Part shown: piece after piece, positions 1-64,000 of the stretch | Layout: each line of letters opens with the position of its first letter | How positions within the stretch are numbered: the first letter of the stretch is position 1 | Assembly: GCA_030704615.1 (NCBI GenBank) | Contig: CM060733.1 | Span: forward strand, 32,054,001 to 32,118,000 | Reading direction: 5' to 3' | DNA: 64,000 nucleotides | From: Takakia lepidozioides | Taxonomy: Eukaryota; Plantae; Bryophyta | Made by a program: the position numbers and the translations under genes | Notes under the pieces: model-generated | What the model saw: the letters and a program-made list of their open reading frames with translations, nothing else | The model's database searches: none | Told to the model about the DNA's origin: nothing

Positions 1-1191
1 TTTTTCAGAACATAGTAACATAGGCTGGAACAGATTGACATCATGAACGTGCTGAGAACTTATGTGGGTACCTTCATAGTTCAAGCAACTGCCATACCAA
101 TCAATTCACTGCCCATGCAGTATGTACCTTGAAAGAAACCAACAGTAAACTTCCGAGTCAAAACAATATGCAAGGGTTTTCTTTAAAAACACTGGGATGT
201 CCAAGAGTACACCATGGTACTTTTTAAGTTAAAACAGCAAAACCAGATCTGTTTTGCTTCGAGGAACAGCTCCAAAGACCCTGTTTGGTAAATTTACAGC
301 GCCAATATACCATCTGAGAAACCCATCACTACGAAATGGTTGATCGTAGTGTAAAACGGGGCTGTTTCAAGGCCCAGAGCATTAAACTCAAAGAACTCTG
401 TAGGGTATCATAAACCAATCAACAGAGTAGTTCCATACAGCCAAGGGTTCACATAGATGTTAGGGGTTTGTGAGGAAACCAGCAAATACCCCATGTGGCT
501 CTGAAAATACAGTTGTAGGTCCGAGCAATCTAAGTTAAAACAGCATACATGGGCTCGTTTTACACTTGAATGGAAGTTTAAAGCACATCCTTGTGGAAGC
601 AACATTCGAAGTAGTAAAGTGCCGCAGGGAAGTATGCAACATTATTCCATCTTCTCTGCATTGTCCATATCCTCTGCAAGCTTTACAAATCAAATCAAGT
701 GATGTCCCTCACCTGCGCCCGTCCCAAAAACCATCACAAATGATAATTTGTGTGTTAGTGAGGATGCGCGAGGTGAGTTATAGGACATCACACTTGCTAT
801 CGATGTCAAAGATGATTCCTAAAGCAAGCATTAGATGAAAAGACAAGCAAAAGCAACATTTTCCATAAACCTTTAAAGCTTGTGGAATGAAAGTACTCTG
901 TGACATGGCATCCAAGATCTGGCATTCAATCAAAGCAAACACAAAGGGTTTGCTGAAGGGTAGAGAGGAGTTTATCAACACCATTAAGCTTCCATAGATC
1001 CTATAGGGCGCCGCTGCAGCATAAACGAACAATGACCAATTCTCCATAAAGCACGGCAGCAGCTTGTCTGCCAGTTCGTGAATTGAAGATACCAGCATAG
1101 GAGCAGCAAATTCGGTTATAACCGCACCTCCCAATGAAATTGACAACGCGGAATCAAGCCGCTAAGTCGTCAAGCCGCCATCACGCAGCTC

Positions 1192-2482
1192 CAGGGAAAA
1201 ACCAAAGCCCAAGTGTCGGGTTGTTAGGTTTAGAGAGGTGATCAAACACGCACCCTGCGATTTCATCTGGTCTGGATGAGAAATCGCAGTAGCTGATAGG
1301 TCATTTTCGTGGGATTTTATCCACTAGAGATGAAATCAGTAGGTTTCCAGGATGTCATCCATTCTTGGTGACATCCGACAGGGATGAAAAACCAACCATT
1401 CATTAGGTTTAAACCATAAGCTCATATTCATGATAGATGAAATTTCGAACCCTCAAGACCATAATTCACACCCTAAATGAATTAAATGGTGAGAATAACA
1501 AATCCTTGGAAAATAAAAATCAGATCATCCGTTAGGTTTTCATCCGGTATGGATGAAAAACCAGAAAACATGGTTGAAAGAACATACACCAGTACCATAG
1601 AGGCCATGGTAGTGGCAAAGATTCCAAGAGATTTATTGGAGGGAGAGAGAGAGGGAGAGAGAGGGACAAAGAGAGGGAGTGAGAGGGAGAGATCAGGAAA
1701 CAAAAAGAAAAAGAGGAATGTGGGGGGGGGGGGGAGTGACTGAGTAGCAGCTGCTCAGTCACACCCCCCCCCCCCCCCCCCACCTTCTTGTTTTTTCTTT
1801 GTTTCCCCCTCCCTCCCTCTGTCTCCCTCCTCGGAATTGGCCGGTTCCATCAGCGTTCTTTTCATATTTTTCTATCTATACTGGATGGATTCTAAACAGT
1901 GTTTTCACCCGCCCTATAAAGTTTTTCTATCCATACCGGATGAATTACCTGGGTGGACACTAAAATACCTCTAAAATACGTCTATGATTTTTCATTCCTC
2001 TTTTACTGTCTTTCATCTATACCAGATGAGTCACCAGAGAATGAGGAATTACCTATATAGGGGTTGACACTGGCATCCTATCTATAATTTTTCCATCCAT
2101 ACCGGATGAAAAATACCAGGATATTAATTCATGTTATTCCTCCTTTATGCCTTTTTCCGTACTGGATGAGGCTGAATTACCTGCTAGGATGAGAAACCGC
2201 TGCCTTGGATGATATGTACTGTTTTTTCATCCTACTGATGGACCTTCTCCAACTAGATGAACTTATTACCTTTTTGATCTGAGCCGGATGAAAAATGCAG
2301 CTTATGATGGCCTTGGAGAATTGTTTAATTACCCTTAATTAAGGCTAATTAAGGAGTGAAACCCTAAACCCTACCCTATAACCTACTGTTTAAACCTAGC
2401 TAACGGATGACATCCGTCGGGTTTCGAAATAAATGGTATGGATTATTCATCCTGCACGGATGAAAAATCGGGCTTTGCCCTA
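1192..2482. mobile_element. Putative non-autonomous DNA transposon (hAT-like CAGGG.../...CCCTA ends) with many GGATGAAA/TTTCATCC repeats
   Basis: Many GGATGA(AA) motifs in both orientations; imperfect end match CAGGG..CAAAGCCC vs revcomp TAGGGCAAAGCCC; no TSD found. Confidence 0.4.
1721..1785. repeat. G-run/C-run hairpin, copy 1
   Basis: Gn-AGTGACTGAGTAGC-A-GCTGCTCAGTCACA-Cn inverted repeat; related copy at 5361-5438. Confidence 0.7.
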
Positions 2483-3644
2483 GGGTGTCTCTCCCGCCGT
2501 CAGCTGCACTCCTCGTGCTTCTGAGCTCGCAGGCTAAGAGTTATGGCGTCTGAGCTCTGCTGCTTCCCTATCTGCTGCTGCATGCCCATGCTGGACGAGC
2601 TCCTGGGGATGCGCAATGGCGGCGTCTTGTCTCTTCTCACAGGCGGGAGACCCCCGCTGTAATTGCATTGTCTCTTTCCCTCCTCTGGCTTTTATGTTTA
2701 GCAGCGGCGCTTGTGTGGGGAAGTATATATCTCTCTCTCCCTTCTCAAACCTAGCAAAGATGCTTGTATGCTTCACTTCTCCTTAGCTGTGCTGGAGGTG
2801 GCTTGCCGGTGGCGATGGCGCAGAGTTACCTTCTCCAATCGCTCAAGGTGCTTTTGGTGATTAGGGTTCCTTTTACTTCATGTCTTTCTCTCTTGCTTTT
2901 GAGGTTCTTAGTTGACATCGATGAAAAGTGTAGGGGTCTGTGATTTACCTGGGGTTCCACAATCCTCACTAACCTATTGGTTTTTGTGGGGGCTTCTGAT
3001 GGGACCAGGTGAGGATCCCTACTTGCTTTGAATTCTCTTGAGCTTGCAGATAAGGATGTGAGCAAAAGGAACATACCATGTGTGGCGTCATGACTTGGCT
3101 GCTGCCTGCAGCCCCGATTTCGGCCCGCTTGCTCCCGGTTTGACATGTTGATGCTTACTTTTGACTTATGTTTTGCTGCCATTGATGGAGTATTTCGGCC
3201 TGGCAGGCCTGTCTCTTGAAGCACAACATCTGAATCTTACCCTGTCTTGAATCTTTGACAGCATTGCCTGTGGATTCTTAGACTAGGTACAATTTTGGCC
3301 TTAAAAGAGGAGTGATGTTTTAAGGGTGAAGGCATCAATGGCTGTTAGATTCTAAGGAAGATGAGGCCTGGTTTTTTTAAGATGGCAGCCTGATAAGGCA
3401 ATGACAGGCCTCTTTCACGCCTGAATTTGATGTGGAATGGAGTATAGTGAGGTTCTATTTGCCAAACGTGGCATTAGCCTCCTGGGAAACAGTGGTGGTA
3501 AGCTCTAATGGACCTTGGCCAATGATTAGTTGCCTCATTTTGCCATCAGAACAACTACCTGCATTGTATGATTTATTTTGGCCAAGTGGGCTTGGTCTCG
3601 GGCACTCAAAATGTATGTGTGTCTATATCTTGATGTTGTAACAT

Positions 3645-4280
3645 GACAGGCCTTTCTTCCATGCCAAAATGCCTTATATGATGCATATCTTGGGGCAACT
3701 GTACATGGTGTAGAATGAAGTTGTAGTCTGTCTTGTCATGCCCAAAGTGGGTCACTTGGTTGCATGTTTGGAGTCTGATTAACTGCATGCTGGTCCAGCA
3801 AGATTCCTGTGTACACAGGTCTTGAATCTGTACAATGGCAGGCTGCTCTTACCTACCCAGAAGGCCTTGCACGATGCACGTCTTGGGATACTTACAATTG
3901 GCCAAATGTGTAGCTGCAATATGTTTTGTCATGCCCAAGGAGTTTACTTGGTTGCATGCTTGAAATCTGATTAATTGCAGGTTGGTCCTTCAAGGTACTT
4001 GCATGACCATATCCTGAATCTGTAGTAGAACAGGTTGTTCTTACCTACCCAAGAAGCCTTGCATGATGCATGTCTTGGGGTACCTACAAATGGCAAAGAG
4101 TGAAGCCGCAATATGTGTTGTCATGCCCAAGAAGATTACGTGGTTGCATGTTTGAAATCTGGTAAATTGCAAGCTGGTCCTTCAAGGTGCTTGTATGAAC
4201 ATACCTTGAATCTGTAGCAGGACAGGCTGTTCTTACCTACCCAAGGAGCCTTGCATGGTGCATGTCTTGGGTTACTTACA
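3645..4280. repeat. Degenerate tandem repeat, 192-bp unit, about 3.3 copies
   Basis: ACCTACCC anchor at 3851, 4043 and 4235 with conserved flanking blocks. Confidence 0.8.
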
Positions 4281-4575
4281 GGAATTTGAACATGCTGTAG
4301 CAATCTGATTTTTCAGCACACAAAGATGCTTGCTTATATGCTTGTCTTGTTGTCATGACTTGCACATAAACAAACCCCGCCCTCCCACCCTGTTTTATCA
4401 TGAATGATTGGGTGAAATCAATTGGGAAGTCATGACAAGAATGGAAGTGTTAGATGGTGCCCTGTTTATGGGCTGTTTATGTCTTTAATTGACAATGACC
4501 CTACTGGGTCTTGTCCATGTCTTGACATGACATGAGTATCTTCCCTATCCCTCTCTCTTTTTAACTTTTTCTGCA

Positions 4576-5246
4576 GAGGGATCAACTCTGAGGTTAAGAA
4601 AACCATGCTTTGTCGCATTATTAGACCTACCTTGGAGTACGGATCTGCAATATGGGTTGATAAATCTGACTTAGAGGCTGTAGTGTCCCAAGCCATGTCT
4701 GTTGCCATGAGATTGTCTGATAAAAATGAAGTTAGGCAAAAAACTTCCCTGAACTTGGGGGAAGGCTACCCACTCTCAGCACTAGACTGAAATTTAAACT
4801 CAGGGCAGGAAGCCTACCTTTGAACAGCAAACAGAAGCAGAGAGGAAAGGGAGAATTGCCCGTTGCGTGGGCAATCTGAAGACAGTACTAATTTTCTGAT
4901 ACACTGTCCGGGGTTCTCTCACCAAAGAGACGCTCTCTTCAAATCTATCAAGGGAATTGTGCCTGTACCTCTGTTTACCAACTTTGAAAGTCTCAAGGCT
5001 GAGCCAAAAGCCCAGGCCCTCCTGAGGCCTAGTTATTGGGCAAATCACACACAACAGATTGATGCTTGTGTGAAGGGATTTCTAGAGGATATCTGGAAAA
5101 CCCAGATTAATTCTATATATGAAGGTAAGTCTTACTACCAACATCAGCCCCTGACAGAGGGAGGTTCTGTCCCTTTTGTTTCCGCTCAAACTGGGCGCGG
5201 GGTCAATGGCCACAAGGCTACGACAAACAACATCTTATGAGTACAA
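4576..5246 (+). mobile_element. 5'-truncated non-LTR retrotransposon fragment (RTEX/RTE-like ORF C-terminus)
   Basis: IRPTLEYGSAIW post-RT motif and CP..EDSTNFLIHCP Zn motif; exact 20-bp TSD TCTTTTTAACTTTTTCTGCA at 4556-4575 and 5247-5266. Confidence 0.8.
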
Positions 5247-5360
5247 TCTTTTTAACTTTTTCTGCACCCTCTCTCCCTTGTGGTTTGTTTATTTTTGTGA
5301 GCAGCAAAAAAGAGAGGGACAGAGAGAGGGAGAGATCATGAAACCAAAAATAAATAAAAT

Positions 5361-5438
5361 GGGGGGGGGGGGGGAGTGAATGAGCCCGTGGTGCTCAGCA
5401 GCTGGTGGTGGTGCTCAGTCACTCCCCCCCCCCCCCAC
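5361..5438. repeat. G-run/C-run hairpin, copy 2
   Basis: Gn-AGTGAATGAGC...GCTCAGTCACT-Cn, preceded by the same GAGAGATCA.GAAA context as copy 1. Confidence 0.7.
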
Positions 5439-5571
5439 CTTTTTCTTTTCTCTTTGTTGCCCCCTCTCTAGACCCCAAGCACTTGCTGCTCTCAGCCCCC
5501 AACATGCTTGGTTTTTTTTGTTTTTGATCTGGAATGTAGAGGTTGTCTCCTAATGAGGCCAACTTGCGGGT

Positions 5572-7786
5572 TTGCATGACAGGTGCCAGCCTGTGGGGAA
5601 AGAAAAGAAGTCCCCTGCCCCAAAGAAAGGGGCGGACAATCCGTTTGCTCTGCCGGCACGTGTGACGTGCCAGGGCGTCTCACGGTTAACCAACCCCATC
5701 GATAGCCGCAGCCGGAGGGCTCGTCTGCCCCCCGAGGCCAGTACCCCCCCTCTTGTCCACATCTTGGATACGCCAGGGGCCGGCTCAGCCAGCTCTCCTA
5801 TTCGGGAGGTTGTTGCTGAGCCGGATGCTCAGTTGAGCACACCCTCGGCTACCAAGAGGGGTGAAATGTACCTTGGCAAGCATATCACCCGTTCGGGGGC
5901 CCGGTATGGGCAACTTTTGGATGTCACCCCCATAGCGACCCCTTCCTCCGCAGCAAAGGCTGCACTTGCCCAGGCCCAACGTCAGGTTCAAGGGCCTTTG
6001 ACAGCCTCCGTTGCTAGCCCATTGTTGTCGATGAGGGAGGAGGAGACGAGGAGGGCCAATGAAGTGGCCGAGATAGCGAAGCGCCTCGAAGAAGTCAAGC
6101 TAGGTGAGGGCTTCTACCCTGATACGCATTTGGGGAGGGGGGGGGGAGGAGGAGGTATGGGCCGGTTTGGAGTGGCCTAGCCGATCAGCGACGTCGCCCC
6201 TTGAGCCTGAGTAGTCAGCAAAGAAGGGCCTGGACTACGGGGCGCCGCCGCCGGCTATGCTCCACATCTGGAATCTACTTCTAGTGGCGCTCCGGGAGGG
6301 GATAGAGCGGGCACATCCAGCAACGGGGACTCCTGCCACATCGGGTGACACCGGGGGCGAGTCGGACAAGCTTGCAAAGGTACAAGTGTCGCACTTTGTT
6401 CCATGTTTTATCCTTTCCTTTGCATGCATGATTTTCTTTGTTGTTTGTTTCTTTTTTTGAATTTGGAGGGGTTATTTGTCTTGAGGAGGCAACAACATAG
6501 CTGGCCTCATTGGTGCAGTCCAGTGGGGTTGCCAATGAGGGAGAGCATGTGGTGTTCATGAAGGACCCGAACACCAAAGGTAAGAAGAAGAGGCCTCGAC
6601 CTCCCGAGATCCCCTTTTACCATCAATGAAGGGGTTGCCGAGGAGAGAGAGAGAACGGAGAGGGAGAAGGAGAGAGAGAGGAAGTAGCGGGGATGGGGAA
6701 TGAGATGGTCGTGGAGAAGGGGAAGGAAAAGAAGAAGAAGAAGAAGAAGTCCCATGGAGAGGAAGGGGTGAGTGTGCATGCGGGGGAGGGCAGTGGGGTA
6801 ACAAAGGAGCAGGGAATGAGGCTACAAAGAAGGAAGAGGGTGGGAAGAAGAACATGCCCTTGGCGATACAGGACGTGGAGTTGGCAAAGATCGTGGTGCC
6901 ACCGGTGGAGGTGAATCGCCATGGTGACCCTTGCGGTGCGTTTTGGGAGGCTATGAAGAAGCCAGCCTTCGAACTCGCATTGAGGTGGTTCCCTTTGCAC
7001 ATCGAGTGGGCTGATCAGCACTTTGGCGCGAAGCGGGCGTATGCCCGTGAGTTAGACCGCCGGTTTCCGGGCAATTGGAGTGACACAAGGGTGATGGAGA
7101 TGGTGGGGCGAAACTTGAAGGACAGGAGGTACCGTGCCAGATAGATCATTCGGAGGGCAATGGAAAAGGGGGCCATACCCAAACCACCTTATGGAATTAC
7201 ACAGGTTGGCAAATCCTGAATCATGTCACCTTCCATTTGTCGCATGTGCATTAATGAGGTAGATTCGATGCAACATATGTGTGTAATTCACTAATTGTTG
7301 GGGGGGGGGCATAGGTATCGTGGGATGCACTCATTGCGGGAGAGACTGATGCCGCAAACAAGGCCAAATTTGACCGGGCACGCGAAGCAACAATAGTCCG
7401 CCTTGACAAGCACGAATCCACACACAAGTGGGGCGCCGGCGGATCCAAGGGTTTTATCTTGCGATTTGTAAATCGTACTTCCCTATGGATTTTGTTATAT
7501 CTTCTTTCTGGCTTCATCATCGCGAAGAACTGACTTTAATTTGTGGCATGTGTAGCAACGCGCGTTTGAGAGGAAGCCATCTCCGGTAGAGTACAACTAC
7601 GCCAAGGAGCATGGTTGGCAATCCCTCATGAAGAACATGGCCAACACAGAGGGGATGAGTGCACTACAAGGCACTAGTATGGATGAGGTCGGGGGTAATG
7701 GCCAGGGATTGGATGAGAGCTCTGTGGGACTTAGGGGAACGCCGCCTCATTTAGGTGCTCTTGCAAAGGGCGTGGAGTCATCAGGC
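5572..7786 (+). pseudogene. Degraded CACTA TnpA/Ptta-like (Transposase_24-like) gene; 3' end continues at 26386-26436 after the retroelement
   Basis: Segments ELALRWFP..RRFPGNWSD..NLKDRRYR, SWDALIAGETDAANKAKFDRAREA..THKWGAGGSKGF; removing 7787-26385 restores GVESSG|SSDSSESFTEDEDEYD*; CACTA terminus at 27129. Confidence 0.55.
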
Positions 7787-7873
7787 TGTCGTGCGCATAC
7801 ATATCGCTACACAACTACATCGCTGTCCAAACCACACCACACATATATGCACAATAAAGTAGTCTGCCACAAT
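7787..7873 (-). repeat. Repeat A, terminal copy (87 bp)
   Basis: Matches 8228-8314 with one mismatch. Confidence 0.95.
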
Positions 7874-7876
7874 AAG

Positions 7877-8225
7877 TGATAGAAAAGCTAAGCACACACT
7901 GTTGACATAAAACATGACAACCAAAACCATCACTCTTTAGAATAGAAGTCGAGCCAGGGGCACCCCAAGCTATGGGGACTCCACCCCACAACAACCTACA
8001 CTCCCATCATAAGCACACTCAGTCCTAAACGATGCAGGAGCTCAGTCGCGCAGGCTCAACTCGAGAGAGATGAGCTGCGCGACTGCCGCTCTCGTGAAGA
8101 TAAGACGGTTCAGGTGTCAAACTAAACTTGACACCTGATTTAACACTTGACCTAAATCCAAGTGTTAAATACAAATAACTAGCTTTATTCTAGTTGTTTT
8201 CACACTGTGCTTATTTAACTTGACA
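7877..8225 (-). repeat. Repeat B, 3' copy (LTR-like, TG...CA)
   Basis: Matches 26154-26381 apart from extra 97-bp and 24-bp segments and a few substitutions. Confidence 0.95.
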
Positions 8226-8227
8226 GC

Positions 8228-8314
8228 TGTCGTGTGCATACATATCGCTACACAACTACATCGCTGTCCAAACCACACCACACATATATGCACAATAAAG
8301 TAGTCTGCCACAAT
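8228..8314 (-). repeat. Repeat A, internal copy, directly after the putative PPT
   Basis: Direct repeat of 7787-7873; sense-strand AGGGGGGCG at 8315-8323 precedes it. Confidence 0.95.
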
Positions 8315-8572
8315 CGCCCCCCTAGCTGGTGGATAGGTCCCTCTACCTCCAGATAGCTACAAGATGTAATAGCCACAGCCGTACTAAGTCCTCTATCACT
8401 GTCCCTATTGCACTCAAACCCTATAGACCAAGAGGCCGGGTACAAGAGTAACCCCATCGTTAGTCGCCGTCTTGCAATCTGTGAACTTGAGCCAGGACCT
8501 CGTGTGTTCAAGGTCTCCTAGTAGCTGGGCCTTGCGTTTCTTGTTAGCCTTCCATGGTTGTATCCACTCCCA

Positions 8573-10684
8573 CTATCCAATGCAATGTGGACATAACTAA
8601 TCCCCATCCGGAACCATCTCAAGAGGTGGAGTCAAGCATCCTATATGCCAACCTCTAGAGCATCGATCACACACCAGCATGGTGGCTGCCCCTCTAGCAG
8701 ACCCACACAACATGCACCTCAAGCCTGCAGATACCACTGCCAAGTTTGGGTCTATCCTGCCATCGACATTCGGAAGGTGACATGGCGCACAATTACGCAC
8801 ATGGTCCTTCCAAGTTATGCCATCCCGACCCTCCAAGACCAAGATGCCTGAGGGCAAGACCTCTCGAACCCTCAAAATAACACGTCCTGTAGTCACATCC
8901 AGGGTCGTAGGAGCAGTCTGCTGCAGATAGACATAGTCACCAGGGTTGAATCTCCGAACCCCAGGACGATAGCCCCCACCACGTATGGTAGCATACCTCA
9001 ACGTATCACGGTGTTGTGCAATGGCAAGGTTCTCGAAAGCCATGGGCATGACTCTCTTGAACAACTCTGCACGCTGCTCACATGCACGTGCCCACACGTC
9101 CGGATCGTCAAGGTTAAGAACTGTAGCAGCTTCTATGCGAATGGATGTAGGCAAATCCGGCTCTCGGCCAAAGAGAAGAAAGTATGGTGAGAAGGAGGCA
9201 AGTGATGCTTGCTTGCTGAACCTGTAGCCCATGGCTAACCAGGGTAACTGAAGGTCCCAATCTCCTAGGTGTCCCTTCTGCAAGCCATACTTGCGCAAAC
9301 CCCTCTTTACTGTCTGAACAACTCTCTCTGCCAAGCCATCAGCCTCAGGATGATCCCGAGAAGTGGTGCGGTGGTCTATCAAGGCCTTGTCACACAAAGC
9401 CTGAAACTCCCCCAAGAACTCTCTCCCTTGGTCCATGAGTACCTCAGCTGGAGCACCGAATCGGCTAAGCACACAATCCAAGAATGCATATGCAGCTCCC
9501 TCACTAGCCTTATCAGGCAATGGAACCAATTCAATCCACTTGGAGAAGTGCTCCACCATCACCAACACGTACTTGTTGTGGCGCATGGTTAGTGGCAACG
9601 GCCCTGCAAAGTCAAGACTCCACCTGTAGCCCAATCCCATGATCGGAAGAGGGTGCAATTGTGGAGTAGGGGCATTGAATGAAGCACGCACCCTGTCACA
9701 CACCATGTACCTAGCCACAAATTGTTGCACCTCTGTGTGCATACCACGCCACCAATACTGCCCCTGCAGTAGACTATGAGTGCGTCGCACCCCAAAATGC
9801 CCCAACTTCTCATGGGCATGCCGCACTAACCGTGCCCGCTGTGTTGGGTGAGGCACAATCCTCACTCGACCATCCTCCCACACTCGGAGCAGGTGTGTCC
9901 CCTCCCACTTGAACCTCTTGGCTCGTTGTAGGATCCGATCCCTCTCCTTGGCAGTCAAAGTGGCTGGAGTGTCTCCAGTGCAGAGGTAGTCCAACACAAC
10001 TGAATCCTCATGTATATCTTTGGCGCCACCTTGTTCATTGCTGGCCTCAGGGTCCTCAGACACTTGATCTGCAGTCATCCTTGTTGCAGGTCCAACCTGG
10101 CCTTCCGCTGCCAAGATACACAGAAATGCAGATGCATGCCATCCGGGCACCATCTCCTCGTCCGTCTCACCATGCCACCGAGCTCCAGTGTCATCTTGAT
10201 GGCTCGTGCATGGATTGCGACTCAACCCATCTGCATTGCGATTGACCAAACCCGGTCGATGCACCACCTGAAAGTCATACTCTTGAAGGATGAGTGCCCA
10301 CCGTGCAAGCTTCCCCGTAAGCTTGTCTGACTCCATCAACCATTTGAGTGGTTGGTGATCCGTGACAAGGGTGAAGAGATTGCCGTATAGATAGCACCTG
10401 AAGTGTGCCACGGCCCACACTGCAGCTAAGCATTCTCCCTCATATGAGCTATACTTAGACTCTGCAGCGTTGTTCGAGCGGCTAGCATAAGCCACTACGA
10501 ACTCTCTTCCCTCATCATCCACCTGTGTGAGCACCGCTCCAAGCCCCAGCATGCTCCAATCTGTATGCAGCTGAAAAGGACGCCCCCTAATAGGTCGTCT
10601 CAAGATGGGCGCCGAGGTCAACCTTGCCTTGAGCTCTTGAAAAGCTTGTTCTTGCTCATCTTCCCACTGCCACTCCTGGTCCAC
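8573..10684 (-). pseudogene. Pol C-terminal part: RNase H, DDE integrase and PHD finger
   Basis: LHTDWS..GLGAVLTQ, TDHQPL, HEKLGHFG, WSLDFAGP, DQGREF, ADGLAERVVQ; PHD CMLC..LVCDRCSRGWHIGCLTPPL..PDGD*LCPHC with W replaced by stop. Confidence 0.92.
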
Positions 10685-10698
10685 CTTGGTCAGCTTGG

Positions 10699-11513
10699 TT
10701 AGAGCCTTTGCAATGGCACTAAATCCCTTAACCGTCTGTAATAGTTTGCTAACCCCATGAAAGCTTGAACTCGGCTCACATCCGTGGGGCGTGGAACCTG
10801 TGCAATGGACTCTACCTTAATCAGCTGTACCCCCAATCCTCCAGGATATATCATGTGACCCAGATACTCAATCTGGTTGTGGAAAAACTTGCACTTGCCC
10901 GGATGTAACTTCAATCCGTGCGTCCTCAAGCGCTCAAATACCCCCTGAAGATGTCTCTCATGCTCCTCCACCGTAGCACTAAAGATTATGATGTCATCTA
11001 TATAGCACCGAGCAAACTCCACCCCTGCTAGAATCCTGTCCATGACTCTTTGAAACTCAGCGGGAGCATTTTTAAGCCCAAATGGTAAGAACCGCCACTG
11101 GTATAGGCAATCCTTCTCGTGCTCATTGATCCCCCAGAATGCCGTCTTTTGTTTATCCGCCTCTTTGATCGGCAACTGGTGATATCCGGATCGTAAATCC
11201 AAAGTGCTAAAGACCTTAGCATGCCCAATGGCATCAAAGATCTCCTCTGGTGTGGGCATGGCACATCCTTCTTGGTTGGCATCACTGTGGCTGAAGCATA
11301 CTCTCCACCAGAGAGCTCCACCAAACCTGCCTCCCAGAGATCTTGAGTCCTCATCTGAATCAAAGACCTCTCCATGTCACTGTATCTATAGGGTCTCCGA
11401 AAGATTGGCGTGTCAGTGGCCAACTCAATACGGATCTCTTGACCCTTCAATGCTCCCAAGTCCTTCAAACTGAAGGCAAAGCAATTCCTGTAAGCCTTCA
11501 GGAACCGCCGCAT
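10699..11513 (-). pseudogene. Reverse transcriptase of the outer element (internal deletion and frameshifts)
   Basis: [28 protein letters not shown]; the RMCxDYR segment is missing near 11265. Confidence 0.92.
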
Positions 11514-11795
11514 ACGTCGTCTCTCTCCTCCGGTGACAATGGGTCCAATGTCAGGCTCCCAATTATCCTCCGTAACTGCAACCTTAAGTCCAGTGGGCTT
11601 AGAGGTAGAGGACGCGTCCCGTGGTTGCTATGCTGCAATTTCTTGAGCAGTACTCCCTTCCTGCTCAGTCAATGACAAGGCCTCATCCTGCCCCATCATC
11701 TCATCATTGAGAACCTCCTCAACCCGAGAAGAATCCCCAACCTCATCCATCACAGCTGCCTTGGCTGCCAACTCCCTCTGAACCTCGAGCACCTC

Positions 11796-13028
11796 TCACG
11801 TGTACCATGGATGTCTACACCCCGTGGTCCTCACCGGCTCGCCCCCACTCACTGCCTGTACCGTCTCGGTAGGCCGAGAGACCATGAAGGGGAGTGCACT
11901 CCGCACTCTATGTTGCTCAGCCATAGCCAAGCTGATAATCCAGGTCAAGCAATTGAGATCCATTGCTTGCCCCAACACCTGACGCCGTGATGCCTCAGAA
12001 AGAGAAGGCACCGTCGTGGTCCCAGTGGAAAACCCCATAGCCCGCTCTCGCTCGTCGGCATTAGGCTCCACTAACTGCTGCAACTGAGCATCCCACAGGA
12101 GGCCAGGTCCACCATCCCGAAAAGCATGGGATCCTGGGAAGCTGAGCAGTATAGGTAATGCTGCTCGTGGTTGACCCACCCTGTTGACCACTGCCAAAGG
12201 CGAACGGTCATCATGTCTCACACGTTGAGACTGCCTCCCTGTGTCCAAAATGCTGTCCACTATGAGGTGTGTTGGCCGCTGCACCCCATCAAATGCACGC
12301 TTGAGTAGTGCGGGTGGCATCAAGTTAGTCCACCATAGCCGTGGACGATGAGCCCGTGATCCCACTGCAGCTGCATCCAGCAGCACTGCTGACCCAAGCC
12401 ACGACCGGACTTGATGCACACTGGCCATCACCCTGGCCCGAGAATCGCCCATCAGTGGCACATTCTCCAAGATGTATGCTGGCGATACAGCTTGATGAAG
12501 CTGCAAGTGGCGCAAAATCCGCACCATCTCCCAAAACAGACCCGTCCTCGAGTCTCGCAATACATTACCATGCCCGACTGATGAATGCCCTTGGCAGGGC
12601 CAACCTGCCACTACCAGATCAATGGAGCCAACCTGCTCCAAATCTGGCGCCCCCAACAACGAAATGTCTGCTGGCAAGGCTTGTTGGTATCCACGAACTG
12701 CAGGCACTGGCAACAAAGCAGAGTACTGCTGTACCAACTGAGCAACATGGCGCAGTGAGACACGTCGTGCAGTCTCATCCCTCTCCACATATAGGTAACG
12801 CCTTACCCGCATACCTGCCTGTAGCACAGCAGCCAATCCGGTGGTGATCCCGCCAAACAAGTCCAGAAGGCAAATACCTTCATCCGGATACTGCCACACA
12901 ATAGGTGTGGTATCCAATGGTGACAACTGAGGTGGTCCTGGTGCAATACCCGCACTCTCCTCCTCTCCTGACGGTACAAAAGCCTCTACCCAGGCTTGTT
13001 GCACCCGTCGATCAGCAACCTGCTGCAA
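11796..13028 (-). CDS. DNMT3-like DNA (cytosine-5)-methyltransferase domain within Pol
   Basis: Motif I LLDLFGGITTG, II YVERD, IV DLVVAGWPCQ, VI YILENV, VIII DAAAVGSRAHRPRLWWTNL, IX ERERAMGF, X RRQVLGQAM; same frame as protease and RT. Confidence 0.92.
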   Translation of the reverse strand: MQQVADRRVQQAWVEAFVPSGEEESAGIAPGPPQLSPLDTTPIVWQYPDEGICLLDLFGGITTGLAAVLQAGMRVRRYLYVERDETARRVSLRHVAQLVQQYSALLPVPAVRGYQQALPADISLLGAPDLEQVGSIDLVVAGWPCQGHSSVGHGNVLRDSRTGLFWEMVRILRHLQLHQAVSPAYILENVPLMGDSRARVMASVHQVRSWLGSAVLLDAAAVGSRAHRPRLWWTNLMPPALLKRAFDGVQRPTHLIVDSILDTGRQSQRVRHDDRSPLAVVNRVGQPRAALPILLSFPGSHAFRDGGPGLLWDAQLQQLVEPNADERERAMGFSTGTTTVPSLSEASRRQVLGQAMDLNCLTWIISLAMAEQHRVRSALPFMVSRPTETVQAVSGGEPVRTTGCRHPWYT

Positions 13029-13043
13029 ATCCTTGCTCGTACC

Positions 13044-13595
13044 TCACAATGGAGTGTGAGCAACCATGGCAGGCAACTGCGCCATACCATGCATGTCATC
13101 CTGCTCTGCTGGAGGTGGCACATCCTCTGCATGGGCATTGCCTTCCAGTAACTCTCCAGGCCAACTAACTGCAGCTGTAAAGGTAACTAGTGTTGGCATC
13201 TTGCCCCGCTGGGCAGCCGCTATACCCCCAATGAATGTCACAGGGAGCTGTGCGCGGCGACCATCGCTTGACTGCCATCCAGGCCTGTAGGATGCTGACT
13301 CCTCCCAAAAGTCCAGGGTGAAGCCCATGGGATATAACACTGCCCCACCAACGAGGACATCGTAAGAGATTGCGTCTGTCACAATGGCATTGGCTCGCAT
13401 CACTGAGCCATCTCTAGGATGATCCGGCTGCAGTCTAATGGCCAACTGATGCCGTGTCATGCCCCGAGCCTGCTCTGATCCTCCCAGAGATGTCTGTATC
13501 TGGAAAGGACAATGCTCCATATCCGCCTCCATGAGGCCCAAACCTGCAATAGCAGCTCTGCCCAACATCAATGGCTGAGCTCCCGAGTCCAACAA
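13044..13595 (-). CDS. Retrotransposon aspartic protease
   Basis: LDSGA active site and YDVLVGG motif. Confidence 0.85.
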   Translation of the reverse strand: MLDSGAQPLMLGRAAIAGLGLMEADMEHCPFQIQTSLGGSEQARGMTRHQLAIRLQPDHPRDGSVMRANAIVTDAISYDVLVGGAVLYPMGFTLDFWEESASYRPGWQSSDGRRAQLPVTFIGGIAAAQRGKMPTLVTFTAAVSWPGELLEGNAHAEDVPPPAEQDDMHGMAQLPAMVAHTPL

Positions 13596-15553
13596 CGTAG
13601 TGGCCGGTACTTCTTGCCTGCCTGTCTACTCAAAGAGAAAATGTCATCCTGGTTGTCTAACAAGACAACTACAGGTGTCACCATGGCGCGCTCAAAGGCT
13701 GGCCTAGCTGGCAGCTCCGTCAACCTAGCAGCTGCAACTTGCCATGGCGCAGCCGTGGCAGTCTTGACCCTCAAATCTGAGGATCTCTCTGCCACTACAC
13801 CTTCCAGTAACTCCGCAGAAGATGAAGTGACCTCCCCACTCTCACAGAGTGTTGCTGCTAGTCTGAACACTGCAGCTGGTCTTACCCCCGGCGTCGCAAT
13901 CATGGTTGCCGAGAACAGTGGGGCTTGACACACAGAGGTGGTTGCCCCCAACAACACACCGGCTGCACTAGCCTTGGCAGCAGGTGTCAGTGCTGCACGT
14001 GTAGCTCTCCCCAATGGCATAGAAACCTCCACCTCGGTAACAGTCGGGCGAGAACTAGGTGCCATGGATGGTGTTGACACTGTCTCCGCCAAGGTGAATG
14101 ATTGAGGCAGCCTCGCCTGACGGCTTGCCTCCCCACGTTGTGGATCCAACTCCACCTCTGCACCTCGTGGCTCAGGAACTCGTGCTGCTCCTCGAGTCAC
14201 GGCTGTAGTAGACTCCACCTGCTCTAGTGGTAGTGCTGCTCCGCACATGAATCCCATGCCTCCCATATCTCCTCCCTCAGGAACAAGAGGTGGACCATCC
14301 CGCCTGGGAGCCGATACCGCCTGAGCTGTAGCCATGGCAGCGAGCCTCTGCTCTAGCTGCTGAAGCCGGTTGGCCATGCCTTGGTCAACACCCTGACCTC
14401 CGCGTCCTTGGCCATGTTGAGCTTGCCCTTGGCCTGCACCTCGTGCCCGACCACCTCGTCCTCTCTGGGCTGGTCCACCTCGCCCCCGGCCACCATTGTT
14501 CCCTTGGAACTGGCCTGGGCGCAACTCAGGATGCAAGTCATAACACTGGGCATCTCCATGCCCATACTTGCCACAACGCCCACACTGCAACTGTGCAGGC
14601 TGTGTTTGTGCTGGCCTTTTGCCACTCTCTGGGCAATCTTTCTTGACATGGGGTCCTCCACATGTCCAACATATCACCCCTGGTTGCTGTTGGCCTGCAA
14701 AAGATGCCACGGGCCTCTGCACCTGAGGTCCCCTGTAAGCTCCATGGAACTTGGGTTGGGAAACCTTTCCCCCCTGACCACGCTGTTGGGCAGTCCCTTG
14801 TGCCTGTGGGCTGGCAGCTGCGCCTCGTGCAGACATGTCCTTGCCAAACCCAATGGTAACAACTCGCTCCTCCACCATGTTGAGCTCAATCCGCTCAGCC
14901 AACAGAAACACATCTGCTAATGTGGGTTAGGCTGCTTGTAACAGGGTTGCATCCCGCACCCTTCTCCTGAGCTCCTTGTCCAAAATTCCATACCAGAACT
15001 GGATTGCCTCAGTAACCCCTTGGGTCACACTTATCAAGCGTCTCATACGAGTGTAGGCCTCTCGCAAGCTCTCACTGGGTTTGCGCTGGAAGTCTTGCAA
15101 ACTTCGCAGCTTCTCTGTCCGTACACCTTGGTAGTTCCTCCGCAACTCCTGAAAGAACTCCATCACAGGGTTGAATCTAGGCACATGTGTTGTAGTCGTG
15201 GCAGGAGGAGTAGTAGCACATTTTGAACTGGTACCACCTGTAGAAGTACCGGCACTACTTGTTCCACTACTAGTGCTGGCAGTGGGAGATATTGGTACTG
15301 ATGCAGCTACTGGTCGCGTCGTGCCTCGAGTAATGGAGACGTAGTCAGGTGACCAATACATCCTCCACTCCTCAATCTCTGCTTCATGTCCTCGCCTGAA
15401 CTCGTGGTAATCGTCCATAGGCGGGCCTTCCAAATGCTGGAACAGTCCCTTCCACGCCATGAATGGGGGAATAGCTGTGGGTTGCGCATCTGCTGCAAAT
15501 CACACCAGCTGTCGAACTCCTGGATAAAGTCATCCAACTCGATTGTGCCCATA
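13568..15553 (-). pseudogene. gag of the outer element, 3' part (frameshifted), with zinc knuckles
   Basis: GTIELDDFIQEFDSWCD, FQRKPSESLREAYTRM, CWTCGGPHVKKDC, CGRCGKYGHGDAQC. Confidence 0.85.
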
Positions 15554-16277
15554 TGTCGCACACCTCAGTTCGGTAAACTCCCCTTCAAGTCATAGTTACT
15601 CGCTTTGATGCGCGCGCCTGACTCCCAACCTGGCCGCCGGGCCAACTTGGAGTTTCGGCTGCTCACCGGGACATAACGGTCCCCTTCCGCTTCCCTCTAA
15701 ACCCTCCACCTATTTGGGACTAGGAGAATTCCCTTTGGTAGATGGCAGTCCGGAACAGCTCCCCACTCTTTGGTCGCTTTCCGGCTCGCTCGCTTACTCA
15801 CTAGTTTTTGGTCACCAACGGGCTTGCACCGTTCTCGGGGTTACTACTCCCTATATATACTTCTGTAGCTGTCTGCGGGGGTTTCATAACCAGCCATGCC
15901 ATTTTATGGCGAACCACCACGAAAACCCTCGACTCCCGGTGGTGAGTCGCGGTGAGTCTTGGCCCACTCACCGCGGCCCCAATGGACCGTGATGAGTCCC
16001 AAGACTCCCCACGACTCCCACCTCGAGGTCTCCACCCCATGGTGAGTCCTATGCCACCCCCACTAAGTCCCACTAAGCTACCACCACCCCTTGTGGAGCC
16101 ACCTCCACCGCAACCCGGTGTGCGGGGCTCCACCTAGTGAGCGCCTCCGCCTCCTTGAGTGCCTTGGGCACTCAAGGGTGCTTCAGCCCCCCATACCTAT
16201 CGCTGCCGCTGCCCCCACCACAGGGGCAGCCCCTCATGTGTCCCGACCCCCTGCCCTCAAGGCAAAGGGCCGCGACA
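15554..16277 (-). repeat. 3' LTR of the nested chromovirus
   Basis: Direct repeat of 21801-22524. Confidence 0.97.
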
Positions 16278-17183
16278 CACACCCCTACCAACAGGGAGTC
16301 GATGTCCTCATCGACTTGTCCATTTTGTAGAAACGAACATCCAAGTTGTGGCGTCCCACATCAAGGAGTTTGTTTCCGTACCATGGCGTCCCATGGCAAA
16401 GAACCAAACCCCACACTTGACTCCACTCTCCACTAGCTAGTTCGGCCGACTTCCTCCAAGTCCCGGCCAAGGGTGGAGCCTCTCCAGCTCCTCCCAGTGC
16501 ACTCTTCTTGGCCTACTTCAAGGCCAAGGAACGATCCTCCCCGAGGATCGAATCGCCTTACTGCAACAACATTGCTTGCGATCGCTCATGATGCCGCTTT
16601 TGGCATCACCTTGAGCAAGGGTTCACCTGGAACCCTCTTTGACTAGGAAGATAACCTTGAACCAACCGTGCGCCCCAATCACTACAATTGGGTCCGCCTT
16701 GGAATGCTGGCCTGAGGTACGGGAACACGCCGAAGCCGCACTACGACTTCGTCCCGAGGCTACACGATTATAGTACGTGAACGGAAGCACGTAGCTTCCG
16801 CGTTAGCCCGCACTACAAGGCAACCCCCTCGGTAGCGCAGTTATAGTACGCGCACGCGCCAGGTGCGCACTAGCACTTGAACTCCCAAATAAGGCGCAAG
16901 TTTCCTTGCCCCTTGGATGGGAGTCACCCGATTTCGGCACTGCGCAAACACACGATTAACCCAATTTACCTCTCCCACTTTTGTAAGCTAGCATGCATTC
17001 TACACACCAGCCAACCACACCATGCATCACCATTCCAAACACAATAGGACGCACAATATTTGGAACCCATTTCCTTTATCACAAATTTTTGTACAATACA
17101 AGTTTTTGCAATCGGATTCCTGAGCTAGCTAAACCGGGCTAAGCATGCATTTCCTCCCCCACGCTCCAAGGTTGATGTCCCCA

Positions 17184-20100
17184 TCAACGCTTCTTCCGCT
17201 TTTGAGGTCGCCCTTCGAACGCTGCAACTGCCTCGGATGCGTTTCCCATTTCTGAGGCACGCACCCAAGATGCCTCCACAAGATGATAGCCCTTCCATTT
17301 GACGAGATACTCCGTTTCTCGGTTCTTGAACCTCCTCGACTTAAGTATTGCCTCCACCTCGTACTCGGGTTCATTTTCATGATCCAACAGCATAGGTGGC
17401 GGACGCAACACTTGCTGCCGATTCGGACGTGCTTCATCTTTGAAGTAAGGCTTCAAAAGGGAGACATGGAATACTGGGTGCACCTTGCTGTTTGCTGGCA
17501 GCTCCAATTCATACACATCCTCATTCATAACCCTCCGAATGCGAAAGGGACCCGCATACGGAGGTACGAACTTCGGACTCATTTCCGGAGGTAGTCGAAA
17601 ATTCTTGATGTTCAACCAGACCTCTGTGCCTGCCTCAAACTTCACTTCCCTCCGCTTCCGATTCGCCTGCCTTTCATACCGTTTCCTAGCTTTGGCAATG
17701 TTGTACTTTGCGAGCTTCAACAAACGCTCGCGTTCTTCCAGTACCGCCGCTACTGCCGGTTCCTCAACGTCCTGGGCGGCCCAACTTGTCGGCACCAGAG
17801 GTGCTTTTCCATAGACCAACACAAAAGGGGAAACTCCCGTCGCGGAGTGTTCTGTGTTATTATAACAGAACTCTGCCGCGTCTAAGTGTTCCATCCAGTC
17901 TGATTGGTCTGCCGACACGTAATTCCGCAAGAATTGCTTCACTACGGAATTCACTCTTTCCGTTTGGCCGTCCGTCGTAGGTCGGAAGGCGGTGCTCATC
18001 TTCAGCCTCGTCCCCATCTTCTTCCAAAGTGCTCTCCAGAATTTACTCGTAAACTTTGGGTCGCGGTCCGAGACAATATCCTTCGGGACTCCATGATGCT
18101 TTAAGACGTGGGCGAAGTAAAGTCGCCCTGTCTCCTGCGCAGTTGCCGTCTCCTTGGTGGGGATGAAATGGGCCATTTTACTGAACCTATCTACCACCAC
18201 CATGATTGCATCGAATCCTTTTGACAGCGGCATAGCAGTCATGAAATCCATCGAGACGCTTTCCCAAGTCCCCTCTGGAATCGGCAAGGGTTGTAACAGC
18301 CCCGCTTGCTTTTTATACTCGCTCCGGTTTTGTTGGCATGTGGTGCATGTTTTACATACTCCTCTGCCTCCTCCCTCAGTTTGGGCCAGAAATACTCTTT
18401 CTTCAAGAGTGCCGCAGTGCGCTTGGCTCCACCGTGGCCCGCAAGCGGGCTATCATGGCATTCTCTCAAGAGACTATCCCTGATCCCTCCCTTTGGCACA
18501 TAGAGACGTTTTTGCTTATACCGGAGCAGTCCGTTTTGCAAGTGGAACTGCGATTTAACCCCCATTCTCAAGTTCTGCATCACGCACTTTGCCAGCTCAT
18601 CCTTCCGGCAAGCCTTCCGGATCTTCCTTTGGAGCGCCGTCTCGCCCTTGTACACCAACAAGAGCTGCTGCTTTCTACTTAAAGCATCGGCCACCACATT
18701 GTCCCGTCCCGGTTTGTACTGGATATCCACGTCGAACACTGCCAAAGTATCTTGCCACCTAAGTTGTTTTGGGGACAACTTGGGCTGCGTGGCAAAATAC
18801 TTCACCGTGACATTGTCCGTGAACACCTTCACTGGGTTGGAACCAACATAGTGGCGCCAGAGTTCAAGGCAATGTACCACCGCCTTCATCTCTTTTTCGT
18901 GCGTCGGCCACCGTCGCTCCACTTCATTCAGTTTCTTACTTTCGTAAGCCACTGGACGTCCATCTTGCATAAGTACACCCCCAATTGCGAAGTCCGATGC
19001 ATCTGTATGAATCTCAAACGGACGATCGAACTCCGGGATTTTTAAGACTGGAGCTTCCGTCATCCGCTGCTTCAATTCAGCAAAAGCTTGGCCACAAAAT
19101 GTGTTCCATACCCAGACTTTGGATTTACACAGAAGGTCCGACAGCGGCCCCGCGATCTTGGCGAAATTTCTCACATACTTCCGGTAATAGGAGGCGAGTC
19201 CTAGGAAGGATCGCACTCCCGGGACCGAAGTCGGAGGCTCCCAGTCCAAGATCGCCCTCACCTTTCTGTCATCCATTTTGATCCCATCCTGTGTAATCAC
19301 GTGCCCCAAGAACTCCACTTTTGTGACCCCGAATTCGCACTTTGAAGCTTTGGCATACAGCTTCCCTTCTCGCAATTTTTGGAACACCCTTTTGAGGTGC
19401 TCCAGGTGCTCCTCCTTTGTTTTCGAGTACACCAAGATGTCGTCGATGTACACGATCACAAAGTCATCCAACCACTCCTGGAAAAGGCTGTTCATCAGCG
19501 TGCTAAATGTCGCTGGTGCATTGGTGAGCCCAAAAGGCATCACCAAGAACTCATATGAACCATACCTTGTCCTGCACGCGGTCTTCTCCTCATCTCCTTC
19601 CGCCACCCGAATTTGGTGATAGCCGGAGCGCAAGTCGATCCGGCTGAAATACTTCGCTCCTGCCAACCGATCGAAGAGGTCGTCGATCCTTGGCAAAGGG
19701 TACCGGTTTTTGATAGTCACCTTATTCAGAGCCCTGTAATCGACACACATCCGCAGCGTCCCATCCTTCTTGTCTGCAAATAGCACCGGGGCTCCGTAAG
19801 GTGACTTACTCGGCCGGATGTACCCCTTTGACATTAGATCTTTGAGCTGAGTCTTCAGCTCGACCAACTCTTTGTGGCTCAACCGGTAGGGCGCCTTGGC
19901 AGGCGGTTCCGATCCCGGTATCACCTCAATTTTGTGGTCAACTCCTCTTCGCGGTGGCAAGCCGCTTGGTAAATCCTCCGGCATCACATCCTGGTATTTC
20001 TCCAAAATCCCCTTGATCCAATCTGGGCTCGGCTCCCCATCGCCTTCTCCTTTCACTTCTCTAATGTAAAGCAAAAACTGGGACTCGTGTGTCTCCTCCA

Positions 20101-21808
20101 CGGCCCACTCCTTTGCTGATAGAAGGTTTATTCGCCCTCCCACGGATTTGGGCGTTTCCGACACTCGTAAAACCTCGCCACCATTCCCACATGGCAGCGT
20201 GACTACTCTCTTGCGGCCATCTATGACCGCTCCGGATTTGCTCAAAAAGGTCATTCCCAAAATGAGATCCACTCCATCGATCTCGCAGATAGTGAAGTTC
20301 TCACGTCCCTCCCAACTCCCCAGTTGAAGAGGAACATCAAACGCCAACCTTGTCGCCAACTGAGGTTCTCCTTTGGCAGAGCGCACCTCAATAGAGGCCC
20401 CCACGTCACTTGTCGGGAGTCCCAACTTTCGCGCCGCCGCCGGCGTCATGAAGGAGTGCGACGCTCCTGTGTCCACCAACAACGACACATTAGTTCCGGA
20501 TATTATCCCATCCACGAACAATAACTGACTCCCTTTTCGTAAGGCGCCAGTTTCCTGATACAACTCACAAGAAAATTTGCCTACCTTGCAAGTCCTGGCG
20601 ACCACCGCTTCCACCAAGCGACTGATGGTATCTTCCGACAGCTCCGTGGTCGCCCGAGTCATGTTCAATTGCCGGGGCTTCGTGCACTTCTTGGCCATGT
20701 GCCCGGGCTCCCCGCAATTGAAACACACTCCATCAAAGGTCGCCTTCTGTCCGCCATAAGTCGCTCCACCCGCTTTTCCTTTCGAAGCACCGGGTGCCGC
20801 CTTGACGTGTGAAGGACCTCCCTTCGATTTCCACGTGCCATTTTCGCCGCGTGGCCTATCCCACTTCTTTTCCGGTCGGAAGGAGTCACCTTCCCGCCGG
20901 GTCTTCTTGTGGTTCAGCTCCGTACGGCCTTGTCTCTCACCCCTAGGGACATCCGAGAAACATTCAGCTCTCTCAATTGCCTCGTTCAAAGTCTTGGGTG
21001 GCTTCTCCTCCAACTTCCGCCTAGCCCATGGGGCCAGTCCCGCCACAAAGTTGAAGACCATTTCTGGTTCTGCCATGTCCGCGACTTCGAGCAACAGCAC
21101 ATTGAAAGCCTGGACATACCCCCGAATGTCATCTGTTTGCTTCAAATTCCTCATCTTGTCCCGGGCAAGCCAGGATGCGTTGAGGGGCACAAACTGTCTC
21201 TTCATCAATTCCTTGAACTCACTCCAGTTCAAGGTTTCCGGGCTTGGGCCTCGGTCGTGAAGGCGTTTCTGCCACCATTGTTGAGCATAGCCCCTCAAAT
21301 AGGTGGGAGCCACTTCCACCCGATCCTCGTCACTCAACTTGGCCGCCCGGAAGTACTGCTCTAGCTCCAGGAGCCAGGTGTTGAGTGCCTTCCGGTTTCG
21401 AACGCCCTCGAAGGTGCCGGGTTCCTTAGGCTTCACCTTAAACTTTGCCTTGGTGGAAGTGGCATTAGCCGCCTTCAACACGTCTTTCAACGTCCCGCCA
21501 AACTGCGCCAACAACCCTTCCCAAAAGGCTGCCGGCATGGGAGGCATCTCTTGGCTTGTCGGAGCTCTCAAAGATTCCTCGGGCTCCGACTCCTCGGATT
21601 CCTCCCGCTCCTGAGCGGCCTCGTTTTCGGAAACATTAATCGCTTCCTCAAACGGCCGCCTCGGTGACACGTCGCCCCCATCGGGCTCACCGGGATCATC
21701 ATCTTTTGGGCCGTTCCGCTTTCGCTTCGGCTTGCCCGACCCCATGATGAGGCCAATCCCAAGGACGATCGCGTACTGAACTCTAGGCTCTGATACCAAA
21801 TGTCGCAC
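17184..21808 (-). CDS. gag-pol polyprotein (Gag, CCHC, PR, RT, RH, INT, chromodomain); single 1-nt frameshift near 18350
   Basis: [63 protein letters not shown]; restoring one A in the AAAA run gives [11 protein letters not shown]. Confidence 0.95.
21787..21798 (-). promoter_or_regulatory. Primer binding site, tRNA-iMet
   Basis: TGGTATCAGAGC 2 nt downstream of the 5' LTR. Confidence 0.92.
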
Positions 21809-22524
21809 ACCTCAGTTCGGTAAACTCCCCTTCAAGTCATAGTTACTCGCTTTGATGCGCGCGCCTGACTCCCAACCTGGCCGCCGGGCCAACTTGGAGT
21901 TTCGGCTGCTCACCGGGACATAACGGTCCCCTTCCGCTTCCCTCTAAACCCTCCACCTATTTGGGACTAGGAGAATTCCCTTTGGTAGATGGCAGTCCGG
22001 AACAGCTCCCCACTCTTTGGTCGCTTTCCGGCTCGCTCGCTTACTCACTAGTTTTTGGTCACCAACGGGCTTGCACCGTTCTCGGGGTTACTACTCCCTA
22101 TATATACTTCTGTAGCTGTCTGCGGGGGTTTCATAACCAGCCATGCCATTTTATGGCGAACCACCACGAAAACCCTCGACTCCCGGTGGTGAGTCGCGGT
22201 GAGTCTTGGCCCACTCACCGCGGCCCCAATGGACCGTGATGAGTCCCAAGACTCCCCACGACTCCCACCTCGAGGTCTCCACCCCATGGTGAGTCCTATG
22301 CCACCCCCACTAAGTCCCACTAAGCTACCACCACCCCTTGTGGAGCCACCTCCACCGCAACCCGGTGTGCGGGGCTCCACCTAGTGAGCGCCTCCGCCTC
22401 CTTGAGTGCCTTGGGCACTCAAGGGTGCTTCAGCCCCCCATACCTATCGCTGCCGCTGCCCCCACCACAGGGGCAGCCCCTCATGTGTCCCGACCCCCTG
22501 CCCTCAAGGCAAAGGGCCGCGACA
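21801..22524 (-). repeat. 5' LTR of the nested chromovirus
   Basis: Direct repeat of 15554-16277. Confidence 0.97.
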
Positions 22525-22529
22525 CCATA

Positions 22530-22795
22530 GCTCCAGAGTACCTACGAGGCCCCTTGGTAGCTCCATACATCTCCTCCATGTCGTCCCACAACAATGGCGA
22601 ATGAAACTGCACACCTGTTGATGAAGCCTCCGAGTCTGTGTCTGACTCTGCACTAGTTGAGGGTGGAGGTGAAGGTGGTTTGAAACGAACACCTCGTCTG
22701 GTGAACCCACTCTCACTGCTACTGCCTGTAGCCGTACTCCCCTCAAAACCCTTGGGTAACTCCGTGATGACACTCACAATGTGCACCTCCCCCAC
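22530..22795 (-). pseudogene. gag of the outer element, 5' part
   Basis: ...KGPRRYSGAM joins in frame to GTIELDDF after removing the nested element. Confidence 0.8.
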
Positions 22796-23338
22796 GTGAC
22801 ACTATAGGGCTCTAGTACTAATTCTAATAGTGACACGGGTGGGCACTTGTTGCAGTTTAAGGGTCATATCCCAATGGCTCAGGGCACCTGCACCTGCATC
22901 CACCGCAAGAACTCCTATGGTTGGCTGGTCATCAACCCAGCCTCACCATAGAAGAAACACTGGTGGTCTTGTTGGTCATCACTCCAGCCTCACCACCGAC
23001 AGCATACTCTAGGATTGACCGGTGATCAAATCCGGCCTAATCCCTATGAAAGCAAGCGCCCACACAAAACCAACATGGCGCACAGTCAAGCATGCAGGTG
23101 TTGGGGGGGATCCAAACACAAGAAATCAAAACATCAACACCCCCACACCAAAATCCAGCTGCAATGATCTTGCAGAATAGCCCAGCCCAAAACCCCGGAC
23201 TGACTGGCCTCCACCAAGAGAGGCTTTGGCAACTACAAGTACAAGGTAATGAAAATAGTACAGAGATGGAGGGGAAGAATAGAAGCCCGACCAAGCAAGA
23301 TCTAATCCTGATCTATGCTATCAACTGTCAGACTTCTC

Positions 23339-24061
23339 TCAAAGTGCCTCGCTCTGCATGATGGTAAGGTGTAGGAATACATCTATGTCTAGAAACCTGC
23401 CACTAACCTTGTCCCAAGCTACAGTAGCTTGCTCTAACCAACCCTCCTCCTCTTTCTGCCAGGTAGAGACAAAGCAACACTCTGCTATCTCCCGCTCACG
23501 GAACACTAAAGAAAACAAAGGTAGGGTCTGATAGTCTCTCAACTCGAAAGCTTTGAGACGGTTGCGGGTGTCCTCATTGCGAATGACTGCATCTCCTTCA
23601 AGCAGAACAAACTTGTCCTCGCTAATGAACCCCCGCTCGTGGTTGCCTTGTGCAGAGCGTGTCCGGCTGCAATGCTGTCTAATTGCACAAACTTCAGTAG
23701 CTCCTGCTCCTCTGCTCCAGTACACCATGGCCTTGTGGCTAAACACCTTGGTACCCGGGGCTGTCTTTGGCTGTGTTCCAAGCCTAGCTTTCACCCACTT
23801 TGGTATTTCACCTACAGCTGCAAAACTGCTGGCTCCAACAAAGTTCTGACTGTCCAAAGCGATATTGAGGCCCTCAACGCCAACTACAGCAGTCTGTTGT
23901 GTACTGCTAATGCCTGACTCCCAGTATGCAATCAACTCGTCCAACTGTTCTCCACTCAAATCAGTCTGAGTTCCTTGGGAAACATAAATCTTGTCCCCTT
24001 GGGTGTACAGGCTAAGAGAAGAGACCTGCCCTTCAATTACGTCCTCATTTCCCCCAGCCAT
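23339..24061 (-). CDS. Extra 240-aa ORF upstream of gag, unknown function
   Basis: Open ATG-to-stop frame with globular composition inside the outer element. Confidence 0.55.
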   Translation of the reverse strand: MAGGNEDVIEGQVSSLSLYTQGDKIYVSQGTQTDLSGEQLDELIAYWESGISSTQQTAVVGVEGLNIALDSQNFVGASSFAAVGEIPKWVKARLGTQPKTAPGTKVFSHKAMVYWSRGAGATEVCAIRQHCSRTRSAQGNHERGFISEDKFVLLEGDAVIRNEDTRNRLKAFELRDYQTLPLFSLVFREREIAECCFVSTWQKEEEGWLEQATVAWDKVSGRFLDIDVFLHLTIMQSEAL

Positions 24062-24389
24062 ACAAGGAGGACATCCACAAATTTGTCTCTCATATAGACC
24101 AGCACAGGTTCTAGAAACAGAATTGTGGATTTTTCATGGCACACTCACACTCTAAAAATTCCATAGATTTTTAGCAGAGTCCCAAAAACAAAAACTGAGT
24201 CAAACGGAGCTCATTTGACAAAGATATGATCAACCAACCTCTAAATCATTTGAATTAGATCAAAAAGGTTTTTTTTTTTCTTAAACACCAAAACGTTCTC
24301 GCCATTAAAAACTGTTCCCAAGTCACCTACGAGTTCCCAACACGTCCATGTAGTTTTCACAGATTCCCTGGATTTCACCTACAGGTGTT

Positions 24390-24600
24390 TCAAACACTGG
24401 TGAACTGCTCTGCAACGCGACCTGATTTCAGCATCTCATCTTGGTTCTGGGTGAGAAGCTTCACTCGCTCGATGGGAGCCGCAGCAGTCTTAGACACAGC
24501 TGCAAAGACTCCACCCATAAGAAAGTTGATCATAAACCCTACGACACCCTTTTCCGCAGGTGCAGGAACAAAGTTCATAGGAGCGAGATTAGAAGGTACG
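24390..24600 (-). pseudogene. Captured fragment of mitochondrial ADP/ATP carrier
   Basis: [42 protein letters not shown]. Confidence 0.9.
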
Positions 24601-24744
24601 AGGCTCTGGCCTCCTCTTCACTGCTGCTGCTGACAGATTTGTGGTAGCTCTGTGTTGTAGAAGAAGGCATAACGGTGCTGTGTTACGGGCTGTTGGGTTG
24701 CATCACCTCGGACATGGGGTCGTGCGTCTACTAATGGGAGGATC

Positions 24745-25630
24745 AGTTCGAGCAACCTTGGCCAACTCTTTTCGGTCCTGAGAAGCAACCAGACTGCACA
24801 CTGCTCTTGGAGGTAATACTTCCTTTCCTATCTCTATCAACAAACCCACCATGTTGCGCATTTGTCTGTACAGAAAACCCGTGCCTTCCACTTCAAACTG
24901 CAATTGCGGACCCGTTGCAAGAACATTGAATTGAAGGATCTTTCTGATCGGAGGCCGCAGTGGTGGGTCGTTTGAAGTATTGGCGAATGCTGAAAAATCG
25001 TGCTCACCAACAAAGTAAGAGGCAGCTTCCTGCATGGCATGAGCATTGATCTCATGCCTTATGTGATGGGCATAAGAGCACTGGAAGGGGTCCATAACTG
25101 GAGCAACATAGGCCCTGTATTGATATATCTTTCTAAGGGCAGAGAATCGGGCATGAAATTCTGGTTGCACTGCGGACACCTCTCGTACTCGAATGTCATA
25201 GGGCAGAATGCCATTCAGGGATGTATGCAAGAATTGTAACTGGTCAAAGCAATATGGAGTCACAAAATGAGCCACCTGACCCCAGGCATGAACACCAGCA
25301 TCTGTGCGGCCTGCAGCGCAAAGAAGCAGCTGATCACGTGTGCATCTGGTCACCTTGGCCAGTGCATCCTCTACCAAGTACTGCACTGTCACACCGTTTG
25401 CCCTTGACTACAGTCGCCACCCTGAGTAATTGGTGCCATCATAGGAGATCACCAACCTCCATTTCCATGTGGGTTTGCTCTCCACGCCGACTTCAGTCTG
25501 AGTGAGCTCAACGCCACTATGAGGAGTCTTGAAGGTTAAAAGCCCGTTGTCTGGCTTCGCACTCTTAGCACGATTCATCTGACCACTGCGACAGCTATAG
25601 GGAGTTCTAAGTTCCTTGTAAACCCAACCC
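24745..25630 (-). pseudogene. Captured intronless tRNA pseudouridine synthase (TruA family) copy, C-terminally truncated
   Basis: KWRLVISYDGTNYSGW, AGRTDAGVHAWGQVAHF, FHARFSA, GEHDFSAF, GTGFLYRQMRNMVG; one internal stop. Confidence 0.9.
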
Positions 25631-25639
25631 CCATCGTTG

Positions 25640-25735
25640 TGCCTTATCACGATGGGCCCGTTCTTGTAGGGACAAATGGAACTCTTAACATTTATACCAT
25701 CTACTACGGTACTTTCACTGCTGCCCAGCTAGTAC
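25640..25735 (+). pseudogene. Captured antisense fragment of a PHI-1/EXORDIUM-like gene
   Basis: YHDGPVLVG..LNIYTIYYGTFT resembles the PHI-1 N-terminal motif. Confidence 0.65.
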
Positions 25736-26139
25736 CCCTTATGCACAGCCCACATAATCCTTCTCCCCCAACAAGCCCACTGGCCTGCTCAACACAAAGC
25801 CCAGCAAAGGCCCTCAACGAGAAGACCCCCGGCGCCACTGACACCACGCCCCCGCAGCCTCTCCATACGCCTGGGCCAGTTACCGGATCACCACACGCAC
25901 CTCGCACCTCGCCAGTAGCTTCACTGGCGCGACTCCTCAAGCTTCTCCAACATGCTGCGATTCTGGATGGGCTACTCTTTGTTTGAGCAGCATGCTGTGG
26001 ACGCCGAGCTACCACTCATTGAAGAAGAACGCTCTGGATTCGAACTGCAAAGCATTGGCCTCTGGCGACCTTCTCTACTATAATAGTGCTTAAAAACAAA
26101 AACATCATATCTAGCCTAGCACTGGAAAACTAGATAGAA

Positions 26140-26153
26140 TCATCTCTCTCGAG
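26140..26153 (-). promoter_or_regulatory. Putative self-priming PBS of the outer element
   Basis: 26140-26155 is a perfect 16-bp inverted repeat of 26238-26253 inside the 5' repeat; no TGG tRNA-type PBS. Confidence 0.65.
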
Positions 26154-26381
26154 TGATAGAAAAGCTAAGCACACACTGTTGACACAAAACATGACAACCA
26201 AAACCATCACTCTTTAGAATAGAAGTCGAGCCAGGGGCACTCGAGAGAGATGAGCTGCGCGACTGCCGCTCTCGTGAAGATAAGACGGTTCAGATTTAAC
26301 ACTTGACCTAAATCCAAGTGTTAAATACTAATAACTAGCTTTATTCTAGTTGTTTTCACACTGTGCTTATTTAACTTGACA
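26154..26381 (-). repeat. Repeat B, 5' copy (LTR-like)
   Basis: Homologous to 7877-8225; followed on the plus strand by TSD AGGC. Confidence 0.95.
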
Positions 26382-26649
26382 AGGCTCATCGGATAGCTCT
26401 GAGTCCTTCACTGAGGATGAGGATGAGTATGACTAGTCCTAGTCCATGTAAGTACCAGGGTCAGCCTACTGAACCCTTGTGAGCTTTTCAGCTCATTTCC
26501 AGTAAATATATTTCCATCTTTCCATCTTCCATCTTATTCATGTGTCGCACCGTCCTCACCCTCGATTCATGCTTGCTCAATTGTGTACATGCTAAATCAG
26601 AGAAATAGAACTGTAAAGTCTCCCATTATTATTTTATTAAAAAAACGAC

Positions 26650-27129
26650 TCCAGAGCGTCGCGAAAACCCACGCCTGGGCGTGGCGGAGCCCGACTCCTG
26701 CTCCTGCTGTTTTTTTTTTGTGCCCAATAGTCGCTTGGCGTACCACCCGGCTTACACCACATGTTTTTGGGTTTTAGGATGGGACTCCCGGGCAGGTTAG
26801 AAAAAAAAGGGGATGCAACGCCGCGCCGGCGTCCCCACCAACGCCGTCGGCTGGAGGGCCGCGACGGCGAGACGTCGCTCGAAGGAGGCCCCTGCCATCG
26901 GCGCCGATGGCCTAAAAAGCGACGTCCGGGGAGTTGGGGCGGGGGCTCGCGACCCCCATACGTCGCATTTTTGCGACATCATTTTGGCGACGCCCATGCG
27001 ACTGCCGCGCGACGGCCGGGCGTCGCAAATTCTGCGCCTACCCCCTGCCCGAAATGGGCGTTTTCCCGACGCTGCGGTGTGGCCGCGGCGAGGCTCAGGC
27101 GTCGTAAAGGCCCCCCTTTTCCTGTAGTG
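26650..27129 (+). mobile_element. CACTA transposon right terminus with subterminal repeats
   Basis: Ends ...CCCCCCTTTTCCTGTAGTG (revcomp CACTACAGGAAAAGG); many GCGACG/CGTCGC repeats. Confidence 0.85.
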
Positions 27130-28189
27130 AATAGATGTATAGTATGCCCGTCACTGCCTACATCGGTACAAAGGTGTCACCCAACAATGCAATCCCTTTT
27201 TCATACATAGCAACTGAGGTATACTCTGTCAATCGTAGCCTACATCGTTACTGAGGCATCATCCGAAAGTGGACTCCATGTTTCATACAGTAGTAGAGGT
27301 ATTATCTGTCATTGTGAGCCTATATCCCTAGTGCATGAAAGATGGTCGTGCGGGTGGCCACTCCCATTGGGTCTTGCTCTTTTCATTTGCATAGACTTTT
27401 CGAGGTTGGAAAGTCCTCCCATTTCAGTATGTTGCCAAAAAGTGATTTTAGGTTGGGGGGGCCTTAGGCTGCCCTTGTCAGGGTGGAAATGTGATGACAT
27501 ATGAACCTGCACATGAAATCACTCGTGTACTGTTAAATTACAGCTCAATCAACGTTCGAACATGCACCAAGACGATGGTGGCCAAAAGTCCACTTTTATT
27601 GCAGAATAAAGGACTATTACATGGTATGCGAAGTAAAAAACTATTGAGCCTCAAATTGCACTCATTTTCGAGGCATAACTATTGTTCAACCATCACTCCC
27701 AATACAGATGAAGCGGCCACTTGTCTCTCTACTATTGCTTGTACCCCAACTGTCTCGAAATAAGCTCGCATTCATCCTTCAAACATTGTTGCCTCTCTAC
27801 ACTCCATTGTCATTGTCAAATGCAGCAAATACTGGCGCTCCATCTCTTTAAATTGATCCTTGGCACCTTCATATGCCATATCCCGGATTGTTGCTGCTTC
27901 CTGCTTCCGTTAAGTATGCCGAATCAGGGAACTTGTGAGTGATGTAGCAATGCATGAAACTTTGAGACAAACATATCCATTAATTTGAATACATTGTGAA
28001 CTATGATACTCCGCATGTTACTCCTCCACAAGGATTAAATAGTCACTGTGGACATGGAATACGGAGGCATGCACACGGTCTCTTAATAGCATGTTATGCT
28101 GTTGAATGTATATACCAAAGACTGTTTATACTACTTAACATGACACCGACACATGGTTCTAGTATAATAACATCATGTTACAACAATGT

Positions 28190-29629
28190 TTAGAGACAAT
28201 TATGTACCTGTGTAAGAAGATACAACGGGTCTTGAATGAACTCATCGTCATCTGCTTCTGTGTTGTGTTCCTCAGCTTCGACGTCGGCTTCGGGAAGTTC
28301 TCCATGTGTAAGAGGTGGCACGAGAGGTTGGTTAGGGAATGGACCAACATTCTCGCGAACATCGTACACAGGTGGTCTCACCACCTTGCAAGGCATATGG
28401 ATCCGACTTCAGGCCTGTTTGAATATCTACATGAATACATGAAGACAACACAAACAATGGTCCGCGTAGTTTTTTACCCTGCTTCGCGTTCTTCAGCCTG
28501 AGAGACCACGGCTAGTACATGTGCAGGTAAATTGCGTCCGTTTTGCGTTATTTTTCTCACCCTATGATGGTTCCACCATGTCACAGCACGCTCTGCATCC
28601 TCTTCGATTACTGGCAAGAAAACAAGTATAAGTGAGCTTTTATGCCACATGTTGTCCATGCCAAGAATTCCTACTGCCTCCATCCCTTCGAATAGGTGTT
28701 TAAAAAACCATGCCAGATGTGTCCAAATCTGTCTCCAAAAATGCTCTATGCGCTGGTTGTGGCAAGACGACCCGGTCAAAAACGGTCGAGCCACCTCTGC
28801 CCGTGCATTCTCTATATCTCCACGAATCAATGCATGCTCTGGAGCATGGTCTGACCGTATTTGTATAGGGTGTCCATATTTGCCAATAGCATCCTCATAT
28901 CCTGCAAATAGAGTTTCTTGCTTCTTGTCCAAGGCTACTCGGAGCCATACTGTAATTACCCAACTTGATTACCGCATGACCTGGTGGGGGTTTTATGGGG
29001 ATTTTATTATCCTCATCCCGAATGCACAGGTTTATGATGCGAGCTTTCAACTTTATGCAATGCAGTGCCACAACAACAATGACTTCACATGCCTACTCTA
29101 ACAAAACAGCACTTAAATCATATATACGTAAATACAAAGACTTCTAGCATGTCGTGCTTACAATCCATCTGCCACATACGCATCGGCTGTGAAATTGTGT
29201 ATTGGCCTCTAAACAGTCTTCTGACCTGCCGACGTGTCATGTGTTCCGGTTGCATTGTTGGCAACACGTCTCTGACATGTCTTCGACCCACTCTTATTCC
29301 ATTCGTCCTCCGCAATAGGGTTTGAATAGCACGGATGTCTCTCAAGTGGGATAACACTTGCAATCGATGCTTGTAATTCTTCGTCCTCTAGCCTTGCGTA
29401 CACCCCTTGCCATCCATGGGCCACCAATGCCTACCGCAAATGCACCTTTGCTCAAGCCCAAACCATTGGCAATGCTCGTGATTGTTGCTTGGCGCAAATT
29501 GAGAAGTCTATCAACATATGCGACAAGATAACGCCCTGCATCGTCGTGGGCATCCATGCCCTGCTTTGTTTGGGACCAGCTGTGTGCAGTGGCTGCCAAG
29601 CCCACCATTCCGCCTTTATAGTTGTACAC
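28190..29629 (-). pseudogene. IS3EU-like (rve-type DDE) transposase, intron-containing and degraded
   Basis: GIRVGRRHVRDVL..RRLFRGQY..QPMRMWQMD, YGHPIQIRSDHAPE, GSSCHNQRIEHFW, VFLPVIEE..WWNHHRVR. Confidence 0.75.
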
Positions 29630-29932
29630 ATATCAAGCATTCAACATTAACGAGCCCATTTGACAATGCAAGATATCATGCGGATCATGTACAAACGTAT
29701 ACCCTTTCAAGTGCTTTTTTAAAAGAAAAGCAGATGGACAATATAGGCTTCCTCTCCTAATTTTATTCAGTGTTTTTTAGTGTTTCAAATTGACTCTAAA
29801 CTTGAAGGACCGCATTCATTTGTAATCTCAGGATTGCAATTGTATTTGTAACGGCTCTATAGTTGGGCTAAATTCTATCTGCGTATACACCGGTAAGGGT
29901 ATACCATTTTTTCATAAAAAAATTCCCCCCTT

Positions 29933-31593
29933 TTACGTAGGTATCACTCGCACAATTAATGGCCGTTTCATATACCAATTCATGTATAGCCTATCATGGT
30001 GGGTGGGATTATATTGTCGTGGTGATGTGGTCTCGCTAAATACACCTATTTGCTTTGGGGCACTGGTTTCATGCGATCCCAGCAGACCCCAATAGAGTGA
30101 GGTATGTTGATCTTTTGGATGGGGGCTGACACTTCCTAGGCCTATTATATAATAAAGTAGCCGATATGGATCTATGTTCTTTCTGGATATTGCTTGGAAG
30201 CCATTAGCAAAGTACATCAGGTGTTCAGCAATCACAATTGCGTAACTCAACCTTCACAGTACCAAATGTCAATGCATACTCCATGTGGGCATTCCCACTA
30301 TACCATGCAAAAGGGCGTGTTGGTCTCAGCCCCGTGTTTACTTCCTCGCAATGTAAGTAACCACAACCAACCCCTCAATTATTCATTGGAATGAATGAGC
30401 ATGCACCCTAAAACCCCAACTTGCCAATTCGGTCATCCGAGTGCCATTTCCATACCCACATGTATACTCAAAATTACCTCCGTGTGCATGTTTTGTGCTC
30501 ATGGTACAAGAACAGCGAGCGTGCCACCTCTGCACGTAGCTTTCAGCGGGGCACCTTCCAATAGTCCTTCCCATCTCGGAACACTTTATTTAACCGTGCC
30601 AATTCAGAAATGTGACCTTTGGCTTGTTTGCAAGCTTCTGTCTTACAACCTTGCCACAAGCATTGGCACCAATGACGTCTTCCACTGCCTTCAATGTCAA
30701 GTCTCCTTCACCCCAATTGTTAATACGAAAATGCTGGAATATGTCATCTTCAAACAGTTTGGCTAACAATGGCACCCGTTTTGCCCTCTCATTTTTCTCC
30801 ATTGTTGAGCTACTACGCAAATCTTCCCACAATGCATTTGCCCTCGATGTGAATCTAGCCCGAGTCTTTGCATCATACAGCCTCTTCCTCTTCTCAAGAT
30901 GTTCATAAAGTCTCATGTTCCTGTCTTTGTAATTTTGCTCCCTCTTCTTTTGTGGTGTAGGTCGACCGGGCTTACCTGGAGGGAGACAAAGACCTCCACA
31001 CTTCACTACCAAGTGACTTTGGAAGTTGTGCTTGTCCTTCCAACCTATGCTAGGCCCGTTCTTGCAAAGCAGGCAAAACTAGCCTCCAGTGTCGTTTCGT
31101 CTGTAGTGCACCCCTTTCGGCGCAAATTTTGAACCTGCACGAAAAGAATGTGCTCAAAATACTTGGTTTGGTGTGGAGTGGGGGCCATTCACTCCATGCC
31201 CACTTTCAAAAGGATTGGAACACAACGGGACATAACTTGCCTTTATCATGGACAGATGCCGGCAGTAAGACCTCTCTTGGAACAATGAATTCATCCGGAC
31301 ATTCCACATATCCTCTACGAATCCTGCAACACAACCATATCCCAGATATAAATACAAGTAGATTGGAATCAATTTTTATCTTCGAGGAGGTTTGACTGGG
31401 CATTGCTTGGTGTTGCTTGCCTGATTTCCGGGCTCTGGGTGTTCTTTGACCTCGTATAGTGTACCACATCACCCGTTGTCGCTGCATCAGTGCCAGAACC
31501 CACCTCTTTGTGCCGAACAGTGGCTACTTGCAAGGCATTTCGTGCACCTATGGCCTTCGACGTTGTCGTATTCGCTCTTTTCATCCTCGCCAT
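29933..31593 (-). pseudogene. Fragmented ORFs of unknown function between the transposase and HECT genes
   Basis: Several same-strand coding-like segments with Cys/His clusters. Confidence 0.3.
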
Positions 31594-31739
31594 CGGAAAG
31601 CTGACAGAGCCTCAGGAGCAGCCTGAAAATAAAACCAATAAAATAATTACTATCACCCACCCATATCATTGCGGATGTGATAGTATAGAGGGAAGGAGGA
31701 TACCAGCAGGAGGGGTAGAAGGAGCCCCACTGATGGGGG

Positions 31740-33474
31740 TTGCAATCATGCAAACGTCCCCTCGGTCTTCAGGAGCGGTTGTCGGCGTGGCGAGACGCAC
31801 AACTCCACGAAGGTCATGGTGCTGAGGAGGTTGCATTTCTAACAAAGTACCGACGCCAGAAAGAAGCTTCGTCCAATTTCCAGATATGTCATTTCCGCAC
31901 CATAGTATTGAGGAAGTACCGACAGACCATTTCTCAACTACCACCTCTTACGTTGAAGGTAAAACCAAACTCCAAATGGGTAAGGCTCATTATCTTCATT
32001 ATTTCGACCAACTTGTCATTGGATCCTCCACAATGTAGCATGTGATACAATCATGTGTGTGAGGTGCTCGCCTATCATGCATTCAGTACAAGTATCATAT
32101 GCTTGTTACAAATTTCGAAGGGGAGCGAAATGCGAGATCTGCAATGACAATTCCTGGCTGACAAGTCATCCTCATCGCCATTTTCTTCGCTTCGAATTGA
32201 GTACATGCTGGGAGGAGATGAGTTTACTCTCGTGAAGGATGGAACAGTGGATTTAGGAGGTCCACTACGACAAGCCCTCTCAGAGGCGTGGACGCAATTT
32301 TTCAACGATCCGGGGGTACGTGTCTCCTGAACTTGTCATGTGAATGCATGTTTGTACACACATCCTTTTGAAGGCTTAGGTTCTGACTCAGTAATGCATT
32401 CGTTGCACACTAAAACTCCGAATGATGCATGCAGCTATGCGGAGAGGTGTTTGTATGTATGCCCGACAGCAACATGCTGAAGTTGAAGCCGTGTCCACGA
32501 GTGTTTGTGGAGGTGAAGAGAAGCACCTTCCAGTTTTTCGGGCATTTGTTGTTTTTAATGACGCTATATGGAGTCAAGGTTGTCGGATTGATGTCATTGT
32601 CCACTCCAGCTCATGCATGTGGCAAGTTGCCTAGCAATGCAACGGATCCCATGGTTGACATGTGGATGGAGGACTACTCCAAACATCTTTCATACACAAT
32701 GGTTGGCAATGCAGGCATGTATGGTTGCAAAGGAGGATCAAGATCAAAGGGCAGCGAAGATGACCATGTGCAAGGATCCGTCGTGTGCAGAAGTTGCAGC
32801 AGGAATATTAACCATTGTAGTTGGGCCTACATTTGCAGATGAGGTCATGAAACTAGCCAGGAACATGGTCTTCCGGATGCTGTTCTCAAGCGTGCGACCG
32901 GCAGGAGAAGCCATGCAAGAAGGTTTTTAGTTCATGATGAGATGAGTCATCAACAACAATGGCGTTTTGGCAAGGGACCGGAAGCTCATCTTACAAAAGT
33001 TGCAAAGCATAGCGCCTCCAATGATAACATGAGTGTTTACCGGTGAGCGGCTTGTGGATGCCGAGGCGTTTGTAAACATTTGCACCTTCATAGATGTGCC
33101 TCAACTAGATGAGGTAAGCAGGGCCTACAACCACTCTGTCGCATACGCAAGCAATTCATTGTTTTGTTCGTTTTTCGTTCACATGACACAACGTGACCTT
33201 GCGTGTTTATGCACAGGAGCGGTTCAAAGACTGTGTTCAAGCCATGACATATGTTGAGAGATCGTAACTTTTCAAATTCATCAGCGACTCCTCTTTCTTC
33301 TTGTACGAAGGCATCAAGATCGAAGGCCAACCACACTTGCCCACAAACCAAGTTCCCACGGCTGTTACGTGCTACAACACGTTGTACATGTCGCTGTATG
33401 AGACCCTGGAGAAAATGAAGCTGAAACTGACATATGCAGCTCTTCACTCGGATGGCGCGTTTGGAGATATATGA
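31740..33474 (+). pseudogene. HECT-domain E3 ubiquitin ligase-like gene (degraded, with introns)
   Basis: DGTVDLGGPLRQAL, FQFFGHLLFLMTLYG; last exon 33217-33474 VPTAVTCYNTLYMSLYETLEKMKLKLTYAALHSDGAFG contains the catalytic Cys motif. Confidence 0.8.
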
Positions 33475-35454
33475 GAGACAAATGCTCACCAAGTTGTCAT
33501 CGTATGTTGATTCACTGGTGTTGTTAACATCAGTTATGTACACGTTGAGGTTTCCTCTCTTGTGACTGCTCATGTACGACTTGACCATGTCATGTGAGGT
33601 ACCAAAGTTTGTTCATTTGGCATGGTGTGTGGAAGCAGGAAGCAACAACAAAAAGAGATACGGCGGGCGAAGTTGCAAGGGAACGGCTTCTACAAATGGA
33701 CCCTCTTATTTGGTGCGTTAGACATTGACGATGGACTGTAAAAACGCATTAATATATGAAGCAGGAATGCGAACATACATGAGGTTGTTGGAGTAGAAGA
33801 GTAGAAACATCGAGACAACTGGCTATTTCATTGACAATAGGAGTGGTGTAGTGTAATGGTTGGGATTTGCACAGCCTGTTCCTCAACATCAATGATCTTC
33901 ATATTTCGTGTAGTGTTCATTGGTTTGACAATAAAACTGCATATTTGCCTACCTAATCCTTGTTGCATGTGCAACCGCTGATTGACGTTATATTTAACAG
34001 TAAATTTCAGATGCCAGTGTCATATACATTATCATGACCTTCCTATCCTCACAAGTGCAGCCCAAGACACCCCCCCCCCCCCCCCCCCCCCCCCCTCTCC
34101 GGCCCCCACACCCAGCCCAATCAAACTTCCCTTGCTAACATACTAAAATGGGACGACTTTGAAGCCTCCAAATCCCTATGAAAATCAAAATATGAAGACG
34201 CAATCACATTGGCCATCACTAGGACCACCATATTCCATGGAACGGGCATATGATTCCGGGGTGATGCCTCTGAAACGACATAAACTTGTGACTAACAGAT
34301 TACACCTCTATTGGGGTATACAACAGGGCATATATTTAAGGGTAAAACCTTACAAGGATGTCATCTGCTTGTGAAAAACTATACCTCTTCTGATATATTC
34401 AGCAGGACGCTGTTTTTCTGGTGATACCCTGCTTGAAAAGGAATGCGCAATGAGTGACATCCACACATCACCCTCAGATGGTGTTCCAGCTTCAACTTCA
34501 TAACGGGCGACAACCGTTGACAGTCACCCCTTTAAGCATGACAATGGGCGACTGTAACAGCGGTCGCCCATCTAATGGGTGGTGTGGAGGCGCAGGAAGT
34601 GGCGGGCACATTCGTGCTTCACCTTAATAACAATCGCCCGTTTACGGATGGCATTGGGGACCATATTCGCGGTCGCGGGCCCAACGAATGTAGGCCCGCG
34701 AGCACATGACTTGGCGGGTTCAGCATTTTTGAGGAACACGCGGATGCCCGTCCGAAATTGCCCGGCTCTCGGTGATACCTCTAAAGTGATGTACATCTTC
34801 AATGAAAGACCATGCCTCAAGGAGGGCATGGAGCACGGCATGGACTTACAGGCGATACCACAACAGGGATGTAGGCAATGGATTGCAGACTATACCTCTG
34901 CTGGTGTATGCAACAGGGCGACGATTTGCAGGTGATACCTCTGCAAGGGTGTGCGCTGCGAGTATCGCTCCTCGAGACACCCACCGGGCAGACGAAGCAG
35001 ACCGCCTCCATATCAACTTCCAGGGCGGTCCACGTTGGCGCTCGGCGGTCCGGCCTGGCAGTCCCCCAGCGGCAGTCCCACAGTGGCGGTCCTCGGTGGT
35101 GCCCGCGGGTGAGCTGGTCCGATAGGAGATTAGGCGACCGGCGGTGCGGTCGCCCGGGGTGATGAAGCGAGCACGGTGACCGTGGGCGACGGTTTCGACA
35201 GTCGCCTCTGTGGCGGAGCGACCGCCCAGGGTTGTGCCGGGCGACCTCAAGTAGAAGCGGTCGCCTGAGCGGCCCGGTGGGCCCGCTTATGTGGCAATTG
35301 GATATGCGGGGCAATAAAATAGTCATGTGTGGCATGACATATACATAGGCATCTGAAACCATGGATCTGATAATATGACATGTATGTGTGGCATGAATAT
35401 GAATGCCTCCTAGAAATGGACAGCAGGTTGGGAACAAGTAGGTACAATAACAAG

Positions 35455-35635
35455 TAGGATGTTGGGAACAACTAGTTGTTAACAAGTGGGATGTTTGGAT
35501 GTTAACAACGAGTTGTTATTTACTAACAAGAGCTTGTTCCGAACAAGTGGTTGTTAACAACTCGTTGTTATTCATAACAAGCTCTTGTTAGTAAATAACA
35601 ACGTGTTGTTAACAACCACTAGTGGTTGTTAACAA
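35455..35635. repeat. TTGTTAACAA-rich inverted repeat cluster
   Basis: GTTGTTATTTACTAACAAGAGCTTGTT and its reverse complement about 40 bp downstream. Confidence 0.6.
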
Positions 35636-36096
35636 ATATGAAAGCATATTTGGAAGATGCTTTAAAGAGAAGCATATTTGGGAAGATGCTTTGGTTAGAA
35701 GCATCTTTTGGAACATCATGTTGATGTATTGAAGGGTGTAGATGTGGTCAAATGGTACACACCATTTGACCACATCTACACCCATAACAACTGGGTGTGA
35801 AGAACAACGCATTGATGTTGTTATGGGTGTGACAGGGTTTGTCATGGGTGTGACTGGGACAGCGAGCGGGCGGAACAGGAACAGGGTTTCTGGTCAAAAA
35901 GTACTCCATATGCTGGTGTGAATGGATTCAAAGTGGTGATCAAAACCCCTCAAGAGAAACCCTACATTCATCCAAATACGAGGAGTCCAATATTTCATCC
36001 ATCCTTGCTCTCAACACAAAAGTATAAAGAGCAAGCTCGGAGCTATGGAGGGATGATGCAGCAAGGCTGAAGTGAAGTGGGGGCGTTGTGAAGGCG

Positions 36097-38882
36097 ATGG
36101 CGGAGCCCCAGGGGGACACCGATGCCGTGCTGGTCGACTTCCTCTCGTCTCTTCTCGACTACACCCCCACCGTACCGCCTTTAACTTTCTATCTTTTACC
36201 CCCCTTCCTGTCCGGTTTAGGGTCTCTATGGATACAATTGTGATCCCCATTCTCGCCCCCGCTTGCTTTCTAGCTCAGTTATGCTGGGGGGATTCATTCC
36301 GTTTGTGGGATTGTCTAGTATTCCCCGGATGATGTTACACTCCGTCTTTCTGGCACTCTGCTGCTTTTATGTGCTTAAACCCTCGCGTGCGCTCCTCCAT
36401 CTGTTTGCTTCTTTCTTATTGGTATCTGGCTCATAGTTCAAAGTGATGCTTAGAGGAGAGAGGGAAGAATTGATGAGCATGAGGTCACAGTCCCAGGGGT
36501 ATCAATCTTTTCCGACCAGGTCGGAAACCGGACTTTAGGTGGTAACCATGCACAACCAATTTTAGTTTGGTCGCAGGCGACTGAGTGCTGCATTTCCGAG
36601 CTAGCATTGACAGTACACGGCAGAGCATGTGCTGGGTAACACATGTAGAGAGGGATGGAGAGAAATAAATGAAATGAAATGAAATGGTGCTTTATAACGT
36701 CCGCGGAGAGCTCATAGAGCTTATGGGACAAAATGGAAAGAAAAACATGAGAGAAAACAGGAAACCAGAGTCAGAGATAAGAACTATTGTTCGAGTGGTT
36801 GTCTTAGGGTGAATGAAGAAAAGAAATAAAGAAAGACAGAGAGGGGAAAGGGTGGGGTTATACTTTGGGCCTAGGTTTCTGAGTGTACTTCTGAGTGCGT
36901 TTTTCAAGGCTGAGGATTATCGAAAGCTGTCTTAACATGCTACTGGGGACGATGTTGGCAGATTCCTGATGAGCTGGCAGAGCACTATCTAAGCAGAAGT
37001 GGGTTTCAGTGCCCAGATATTCGAGTGTGAGTTTGCTTCTTACTGCCATTTAAGCCAGTCTGTCAAGTTTCCTAATTAAGCTGATAATCATGCACACATG
37101 TTTCACTACCTCATTAGGCTCCTCTTTCTTACCCTTCTTAAATACGGAAAGGATTGGCACTTCACTGATTTACTTAACAATGAGTTTGGTTCACTAGTCT
37201 CTCACATTTATAATTTTTGATCTCGTTAACACTGTGCTTGACAGGATTCAGTGCAATTCAATTTCCATTAGGCTTGTTGACAGAGAGAGCATTGTAACCT
37301 GCTGGTTACACTGCATGCTCTCTTTGTCAATGAGCATAATGGAAATGCACTGAATCCTGTCAAGCAGGGTGTAAACTAGAGAGCATCAACATTGCAAGGC
37401 ATTGTAAATTTCTGGTCTGATGGTGAATTATGGATTGTCCACCCTGTTTGATGAGCGTGTTTTTTCCCCTTTTGTTATCAACACAATGATGTTATGTATA
37501 ATCATGTATATGTTCTGTTGTTTTAACTGTGTATGAGTAATTGCCTGATGGATCTCTATGAATAGCAGCATTTCATTATTGCAATTTAATTACATTGTTG
37601 ATGATGGAAATTGCACGGGTGGGGTGCATCTGCAACCCTGTGATGTTATCTACTTGGCTACATCCGCCCTTCAAGAACTATGCTTGGTTGGTATATGGGG
37701 CAGGGCATACTCATTCAAGTTCATTGCAGACTTTTAGTCCTATTGAATGCTGGAAGCGTGGATTTTGGTGCAGGACAAGACTGGTGTCCATAGCTGCTCA
37801 AAAATTCATTGGGGAGATCGCAAGTGATGCTTTGCAGTATGTTTTCAGACCATGACCTGAATTCCAATTTCCCTCTCCCAGCTGATATTTAGCATGTGAA
37901 GTGGGTATTTGTTTCATGCCCTCAGAGAGATCTACTCAATGGCCATACTGTGAATGTAGTTACACAGGAGAGGGTTTTGGTGACTTTGTTATGGTGGTAA
38001 GTATTTGGTCATAGGGATTGAGTGTTGCTTAAAGGAGTGGTATCGACATCTGATGATGGTGATTCCATCTAAGCATCGCAGCCCTCCATCTTATTGATGT
38101 TTCCTATTTCATACTTAGTTTATTTTGGAGAAATCAAGGTGAGTCCTGCTTGTGTATCAACTGGGTGCTAGTGTCATTTCTTATAATGAAAGAATGAGCT
38201 AGGATTCAGATTTAGTTGTTGGATGAGCGCAGGTACTGCAAAATAAGACAATCGGCAGCCAGCAAGGATAAGAAAGGCCATCAACAAGCTAAGGTGAGGC
38301 TTTCCTGTGGAAGGGGATCCACTCATCTGACATGATTGTTGTAGTCTTGTTGTGGTCATTAACCCCATACACATTGTAACCTTTGAGGGTGGATTCTGTT
38401 AGGATACCAACATCTTTGGTGTACATGGGTGGGTATGCATCTTACATGTGCCTGTTTGGGATGCAGGAGAAGCGGCTTGTTCTAACAACTGAGGATCTGT
38501 CAGCTGCTTTGCGAGAGGTTGGCAACTTCTTGATTCCTCCTCCCTTTTTCCTGTCTCTGTTCTTGCATTCTCTGATATCAAGCCTTGCAGTCATTTCTAC
38601 AAAGTTTTATGGACTGAAGCCAACAACGAAGATCGGCCATGTTTAAGTTATCTGCTGGAAGCTATCTTTTGGCAGAATCACTCACAAGGTCTGATAGCAG
38701 GGGGAAATACGTAGTATTTTGTTTCCTGCCAGTCAGTGTTCCACTAGGCACATGTAATGTATTACTTAGGGGATTTGGGCTTATGGGTGCAGTATGGGGT
38801 AAACTTACACCGCCAGGAGTATTTTGCTGACTCACCTGCAGCGGGTACAGCTCCATCGCTCAAAGAGAAGATTGACGAGTAA
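36097..38882 (+). CDS. TAF10: TBP-associated factor 10 (134 aa; exons 36097-36171, 36962-37026, 37774-37836, 38233-38293, 38467-38517, 38793-38882)
   Basis: DFLSSLLDYTPTIPDELAEHYLSRSGFQCPD..QKFIGEIASDALQ..KRLVLTTEDLSAALREYGVN; GT-AG introns with consistent phases. Confidence 0.96.
36660..36720 (-). mobile_element. Tiny 3' tail of the (CATTT)n-tailed LINE family in TAF10 intron 1
   Basis: Reverse complement closely matches about 52605-52662. Confidence 0.7.
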
Positions 38883-39657
38883 TTCGTCCTACTTTGTAAC
38901 CTACCCTGCACTTTGTGAAGCATGGACATCTGCAACTTCGTTGTACAATATAGGTAGGAGGGTGGACGGTGTTTTGTAAATGCACATGGAAACGTTTTAG
39001 TGAATTTCCAATCTCGAGCTTGCAATTGGTTGAACTGACCTTGTAGTTGGAGTTAGCCTATTTGCAGAGGATGATTTTCTTTTGAATAGGAGGAGCTCTT
39101 GTTTGGTTGAAGTCCTTGGATTCTAAGTAGGTGCATTGTCAGGAGAGGAGAAAAGAAGACGACAACATGAGAGAGAAATTGTACTCATGAGATGTTGTTT
39201 GCCATAGCCCTGTGGCCATACACCTCCAGCCCCCTTTGGGTGGACCAACGACATGAGAGAGAGAGAGAGAGAGAGAGAAAGTTGTGGGAGAGAGTAATGA
39301 CATGATTTTACACCCAATGTGATCTGAAAGTAATTTCCACTGGATCAAAACCACTAACAGCAAGTCTACTACCAGGATGCCCTTTGGATGCTTCTATTGT
39401 CCAAGTAAGAGAAGTGTGGAGGTTTGTTAATCTTAAAGGTTGCATGAGGTATCTATGCTGCTTGTAGTTTGCATATGTGGATGTCTGGGCTGTCAACACT
39501 GCTGGAAAAGCCTGTGCCTACATAGGCATGAGCAACTTGGTTAAAGGGCAAACAAAGAAACAGGCAATCATGGTTGTGGGTAGCATCAATCCCAAATTCC
39601 TGATGGCGTTTGGGTCTCCACAAAGATACCCTCGTGCTAGAAGAACAAGGTTTCAAC

Positions 39658-39862
39658 CAGTGTTGGGTGGGTATTACTTTTTCTAATACCAGCCGGGTCC
39701 GGGTATTGAAAAGAAATTAATTTGCAATACCAGCCGGTTCCATAGTATTGAAAGATTCCCTTCATTTTACCCGCTGGTTCTCAATAGTAGTATGATTTTC
39801 GATTTGCAGACGGGTATCAATAGGATGGGTATTCCAATCTAATACCAGCCGGTTATCAACCC
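39658..39862 (+). mobile_element. Possible hAT-type terminus fragment
   Basis: Starts CAGTGTT, followed by ATACCAGCCGG repeated three times. Confidence 0.35.
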
Positions 39863-41062
39863 AAAATAATAAAAACTAAAAATAAAAATAACCACTAAAT
39901 CATTAATATGTATTGAGTTTAGAAGATTTCGGTTGAGTTCACAAAGAAATTAATTATTATGTTGCAAAATTCAGTCTTTGCATTACATAATAACATTGTT
40001 GCAGATTTTAGTATCCAAATTGAAGCAAGCTTAGTTAAAAGAAGACGGAGGATAGGGAGATGGGAGCTCCGCAGGTTGTGGTGAGAGGAGGAGCAGGACT
40101 TAGTTTTTCTAAGGTGCCTCTGCCTCTGCCTCCAGCCCGCCCCATCGGTACATCCCCTCTCCGAGTGCGGCAAGTCCTATCTTGCATGTACTCCCATCGC
40201 TGGAACCCCGGTTGGATTAACCGAGCTTTGATGGACTAATACCTGTCATTCTTCCCTCCGGCATGCATTAAGAGCCGTCACCCTCACCCCTTCTATTGAC
40301 GGCTATTAACTATCTCTCGCCGCCATGCAGGACTGCAGTCCAAATACTCACACTACGCTCCTCCCCAAGCTCTTATCCAGCTTGCCCCGGCATGAAGCTG
40401 TCAACTAGCCACCCCTTCATTGCTCACTTCTGCGCTTAAGAATCAGTCTTGCCCCTGTCGGCTCCTCCATCCTAGGGAACCTGATTTCTGCCAATCACCT
40501 CCCTTTCCCACTCCCCTCCAGTTGTCCTCTTTTGGCTCTCGCCCACTGGCATCATCCGCCAGCTCTGTTTCTTCTGCTACGAGTCCAAGCAGTTCCTCCC
40601 CTGCTAGCCTGCTCATAATCAGCCGCTCGCCCCTCCATTTGTTCGGCCGTCATACCACTGATGCTTGGCGCAACACCTTTATTATCATCCTCGGAAGATT
40701 ATTCCTCTCCTCTCGGGTCCCTCGCTACCTACTTAGACCTCACGTTTGCTACGCTACCTCCTGCTTTCCATTGAGGTGATTCATTGCCCTTCTCCTCCCG
40801 CCCTCCCCTCTCTCTTCTAATCATGTCCGCACCTCAGTGAGCACTCTTGCTTTCCTTTAAGCGTCCTTGCTCTCGCCCGCCCATGGCTTCCAGAGGTGCC
40901 CCCTCTCGTAAAAAAAGGTCTGGATCTGGCACCAGCTCAAGGGGAAGAGGCAGCTGGATCCCGCGCAGCTCCTCAACAACTCCTATATCGTCAATTCTCG
41001 GGAAGGGTCCTGAGATCGCTGGTCCCAAGCCGTTCCAAGAGCTGATTCCTTGGGCATAATCT

Positions 41063-42219
41063 ATGGCCCTAGATGATGATTCTGCAAATATTATTCCCCT
41101 GGACCTTGAATGTCTAAAAGCCCACTCCTCAAAGATGAGGCAACACGGAATTTTGGTGTACTTCCCTGGACGTCCAAGAGACAAGGAAGGTGCCCGGACA
41201 TGGATTGTGGAGCATTTGGGTTCAGAAGGAGGCCTCACTCATCATTATTGCCACTCTATGGGAAGAGGTTTCTACACTGTCAAATTGGGTACGAAGGAGA
41301 ATGCGGAGCGGGCTCTAGCTTTCAACACACGCAAATCAAGGTTCAAAGTCCATATTTTTCCATGGTCTCCTGCATAGGGGCACAAGGACAACACTACTTG
41401 CAAACCGCGGATTATTGCCCTGCCCTTCCTACCAGATAACTACCTGGACTCGATTCCGGAGATTGGAGCTCACTTCGGCTCCTTCATTGGAAGTATAAAT
41501 GTGTGTTTGATCCAATGGACGACGCTGTTCTAAGTGTGGATCAGGACCCCTCGCTATTTGTTGGCAATGACAGTGGAGTCCCAAAAATTGTTGTACTGAT
41601 GCCAGAGACAACGAAGATAGGAAATGCAATTAAATTGCCGACTTTGGACGGCTCTTTTATTTCTGTTCAGATCAAAGAAAAGGTTCTAAGCATAATCTGC
41701 TTCGAATGCAATGGAGAGGGCCATGTCAAAGCAGACTGCCCCCGGCGCGGCAAAGCAGTTGTGAAGGCGCAGCCTGAAGTCCCCACCCCTGGTCTGCTGC
41801 CTTTGGAAACTCACAGTGCCCCGGTCCTCCCTCTCTCCCCTTCGCGTTCAAGAGATGCAAGTACTGCAGTGGCCTCCCTTCCAACGCTCTCGCTGGATCG
41901 TCATGCTAAACGGAAGAGAATCGGTTCCCCCTCGATTTCATCTCCACCACCGCGACCACGTCTCATTTTGCTACCTCGGGAACAAGGGAGTCCCCCCCCC
42001 CCCATTGCCCTCCTGCAGTCTTTGACTTTTGCCCTTACTCGGACACCGAAGATGAGCGGATTATCAACTTGGCCACGAGATGCTTGGACCTGCGCTCTTT
42101 TGCAAACCTAAAGCTTTGTGAATGGTCCCCTGAAAATGCTGTGCGTCGCAGCTTGGCAGTAGTCAAAATTACTCCTATAATCTACGGCATGCTCGATGGC
42201 CCTGACCGCCCCCCTGGGA
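41063..42219 (+). pseudogene. L1 ORF1 N-terminal part (RRM-like region and CCHC)
   Basis: MGRGFYTVKL..IFPWSP; zinc knuckle. Confidence 0.8.
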
Positions 42220-43140
42220 TCTAATCCTGGTAGCCTCTAGCTTGGTAAGGAATCTAAGGGTGGCAGACTGAAAATGGTTCCCAGATGAAGACCATATCTG
42301 GGCCAGATCATTTACCACTGCCCTAGATTTAATCATAGATGGGTTCAGCTTGAAGTAACCTCTACCTTTGGACCTAGATCCAGGAACAGAAAAGAGAGCT
42401 CCAATCTCTGCATGGTCGAAGTCAGGAAGCACTGGGCCCATTGGAATAGGCCGGGCCCAAGACACTATACCAGTAGTGCAGTAAATACGATCTAGTTTGG
42501 CCATAACCAATTGCGGTGCTCTGCAATGTGTCCAAGAGAAACGCAGCTGATTATCTCGAGGGATGGAGATGTCAATAAGACCGACAGAGAGACAGAGAGT
42601 TTCCCACGCATAACTTTCGTTGGGGGTGAGGCTGAAGCTGCCAGGATTCAGCCTCCATAGTTTCTTTCAGTCATATTGAAGTCTCCAGCCATTAGCCAAT
42701 GGTCAATCTCTGGATGGTTTAAGATCTTGGAGTGTAAAAGGTGCCAAAAAGCAATCCTATCAGCGACAGCATTGGGAGCATAAACATTTATGAGGCCTAT
42801 TTTACACCCTGTACTAGGAATGGAGAGAAGACAAAATTGCGCTCTGCCAATCATCCAGATTTCCACTCCAGAGATATGGTTGGCCAGATTCGGGGACACC
42901 AGAATAGATGTGCCACCTCTAGAGTCAGCCACAGTTTTATTCCACCAAGAAAGATTGGCTGGCCACAACATATTTCCCAAAGAGGTTATCTTAGAATCAT
43001 TTAGCTTATGTTCCTGTAGGAAGATAATAGAATTTTCAGACATCACCGAGGCAGCCCAACGTTTAATCTTGGACCTTTTAGGGGCAGAGGCATCAGAACC
43101 TATGCCTCTAATATTCCAGGATCTGATGTTAAATAACATT
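42220..43140 (-). pseudogene. L1 ORF2 apurinic endonuclease domain (inverted)
   Basis: SWNIRG, FLQEHK, INVYAPN, AGDFNM, KLDRIY, DFDH, FKLNPS. Confidence 0.9.
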
Positions 43141-44181
43141 AACTTGGGGGAGAGGGCTCGAGAAAACTTCTCAAAATGATAGCCCTGATGTGGAGAAGAA
43201 GAAGACAGTCTTACTGTCGTTGTGGAGGAGGGAGGAGAACCAACCAAATCCGGTGGGGGGGGGGGGGGGGGGGGCCTGGTGTAGAGGAGAGGTAGATGAC
43301 ACCCACTGGTGTGTTACCTAAACCCTTTTTCTGTTGACCCTGAACCAAAGCAATAAACTGTGTCTTCTTTCTTGAAATAACCGAACAACCTTTAATGACA
43401 TCCTTGAGCCCTAGCCATTAAGCAAAGCTGTGAAGGTATTTTTCTGACAGCATTTTACTTCCAGGGGCATAGAAGAGATGGGGGAGAATCATTCCCAGCG
43501 GATGCCAGCTAGCAAGAACCTGACATATGCCTGAGAAAGGGGATGGGCAGCAGATGAAGAGGGGGAAGGCTGAGCAGTTGGAACTTACCAGGGGAGATCC
43601 TCCAAAGGTTGATGGAGACGCGGTTGAAGGAGAGTGTAGATGAGTTTTTTTCGATGAGCCAGCATAGGGCTGGAAGCCCGTAGTGGCGGCTTTACCAGGG
43701 CTAGGTGAAATCGCAGCTGAATGAGCCTGGGCCGCAGGAAGTCCTAGAATTGCGTCTGCAAGTGTGAAGTCAGTAGCGATGACCTTACTGCTCCGAGAGA
43801 AACCTCCTGTGGATGGGAACCCATTACTAGGTTGGGCTTCAATAGTGTCCTCTACCAAGGTCTTTTTTGTGGACCATGAGAAGGAGCCCGCTTTAGTGTT
43901 TAAACCGCCTCCAATATCCTCCCAACTGAAGGCAAGTCGAACATTGACCGTGGAAGCAGCATCAAATTCTGTGGAGTTGTCCCAGAATGCCCCGAAATGC
44001 ACCGTAGTGTCATTGGAGAGTAGGAACTGGAATGGTTCCTCCGTGAAGAGGGAACCCACCAGCTTGAGACAAAGCTCCACCGCCTTAGAGTCTGGGTAGT
44101 AAGTTTTGTGGTGAGAAGTAATCCAGGCACCTGCCAATCCCTCCGAACCGTTAGTGAGCATAATAGTTTGCTTTAGCGTGC

Positions 44182-46400
44182 TCCCAAAAAGAGAAGAGTT
44201 TGCTCAAATGCCTCCATCTTTGCCAACAGCTTTTGGAGAACAAAGATGAAGGTCCTTGTACTCTGATGAACTATAATAGAGTGAAATCCAATCTCTGGAA
44301 TTTTAGACAGGAGAAGGAAAACGCTATCCGTATAAAGGCAGGGGTGAACTGGTCTCTAAAAGGTGAAAAAATGACTAAATATTTCATGGCCAAACAAAGG
44401 CAAATGGCTTCATCCATTTCCTCCCTCACTAGCCCTGATGGGTCCACTACCTCCTCCAACCCTAAAGCGATGGCTGCCTATGCTGAGCAACACTTTGCCT
44501 CCCTCTTCGCAGCACTCAGAAGAGTCTAAGTTTGCCTCTTAGGAAATTCTGCGATGTGTCCCCTCGCTCCTTTCTGAAAAAGAGAAAGAGGAACTCTCTT
44601 CCCCGCTCTCCGACTCAGACCTGGTGGAGGCCCTGCATTCCCTCAAAGCTGGAAAGATGCCAGGGTTAGACGACATGCCAATTGAATTTTTTACGGCCCT
44701 CTGGCAGACCATAGTGAATGACTTTGTTGAGTTGGCTAAAGATATACATTCGAAGGGCATCATGCCTTCACAACTATCAATTGGTCTCATCACTTTGATT
44801 TTCCAAAAAGGGTGATAGAAGCATGTTATCTAATTATAGACCTATAACGCTTCTGAACACTGCTTACAAAATTATTGCCAAAGCTTTGGCCCTCAGGCTG
44901 CAGCCCATTCTCTCTCGGGTTATCAGACCAGAGCAATCCGGGTTTCTAAAAGGGAGAATGATTCTAGATAACATTCTACTAGTCAATGAAGTCATACACA
45001 AGGCCAAGTGCTCTGAACAGCCCATGGCCATACTCATGCTTGACTTTGAAAAGGCCTTTGATAACATTGATTGGAGTTTTCTAAATCAAGTGTTGGTTAG
45101 AATGGGAATGCCTGAAGCTTTCAACAGATGGATCCATATCCTACTTTCCTCAGCCTCTAGCAAAGTCACAGTAAACGGAGTGATTTCAAAGCCCTTTGCG
45201 CTTTTCAGGTCCGTAAGGCAAGGTTGCCCACTGTCTCCCTACCTCTTTCTCATGGCAACAGATGCCCTAGGCCACTACCTCAATTTCAGGCAGGATATTC
45301 TGGGCCTAGAAATGCAGGATGGATCCTCTATTAAGAACTCAATGTATGCTGATGACACCACATTGTTTTTGAACAATGAGGCACCAGCAAACATTGAAAG
45401 AGCTCGTCAAGCCCTGCAATTTTTCTGCTCCGCTTCTGGGCTCAAAATAAATTGGACCAAATCAGTTGGCCTCCTCACAGAGCTATCTACTTCATCCTAT
45501 AGACAGCACGGCCCTCCTTGGGGACAAGATGTGGGTCTCAAATGGCTCCAGCCAGGTTCAGCGCACACACTTTTGGGCTTTCAGATTGGGATAGGGCTCA
45601 CTGATGAGCAAAGATTTGAGCTTGTCTTACAGAAGCTTCGTAACAAACTTGGCCTTTTGGAGCTCAGCTATGCTGTCTATTGCAGGCAGGGCTCTAGTTC
45701 TAAATCAAATACTACTCGCATCAGTGTGGTATCCTGCCTCGGTTTGGTCTCCGGGTTCCAAGATAATCACAAAGCTGAAAGCAATGATGAGGAACTTTTT
45801 GTGGGGTGCCTCCCCCCAAAACCCCACCAAAAGAGCTCTGGTATCCTGGGCACAGTTTTGCCGTCCTAGAAAAGAAGGTGGTTTGGGCCAATTAGACCCA
45901 TCCATTCAGATCACGCCCTTGCTGGCAATATGGATACCTAGGTTGCTTACCAGTGAATGAAGCCCGTGGGGCAATATGGTCAGAGAAACACTAGTGCAGG
46001 GCCTATCCGCCGAACTATCAATGGGCTCCATCCCTCAAATGGATAGTGCATGGGATGGGGAAAGTGAAAGCTATAGGGTCTGCGACATGGAACTCTATAT
46101 GGGAGGGATGCTTGAAGTTGATGAAGCCTAAGTTAACTCAAAGACGAGCAAAATGCTTTGAAGAGGCCATCCGTCAGCCACTATTTGGTAACCTCAACCT
46201 TGACTACAGCCCATTGGCGACTCTCCACAAAAATTGGGCTACCTGGGAGGCGTCAGGCCTCTTGCATGTTGCCAATATATGGGAGGATGGGCAATTCCTG
46301 GTACTGAGCCTCTTGTCCTCCCTGGTCTCTGCTAGATCAATCGTGTGGTTGGGCCCATATCCAAAGAGGTGTCCAATATGTGCAACCGCTGCTGGATAGG
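44182..46400 (+). pseudogene. L1 ORF2 reverse transcriptase region
   Basis: KMPGLDD, YRPITLLN, LDFEKAFD, RQGCPLSP, YADD, KEGGLG. Confidence 0.92.
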
Positions 46401-48413
46401 TCCCAGCATGACCTGCTCATCCCTATGACCTGGCAACTCCTGGCTCTCCAGATGTGCCAAGGTGTTAATGTCCTAATGCAGTTCCAAGTCACTCTTCCAG
46501 CATCCTGCTTCAAATCAAGCCAAACCCTTTCCCCCCTCAGTTCATGGTCTGATCAGGTCACCTATTTCCCTGCCATGAAAGTTAGTGTTCTCGTAGTATA
46601 AGACAGCCAGGTGCAGCGACGGGAGGCGTCAACAGTTGCTTGCAGATTTTGACCTCACTTGGGCCAAAGACAGCATTCTCTGCACCAGGATTTATGACTC
46701 GAGAGTCCAATGGCATGACACGATCCCCGGGGCTTGGGAAATCGCCAGCTGAATCCGATGGTGCTGAAGTCAATTGGAAGCACCTCAACCTGCACAGTGC
46801 AAAATCCCAAGCCCACCTGAACTTCGGACTCTGATCCTCCCCCCTAGTCTGGAACAGTTATTGCTTAGTGACTCTGAACTCTACAACCTTCCTAGGCATA
46901 TCTCGAATTTTGGTTCTGCAATCCTGCTCTGTTTTGCAGATGTTCTCTTGATGGTTATCAGGCTGATCGCGGCTAGACTGGCTGTATATGGGCCCTCTCT
47001 TCTCCATGCTTGAATCCAAATCCTTTAGATTCTGGCTTTCTTGTTTTCAGCATTAGTTGCTATATTAAGGACTTTTGTAGGTCCCTCCCCCTTTTCCCCC
47101 TCGTCCCTCTGTGTTCAGGGTGTACCCCTTGCGTTTCACCTTTATGGTCCCCCTGGAGGTTATTTTTTCCTCCTGTCTGTCCACATTTTTGACTCCTTGT
47201 GAACATTTATCTCATTTAATTTAAAAGGGTCTCTGTCCCTTTCAAAAGAAAAAAAAAAAAAAAAGAAAAAGAAAAACTGATTGCAACCACATAAGCCACC
47301 CTACATGTGCTAAAAAATAAAGAATAGGGGCGGCCCCGCCCTTACATGTGGTAAGAAATGAAGCATGGCGGCCTTTGGGGCATGACATGCCCTCAGGGAT
47401 GCCTCGGCGTGAGCCTGGTCACGTGAGCGCAACTGCGCTCACGCCACGTCACCTTGCGCCAATGCCACGTCACGGGGCTCACTCCACGTCATCACACGTG
47501 AAGGCCGCGTCACCACGCGCCCAGAAAGAAGTGGAGTGTATTCCCGCGGATTGGCACCCTTTACCGCGGAAACAAGCTGGACGACATAATAAAAGGCATT
47601 GAATAAAGGATGGATGAATGTATAGTTGGATGATAAACAGATGGATGAGTGTGAAAAATGAATGTAGATGGATGAATGAGGGATGGATAAGAGTAAAATG
47701 GATGAATGTATAATAGATGTTGAGCAATGACAAAAATTCATGACAGGAAGATGCATGACCAAAATTTTTGACGAATACACAACGCATATGAAATGAGTGT
47801 GGAAGGTTTGTGGGGTGGATTAAAGAGCACATAGGATGAATGTACAATGGATGTTGAACAAATGAAAACATTCATGAATGGAGCACGCATGAATACACTG
47901 TAAATGAATGCACAATGGATATGAGAAGAGTCAGGGAGGTTTGTGAGATGGATTCATATATATTGCAATTTAAATGAAAGTTGATTCTGTGATTATTATT
48001 TGTTCTAAAGGAACAACTACGGTGGAGGAAGGGGATTCAACGTTTTCCAGATAGTATGAAAATGAATATTAAAAGAATATAGTTCAGTCTGACTCAAAGT
48101 CAGTACAATGTATCCCCGCTTCCTCTGCATCTAAGTCTAAGTATTTTAGAACACCGGATCCACGCTGGATACACCTACGGCTGGGCAGTAAAAAGTCAGG
48201 GGATAGGGACTCGGCCGCGTGAAGTGCCATTGCTTCGGCATAAACATGAAGCAGAAAATTGGAAAGGGGGCTGTCGAAAACAGACTCGCCAGAAATGACT
48301 GTATCTCCTAAAGATCCACCGCTGCCTTCCCTGAAAGACAGCCTGAAAAAGTTATTACTGTAACTTTGATGTTATTGACAAATTGAGTATGGCTCCCAAA
48401 GAGGGTTTAGCAC

Positions 48414-50288
48414 TTACTCACATGAAAAGTCGTTGTCGACCTGCTTATCTTCGGGATCGTCATCATTTCGAATTTGAATCCGATTAGTCTGTGTGCCTGA
48501 AGTGGAGCCATACAAAAGGGGGAGGAGCACTGTGTTGTAGAGGTCAGAATCACCCTCCATGCCAAAAAGGCTTCTTCCGCCTGCCTTGCATGCATGGAAA
48601 GTTGCTCCTGCACCACACATGAGGACATGAACAGTTTGGTGGGGGGGATTTAAGCAGATGAAACTGTTGAAAGAAAACCAATTCGGAAGGGAAAGAACGA
48701 ACCTGTGGACACAGAAAGATCGACCACCCGTGCAGAGTGGTGGCTGCATGACTCCAGCAGTATTTGCATGAACGCTGGGGACTTTTCCTTTGCACCTCTC
48801 CAGGGAGTGCCATCTGGTCTCTTCAGAGTCTGACTGGACTGCATGAAGTTGTACAAAATGTCATCGACATGGGGCTCATAGGGGGGGTTGACGAAACAAC
48901 CCTGGTAAGAAATCTCAAAGTTGCGGATGGAGGATGGTGTCTTGGAGGTGCGAATCCTGCGCAGGCAGATCGCCTCGAACATCCTCGTCTGCCAAAGATA
49001 GCAGGTTAGTGTGGTAAACACAATCTATAGTGGAAGTGTTTACATCGGCTATTCAGAACTCAGACACAAAAAAATCATTTTTATCACGAATCGGTGATGA
49101 TCGGTGTCGATCATAACAGATTCTACTAGAGTGGAGCTGCAGAGAACATTGAAACTCATCATGAAAGCACAAGCAGAAGGGAGACGACATACCAGCTGAC
49201 CAGGGAAACCCCCTTTCACAAGGTAGAGGCTGTTCACACAATTCCATGTGCGCAAAACTTCAAACCCTGAAGACTTGAGGTATGATGCCAATGCCCGACG
49301 ACTATCATTGTCACATGACTGAAAAAACAGAAGTGTCCCTGCATCAGAGAAGAAGTTATTACAGAACCCGAATACCCAACTCCAGTAGTTGTCCTCGAAT
49401 TTGTTCCAGCCTGGCGTCTTGCCCTTTGGAAGAACTTCTGGCACAGCCTGGCCATCCGGGATGTCGAGAATGACAATGTCGGCCGCATATGTTTTCTGCA
49501 CACCGCACACGAAGGTGGGACCTGTGCTCACCTGCAACAGACATGTTTTTTATAAGAACGATGGTAAGAATGTTTTCAAAGAACGAGACTGAAATACTGC
49601 CAACAAAACTTTTAGAGAAAAAGGAAAGAAACTGGAATTCTCACCAGATTGAGGAATGAGATTATATTGTCCCAGGTAGGCGAAGGCACCCCAGTGTATC
49701 CTCTCTTTCGACTCTGCATCATCGACAACCAACCCTCATTAACAATTTTCATCTCTCCTGCCGAATCAGAACGGGAAGGGTGTGGCTTGGCATCGAATAC
49801 GCACTGAACAGTGCGGGTATATCTTCCAGCAGTAAAGTCCTGCCCACTCTCCATCTCCCTTTCTTTCTCCTTCCCCTTGTCCTTTTTCTTCTCTTTGGAC
49901 TTGTCTTTGTCATTTGGCTTTGCTGGTGAGATGGCTATGACATCAACAGCCTTGTCTTTTGGTTTGCGGCCCGCCTTCTTTCCCTTCTGCAGCGTTCCCT
50001 GAGCATCAGGCTCCTTGGCAGCCAATGTTGCTATGTTTCGTTGGTATTCTTCGTCAGTCAAAGGCGCCAGCATCTCAGCGTTATTGTTCAAGTATTTCAT
50101 ATGTTGTTCTTGAAAGGTCGTGTGCTCCGGTGGGCAGTCAATGTACCATCCACAGTCTCTGAAGTGAGAAGTCCTTCAATATCCCTGCAGTATACATGGT
50201 TGGATCGTTTGTAGGGTCCGACCACATATCAAGATAGTCTGGAATTCCGCTCAGGTGATTTCCTTCCATAAGCACATATTTCGTGTAC
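48414..50288 (-). CDS. Beta-class amino-methyltransferase-like gene (N4C/N6A type); exons about 49645-50288, 49193-49531, 48703-48988, 48414-48607; 5' part frameshifted or missing
   Basis: ADIVILDIPDG (motif IV-like), EKSPAFMQILLESCS (motif X-like), spliced VVDLSVSTGATFHACKAGGRSLFGMEGD (motifs I-II); GT-AG introns keep the frame. Confidence 0.65.
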
Positions 50289-50428
50289 CTGAAAAATAGG
50301 AGATAAATCCCAACCCACCAAAGCGCTCAGTGAGTAAGATGCAAGTAGAACAGAATGAAAAAAACATAGAATGAAATGGCTCTGAGAACTGCTCCAAGGA
50401 CCTTCAGGACCACACGACTGCTCCGGAT

Positions 50429-51054
50429 GTGAATGTCGTCAACGCCATTCAAAACATTCCATTCAATGATACTGTAAATACACCCTAATCCACGTGAATA
50501 CAAACTATCGTTTTGGAATGACACAGACATAGAAGTGAATGTCGTCAACGACATTCACTTTGGATTTGTGAATACACTCCTAATCAAGCCTAATTATTCC
50601 TCAAATGAAGCAAAATCAAAGGATGGAAATCATAAACTCGAGTAAGGAACCCTCCTGGAAAACTCAATGCACATTCATAACGAACATATCACTGAGGACC
50701 TCACAACAACACTGTATGTGAATGACGTCAACGCCATTCACAAAAATACCAACAAGGAACCAATTACTTAGCTCCCAATCCATGTAAATTCAAATTGTCG
50801 CTGGTGAATAATACAGACACAGAAGTGAATGTCGTCAACGACATTCACTTTGGATTTCTCATAACACAGCTTATCAAGCCTCCAGATTCCTCGCAAGAGG
50901 CAAAAACAATGCAGAACAACTGAATGTCTGCATTGACATTCAGCAAAATGAAGTGAGGAACCCTCACTGTAAACTCTATGGACATTACAAAAATTTACAT
51001 AAACTTTGAGGACCTCTCAACAACTCCGGATGTGAATGTCGTCAACGCCATTCA
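50429..51054. repeat. Array of five 24-bp palindromes within a roughly 300-bp tandem unit
   Basis: GTGAATGTCGT-CA-ACGACATTCAC or close variants at 50429, 50535, 50718, 50825 and 51032. Confidence 0.85.
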
Positions 51055-51088
51055 AGGACATTATCAATTCTAATCAGGGACACTATAA

Positions 51089-51720
51089 TTGGTGAATGCA
51101 CTCAGAGTCGGCACAGGCACTGCTGGATTCATGGACAACATTATGGACCTCAAACGGAGAAGTCGCTATGAATTCATTCAAAACAGTATCTTCCCTGGCC
51201 TGGGCTCATCCAAGGTTTATTTGTTCAAGATGTCCGCAGTGGGCGAAGGCAGTGGTGTGAGCATTGTCCGCCGAATGCAACCTGGAGGAGATTTGGCTAA
51301 ATGTTGGTTGATGTTTGATCACTGCAAACGGGTGAAGGGTTGGACAACCATGGCGTGCCATGTGTATGATCCAGCGTACCAACGTGTGCTCTCAATAGCA
51401 ATTTGTGATATGCAGTCGGAGGACACTGAATCCCAGATGCTCATGTGGATTTCGCTCCTGGCCGTCATGCAGCGCAATGGAATACAGAACACAAATTTTG
51501 CGGGCTTCATGGCTGATAGTGCACAGACAAATTTCAATGCAGTGCGGCGCGTGTTTGGTTCGGGGGATCCTAAGGTCCCAATGGAAAATAGGGAGCGCAC
51601 ATGCCTCTTCCATTGGAGTCAATCTCTGGCACGTCATACAAAGCGGTGCATTCGCCCTGACCTTCAGTTGCACAGAAGGCTCTGTCTCAAGTACAAAAAT
51701 GCCAAATCAATGGGAGAAGC
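51089..51720 (+). pseudogene. MULE-like transposase fragment, truncated by a LINE
   Basis: WLMFDHCKRV, FMADSAQTNFNA, CLFHWSQSL (CxxH). Confidence 0.75.
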
Positions 51721-52662
51721 ACTTACCAAGCAATCCGCATCATTCTACTCGACAACAAAGACCCTCCCTTAAATCCATACCTAAGTTATCTCTAAAATTG
51801 TTATATCATCTGTAAAAACAACTCTGTTTGGCCAAGAAGCCCAATGATTGACAAAGGACTCTGGTTACCGGCTCCACGGGAGAGGAGCAAATTCTCTCCA
51901 AGTCGGAAGACCCCAACTAGCGGTGGTCTCGTAGAGGAAATATGCCCTGGCAACAGCCAGCGCAACGCTCAGTCGTCATTATGATTCGGTGTCCATTCTT
52001 TCCCATACACTGAAGCATCCACCTATTTGACAGACGGCAAGCTTCCGTAAGTTTGCTCCGGGACTTGTGGGTCCACCATGATCCCGCTTATGACACGCAC
52101 CTTCCATTTCTAGATCTCCAGTTACTGTATTTTCCACACGCAAGTCCTGTCTCCGTCACCCATCACATGTAAGTTATTCAATACCACTTGTGTTGCTGAT
52201 CTGATTGAAGTTGTTCGGTTCTGGTACATTTGGGAGGCCTCCATTTGACAGTTTGTCGGAGATCCTTGGGACGAGCCATACACAGTACACTGTTCTGCAA
52301 ATTCCTGATTTTGGATTTGCCTCGGTTTTTGTGCCATATTGCTTCTTCGAGATTTCTCTGTGAAAGCTTGGAATCCACGACATTCTAGTTCGGAAACAGA
52401 CCCATGTCTTTGGCGGTTGAAGGAGAAGAATAAGAGTGACACAGAGTGTGCTCGTCTCCGGAACAGTGTGGTTGCAGGGGAAGTTCGAATTTGTAAGCTA
52501 GCAGGACATCATGGATCAGATATCCTTCAGTGCGCGCCAATTCCTTGCTGTCTCAGCTCCATCCGAAGTCTCTATGCTTGATGCAGGTCTCTCTCTCTCT
52601 CTCTCTCTATGAGCTTTCCGCGGACGTTATAAAGCACGATTTCATTTGATTCATTTCATTTC
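51721..52662 (+). mobile_element. 3' fragment of a LINE with (CATTT)n tail
   Basis: Homologous copies at 36660-36720 and 57250-57560; simple-repeat tail. Confidence 0.6.
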
Positions 52663-53203
52663 AGTTCTTTTCTAGACACACTGTGAGTGGGGGCTACAGC
52701 ACATTTGTGTTTACCTGTCCCGCGGGGATCATTTGCTCTTAAAGGTTAAGCATCTGTCACAGCCAATTCGCAGCCAACTGCATAGACTCTGAAGTTTTCT
52801 CCTCAGTCTCTTCACATTCCTCGAAGTCTCTTCGGTCTCGCTTCTCTGCTCTCTCCAGCTCCTACCCCTGCTCTCCTGGCTACCCAAACATTTCACCCTC
52901 TCAGAAATAGGTGCCCCCCCTGATTTACAGATTACAGAGAACAACCCACCCTTGTGCTGTGTCGTGGAAGAACTCGATGCTTCTGCAACGTAAGTGTGTA
53001 CAACATCACTACTTGAAAATGGTCAGTGTGCTAAGCAGCGCAGTACTTAACCTCATCAAATGGTATATGTCTGAAGGAATCATGAACCCTTAGACTGGGG
53101 CACCTGTTGGAATAGAGAAATCACTCTGATGTGGCTTGCAATAGCAGTAATAACTACAGTGCTTTCAGTGGGATCACTCGTAGAAGATTATACTCTTTTA
53201 CAG

Positions 53204-53726
53204 TGTTCTGAGCCCGGAGGGGGCGGTTGCAGGGGAGGGAATACGCCTGTGGGCATTTGGGATGCTGGTGACACTGAAGGCCCTTGGAAATGAGACGAAT
53301 GGTCTTTTTGCTTTACATGAAGATGTGGTGTTTCCAGGAAGAGGCCACCCAGCCCATATGCACACACTGGAAGATGAGGCCTGGTACCTGCTGGAGGGGG
53401 AGCTTTTATGGAAAGTCGGAGGCAAGGAATATCATGCAAAGGAGGGTTCCTTCATTCATCTTCCGAGCTTTATTCCCCATGCTTTTGAGAACAAATTTGA
53501 CAAGCCTGCACGCATGCTTGTCACTTTCGCTCCTGCAGGTCTTGAGAGATGGTTCTTGCAAGTTGGGAAGCCTGCCACAGATCAAGGTGTCCCCCCTCCA
53601 TTGACCAGACAGGGTGCTGAGTGGGCACTGCAATTGGAAAGGGAGTATGGAGTTGTCACTTTGGGAGATATGGAGAAGGAGACTGGGGCCCTGCCTTCTC
53701 AATATCTTGGCACTAGTCTGGATTGA
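53204..53726 (+). CDS. Cupin-domain protein (quercetin 2,3-dioxygenase-like); main exon, probable upstream exons at about 52840-52990
   Basis: HPAHMHTLEDEAWYLLEGEL and GSFIHLPSFIPHAFEN cupin motifs; AG acceptor at 53203. Confidence 0.85.
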
Positions 53727-55016
53727 AGCTTTTCAGCTTCATCCTTCACCCTTCACCCTTCATGAGGATGGCCTGCTAGCACCCTGTTCAATCATGTCTG
53801 GCAAGTCAGAGATGGGGCATAAAGGATTGAATTCATGCTGGATTGTCTTACAAGGGTTGTCTAGAATAATTCAGTTCCAGATTTATTAGGCAATTGCAGC
53901 TTGATTAGTGCTTAACCAGGGGTCCCTTGTCAGCAATGCTCAGCTTCAGATGTTCATTCTGCCCCTCCATCTTTTGGTAGGATCAACTTACCGCTTGTAA
54001 ATTGGACTCCTGGAGGACGCCATCAAATACTGATTCAGCGCAGTGGCTTGCTGGGGCGTGCCACTCTCCCCATCATGCTGCCCAACAGTGAGGGGCATGG
54101 CTGTGCTTCAAGTGAGGCTGACGGTGAGAAGACTATGGTGAGAATGTCCGGGGTCTGAAGTATGAGTTACTCAACAAATGCTTCAACACACTAGGAATCG
54201 AAGTTGAGGGTCCCTACTCCCCTGTTTGGCAGGATGAGTGATGTAAACCGACGGACAAACGGACAAAATGAATTGCTGTGATGGGTCACTCAAATTGAAA
54301 GATCACCTGTTGCTGCATGATAAACATGCTTTTGGGAACAGTGATCCAGTTGATGAAATTCCTGCATTGTTGACAAGGATGATACTGCGCCCTGTTTGCT
54401 CTCTAACATATGTATCCAAGGTCACATTCAAGTTCAGAGTTGATCAGCATTCATGGTTTGCTCCATGCTGATCTGACCGTATGCTTTAGAGATAAGTCCA
54501 GAATTACAAAGCTGCAGTTGCATTTGATGGTAGGACTGTGCACCTTAATATAGGTTCTTGATGGTGCTTTTCCCCAAGCTATGCTGCCCTAGTTCCAGTT
54601 TGAAGTCTTCAAAGCATCAGGGAAATGCTTTCAGCAATGGTACTCCTTGGCACTGCTAATGTGTTTGCAACATTACAGTACAACTACTTGGTAAGAGGTA
54701 AACCCCCTTTGTGGGTGTCCACAGCAACAGAGTGACAACCTTGTAAAGCCAGAAAGCTCTTGATTTTCTCTCTCTCAATGAAAAACGATCAACATGAGCG
54801 GGTGATCCTGGGAGTAGGTGAACCCAATACAGACATACACATTATTGGACCTTGAAAACTGTCTGACAATGGGAGTAGGTGGGAAGACAGAAGAGCAAAG
54901 CGTGGCCCAGACAGGTAGCTGCTACCTTTTCTGTGTCTCATTTACATGGTGAGAGCCTTCCTCATGTATACCAGTCAACAGACCAGGCCAGAGTGTTACA
55001 ATAATCTCACCATACC

Positions 55017-57996
55017 TCACTTGCGAGGGCCTCTCTTATGCAAATCAGGAAGCAAAACAGAGGCAGTAGGTTGGAATGGCAAGCGAAAACGGATTTTTTT
55101 GCCTATCCAGCTAGTGAGGCGGGAGAGAGTGATCAAGTTGCGAATCAATGAGCGGGCCTGCACTAGAGCTTCACGGGTTCTTCGTGCTGCGCGTGCCACC
55201 AGTGGCCTTGCTGCCGCCACCCGACTGCTGGTTCTCTCCTGCCACACTGACCGACCATTAAACAATTCGAGAAACTTTCAATCGAAACGGAAAAATAATG
55301 ATTACAGCCTTCATTTGACTTTTAAGTCATTCACATTCTGAGGGATGCTGGAAATCTATTCCAACAAAGGCCATTGCCAATGTTGCAATCATCATCAATC
55401 CACTGGATTTGTAACCAGTACACTAATCAGGGTTAGATGAGAACTTTCAGATCAGCAATAATTCCCACCACATGTAACTGGATCTGACCAGTGGATGAGT
55501 AGTGAATGTGACATTCATTGAGATAATACCATGGTACTTACAGAACATCCATAATGAGCCAAGTATTACTCAACCATAAGCAGCTTCCTCAAGGTTCTCA
55601 ATCACAATTCAGTTTTAGGGGCCTACAATTCAGTTTTGTTTACGTTTTAGAGATAACTAGTGCTGTTTTGTGAAGAAACACATACATTTGTCCACATTGC
55701 AATCTCAAATTTCTGTTGATGGGCATGTCACTATCCCACAGTTCCAGGACATGACCATAGCTCTACTTGACCTCATTCTAAGCTAATCTCAGGCCCTCCA
55801 AATTCAAGGAAACAACTTGATACAGAGAAGGAAGAACACAAAACATCCTAGGAGTATCATGGTACTAACCTGTGGTAACAACATTGCCCATTTGACGCAT
55901 ACCATCCTCAGCAACTGTAAGGGCATAGGCAGAGCTTCTGACTCCCTTGGAAATCTCCTGCCTGTAATTTGGTCAAATAGGATTTTATTACTACTGACCA
56001 TGTCGTAGTACTCTGTCAGAAGTTCAGGACCTTGGCAGCAATGCTTTGGTTCAAATGAGCCCAAGTAAGTAGCTGAGCCACAAATCCAGGCTGCTAACAG
56101 CTAATGTTGACAAACTTATTACTACATTTCTTGGGAAATTATGACAACCGCCGAGAAGACACGTATGCAGCCCTCAGACTAATCTGAGGCCGTACAAAAT
56201 TCAGTCTGCCACCAATACAGGCCAGTATTACAAGAGAGTGGTTCACCCCATTCTGGTGGAACACATTCTTCTGCTGGCATGTCTGACATCTTTTCTCTCT
56301 CCCGGCCACCTCTGTACTATGGATAGATGGGACAAGCGATTGCCTTTACCACTGCAAAAGCACACAGTTGACATTCTATTGCTTGATGGCGCGTCACCTC
56401 AGCTGATCGATACTAGTGACCAGTTAATGAAAGTCACTACCCTGCATAGACAAATGGAGAAGACATACCCCAAGTCACTGAGCTCCATGGTGAGATCACT
56501 GATCTCCATTCCTGAAAGTCTTACAGCAGCCATGGTACCTGGAAGCTCCTCCCTTGCAGCATCTGCTAGTTTCTCGAAAGCCTGAGCTGCCCTTTTCAAG
56601 GCCTGGTATGACACATCAAGACAATGATCAGTACTCAAAGACTTGTCTGATTGAAGACCTAGCTGTGGGTACCAAACCAATGTCTGTAATGTGAGGGATG
56701 AGAAGTGGTTGCTGCACTACCATCCTCATTAAATGAAGGCATGAGAATATACATTGCCACTTGATAGAACTAAGATCCTTGTTGATCTACGGCTTTCCTC
56801 TCCATTGCTGCAGTCATGAAGAGGAAACAAGGTAACCTCCATGGCACTTCTGTAGCAGACATCAAAGTTGTACTTACTATGCCTAATACCTATCGCCCTC
56901 ATTCATGCTTCGAAGTTCCTGAAAGGAATTGAAGGAAGAGTTCATACTAGTAAGCTTGGAATTGCTGCCAGAAGTAAACCAGCTAAAAATGCTGTTGCCT
57001 GCACACACATGGTCCAACAGACCAACATTGAGCAATTAATTGCAAAACTGCTTGGTTCAATGGAAGGGTGAAACACTGCTTATCTAGAAGGAGTACCATT
57101 GCAGCAGCAGACTGTCGAAGGTATGAGATTTTTGAAAATTGATTTATTGAGCTGCAGGATGCCAGCCTGAGGAAGGAGAAGCTATGAACAAAATCTCTGT
57201 GTCTACTTCACCAGTAGCTGCATTTACAACACAGGCATTGCTCTGAGTAGAGAGTCGTGCTAACCAAACTTTTACAGACAAAATCTCGAAGAAGCAATAT
57301 GACCAAAAGCCAAGGAAAATCCAGAGCCAGTAATTACAGGACAGTGTATGATGGCTCGTCCCAAGATCTCAGAGAAACGTCCCAATGGGAGACAGATGGC
57401 CTCCCAAAGAATTCACGACATAGAAACATGGAATCTGTAAAATCTCAAGACGTTTTGCAGAATGCTTACAGCCTCATGATAATTCATGCACAGGTGTTAG
57501 AGGTATTAGGTGTCAATCTGTCTTCGAGAAAGGAGTGGGTGGGGGGATCCTCCCTCACCACGCAAGAGATGAAGCCCATAAAAACCAGGCGTTGATCTGC
57601 AGGATTCCAATCCTTAAGGGACGAGGGAGGCAGAGACGGGGTGCCTACACTCGATGTCAAACCCTCTTCCTTCGATCCCAGTGCGGGCTCAGATTCCATA
57701 GCCATTCTCCCTGCTCCAACTCCTAACACTTGAGATCCGTCCGTGTCCTTTGTCCCTTTTTCACTGTTTGAGGAAACCCTGCCAACTAGGAGGCGCCGCG
57801 GCTTTGCAGAACTGGATGTATGCAGACACACTTTCCGGACGACATGATGCCCGGACTTGAGGAGAAACTGCTGTGACAGCCTATCTACTTTTCTCGTGTC
57901 TAAATGAGTAACATGTGAACGAGATAGATGCATTTGCAAATTCGCTGGATAGACAGCACGGCCAGCCATCCTTGAACATACATACTGAGTCTGCAT
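55017..57996 (-). CDS. Putative plastid-targeted membrane protein (REELPxTMAAVRLSGMEISDLT family), about 5 exons
   Basis: Transit-peptide-like N-terminus, TM segment AFLAGLLLAAIPSLL, conserved EKLADAAREELPGTMAAVRLSGMEISDLTMELSDLGQEISKGVRSS. Confidence 0.8.
57250..57560 (-). mobile_element. Diverged LINE fragment in intron 1
   Basis: Reverse complement aligns by eye with 52230-52370. Confidence 0.55.
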
Positions 57997-59486
57997 CTCG
58001 TCCTTACAAGAAAAGAACTCTTTGATACAGAACTCAGAATCAAGTCTGAAGATGCCTACATCATCCTATGCTGATGAGGAAGACATAATTGAATCCTACA
58101 AGATGCCACTTCGGCCATTGGAGACCACCAGCGGGTCTGGCAACGAGCTGGAATCTGAAGAGAATCGAGCTTCTGTCAACATTGCCGTGTTACCATCGTT
58201 TCAAGCAGCATTGAATCACCACAAAATGTCAATGAAGCTCATGCGTCATAGCAAAGACAACAACGATTTATGGAAGCCAAATCAAGCTCCTTCTCCGCAT
58301 TGAGAAGATACTGAGTTTTGAGCAACCAGGAACGGCAAAATGCTCAAAACAATCATATATCCTCATTGAAAGCCCGATACAGATACCATCACTGCAGGCA
58401 CCGCAGTCACACCGATTATTGTCAGAGAATCTACACGGCGGGCACATTCTTCCGAGGAAGACAACAACGAGGTGTCTGAGGGGAGATCGGGTGAAATATC
58501 TACCAAGGGTTAAATGACCTCATCTTTTGCACATGGAACAAATCTTTTATCGTGGAACGGTTGTGATCTGCTTAGCTCTGAATCTGAAAATGTCCATGCC
58601 TCTTGTTTTCTCCGCGTGGTTGTGACTACCCAGCTCACGATCTAACTACTCTACGGGCTCCCCGCTTCCAGAAAACTGGACAAACTTCTTTCTTCTCGTC
58701 ATGAATCTCTTGCTCGTTTCTTGATTACAAGCAGATCGGATTAGCGTTTTGAGGATGTTCAGAGTGGTATTTGTCTCTGAATGTTTCCCTTGAAAGGACC
58801 CTGAATTCGGTGCCTGTTTCCTGTAAACAACTAGAGAGAGAGAGAGAGCTCCCATCTTAAGATCTCTTCTTCCAATTCGTTTTCGAAGTCCTTAGAGATT
58901 TTGGCAGCGCATGCCATAAGTGTTGATATATCAACAAAGGAGAAGATTCGAAGCTGGCAGGTAACAGGAAGAGGGAGGGAAACTCCGAGACCCGAGTTGA
59001 AGAGAGAGAGGTCATCGGGAATATATCGTACTGTCTGTTATAGAGTTTGTTTTGTAAGCTCGTAGCAGGACATGCGGTAGTTGTTGATATCTTATCTAAG
59101 GAGAAGTAAAGGAAACGCCATAAAAGAGTCAATTTGAAGGTCACTGAAAGGAGGAGGACCCGGTTGATATGAAAGGCATTCGCTAAAAAGGGGAACGAAG
59201 AAAAGATCAATAGCTACGGGACATATAGTGCCCAGGAAGATAAAGGCTTTAGAGGTGGAAATTTCCATGAACTCACCAGCTTCCCATAGCATTTGAGCCC
59301 TTGAGCAAAACATTTGGATCAAGGCCTATTCCAGGCCTGCTGGGGAATCTCATTTAGCGTGCTTATTAGCGCTCCTGGAAACTAAGCATAACAAGTATTG
59401 CTGCGAGGCGCAGTGAGATTTGAGGAGTTGAGAAGATGCTGCCTGTGAGGCAGAGCATCAATAACCGCCATAAACAGAAGGCTTCC

Positions 59487-61936
59487 ATGAAGAATGTTCC
59501 GGTAAGGAATTGCCTGAAACCCACCTTCGTTTTAATTCATAACGAAGTCTTTTCTCACTTTTAGCATGTTTCTTTCTCAAGAATTCCACAACACAATGTT
59601 AGAGAGGCATCTTTGCAATTTTTCCATCCATGGAGTAGGCAATCTTACTTTTCCCGATTTGACCAAGGAGCTGGTGGAAGCTACAATGTTGACCTCGTTT
59701 TCAACATGAAAGATGCCGCCAAATGACCGAATTGAAGTATGGAAATTGTAACCGTGGGCCGAGTCAGTGAAACAAGGGATGGGACTAAGAGATCAAGAGT
59801 ACTTCCTCCTTCCACATTACATGAAATATCACAGGGACTCCTACTTAGTCAACCAATCCAATGTCATAGTGAGATAGTTAGACACCTCGCTAGAAATTGC
59901 AAGACACGAATTCTTAGTACATAAGGTGAACTACAGCCACATAAATGGTAAATGTAGAGCCCCGGGAAACTCTTGATTGATGTTGGTGCTATGACATCCT
60001 GCACAAGGAACCAGAACATGGAGAAGGAGTTTGACGAGCAGCGCAGAAGTCTACGAGTGAGGCAGGAAATATATGAAAACAGAAAAGAAGGGATCCGGTT
60101 GTATGTATCTCCCACGCGCGAGGACACTTATCGCCTTCAGTATGTTCTCAATTTCTTTGGATACTAAACCTTGTCCTTGAGCAAGTTTGTTTAAGCAGCA
60201 GTTTTCAACCAAAGAGGACTGCTGGGTCTCCGGCAGTGGCCGAAGCTCCTGAAGGACTCGGGGCAACGTTCGAAAGCCGTGTTTCAGATAAGTTCACAAT
60301 AACCTTGGGAAAGAATGCCACGAGGCTAAACATCAAAGGGAGAACCAAGCCACCTATCCAGACCGCAGGTACACTGACAAGCATATAACAAAGGACCTTG
60401 TCAGAAAAGAGAAACATGTAAGATAAATCCTTTTCTAAAACCGTCCTGGCTCAATTACATCAAAGGAATGTTAGTTCTGTTTTTCTTTTATCTGGTCTTC
60501 TCTCTCACATTTTCTCTTTTCTGGTTTGTGAAAGTAAAATCTGCGTCACGACCTTGCAGAGCAAAGGCCTTCTGCAGTCCATCGCCATCCCTCTTCCAAT
60601 GGAATCCAATGCCAACTTCGCTTGTGGAGCACCCGCCCACCACCCAACCATACTTTCGAAGTTCGAATCGCTTGTTTTAATATCTGGAAGGTTCTTTCAT
60701 TCCCAGCTTTCTGTGAGCTAGTTGATTTTCAGAGATCGTAAAATGGGGGAAGTGTTGTGTGCAAAGGGCGGAGCTGAAGAGGTCAATAGAGGATCAGCTG
60801 AGGAGGAAAGAGGACGACCGGAAAGCTAGAGAGATGGATGAACACAACCTCTTTACTTACAATGACTACTTCCGCAGGTTCTTCACTTCCATCTCAAGCC
60901 GACCCTTTTTCTTGGTAGATAGAAAAGAGCCACATGTAAGGAGCTAGCAAGGTGGAAGGAGATATGGTTACAATTCCTGCTTTCTTTGCAGACAAATGGT
61001 CTCGGTAAGTCGTGACATTCCCTAGACCTTGAGGGAGACTTTCTACTCGAGCAATAGCAGGCTTCACTTTTTTGGGCTGAAGTTGTTGAAAATCCCGTTG
61101 ACTCCCAAGTACACAGAGGGGCCTTGGCCAGGTCGGTAAAATTTATCGGTTTGATGACAGCATAGTTACAATTCCAGAATCATCAACGGCCTCTGGGAAC
61201 CAGGTAGGAGAAGGAAGAGGGTGTTGTCTTAGCATTAGGCTTCGTCAGAAGGTTTGTTATCCTATATGAAATTTGATAGATGCTGAATAAGATGGCTGAC
61301 ATACCAACCGTGGTGAATTGCAGGTTCCTTGACCCATATAATCCCGATGTAACAGTACACCGAATGCAGTCAAAGAGAGACTACTTGAAACAGCTTATGG
61401 AGGATAACAAACGGGTCTGTCTCGTTTTCCTGGGCCTCTCTCTCATTGCTTTGTATATCACCTATTGATACCCTCGACTTGAATTTACATTGCTTTGGAA
61501 GTGGATGTAGATTCGGTGTTGGGTCATGAGTTTATCTCTTTGGAGCTCTCTGTGTACTAACCTGCCCCCAGCTCTCTCTGGCCCCTCTTCCCCTTCTCTG
61601 GTCCACTGCATCTATGGCTTTGATTGCCGCCAAGATATGGCAGGCAAATTCCTGAAGGCACGTGTACTCCTGGTCACTTACCTTTGTAATAGTTTCACCT
61701 TAATCTGATCATCCAGAGCTTTTTTCCTAGCTTGACAAGGTTATAAATGAGTGACGTGAGGGAGAATTTTGTAAATTACCGAAGTGAGGGCATGCTTTGG
61801 TGGCTGGATCTTTTGGTTGGTGTAGACTGAAGTGCTCAGAAAGGAGACGGAGAGAGAAGAAAAACTGATGGAAATCAAAAGGGATCATAATCGTGCGTCC
61901 ACACCTTGCGCTTGGAATCGTCGACATTATTTATGA
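59487..61936 (+). CDS. Uncharacterised multi-exon coiled-coil protein; 5' structure uncertain
   Basis: Exon-like segments EKEFDEQRRSLR, AELKRSIEDQLRRKEDDRK, FLDPYNP..YLKQLMEDNKR|TEVLRKE..WNRRHYL*. Confidence 0.5.
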
Positions 61937-63074
61937 TGGACAATGGTGGCAAAAGTAGCTGTTATAAGTCAGCTTGGTAAGAAGTTGCCTATTGTGCCAT
62001 AGGAAGCTACCTGTGGGGGCAGAGGGCTTGGGTAGGGGGGGGGGCCTTTCCAGTGCAAGATACAAGGTGCTTATTCTGGGTTATGTGTATAAGATGGTTT
62101 GAAAATGTTATGTTTGAGGAAGATGGTTTGTCAAATTCCAAATGGAGTGTTTGCAAAGATTACAGAGGATTTTTTGGCACAAGCACACCAGTTCACAGAT
62201 GAAAAGTCTGTGGGGAAATGACCTCCCTAATGTAAGCTCTTAGGGCTACATGCCTCCTCCAAATGTGGGTGTAGATGTACATTGTTGGCTTGGCCTGTCC
62301 ACAAGAAATGGTTGGCTGGCACCATCATAACGGACACTTCTGATGCTAACATATTCCAGGGTCGACGCAGGTGTGCAGGGTTCTCCATGTCAGTGGCTGT
62401 TTCAGTCTTACCCTCTTCAGTGTACAACATGCCTGGATTGTGTTGCAAAATCTCCTAGCTTTCATTTGTCCCAGGTTCTATTGCAGATATCATCCTTGTT
62501 ACTACTCTCTTTCGAGAAGACACCAGTTTAAACTCAGTTACTCGTGTCAGACTTTCCATACTCATTTTTGAGGCACTGACCAGCAGGCCAGGGTTTGCAT
62601 TGAGTTCTACAGGGGATAGGTACTTGCAATACATTGTTTTCCCGGATAATTTTTAATCTAAGATATTTGGTTTTCCAAGATCTCTAAACCATTGAAATGT
62701 CACGTCTCACAATGAGACTCTTGTTGAAAGTGCTTGAAGACTTGCAACATACATCATGCTCAATTGCAAGCCAGCGTCCTGCAAAGAGACAGGAAGAATC
62801 CACACTGGGAAGACTACCGTTTAGCCTTCAAGAAAGATTGGCAGAGAAAACAAGAACTTGGGATTTGAGAAGGCTAGTCTTCTACCTGTGTATCCGACAT
62901 TGTGCTACAAAAGTTATTTCTGTCGATACCCCACCCAAATCCCTGCGGCAGAACTACGAGCTCGTACCTTCTCACTGTTTTATGAGTGAGATCCACTCGA
63001 GGGGGCAAATCAGGTTGTGTTTGATTGCATTGTTGCACCGAAATATGGATGAGTCATCATTCACCATGTGTACG

Positions 63075-63960
63075 GATTTCGGAGCCGAAATCCGGATGAC
63101 AGTAACCCTGAATGGACAGTAGTGATGAATTTCGGCGCCGAAATTCATCATTCGCATGAAAAAAATAGTATTGGAGAGAGGACGGTGGATGAATTTCGGC
63201 GCCGAAATTCATTCTTCTTCTACTTTTTCGAAAGTCTTTTGTTGTCCTGCCAATGAATTTATGCGCCAAAATTCATCCGAAGTCCTCCCTCCATTATTTT
63301 TTTTCCATGCGAACGATTAATTTCGGCGCCGAAAATTCATCCAAAGTCCTCCTTCCAATAATTTTTTTTCTTTGCGAGCGATGAATTTTGGCGCCGAAAT
63401 TCATCCGAAGTCCTCCCTCCATTTTATTTTTCCTTGCGAGCAATGAATTTCGGCGCCGAAATTCATCCGAACCCGACACTTACTTCTTGCTTCTGGATGA
63501 TGTAAGGTTCCGAAATTCGGATGAAATAACCCATTCAGATAGAGAAAACACGAATATTCTGCATTAAATGGAGAAATCGACATATTTAACCCTTTGTCTT
63601 CCAAAAGGCTGTTATCCAATGACGTAAGGGGATATTTTCTCAAGTTAGGGGAAAATTAGTTGCATTTTAGCCGTTGTTTTCATTTGAAACCGATCGTATC
63701 CATTAAGTGGCGTTTTTCGTACATGAGGTTGCCGCAAATAAAATATAATTTCGGCGCCGAAATTATACTTAACAGTCCAGACATGGCAAGTCCAACAGGC
63801 ATGGACAGCAACCGTGAGGGGCACTGATGGCAGGAAAACGTGGCATGGTGCCGGTTTACTGTTCAGGCTGGATGTATTTCGGCGCCGAAATATGGATGAT
63901 TTCACCTCGTTTAAGCGCGGACGGAGATATTCTTAATGAATTTCGGCGCCGAAATATGGA
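63075..63960. repeat. Array of about 10 palindromes (GATGAA)TTTCGGCGCCGAAA(TTCATC), probably DNA-transposon subterminal repeats
   Basis: About 63-bp spacing from 63125 to 63465; spacers resemble each other in direct and inverted orientation. Confidence 0.8.
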
Positions 63961-64000
63961 TGAAATGTGCCCAAGTGCTACGTTCTGCATTGTTCCGGAT

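Follow-up and report, generated by a model that had tools for sequence, protein, structure and literature searches.

Ty3/Gypsy Inserts That End at Sites Within the LTR Point to Integration from End-Joined cDNA

How does a retrotransposon with the proteins of a Ty3/gypsy element come to lie between host sequences with split direct repeats, termed A and B, in place of two terminal LTRs? The locus studied here raises this question in a window of 64,000 nt, the whole stretch of DNA that was analyzed. These Ty3/gypsy inserts end at two intra-LTR sites, in our reading probably because the ends of the cDNA are joined and the DDE integrase opens the closed molecule at those sites.

Architecture of the Element

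The minus strand is the sense strand, and the whole element (7787–26381; 18,595 bp) runs in the order B, primer site, coding region, polypurine tract (PPT), A, GC, B, junction, A (Table 1). This layout, the TG/CA ends, the 4-bp target duplication AGGC, and the other features listed in the initial annotation were all present where it had placed them, including the composition of CTTAT, which suggests a joint of both cDNA ends. The unit A1-GC-B3 is the sole complete LTR of the window copy. B5 differs from B3 at 2 of 228 aligned sites and has two deletions, of 24 nt and 97 nt; these are absent from the joints listed in sequencing runs, which says nothing on whether they are private to the window copy.

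Table 1. Features of the element in the window (−, minus strand)
Feature	Position	Strand	Remarks
Target duplication, 3′ (A) end	7783–7786	.	AGGC
A2, terminal A copy (upstream part of U3)	7787–7873	−	Ends CACGACA, putative right attachment site; 1/87 mismatches vs. A1
B/A junction	7872–7876	−	CTTAT: CT of U5 end, extra T, AT of A start
B3, internal B copy (remaining U3, R, U5)	7877–8225	−	349 nt
Self-primer sequence in B3	8059–8073	−	Inferred transcription start
GACAGCTGTC, two facing putative attachment sites	8222–8231	.	GACA-GC-TGTC; 2-nt spacer, within 3′ LTR; conserved in relatives
Spacer between A1 and B3	8226–8227	−	GC
A1, A copy adjoining the PPT	8228–8314	−	Includes leading AT
PPT	8315–8327	−	Position same in relatives
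RNase H, HHCC zinc finger, integrase core, PHD finger	8597–10816	−	D(34)E spacing
Reverse transcriptase	10699–11627	−	Split over two frames
C5 cytosine DNA methyltransferase domain	11796–13043	−	PF00145, E 2e-11
Gag and protease-like regions	13044–15499	−	Interrupted by stops and a frame change; homology to relatives
Nested ordinary chromovirus	15554–22524	−	724-nt LTRs, mismatch-free; TGG-type primer site; 5-bp duplication CCATA
Open frame, 264 codons, origin unassigned	23339–24133	−	No Pfam match; none in 80 loci
Captured mitochondrial-carrier fragment (ADP/ATP carrier-like)	24393–24617	−	Mito_carr, E 2e-6
Captured tRNA pseudouridine synthase (TruA) sequence	24703–25728	−	No introns; top matches mosses
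Putative self-priming site	26140–26154	−	15 nt complementary to self-primer in B
B5, terminal B copy	26154–26381	−	228 nt; starts TGTCAAG, putative left attachment site; followed by CT
Self-primer in B5	26239–26253	−
Target duplication, 5′ (B) end	26382–26385	.	AGGC

Two earlier statements stood in part. The palindrome formed by the facing sites is there, but its perfection is inconstant: The spacer is GT in the intact relative L004 and often AC elsewhere. Removing the element does leave a frame open across the empty site, but this frame runs just 17 codons beyond the junction, and the left flank is probably another repeat rather than a single-copy host gene, because its summed contig depths reach 41,000–70,000 (run X1) against roughly 50–170 for individual listed contigs. 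As sums, contig depths were left out of copy numbers and of the rating of B...A against ABA forms, and no weight was given to the low depth found over the B/A junction.

Coding Capacity and Captured Sequences

It is the proteins of the element, and not its termini, that mark it as gypsy. The domain order protease–reverse transcriptase–RNase H–integrase is that of Ty3/gypsy LTR retrotransposons, and the closest solved relative is Ty3 Gag-Pol (E 4e-40). Across 40 aligned integrase proteins, the catalytic D, D, and E are conserved in 39, 40, and 39, with D(34)E spacing in all 39 scorable rows. The integrase is followed by a PHD finger, not a chromodomain, and its core is 30% identical to that of the nested chromovirus. 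No Pfam match to a tyrosine recombinase was found among frames of at least 70 codons from the window or of at least 80 codons from relatives L052 and L036. The gag/protease region gave no Pfam match in the window; relative L036 has a weak aspartyl-protease match there.

The window copy is defective, carrying the nested chromovirus (6,971 of the element's 18,595 bp) and captured host cDNAs, fragments of which lie in its 5′ region; it probably moved in trans. The mitochondrial-carrier fragment presumably derives from an ADP/ATP carrier. An assignment of the 264-codon frame as TraN (Atlas match 0.90, low recognition 1209) was dropped as weak.

Self-Priming and the Ends of the cDNA

The site first annotated as a PBS does not begin with TGG, and 15 nt of it complement a sequence inside B, which recasts it as a candidate self-priming site. 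In four families the complements are exact over 15–17 nt, and their sequence differs from family to family through matching changes; fold z-scores for the pairing are −3.5 and −4.8. TATAAA lies ~32 nt upstream of the self-primer in 12/12 copies of one family, and no canonical TATA was found upstream of it in the window's own family. The match has decayed in several old copies. No tRNA genes were found within the window. From these complements, priming is predicted to be by the element's own RNA, not by a tRNA. The position of the PPT and the self-priming site together place the cDNA ends at the start of A and the end of B, which supports A-NN-B as the LTR, as the initial annotation had proposed for A+gc+B.

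End Forms and Junctions in Relatives

Relatives were taken from metagenome loci, as the best 80 of 498, and fall mostly into two families. Both ends could be read in 17 of these best 80, of which nine are B...A-B-A and eight B...A. Neither in these 17 loci nor in the window copy does a full LTR or an A stand at the 5′ end, and in none do two complete LTRs form the insert ends. Ordinary AB...AB or B...B relatives, the outcome that the initial annotation had set against its own reading, thus failed to appear. The mirror form B-A-B...A is likewise absent (0 vs. 10 B...ABA, window included; about 0.001 at even odds). Among 42 distinct 3′ ends, 22 are ABA and 20 single A. In the organism whose sequencing runs contain the window DNA, 28 and 22 contigs lead out of the A end into flanks that differ from one another. 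Self-priming, the B...A form of about half the copies, and the missing mirror permutation had no place in the initial annotation.

Target duplications of 4 bp are exact in 10/18 copies and present at ≤1 mismatch in 16/18; 20,000 shuffles gave means of 0.67 exact (maximum 5) and 1.45 at ≤1 mismatch (maximum 8). The duplication is missing in two of the 18 (L037 and L048), and L073 was too decayed to score. A 5-bp duplication misfits most scored copies. A target preference for GC was also set aside: Among exact duplications, only the window's begins with the spacer letters. Loci L004 and L076, whose A-B-primer order could be taken for a canonical element or a circle, are probably collapsed assemblies and were not counted in that capacity. 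No relatives were found among viral contigs; homologous proteins include those of a liverwort, Coleochaete, Closterium, and a chlorophyte.

The A/B site has the form CA-NN-TG, with a 2-nt spacer in 24/24 tabulated rows (23 distinct copies). The same motif follows the PPT in relatives with as little as 40% identity (L004, L043, and L076); it is lost in L026, and none was recognized in L044, L064, or L009. The B/A junction varies between copies, as the joining of unprocessed cDNA ends predicts: One family has five length classes in 15 copies, another three in seven, and the window's own family three forms among four junctions. Some junctions retain PPT-side or primer-side bases, for which primer retention in Tf1 is a point of comparison; others carry an insertion (L014) or deletions (L028 and L077).

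A Replication Cycle and Its Alternatives

In the cycle that we propose, transcription would begin about 130–165 nt into B, and the 5′ end of the RNA would pair with the site behind B and prime the minus strand in a Tf1-like manner. Ordinary LTR reverse transcription would give A-NN-B at both cDNA ends, and the B end would then be joined to the A start. In the 5′ LTR, integrase would nick both strands at the NN spacer, each of them after CA; the spacer would be lost, and insertion with a 4-bp stagger would produce B...PPT-A-NN-B-junction-A. Both the circle and the internal cleavage are deduced from the structure of the inserts. A B...A-B-A copy would keep its promoter 5′ and a full LTR 3′ and so could replicate again. 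One-LTR circles opened in the same way would give B...A copies, which, having no 3′ R, would be dead. Such copies could instead arise by later A-by-A or B-by-B recombination; recombination of family copies does occur, since L075 is a solo B-A with a target duplication.

Unexplained by integration from a joined molecule is the absence of the mirror form, because a symmetric two-LTR circle should open at either LTR. That one-sidedness is what a different route would account for, in which no circle closes: Having completed the right end, reverse transcriptase would jump to the left end, recopy A by strand displacement, and halt at the internal site, whereupon integrase would complete both ends through the same attachment sites on a branched intermediate. 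Such a jump would also explain junctions with primer-side bases or short overlaps. However, the insertion and deletions seen at some junctions resemble repair joins, and the other strand must be barred from making the mirror jump; we consider this route unlikely.

Replication in the manner of Ngaro and PAT, in which a full-length transcript would regain both its ends by templating on the A1-B3 junction and the B/A junction would simply be inherited, draws on the match between the layout and the A1-B1-A2-B2 split repeats of those elements (PMC4157794, in the text available). Against it, an ordinary LTR is delimited by the PPT just before A1 and the primer site just after B5, the junction differs between close copies, and the element has 4-bp duplications and a DDE integrase where no recombinase was found; we regard it as improbable. 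Least credible, and already contradicted by related loci, is a one-off rearrangement or assembly artifact of an ordinary LTR element. The window copy is indeed damaged, with its B5 deletions and nested element; yet two other families, assembled independently, show the layout together with target duplications, copies of the window's own family have many flanks at the A end, and the layout has been noted in print for Klebsormidium (PMC5890265, figure legend).

Relation to Known Elements

That published case is KnitGypsy-Dnmt3 of Klebsormidium nitens, for which a figure legend gives a DIRS-like repeat arrangement (de Mendoza et al. 2018, PMC5890265). It shares with the window element a gypsy polyprotein, a C5 methyltransferase, and DIRS-like repeats; the account, in the portion available, is silent on a junction, a target duplication, the mode of priming, a mechanism, and a PHD finger, and K. 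nitens is the species for which it describes the element, whereas the relatives described here range more widely (liverwort, Coleochaete, Closterium, chlorophyte). Integrases of K. nitens, possibly those of the KnitGypsy copies, join the window's clade at 100/100 against three outgroup integrases. The name "KnitGypsy" occurred in one paper only of the searched literature.

To our knowledge, PAT and Ngaro (DIRS order) make no target duplication. Split direct repeats of the form A1...B1-A2-B2 are common to the window family and the tyrosine-recombinase retroelements PAT, TOC1, Kangaroo, and Ngaro (PMC4157794, as far as available), but the window family has a DDE integrase, a PPT, a putative self-priming site, and 4-bp duplications, with no recombinase found. 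Tf1/Sushi and Tcn1, whose primer site complements their own RNA 5′ end (Neumann et al. 2019, PMC6317226), would share self-priming with it, as judged by sequence, but are chromoviruses with two full LTRs, whereas the window clade carries a PHD finger and a methyltransferase. The same paper describes REXdb as built with LTR-FINDER, which requires paired LTRs, and its available text mentions no PHD finger, methyltransferase, or Klebsormidium. When two attachment sites are joined, foamy-virus integrase cleaves both strands in vitro, in each case after CA (Delelis et al. 2005, PMC1180852, available part). That cut falls where the cDNA ends meet and gives back the usual linear order, whereas in the window family the sites lie inside the LTR, off the joint, and the inserted copy has a permuted order. 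Gypsy-7a_cRei and REM1 of Chlamydomonas reinhardtii are gypsy elements with a PHD finger (PMC9940879); the former is active in laboratory strains, and a legend shows its left and right LTRs with subparts. Their likeness to the window clade is one of description, a lead. Permuted integration from joined cDNA was not described in the openly accessible literature searched; the available texts of PMC9210276, PMC6338049, and PMC8557442 hold nothing on the mechanism.

Implications

We give about even chances to a broader proposal: that, in an ancient green-lineage gypsy clade, the attachment sites used by integrase shifted from the ends of the cDNA to mid-LTR, making circles an obligate substrate, with two-LTR circles yielding replicating B...A-B-A copies and one-LTR circles yielding about equally many repeat-less inserts, invisible to LTR finders. 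LTR circles have been described as non-integrating products (PMC7197481, in the part available), and integration from a circle is a route usually held to be a dead end for gypsy-class elements. A family in which every scored insert is permuted would represent natural DDE-integrase integration through closed or end-joined cDNA, making an old question of retrovirology testable, and it suggests how the split repeats of recombinase elements could have arisen from ordinary LTRs. For bryophyte and algal genomes, it implies an abundant repeat class that paired-LTR tools likely miss or mis-trim. The range of gypsy elements that carry a methyltransferase, so far Klebsormidium, also grows to include likely land-plant hosts.

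Layout of the Element and Its Relatives

All the sequence features named in the initial annotation were found in the window, with the LTR split into two parts, A and B (see table). A1 and A2 mismatch at 1/87 sites and B5 and B3 at 2/228 aligned sites; given this low divergence, the insertion is young. B5 is shorter than B3 by two stretches (24 nt and 97 nt), and the 97-nt deletion begins immediately past the self-primer. An open frame does run across the empty site, as had been claimed, but the "host gene" it was taken for is doubtful because the flanking sequence occurs in many copies in run X1.

Features of the window
Feature	Position	Strand	Remark
Ty3/gypsy element	7787-26381	-	
B5	26381-26154	-	5' terminal copy of B
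CT, then primer site, coding region, PPT	between B5 and A1	-	sense order
A1	8314-8228	-	follows PPT
GC spacer	between A1 and B3	-	
B3	8225-7877	-	internal copy of B
Stretch absent from B5	8113-8136		24 nt; inside 11-bp hairpin of B3
CTTAT	between B3 and A2	-	
A2	ends at 7787	-	terminal copy of A
AGGC	one copy at each side of element		flanking duplication
Sequence holding the insertion site	7500-7750		many copies in runs X1 and X4
Methyltransferase domain	11796-13043		
Nested ordinary chromovirus, 6,971 bp	15554-22524		in outer gag; gag-pol with chromodomain
Captured host cDNA pieces and a 264-codon frame	23339-25976		5' region; cDNA pieces are intron-free TruA and mitochondrial-carrier fragments
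Frames with LINE-type domains	41440-45869	both	zinc knuckle, endonuclease, RT
Tandem array, ~192 nt	3664-4317		
Tandem array, ~290 nt	50406-51072		
Tandem array, ~64 nt	63106-63786		unit core palindromic
Open frame with cupin domain	53184-53726		

The window copy is defective, and its polyprotein is spread over seven frames or segments, against two (1369 + 1047 codons) in the intact related locus L004. The nested chromovirus is very young; its 724-nt LTRs show zero mismatches, and it carries a CCATA duplication. By tblastx, none of the 80 related loci matches the 5'-region pieces or the 264-codon frame. Because the TruA fragment is nearest to mosses (72% Sphagnum), the host is probably a bryophyte.

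Relatives were collected in a metagenome scan (best 80 of 498 retained); each was compared with itself, and A and B were mapped on it, to derive the layouts. Among these 80, two further families (~70% and ~50% protein identity) have largely unalignable LTRs and an identical layout, which contradicts a one-off rearrangement. The 17 loci with both ends comprise nine B...A-B-A and eight B...A copies; A precedes the 5' B in 0/17, which leaves both the canonical form and its mirror, B-A-B...A, unrepresented among them. Distinct 3' ends (n = 42, seven duplicate insertions removed) divide into 22 A-B-A and 20 single A, and L075 is one solo B-A flanked by a duplication. Loci outside these counts either are truncated, at a contig end or by another insertion, or came from families in which A and B had no match. 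Contigs from runs with the window's own family (28 and 22 of them) pass from the A end into flanks whose agreement is only ~0.4; two contigs of this family read PPT-A-flank.

Target duplications of 4 bp were scored in nine A-B-A loci, seven B...A loci, L075, and the window, the too-decayed L073 being excluded. They were exact in 10/18 and within one mismatch in 16/18 (shuffle means 0.67 and 1.45), and absent from L037 and L048. L037 (3279 and 12331) is a B...A copy inside another repeat, possibly with a decayed longer duplication instead. G-to-A changes directly after the terminal CA account for four of the six single mismatches and match what methylation decay would produce.

Contrasting Junctions and the cDNA Ends

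CA-NN-TG stands at the A/B site of every one of the 23 distinct copies tabulated, with spacers (24 rows) of GC (9), AC (9), AT (3), AA, TC, and GT; CA-NN-TG also follows the PPT in L004 (GT), L043, and L076 (both GC). It is lost in L026 and was not recognized in L009, L044, and L064. What relatives keep of the palindrome reported at this site is the facing attachment-site pair, not the perfect palindrome. The B/A junction falls into five length classes among 15 copies of one family and three among 7 of another, and the four junctions of the window's family take three forms. It keeps primer-side bases in L053 and PPT-side bases in L048 and L014. Such variation is the expected trace of linear cDNA ends joined anew each cycle.

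A G-tract directly precedes the start of A in all families. The site behind B5 lacks TGG and is exactly complementary to 15–17 nt within B. Its sequence differs between the four families with this match (window; L012; L028/L048; L004), and in several old copies the complementarity is no better than in shuffles. TATAAA lies ~32 nt upstream of the self-primer in 12/12 copies of one family and ~26–28 nt upstream in 2/5 of another; a canonical TATA is absent from this position in the window's family. Folding of the predicted RNA 5' region includes the self-primer pairing (z −3.5, window; z −4.8, L004). Under the standard scheme, the positions of the PPT and the primer site delimit an LTR of A-NN-B, where A+gc+B was first proposed. 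The self-priming resembles that described for Tf1 and Tcn1 (PMC6317226).

Coding Content

Pfam domains run in the order C5 methyltransferase, RT, RNase H, HHCC, integrase core, PHD, and Ty3 Gag-Pol is the closest solved protein. The catalytic D, D, and E are retained in 39, 40, and 39 of 40 aligned proteins; 34 residues, not 35, separate the last two in 39/39 scorable rows (window 8600-10816 and alignment). No tyrosine recombinase was found in window frames of at least 70 codons outside the nested element, nor in L052/L036 frames of at least 80 codons. The methyltransferase domain, which keeps its catalytic motifs, also occurs in most long relatives. Integrase relatives occur in Riccia, Calypogeia, Marchantia, Klebsormidium, Closterium, Coleochaete, Tetrabaena, and Volvox. 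In an integrase-core tree (39 rows) the named relatives group 100/100 against three outgroup integrases, too few to place the clade among gypsy lineages. One protein of this retrotransposon clade, P0151 (cluster of P0005), is labelled uncultured cyanobacterium, probably a binning contaminant. Tracheophyte retrotransposons are described without such methyltransferase domains in a portion of PMC6338049 that does not address bryophytes.

Proposed Replication and Alternatives

The initial annotation read the element as an integrated, permuted 2-LTR circle. We infer that self-primed reverse transcription would yield a linear cDNA carrying two A-NN-B repeats, whose ends would become joined; integrase would then open the 5' LTR at its internal site and insert the product with a 4-bp stagger. 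The inserted product would still have a complete LTR at its 3' end, with promoter, R, and U5 retained in B5. In vitro, the integrase of foamy virus cleaves attachment sites that have been joined (PMC1180852); that cut falls at the end joint, whereas the cut proposed here would lie inside the LTR.

One-LTR circles would yield B...A copies, which can also arise by later recombination. The main problem for a symmetric circle is the asymmetry, which it does not predict: mirror forms number 0 against 10 B...A-B-A copies, the window's included. On this point the leading rival, an end-to-end jump by the reverse transcriptase with a branched intermediate, is set against it.

The literature search returned no account besides de Mendoza et al. 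2018 (PMC5890265), whose Fig. 4 legend describes the repeats of KnitGypsy-Dnmt3 as arranged as in DIRS; its text and text supplements give no mechanism. The layout has been noted once before, and the mechanism suggested here comes from the present sequence analysis. The variant of gypsy replication is real, clade-wide, and barely described.

Follow-up and report, generated by a model that had tools for sequence, protein, structure and literature searches.

Organization of the element

The window (the whole stretch of DNA analysed, 64,000 nucleotides of Takakia lepidozioides contig CM060733.1) contains a decayed Ty3-type retrotransposon on the minus strand at 7787-26381. Its domain order is Gag, protease (PR), DNA methyltransferase (DNMT), reverse transcriptase (RT), RNase H (RH), integrase (IN) and PHD finger. 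The features of the element are as follows.

7787..26381, minus strand: whole element; TG...CA termini; 4-bp duplication at 7783-7786 and 26382-26385; empty-site joint 7782>26382 (runs X1 and X7)
26152..26381, minus strand: repeat A1, 5' end; 228 of 230 letters identical to A2, with two internal gaps of 24 and 97 nt
26240..26253, minus strand: 14-nt stretch within A, complementary to the sequence directly after A1; predicted transcript start and self-primer
26140..26153, minus strand: predicted primer-binding site for self-priming; by inspection not of the tRNA type
24703..25728, minus strand: captured, intronless piece of a TruA-like tRNA pseudouridine synthase (PF01416, E=1.3e-26); low depth, so few copies
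24402..24578, minus strand: captured N-terminal piece of a mitochondrial carrier (PF00153, E=1.7e-6), which we take to resemble the ADP/ATP carrier
23339..24133, minus strand: extra upstream ORF of ~240 aa; no Pfam match; high depth in the organism, by which its copies share the ORF; no match in the 81 related loci
22525..22900, minus strand: 5' part of gag, upstream of the nested insertion; matches the start of the Marchantia proteins P0001 and P0002
15554..22524, minus strand: nested young chromovirus from outside the family, interrupting gag; LTRs identical at 724 of 724 letters; 5-bp duplication
13568..15553, minus strand: 3' part of gag, broken; two zinc-knuckle motifs at 14633-14671 and 14543-14584
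13044..13625, minus strand: aspartic protease; LLDSGA at 13578-13595; no Pfam match in the window copy, PF13650 (E=2e-4) in the related locus L062
11796..13043, minus strand: DNMT3-like C5 methyltransferase (PF00145), all catalytic motifs present
11622..11630, minus strand: conserved amber stop in CAR-YYA context, a predicted readthrough signal, ending the Gag-PR-DNMT ORF
10699..11627, minus strand: reverse transcriptase (PF00078), broken in the window copy; YIDD at 10993-11004
8597..10816, minus strand: RNase H, integrase (zinc finger and DDE core) and C-terminal PHD finger (~8620-8716); PF17917, PF17921, PF00665 and PF00628
8314..8329, minus strand: polypurine tract (PPT) directly before repeat B1
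8228..8314, minus strand: repeat B1; 86 of 87 letters identical to B2
8221..8232, no strand: internal palindrome, the two terminal sequences of the element joined with a 2-nt spacer; predicted integrase site
7875..8225, minus strand: repeat A2
7787..7873, minus strand: repeat B2, 3' end

The window copy is dead: it contains stops, the frame is shifted close to the Gag/PR boundary and within RT, RT has a gap at 11263, and the nested element interrupts gag. Across the four runs in which the element is present, the DNMT is covered as deeply as RT and integrase. The TruA and carrier pieces are covered 50- to 1000-fold less deeply than the other parts, and a joint at 24682>25575 indicates molecules that lack the TruA piece. 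The two intronless pieces in the 5' region suggest copy-specific capture of mRNA. A link between the TruA piece and readthrough (see below) was considered and dropped, as few copies have the piece and relatives are without it. The nested chromovirus encodes ORFs of 1190 and 421 aa and a chromodomain, and its termini also read TGTCG...CGACA.

DNA methyltransferase domain

The DNMT reading frame (13043-11796, minus strand) runs for 415 aa without a stop and matches PF00145 with E=2.3e-11. The motifs, numbered by the general C5-methyltransferase scheme, are I (DLFGG, 12863-12849), II (YVERD, 12791-12777), IV (WPCQ, in 12620-12591), VI (ENV, in 12476-12459), VIII (RAHRPR, 12356-12339), IX (ERERAMGF, 12053-12030) and X (LGQAMD, 11975-11958). 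Their order is non-permuted and the catalytic PC, ENV and RxR are all there. In 66 related loci, mostly decayed, ENV is kept in 63 and PCQ in 48. In a PDB sequence search the best 29 of 35 matches were DNMT3A/B/C (top E=2.7e-10), with DRM-type enzymes and HhaI weaker. An AlphaFold model had a pTM of 0.71, with low confidence in the target-recognition region; among the Foldseek matches listed for this model all 38 rows were DNMT3A/B, the best with E=3.4e-13 at ~20% identity. The domain is of the DNMT3 type, since both sequence and fold searches rank DNMT3A/B above others. The preliminary description had reported intact, DNMT3-type C5-methyltransferase motifs at 11796-13028 and proposed a PF00145 search; all of the motifs were located, and the profile and structure matches agree with it. 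The domain also belongs to the element and not to this copy only, as depth is even in the four runs and relatives were found both as proteins and as loci.

Repeats, priming and route of integration

The repeats are laid out as A1-internal-B1-GC-A2-B2, split around a conserved palindrome. Neither this layout nor the integrase PHD finger was noted in the preliminary description. The PPT lies directly before B1, and directly after A1 comes the 14-nt site that could pair with the middle of A; from these two positions the true LTR is read as B-GC-A, with priming perhaps of the Tf1 style. The large moss-like family of relatives has a different complementary pair, of 10-17 nt, located ~30 nt downstream of a TATA box (TATAAA) in 6 of the 19 loci. 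A match at the expected place was absent in the other 13 of these loci, and none was found in L012. Complementary pairs with unrelated sequences occur in two families, and the element may be self-primed.

The palindrome CACGACA-NN-TGTCA follows the PPT and B in the window element and in L005, L047, L050, L081, L062 and L069, and it is kept in families whose DNMTs are just 48% identical. The termini of integrated copies fall at this LTR-internal palindrome, and no 5' end begins with B. Split repeats are present in the window element, L050 and L081, and partly in L005, L047, L062 and L069. Exact 4-bp duplications flank 7 of the 10 loci with both ends, and 5-bp duplications none; a target duplication was not found in L032 and L049. 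Integration at the internal site is considered very likely. The A|B junctions vary: they are clean in L047 and L081, hold 18 nt of filler in L050 and two extra letters in the window, and include 10 nt of primer-site sequence in the rearranged copy L060/L063. Variation of this sort is expected if the ends of a linear cDNA are joined.

A circular intermediate is proposed from the split ends, the PPT, the predicted self-primer and the variable A|B junctions. Self-primed reverse transcription would give an ordinary linear cDNA bearing a B-A LTR at each end, and joining of its ends would produce a circle with a variable A|B junction. Integrase would then open the circle at the LTR-internal palindrome; a two-LTR circle cut once would yield A-internal-B-A-B. 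The shorter form A-internal-B could arise from a one-LTR circle, from two cuts, or by later B-B recombination. Cutting at a palindromic LTR-LTR junction is within the capacity of foamy virus integrase, and integrase cleavage of the palindrome at the 2-LTR circle junction has been reported for HIV-1 (PMC1180852, PMC1905944). The use of an end-joined circle is considered somewhat more probable than not.

Alternatively, A-internal-B-A-B could be copied as a unit, with the A|B junction inherited and A-internal-B formed by later B-B recombination, so that no two-LTR circle would be involved. Such copying has been proposed for the split-repeat DIRS/Ngaro elements. It would fit the finding that only a single permutation occurs where two are possible: none of the 24 5' ends scored, which represent 22 distinct flanks and include the 3' remnant L054, shows the mirror product A-B-A-internal-B. 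This absence counts against a circle cut at random, since a two-LTR circle should also give the mirror form. The insertion forms of an old family (14 distinct A-internal-B only, 4 with a B-A junction) match later loss as well. However, the PPT directly before B1 and the primer site directly after A1 stand where ordinary LTR copying requires them, and in that process the RNA 3' end cannot serve as template for B2; the filler and the primer-site remnant differ among copies of one family; and Pfam scans found no tyrosine recombinase in the scanned window ORFs or in those of L062. Copying as a unit is considered unlikely, and the end-joined circle is preferred.

Stop codon between the methyltransferase and the reverse transcriptase

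The protease, the DNMT and the RT N-terminus had been described as sharing one frame and as separated only by point stops. The shared frame was confirmed, with stops at 13046, 11798 and 11630, and the second part of the statement was not. The stop at 13044-13046 is private to the window copy, since in each of the 4 runs nearly all of the depth shows a different letter at 13044, and relatives have no stop at 11796-11798; the stop at 11628-11630, in contrast, is conserved across families. Stops were tallied in 82 sequences (81 related loci and the window). Of these, 22 were dropped for want of an anchor, and the remaining 60 contain the end of the DNMT as well as the start of RT. In 53 of the 60 loci, TAG or TAA stands in frame 75-135 nt before RT and is followed by CAR. 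Most of the 60 come from one family and several are duplicates, so that the independent cases amount to about six families. The remaining loci have TAG with a decayed codon (4), an insertion at the site (2) or no stop (L032). By comparison, CAR follows 9 of the 305 decay stops within the DNMT. These data mark the stop as conserved and not as decay.

The context reads TAG-CAA-CCA in the window and L012, TAG-CAG-TTA in L061/L062, TAG-CAA-TCA in L069, TAG/TAA-CAA-CCC in the moss-like family (TAA in 15 loci) and, decayed, TAG-TAG-CCA in L074. The exact UAG-CAR-YYA is present in 4 of 6 families (that of the window and three others), and the moss-like family differs at the sixth letter. The codon two after the stop encodes Pro, Leu or Ser and yet YYA is kept, which indicates that the constraint acts on nucleotides. 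The frequency of CAR-YYA in the window element is 0.33% of positions. UAG-CAR-YYA is the readthrough signal of TMV, with 32% readthrough in a plant reporter (PMC2754532). The naturally intact member L062 (976-8229) has both ORFs open; they measure 1369 aa and 1047 aa and are split solely by this codon, the first Met of ORF2 being residue 117. The Marchantia proteins P0001 and P0002 end 98 residues past motif X. RNA stems after the stop gave mixed results (z = -0.7 to -2.8 in six elements). From the conserved stop, its TMV-type context and the intact two-ORF L062 we infer, with good confidence, that Pol is made by readthrough of the amber codon. The DNMT would then be made at the high level of Gag, and RT and integrase at a low level. 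Contrary to the preliminary description, the DNMT is not part of the Pol ORF; it forms the last part of a Gag-PR-DNMT ORF that closes with the conserved amber codon in its readthrough context.

In another reading, the TAG would be bypassed by splicing, either as a 3' splice site or as part of an intron like that of Ogre elements, by a separate pol transcript or by an internal start, with the DNMT still on the Gag side. The stop codon here ends in AG. The gene models P0003, P0008, P0009 and P0029 (Marchantia and Sphagnum) run from DNMT into RT and skip the stop region, but they disagree with each other, each skipping at a different point. Moreover, the 40 nt before the stop contain only 15-33% T, the six letters kept after it match CAR-YYA rather than an exon start, and a 2173-nt contig of run X7 (RNA, by our guess) covers 9910-12002 with no skip at the stop. 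An internal start could use the ATG that the moss-like family has two codons after the stop, but the first Met lies at residue 3, 5, 14, 39, 48 or 117 in six elements. In favour of a bypass, the gag-pol junction of Tca2 did not act as a readthrough signal and contained a minor promoter (PMC2194720). A bypass of this kind is regarded as quite improbable beside readthrough.

Related elements and selection

Relatives named in protein searches come from Marchantia polymorpha, Marchantia paleacea, Calypogeia fissa, Riccia sorocarpa, three Sphagnum species and Closterium. A large further group, at 34-42% DNMT identity, has Chromochloris, Monoraphidium and Haematococcus as named members. A profile search returned 475 clusters at E<=1e-30. 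The ESM Atlas search gave DNA-methylase clusters only, the first mostly of Streptophyta, and one weak locus (L001) was found in the viral sequence collection searched. No Klebsormidium-named rows were among the relatives listed in the protein searches. The proposal of an element related in kind to those of Klebsormidium in a land-plant-like setting is borne out to the extent that the nearest named relatives are bryophytes.

Three layouts were observed: RNase H-DNMT-integrase, in the chlorophyte-named proteins; PR-DNMT-RT joined in a single ORF, in P0289, P0291/P0409 and the Closterium protein P0384; and PR-DNMT-stop-RT, that of the window element. RT-RH-DNMT-IN-PHD is the order in 103 relative proteins, while 42 show PR-DNMT and no further domain behind it. 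The PHD finger is found on the integrase in both the window-type and the algal-type architecture. P0030, P0032 and P0167-P0282 belong to a large group of algal Ty3 polyproteins that have a PHD and in which RNase H and integrase flank the DNMT; several of them also carry PF01585. The named members of this algal group are chlorophytes, which are not given for Gypsy-DNMT3 in the published text as available.

A quick RT tree placed the window with L074, L012, Marchantia and moss-like RTs (87), inside an 11-row group (94), and the algal RH-DNMT-IN group apart (97); sisterhood of the latter to the window group is not shown by the tree. In a quick DNMT tree without outgroup, the window, Marchantia, Calypogeia and the moss-like rows come together in one group (99%). 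Both trees were built without host DNMT3 and Klebsormidium rows and give no donor or direction.

The dN/dS of the DNMT in pairs among L061, L062 and L069, the least decayed relatives, is 0.13, 0.12 and 0.11, with 0.09-0.11 for the protease. Within the decayed moss-like family it is 0.43-0.69, and pairs with the window are saturated (pN 0.18-0.22, pS 0.73-0.74). The comparison of copies suggested in the preliminary description thus indicates purifying selection. The low ratios, together with relatives across liverworts, Sphagnum, Closterium and chlorophytes, identify the DNMT as an old, selected module of the element lineage, and it is probably both selected and active. A recent, neutral capture of a host DNMT3 mRNA, for which the window copy offers a parallel in its intronless host pieces, is extremely improbable, since DNMT depth is even with the element where that of the captured pieces falls 50- to 1000-fold, distant families have the DNMT at the same position with dN/dS of 0.11-0.13, and identity is 34-42% to chlorophyte element DNMTs versus ~20% to DNMT3A. 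The two findings named beforehand as contrary, absence of the domain from other copies and recent neutral capture, are both contradicted by its family-wide presence and these ratios.

Proposed role of the methyltransferase

In the proposed mechanism the first ORF, Gag-protease-DNMT, would end at the amber stop, and readthrough at a low rate would add RT-RNase H-integrase-PHD. The DNMT would be made at capsid level, released from Gag-PR by the protease and packaged in the particle. There it might methylate CG in the new cDNA, and the copy would enter the genome already marked. The account as a whole (capsid-level DNMT, readthrough Pol, and a circle cut at the internal palindrome) is given a probability of about 0.6. 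That new cDNA is the main substrate of the DNMT is a view towards which we lean slightly. It is backed indirectly by the selection on the domain, its position, the CG activity of a DIRS-borne DNMT3 and the CpG deficit of the element relative to the nested chromovirus.

The element has a CpG observed/expected value of 0.47, with CpA/TpG at 1.44; CpG is at 0.87 in the nested chromovirus, and CHG, at 1.05 in the element, shows no loss. The rest of the window is equally low in CpG (0.46-0.54), so that CpG loss in the element is explicable by host methylation and age. In the coding region of L081, from the moss-like family, CHG observed/expected is 0.55 versus 1.05 in the window element, hinting at hosts that differ in CHG methylation. 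The DIRS-borne SymbioDIRS-Dnmt3 is active on CG in yeast; the Klebsormidium enzyme gave no methylation in yeast, a result its authors deemed inconclusive (PMC5890265).

After release from Gag, the DNMT might instead act mainly on chromatin, at the insertion site or on existing copies. This would serve self-limitation or benefit the host, and the chromatin would be selected by the PHD finger of the integrase. Expression at Gag level would supply far more enzyme than one cDNA needs, the PHD finger is shared by both architectures, and de Mendoza et al. name chromatin effects and host benefit as options (PMC5890265). Against this, no targeting partner accompanies the DNMT within its ORF, and its place between RNase H and integrase in the 103 algal-type proteins favours action on cDNA or at integration. 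Chromatin as the main target is the chief competing reading but is rated as doubtful, and methylation of new cDNA is retained as the preferred role.

Comparison with known elements

The element has the canonical Ty3/gypsy traits of PR-RT-RH-IN order, DDE integrase, PPT, TG..CA ends and target duplication. It lacks two complete terminal LTRs, its termini being halves of an LTR-internal palindrome. It is probably a relative of KnitGypsy-Dnmt3 from Klebsormidium nitens, with which it shares the Ty3 domain set, an intronless, non-rearranged DNMT3 under purifying selection, and DIRS-like repeats A1...B1-A2-B2 (PMC5890265). In KnitGypsy-Dnmt3 the DNMT is in one ORF with RT and RNase H, whereas a conserved stop lies between them here. 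For this reason, and because the trees contain no Klebsormidium rows, the element is not assigned to KnitGypsy-Dnmt3. The acquisition of the DNMT was placed in the K. nitens lineage (PMC5890265), whereas relatives of the window element span liverworts, Sphagnum, Closterium and chlorophytes. The available text of that article on KnitGypsy-Dnmt3 contains no occurrence of PHD finger and gives no primer, target duplication or integration model.

The stop shares its six-letter UAG-CAR-YYA context with TMV type I readthrough (PMC2754532). Like the in-frame stops between gag and pol or pol and env in MuLV, SIRE1 and Tca2, it would set a structural to enzymatic ratio (PMC2754532, PMC2194720), and retroelements need ~20 Gag per Pol (PMC2194720). 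Unlike readthrough stops directly after Gag, it comes after the protease and an extra enzyme. Tf1/Sushi and Tcn1 have a primer site complementary to LTR sequence just after the TATA box, as is predicted here, but they are chromoviruses with ordinary LTRs (PMC6317226), and the window lineage has a PHD finger and permuted repeats. The 2-LTR junction of foamy virus and HIV-1 resembles the palindrome in that two att ends with a short spacer are the proposed integrase substrate (PMC1180852, PMC1905944); these viruses form theirs by ligation, whereas here it is encoded inside each LTR and a spare is kept in integrated copies.

DIRS, Ngaro and PAT elements and SymbioDIRS-Dnmt3 share the A...B-A-B layout, and the last carries a DNMT3 passenger too (PMC5890265). 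All of these integrate by tyrosine recombinase, in contrast to the DDE integrase, TG..CA ends and 4-bp duplication of the window element. Assignment to DIRS/Ngaro was rejected on the presence of PF00665 and PF17921 and the lack of a recombinase match in the ORFs scanned (window and L062). The moss non-chromovirus Phygy prefers NCGN insertion sites (PMC6317226); assignment to Phygy by target preference was likewise rejected, as 0 of 8 exact duplications were NCGN.

Novelty and implications

The open-access article text searched contained nothing on this element in land plants, its readthrough or its integration, and the retrotransposon DNMTs published in it are from algae and protists. PMC12344493 and a 2026 preprint mention streptophytes without detail in the text available, and their trees may already hold bryophyte sequences. 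LTR finders require two full LTRs (PMC6317226). Permuted ends escape such programs, and the lineage is therefore likely missing from plant transposable element classifications. Counts of host DNMTs in bryophytes may include element-borne enzymes. The Marchantia polymorpha relatives are annotated as hypothetical or DNA-methylase genes, which makes the question of why a transposon carries a silencing enzyme testable in a land-plant model. The position of the stop predicts enzyme dosage, and the permuted-end lineage would provide a natural example in which integrase works at an internal junction.

More tentatively, and with odds somewhat below even, the elements may form a green-plant-wide, PHD-bearing Ty3 lineage that has held a DNMT3 since before the chlorophyte/streptophyte split, or passed it between lineages. 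In its land-plant branch the DNMT would lie on the capsid side of the leaky stop, particles would be filled with it and copies pre-methylated, and integration would proceed by opening an end-joined circle at the att palindrome. If true, the end-joined circle route, long deemed marginal for retroviruses, would be the integration pathway of this lineage.

Other features of the window

Outside the element, an integrase-core ORF lies at 28474-28968 on the minus strand (PF24764, E=2.4e-27). LINE-like remains at 42648-45869 comprise an endonuclease (42648-43313, minus strand) and an RT (44799-45869, plus strand) on opposite strands, with a zinc knuckle nearby at 41440-42111. A cupin-domain ORF is found at 53184-53726 on the plus strand (PF07883, E=1.3e-17). 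Tandem repeats of 192 nt occupy 3625-4317, and repeats of 62-64 nt with the palindrome ATGAATTTCGGCGCCGAAATTCAT occupy 63106-63493.
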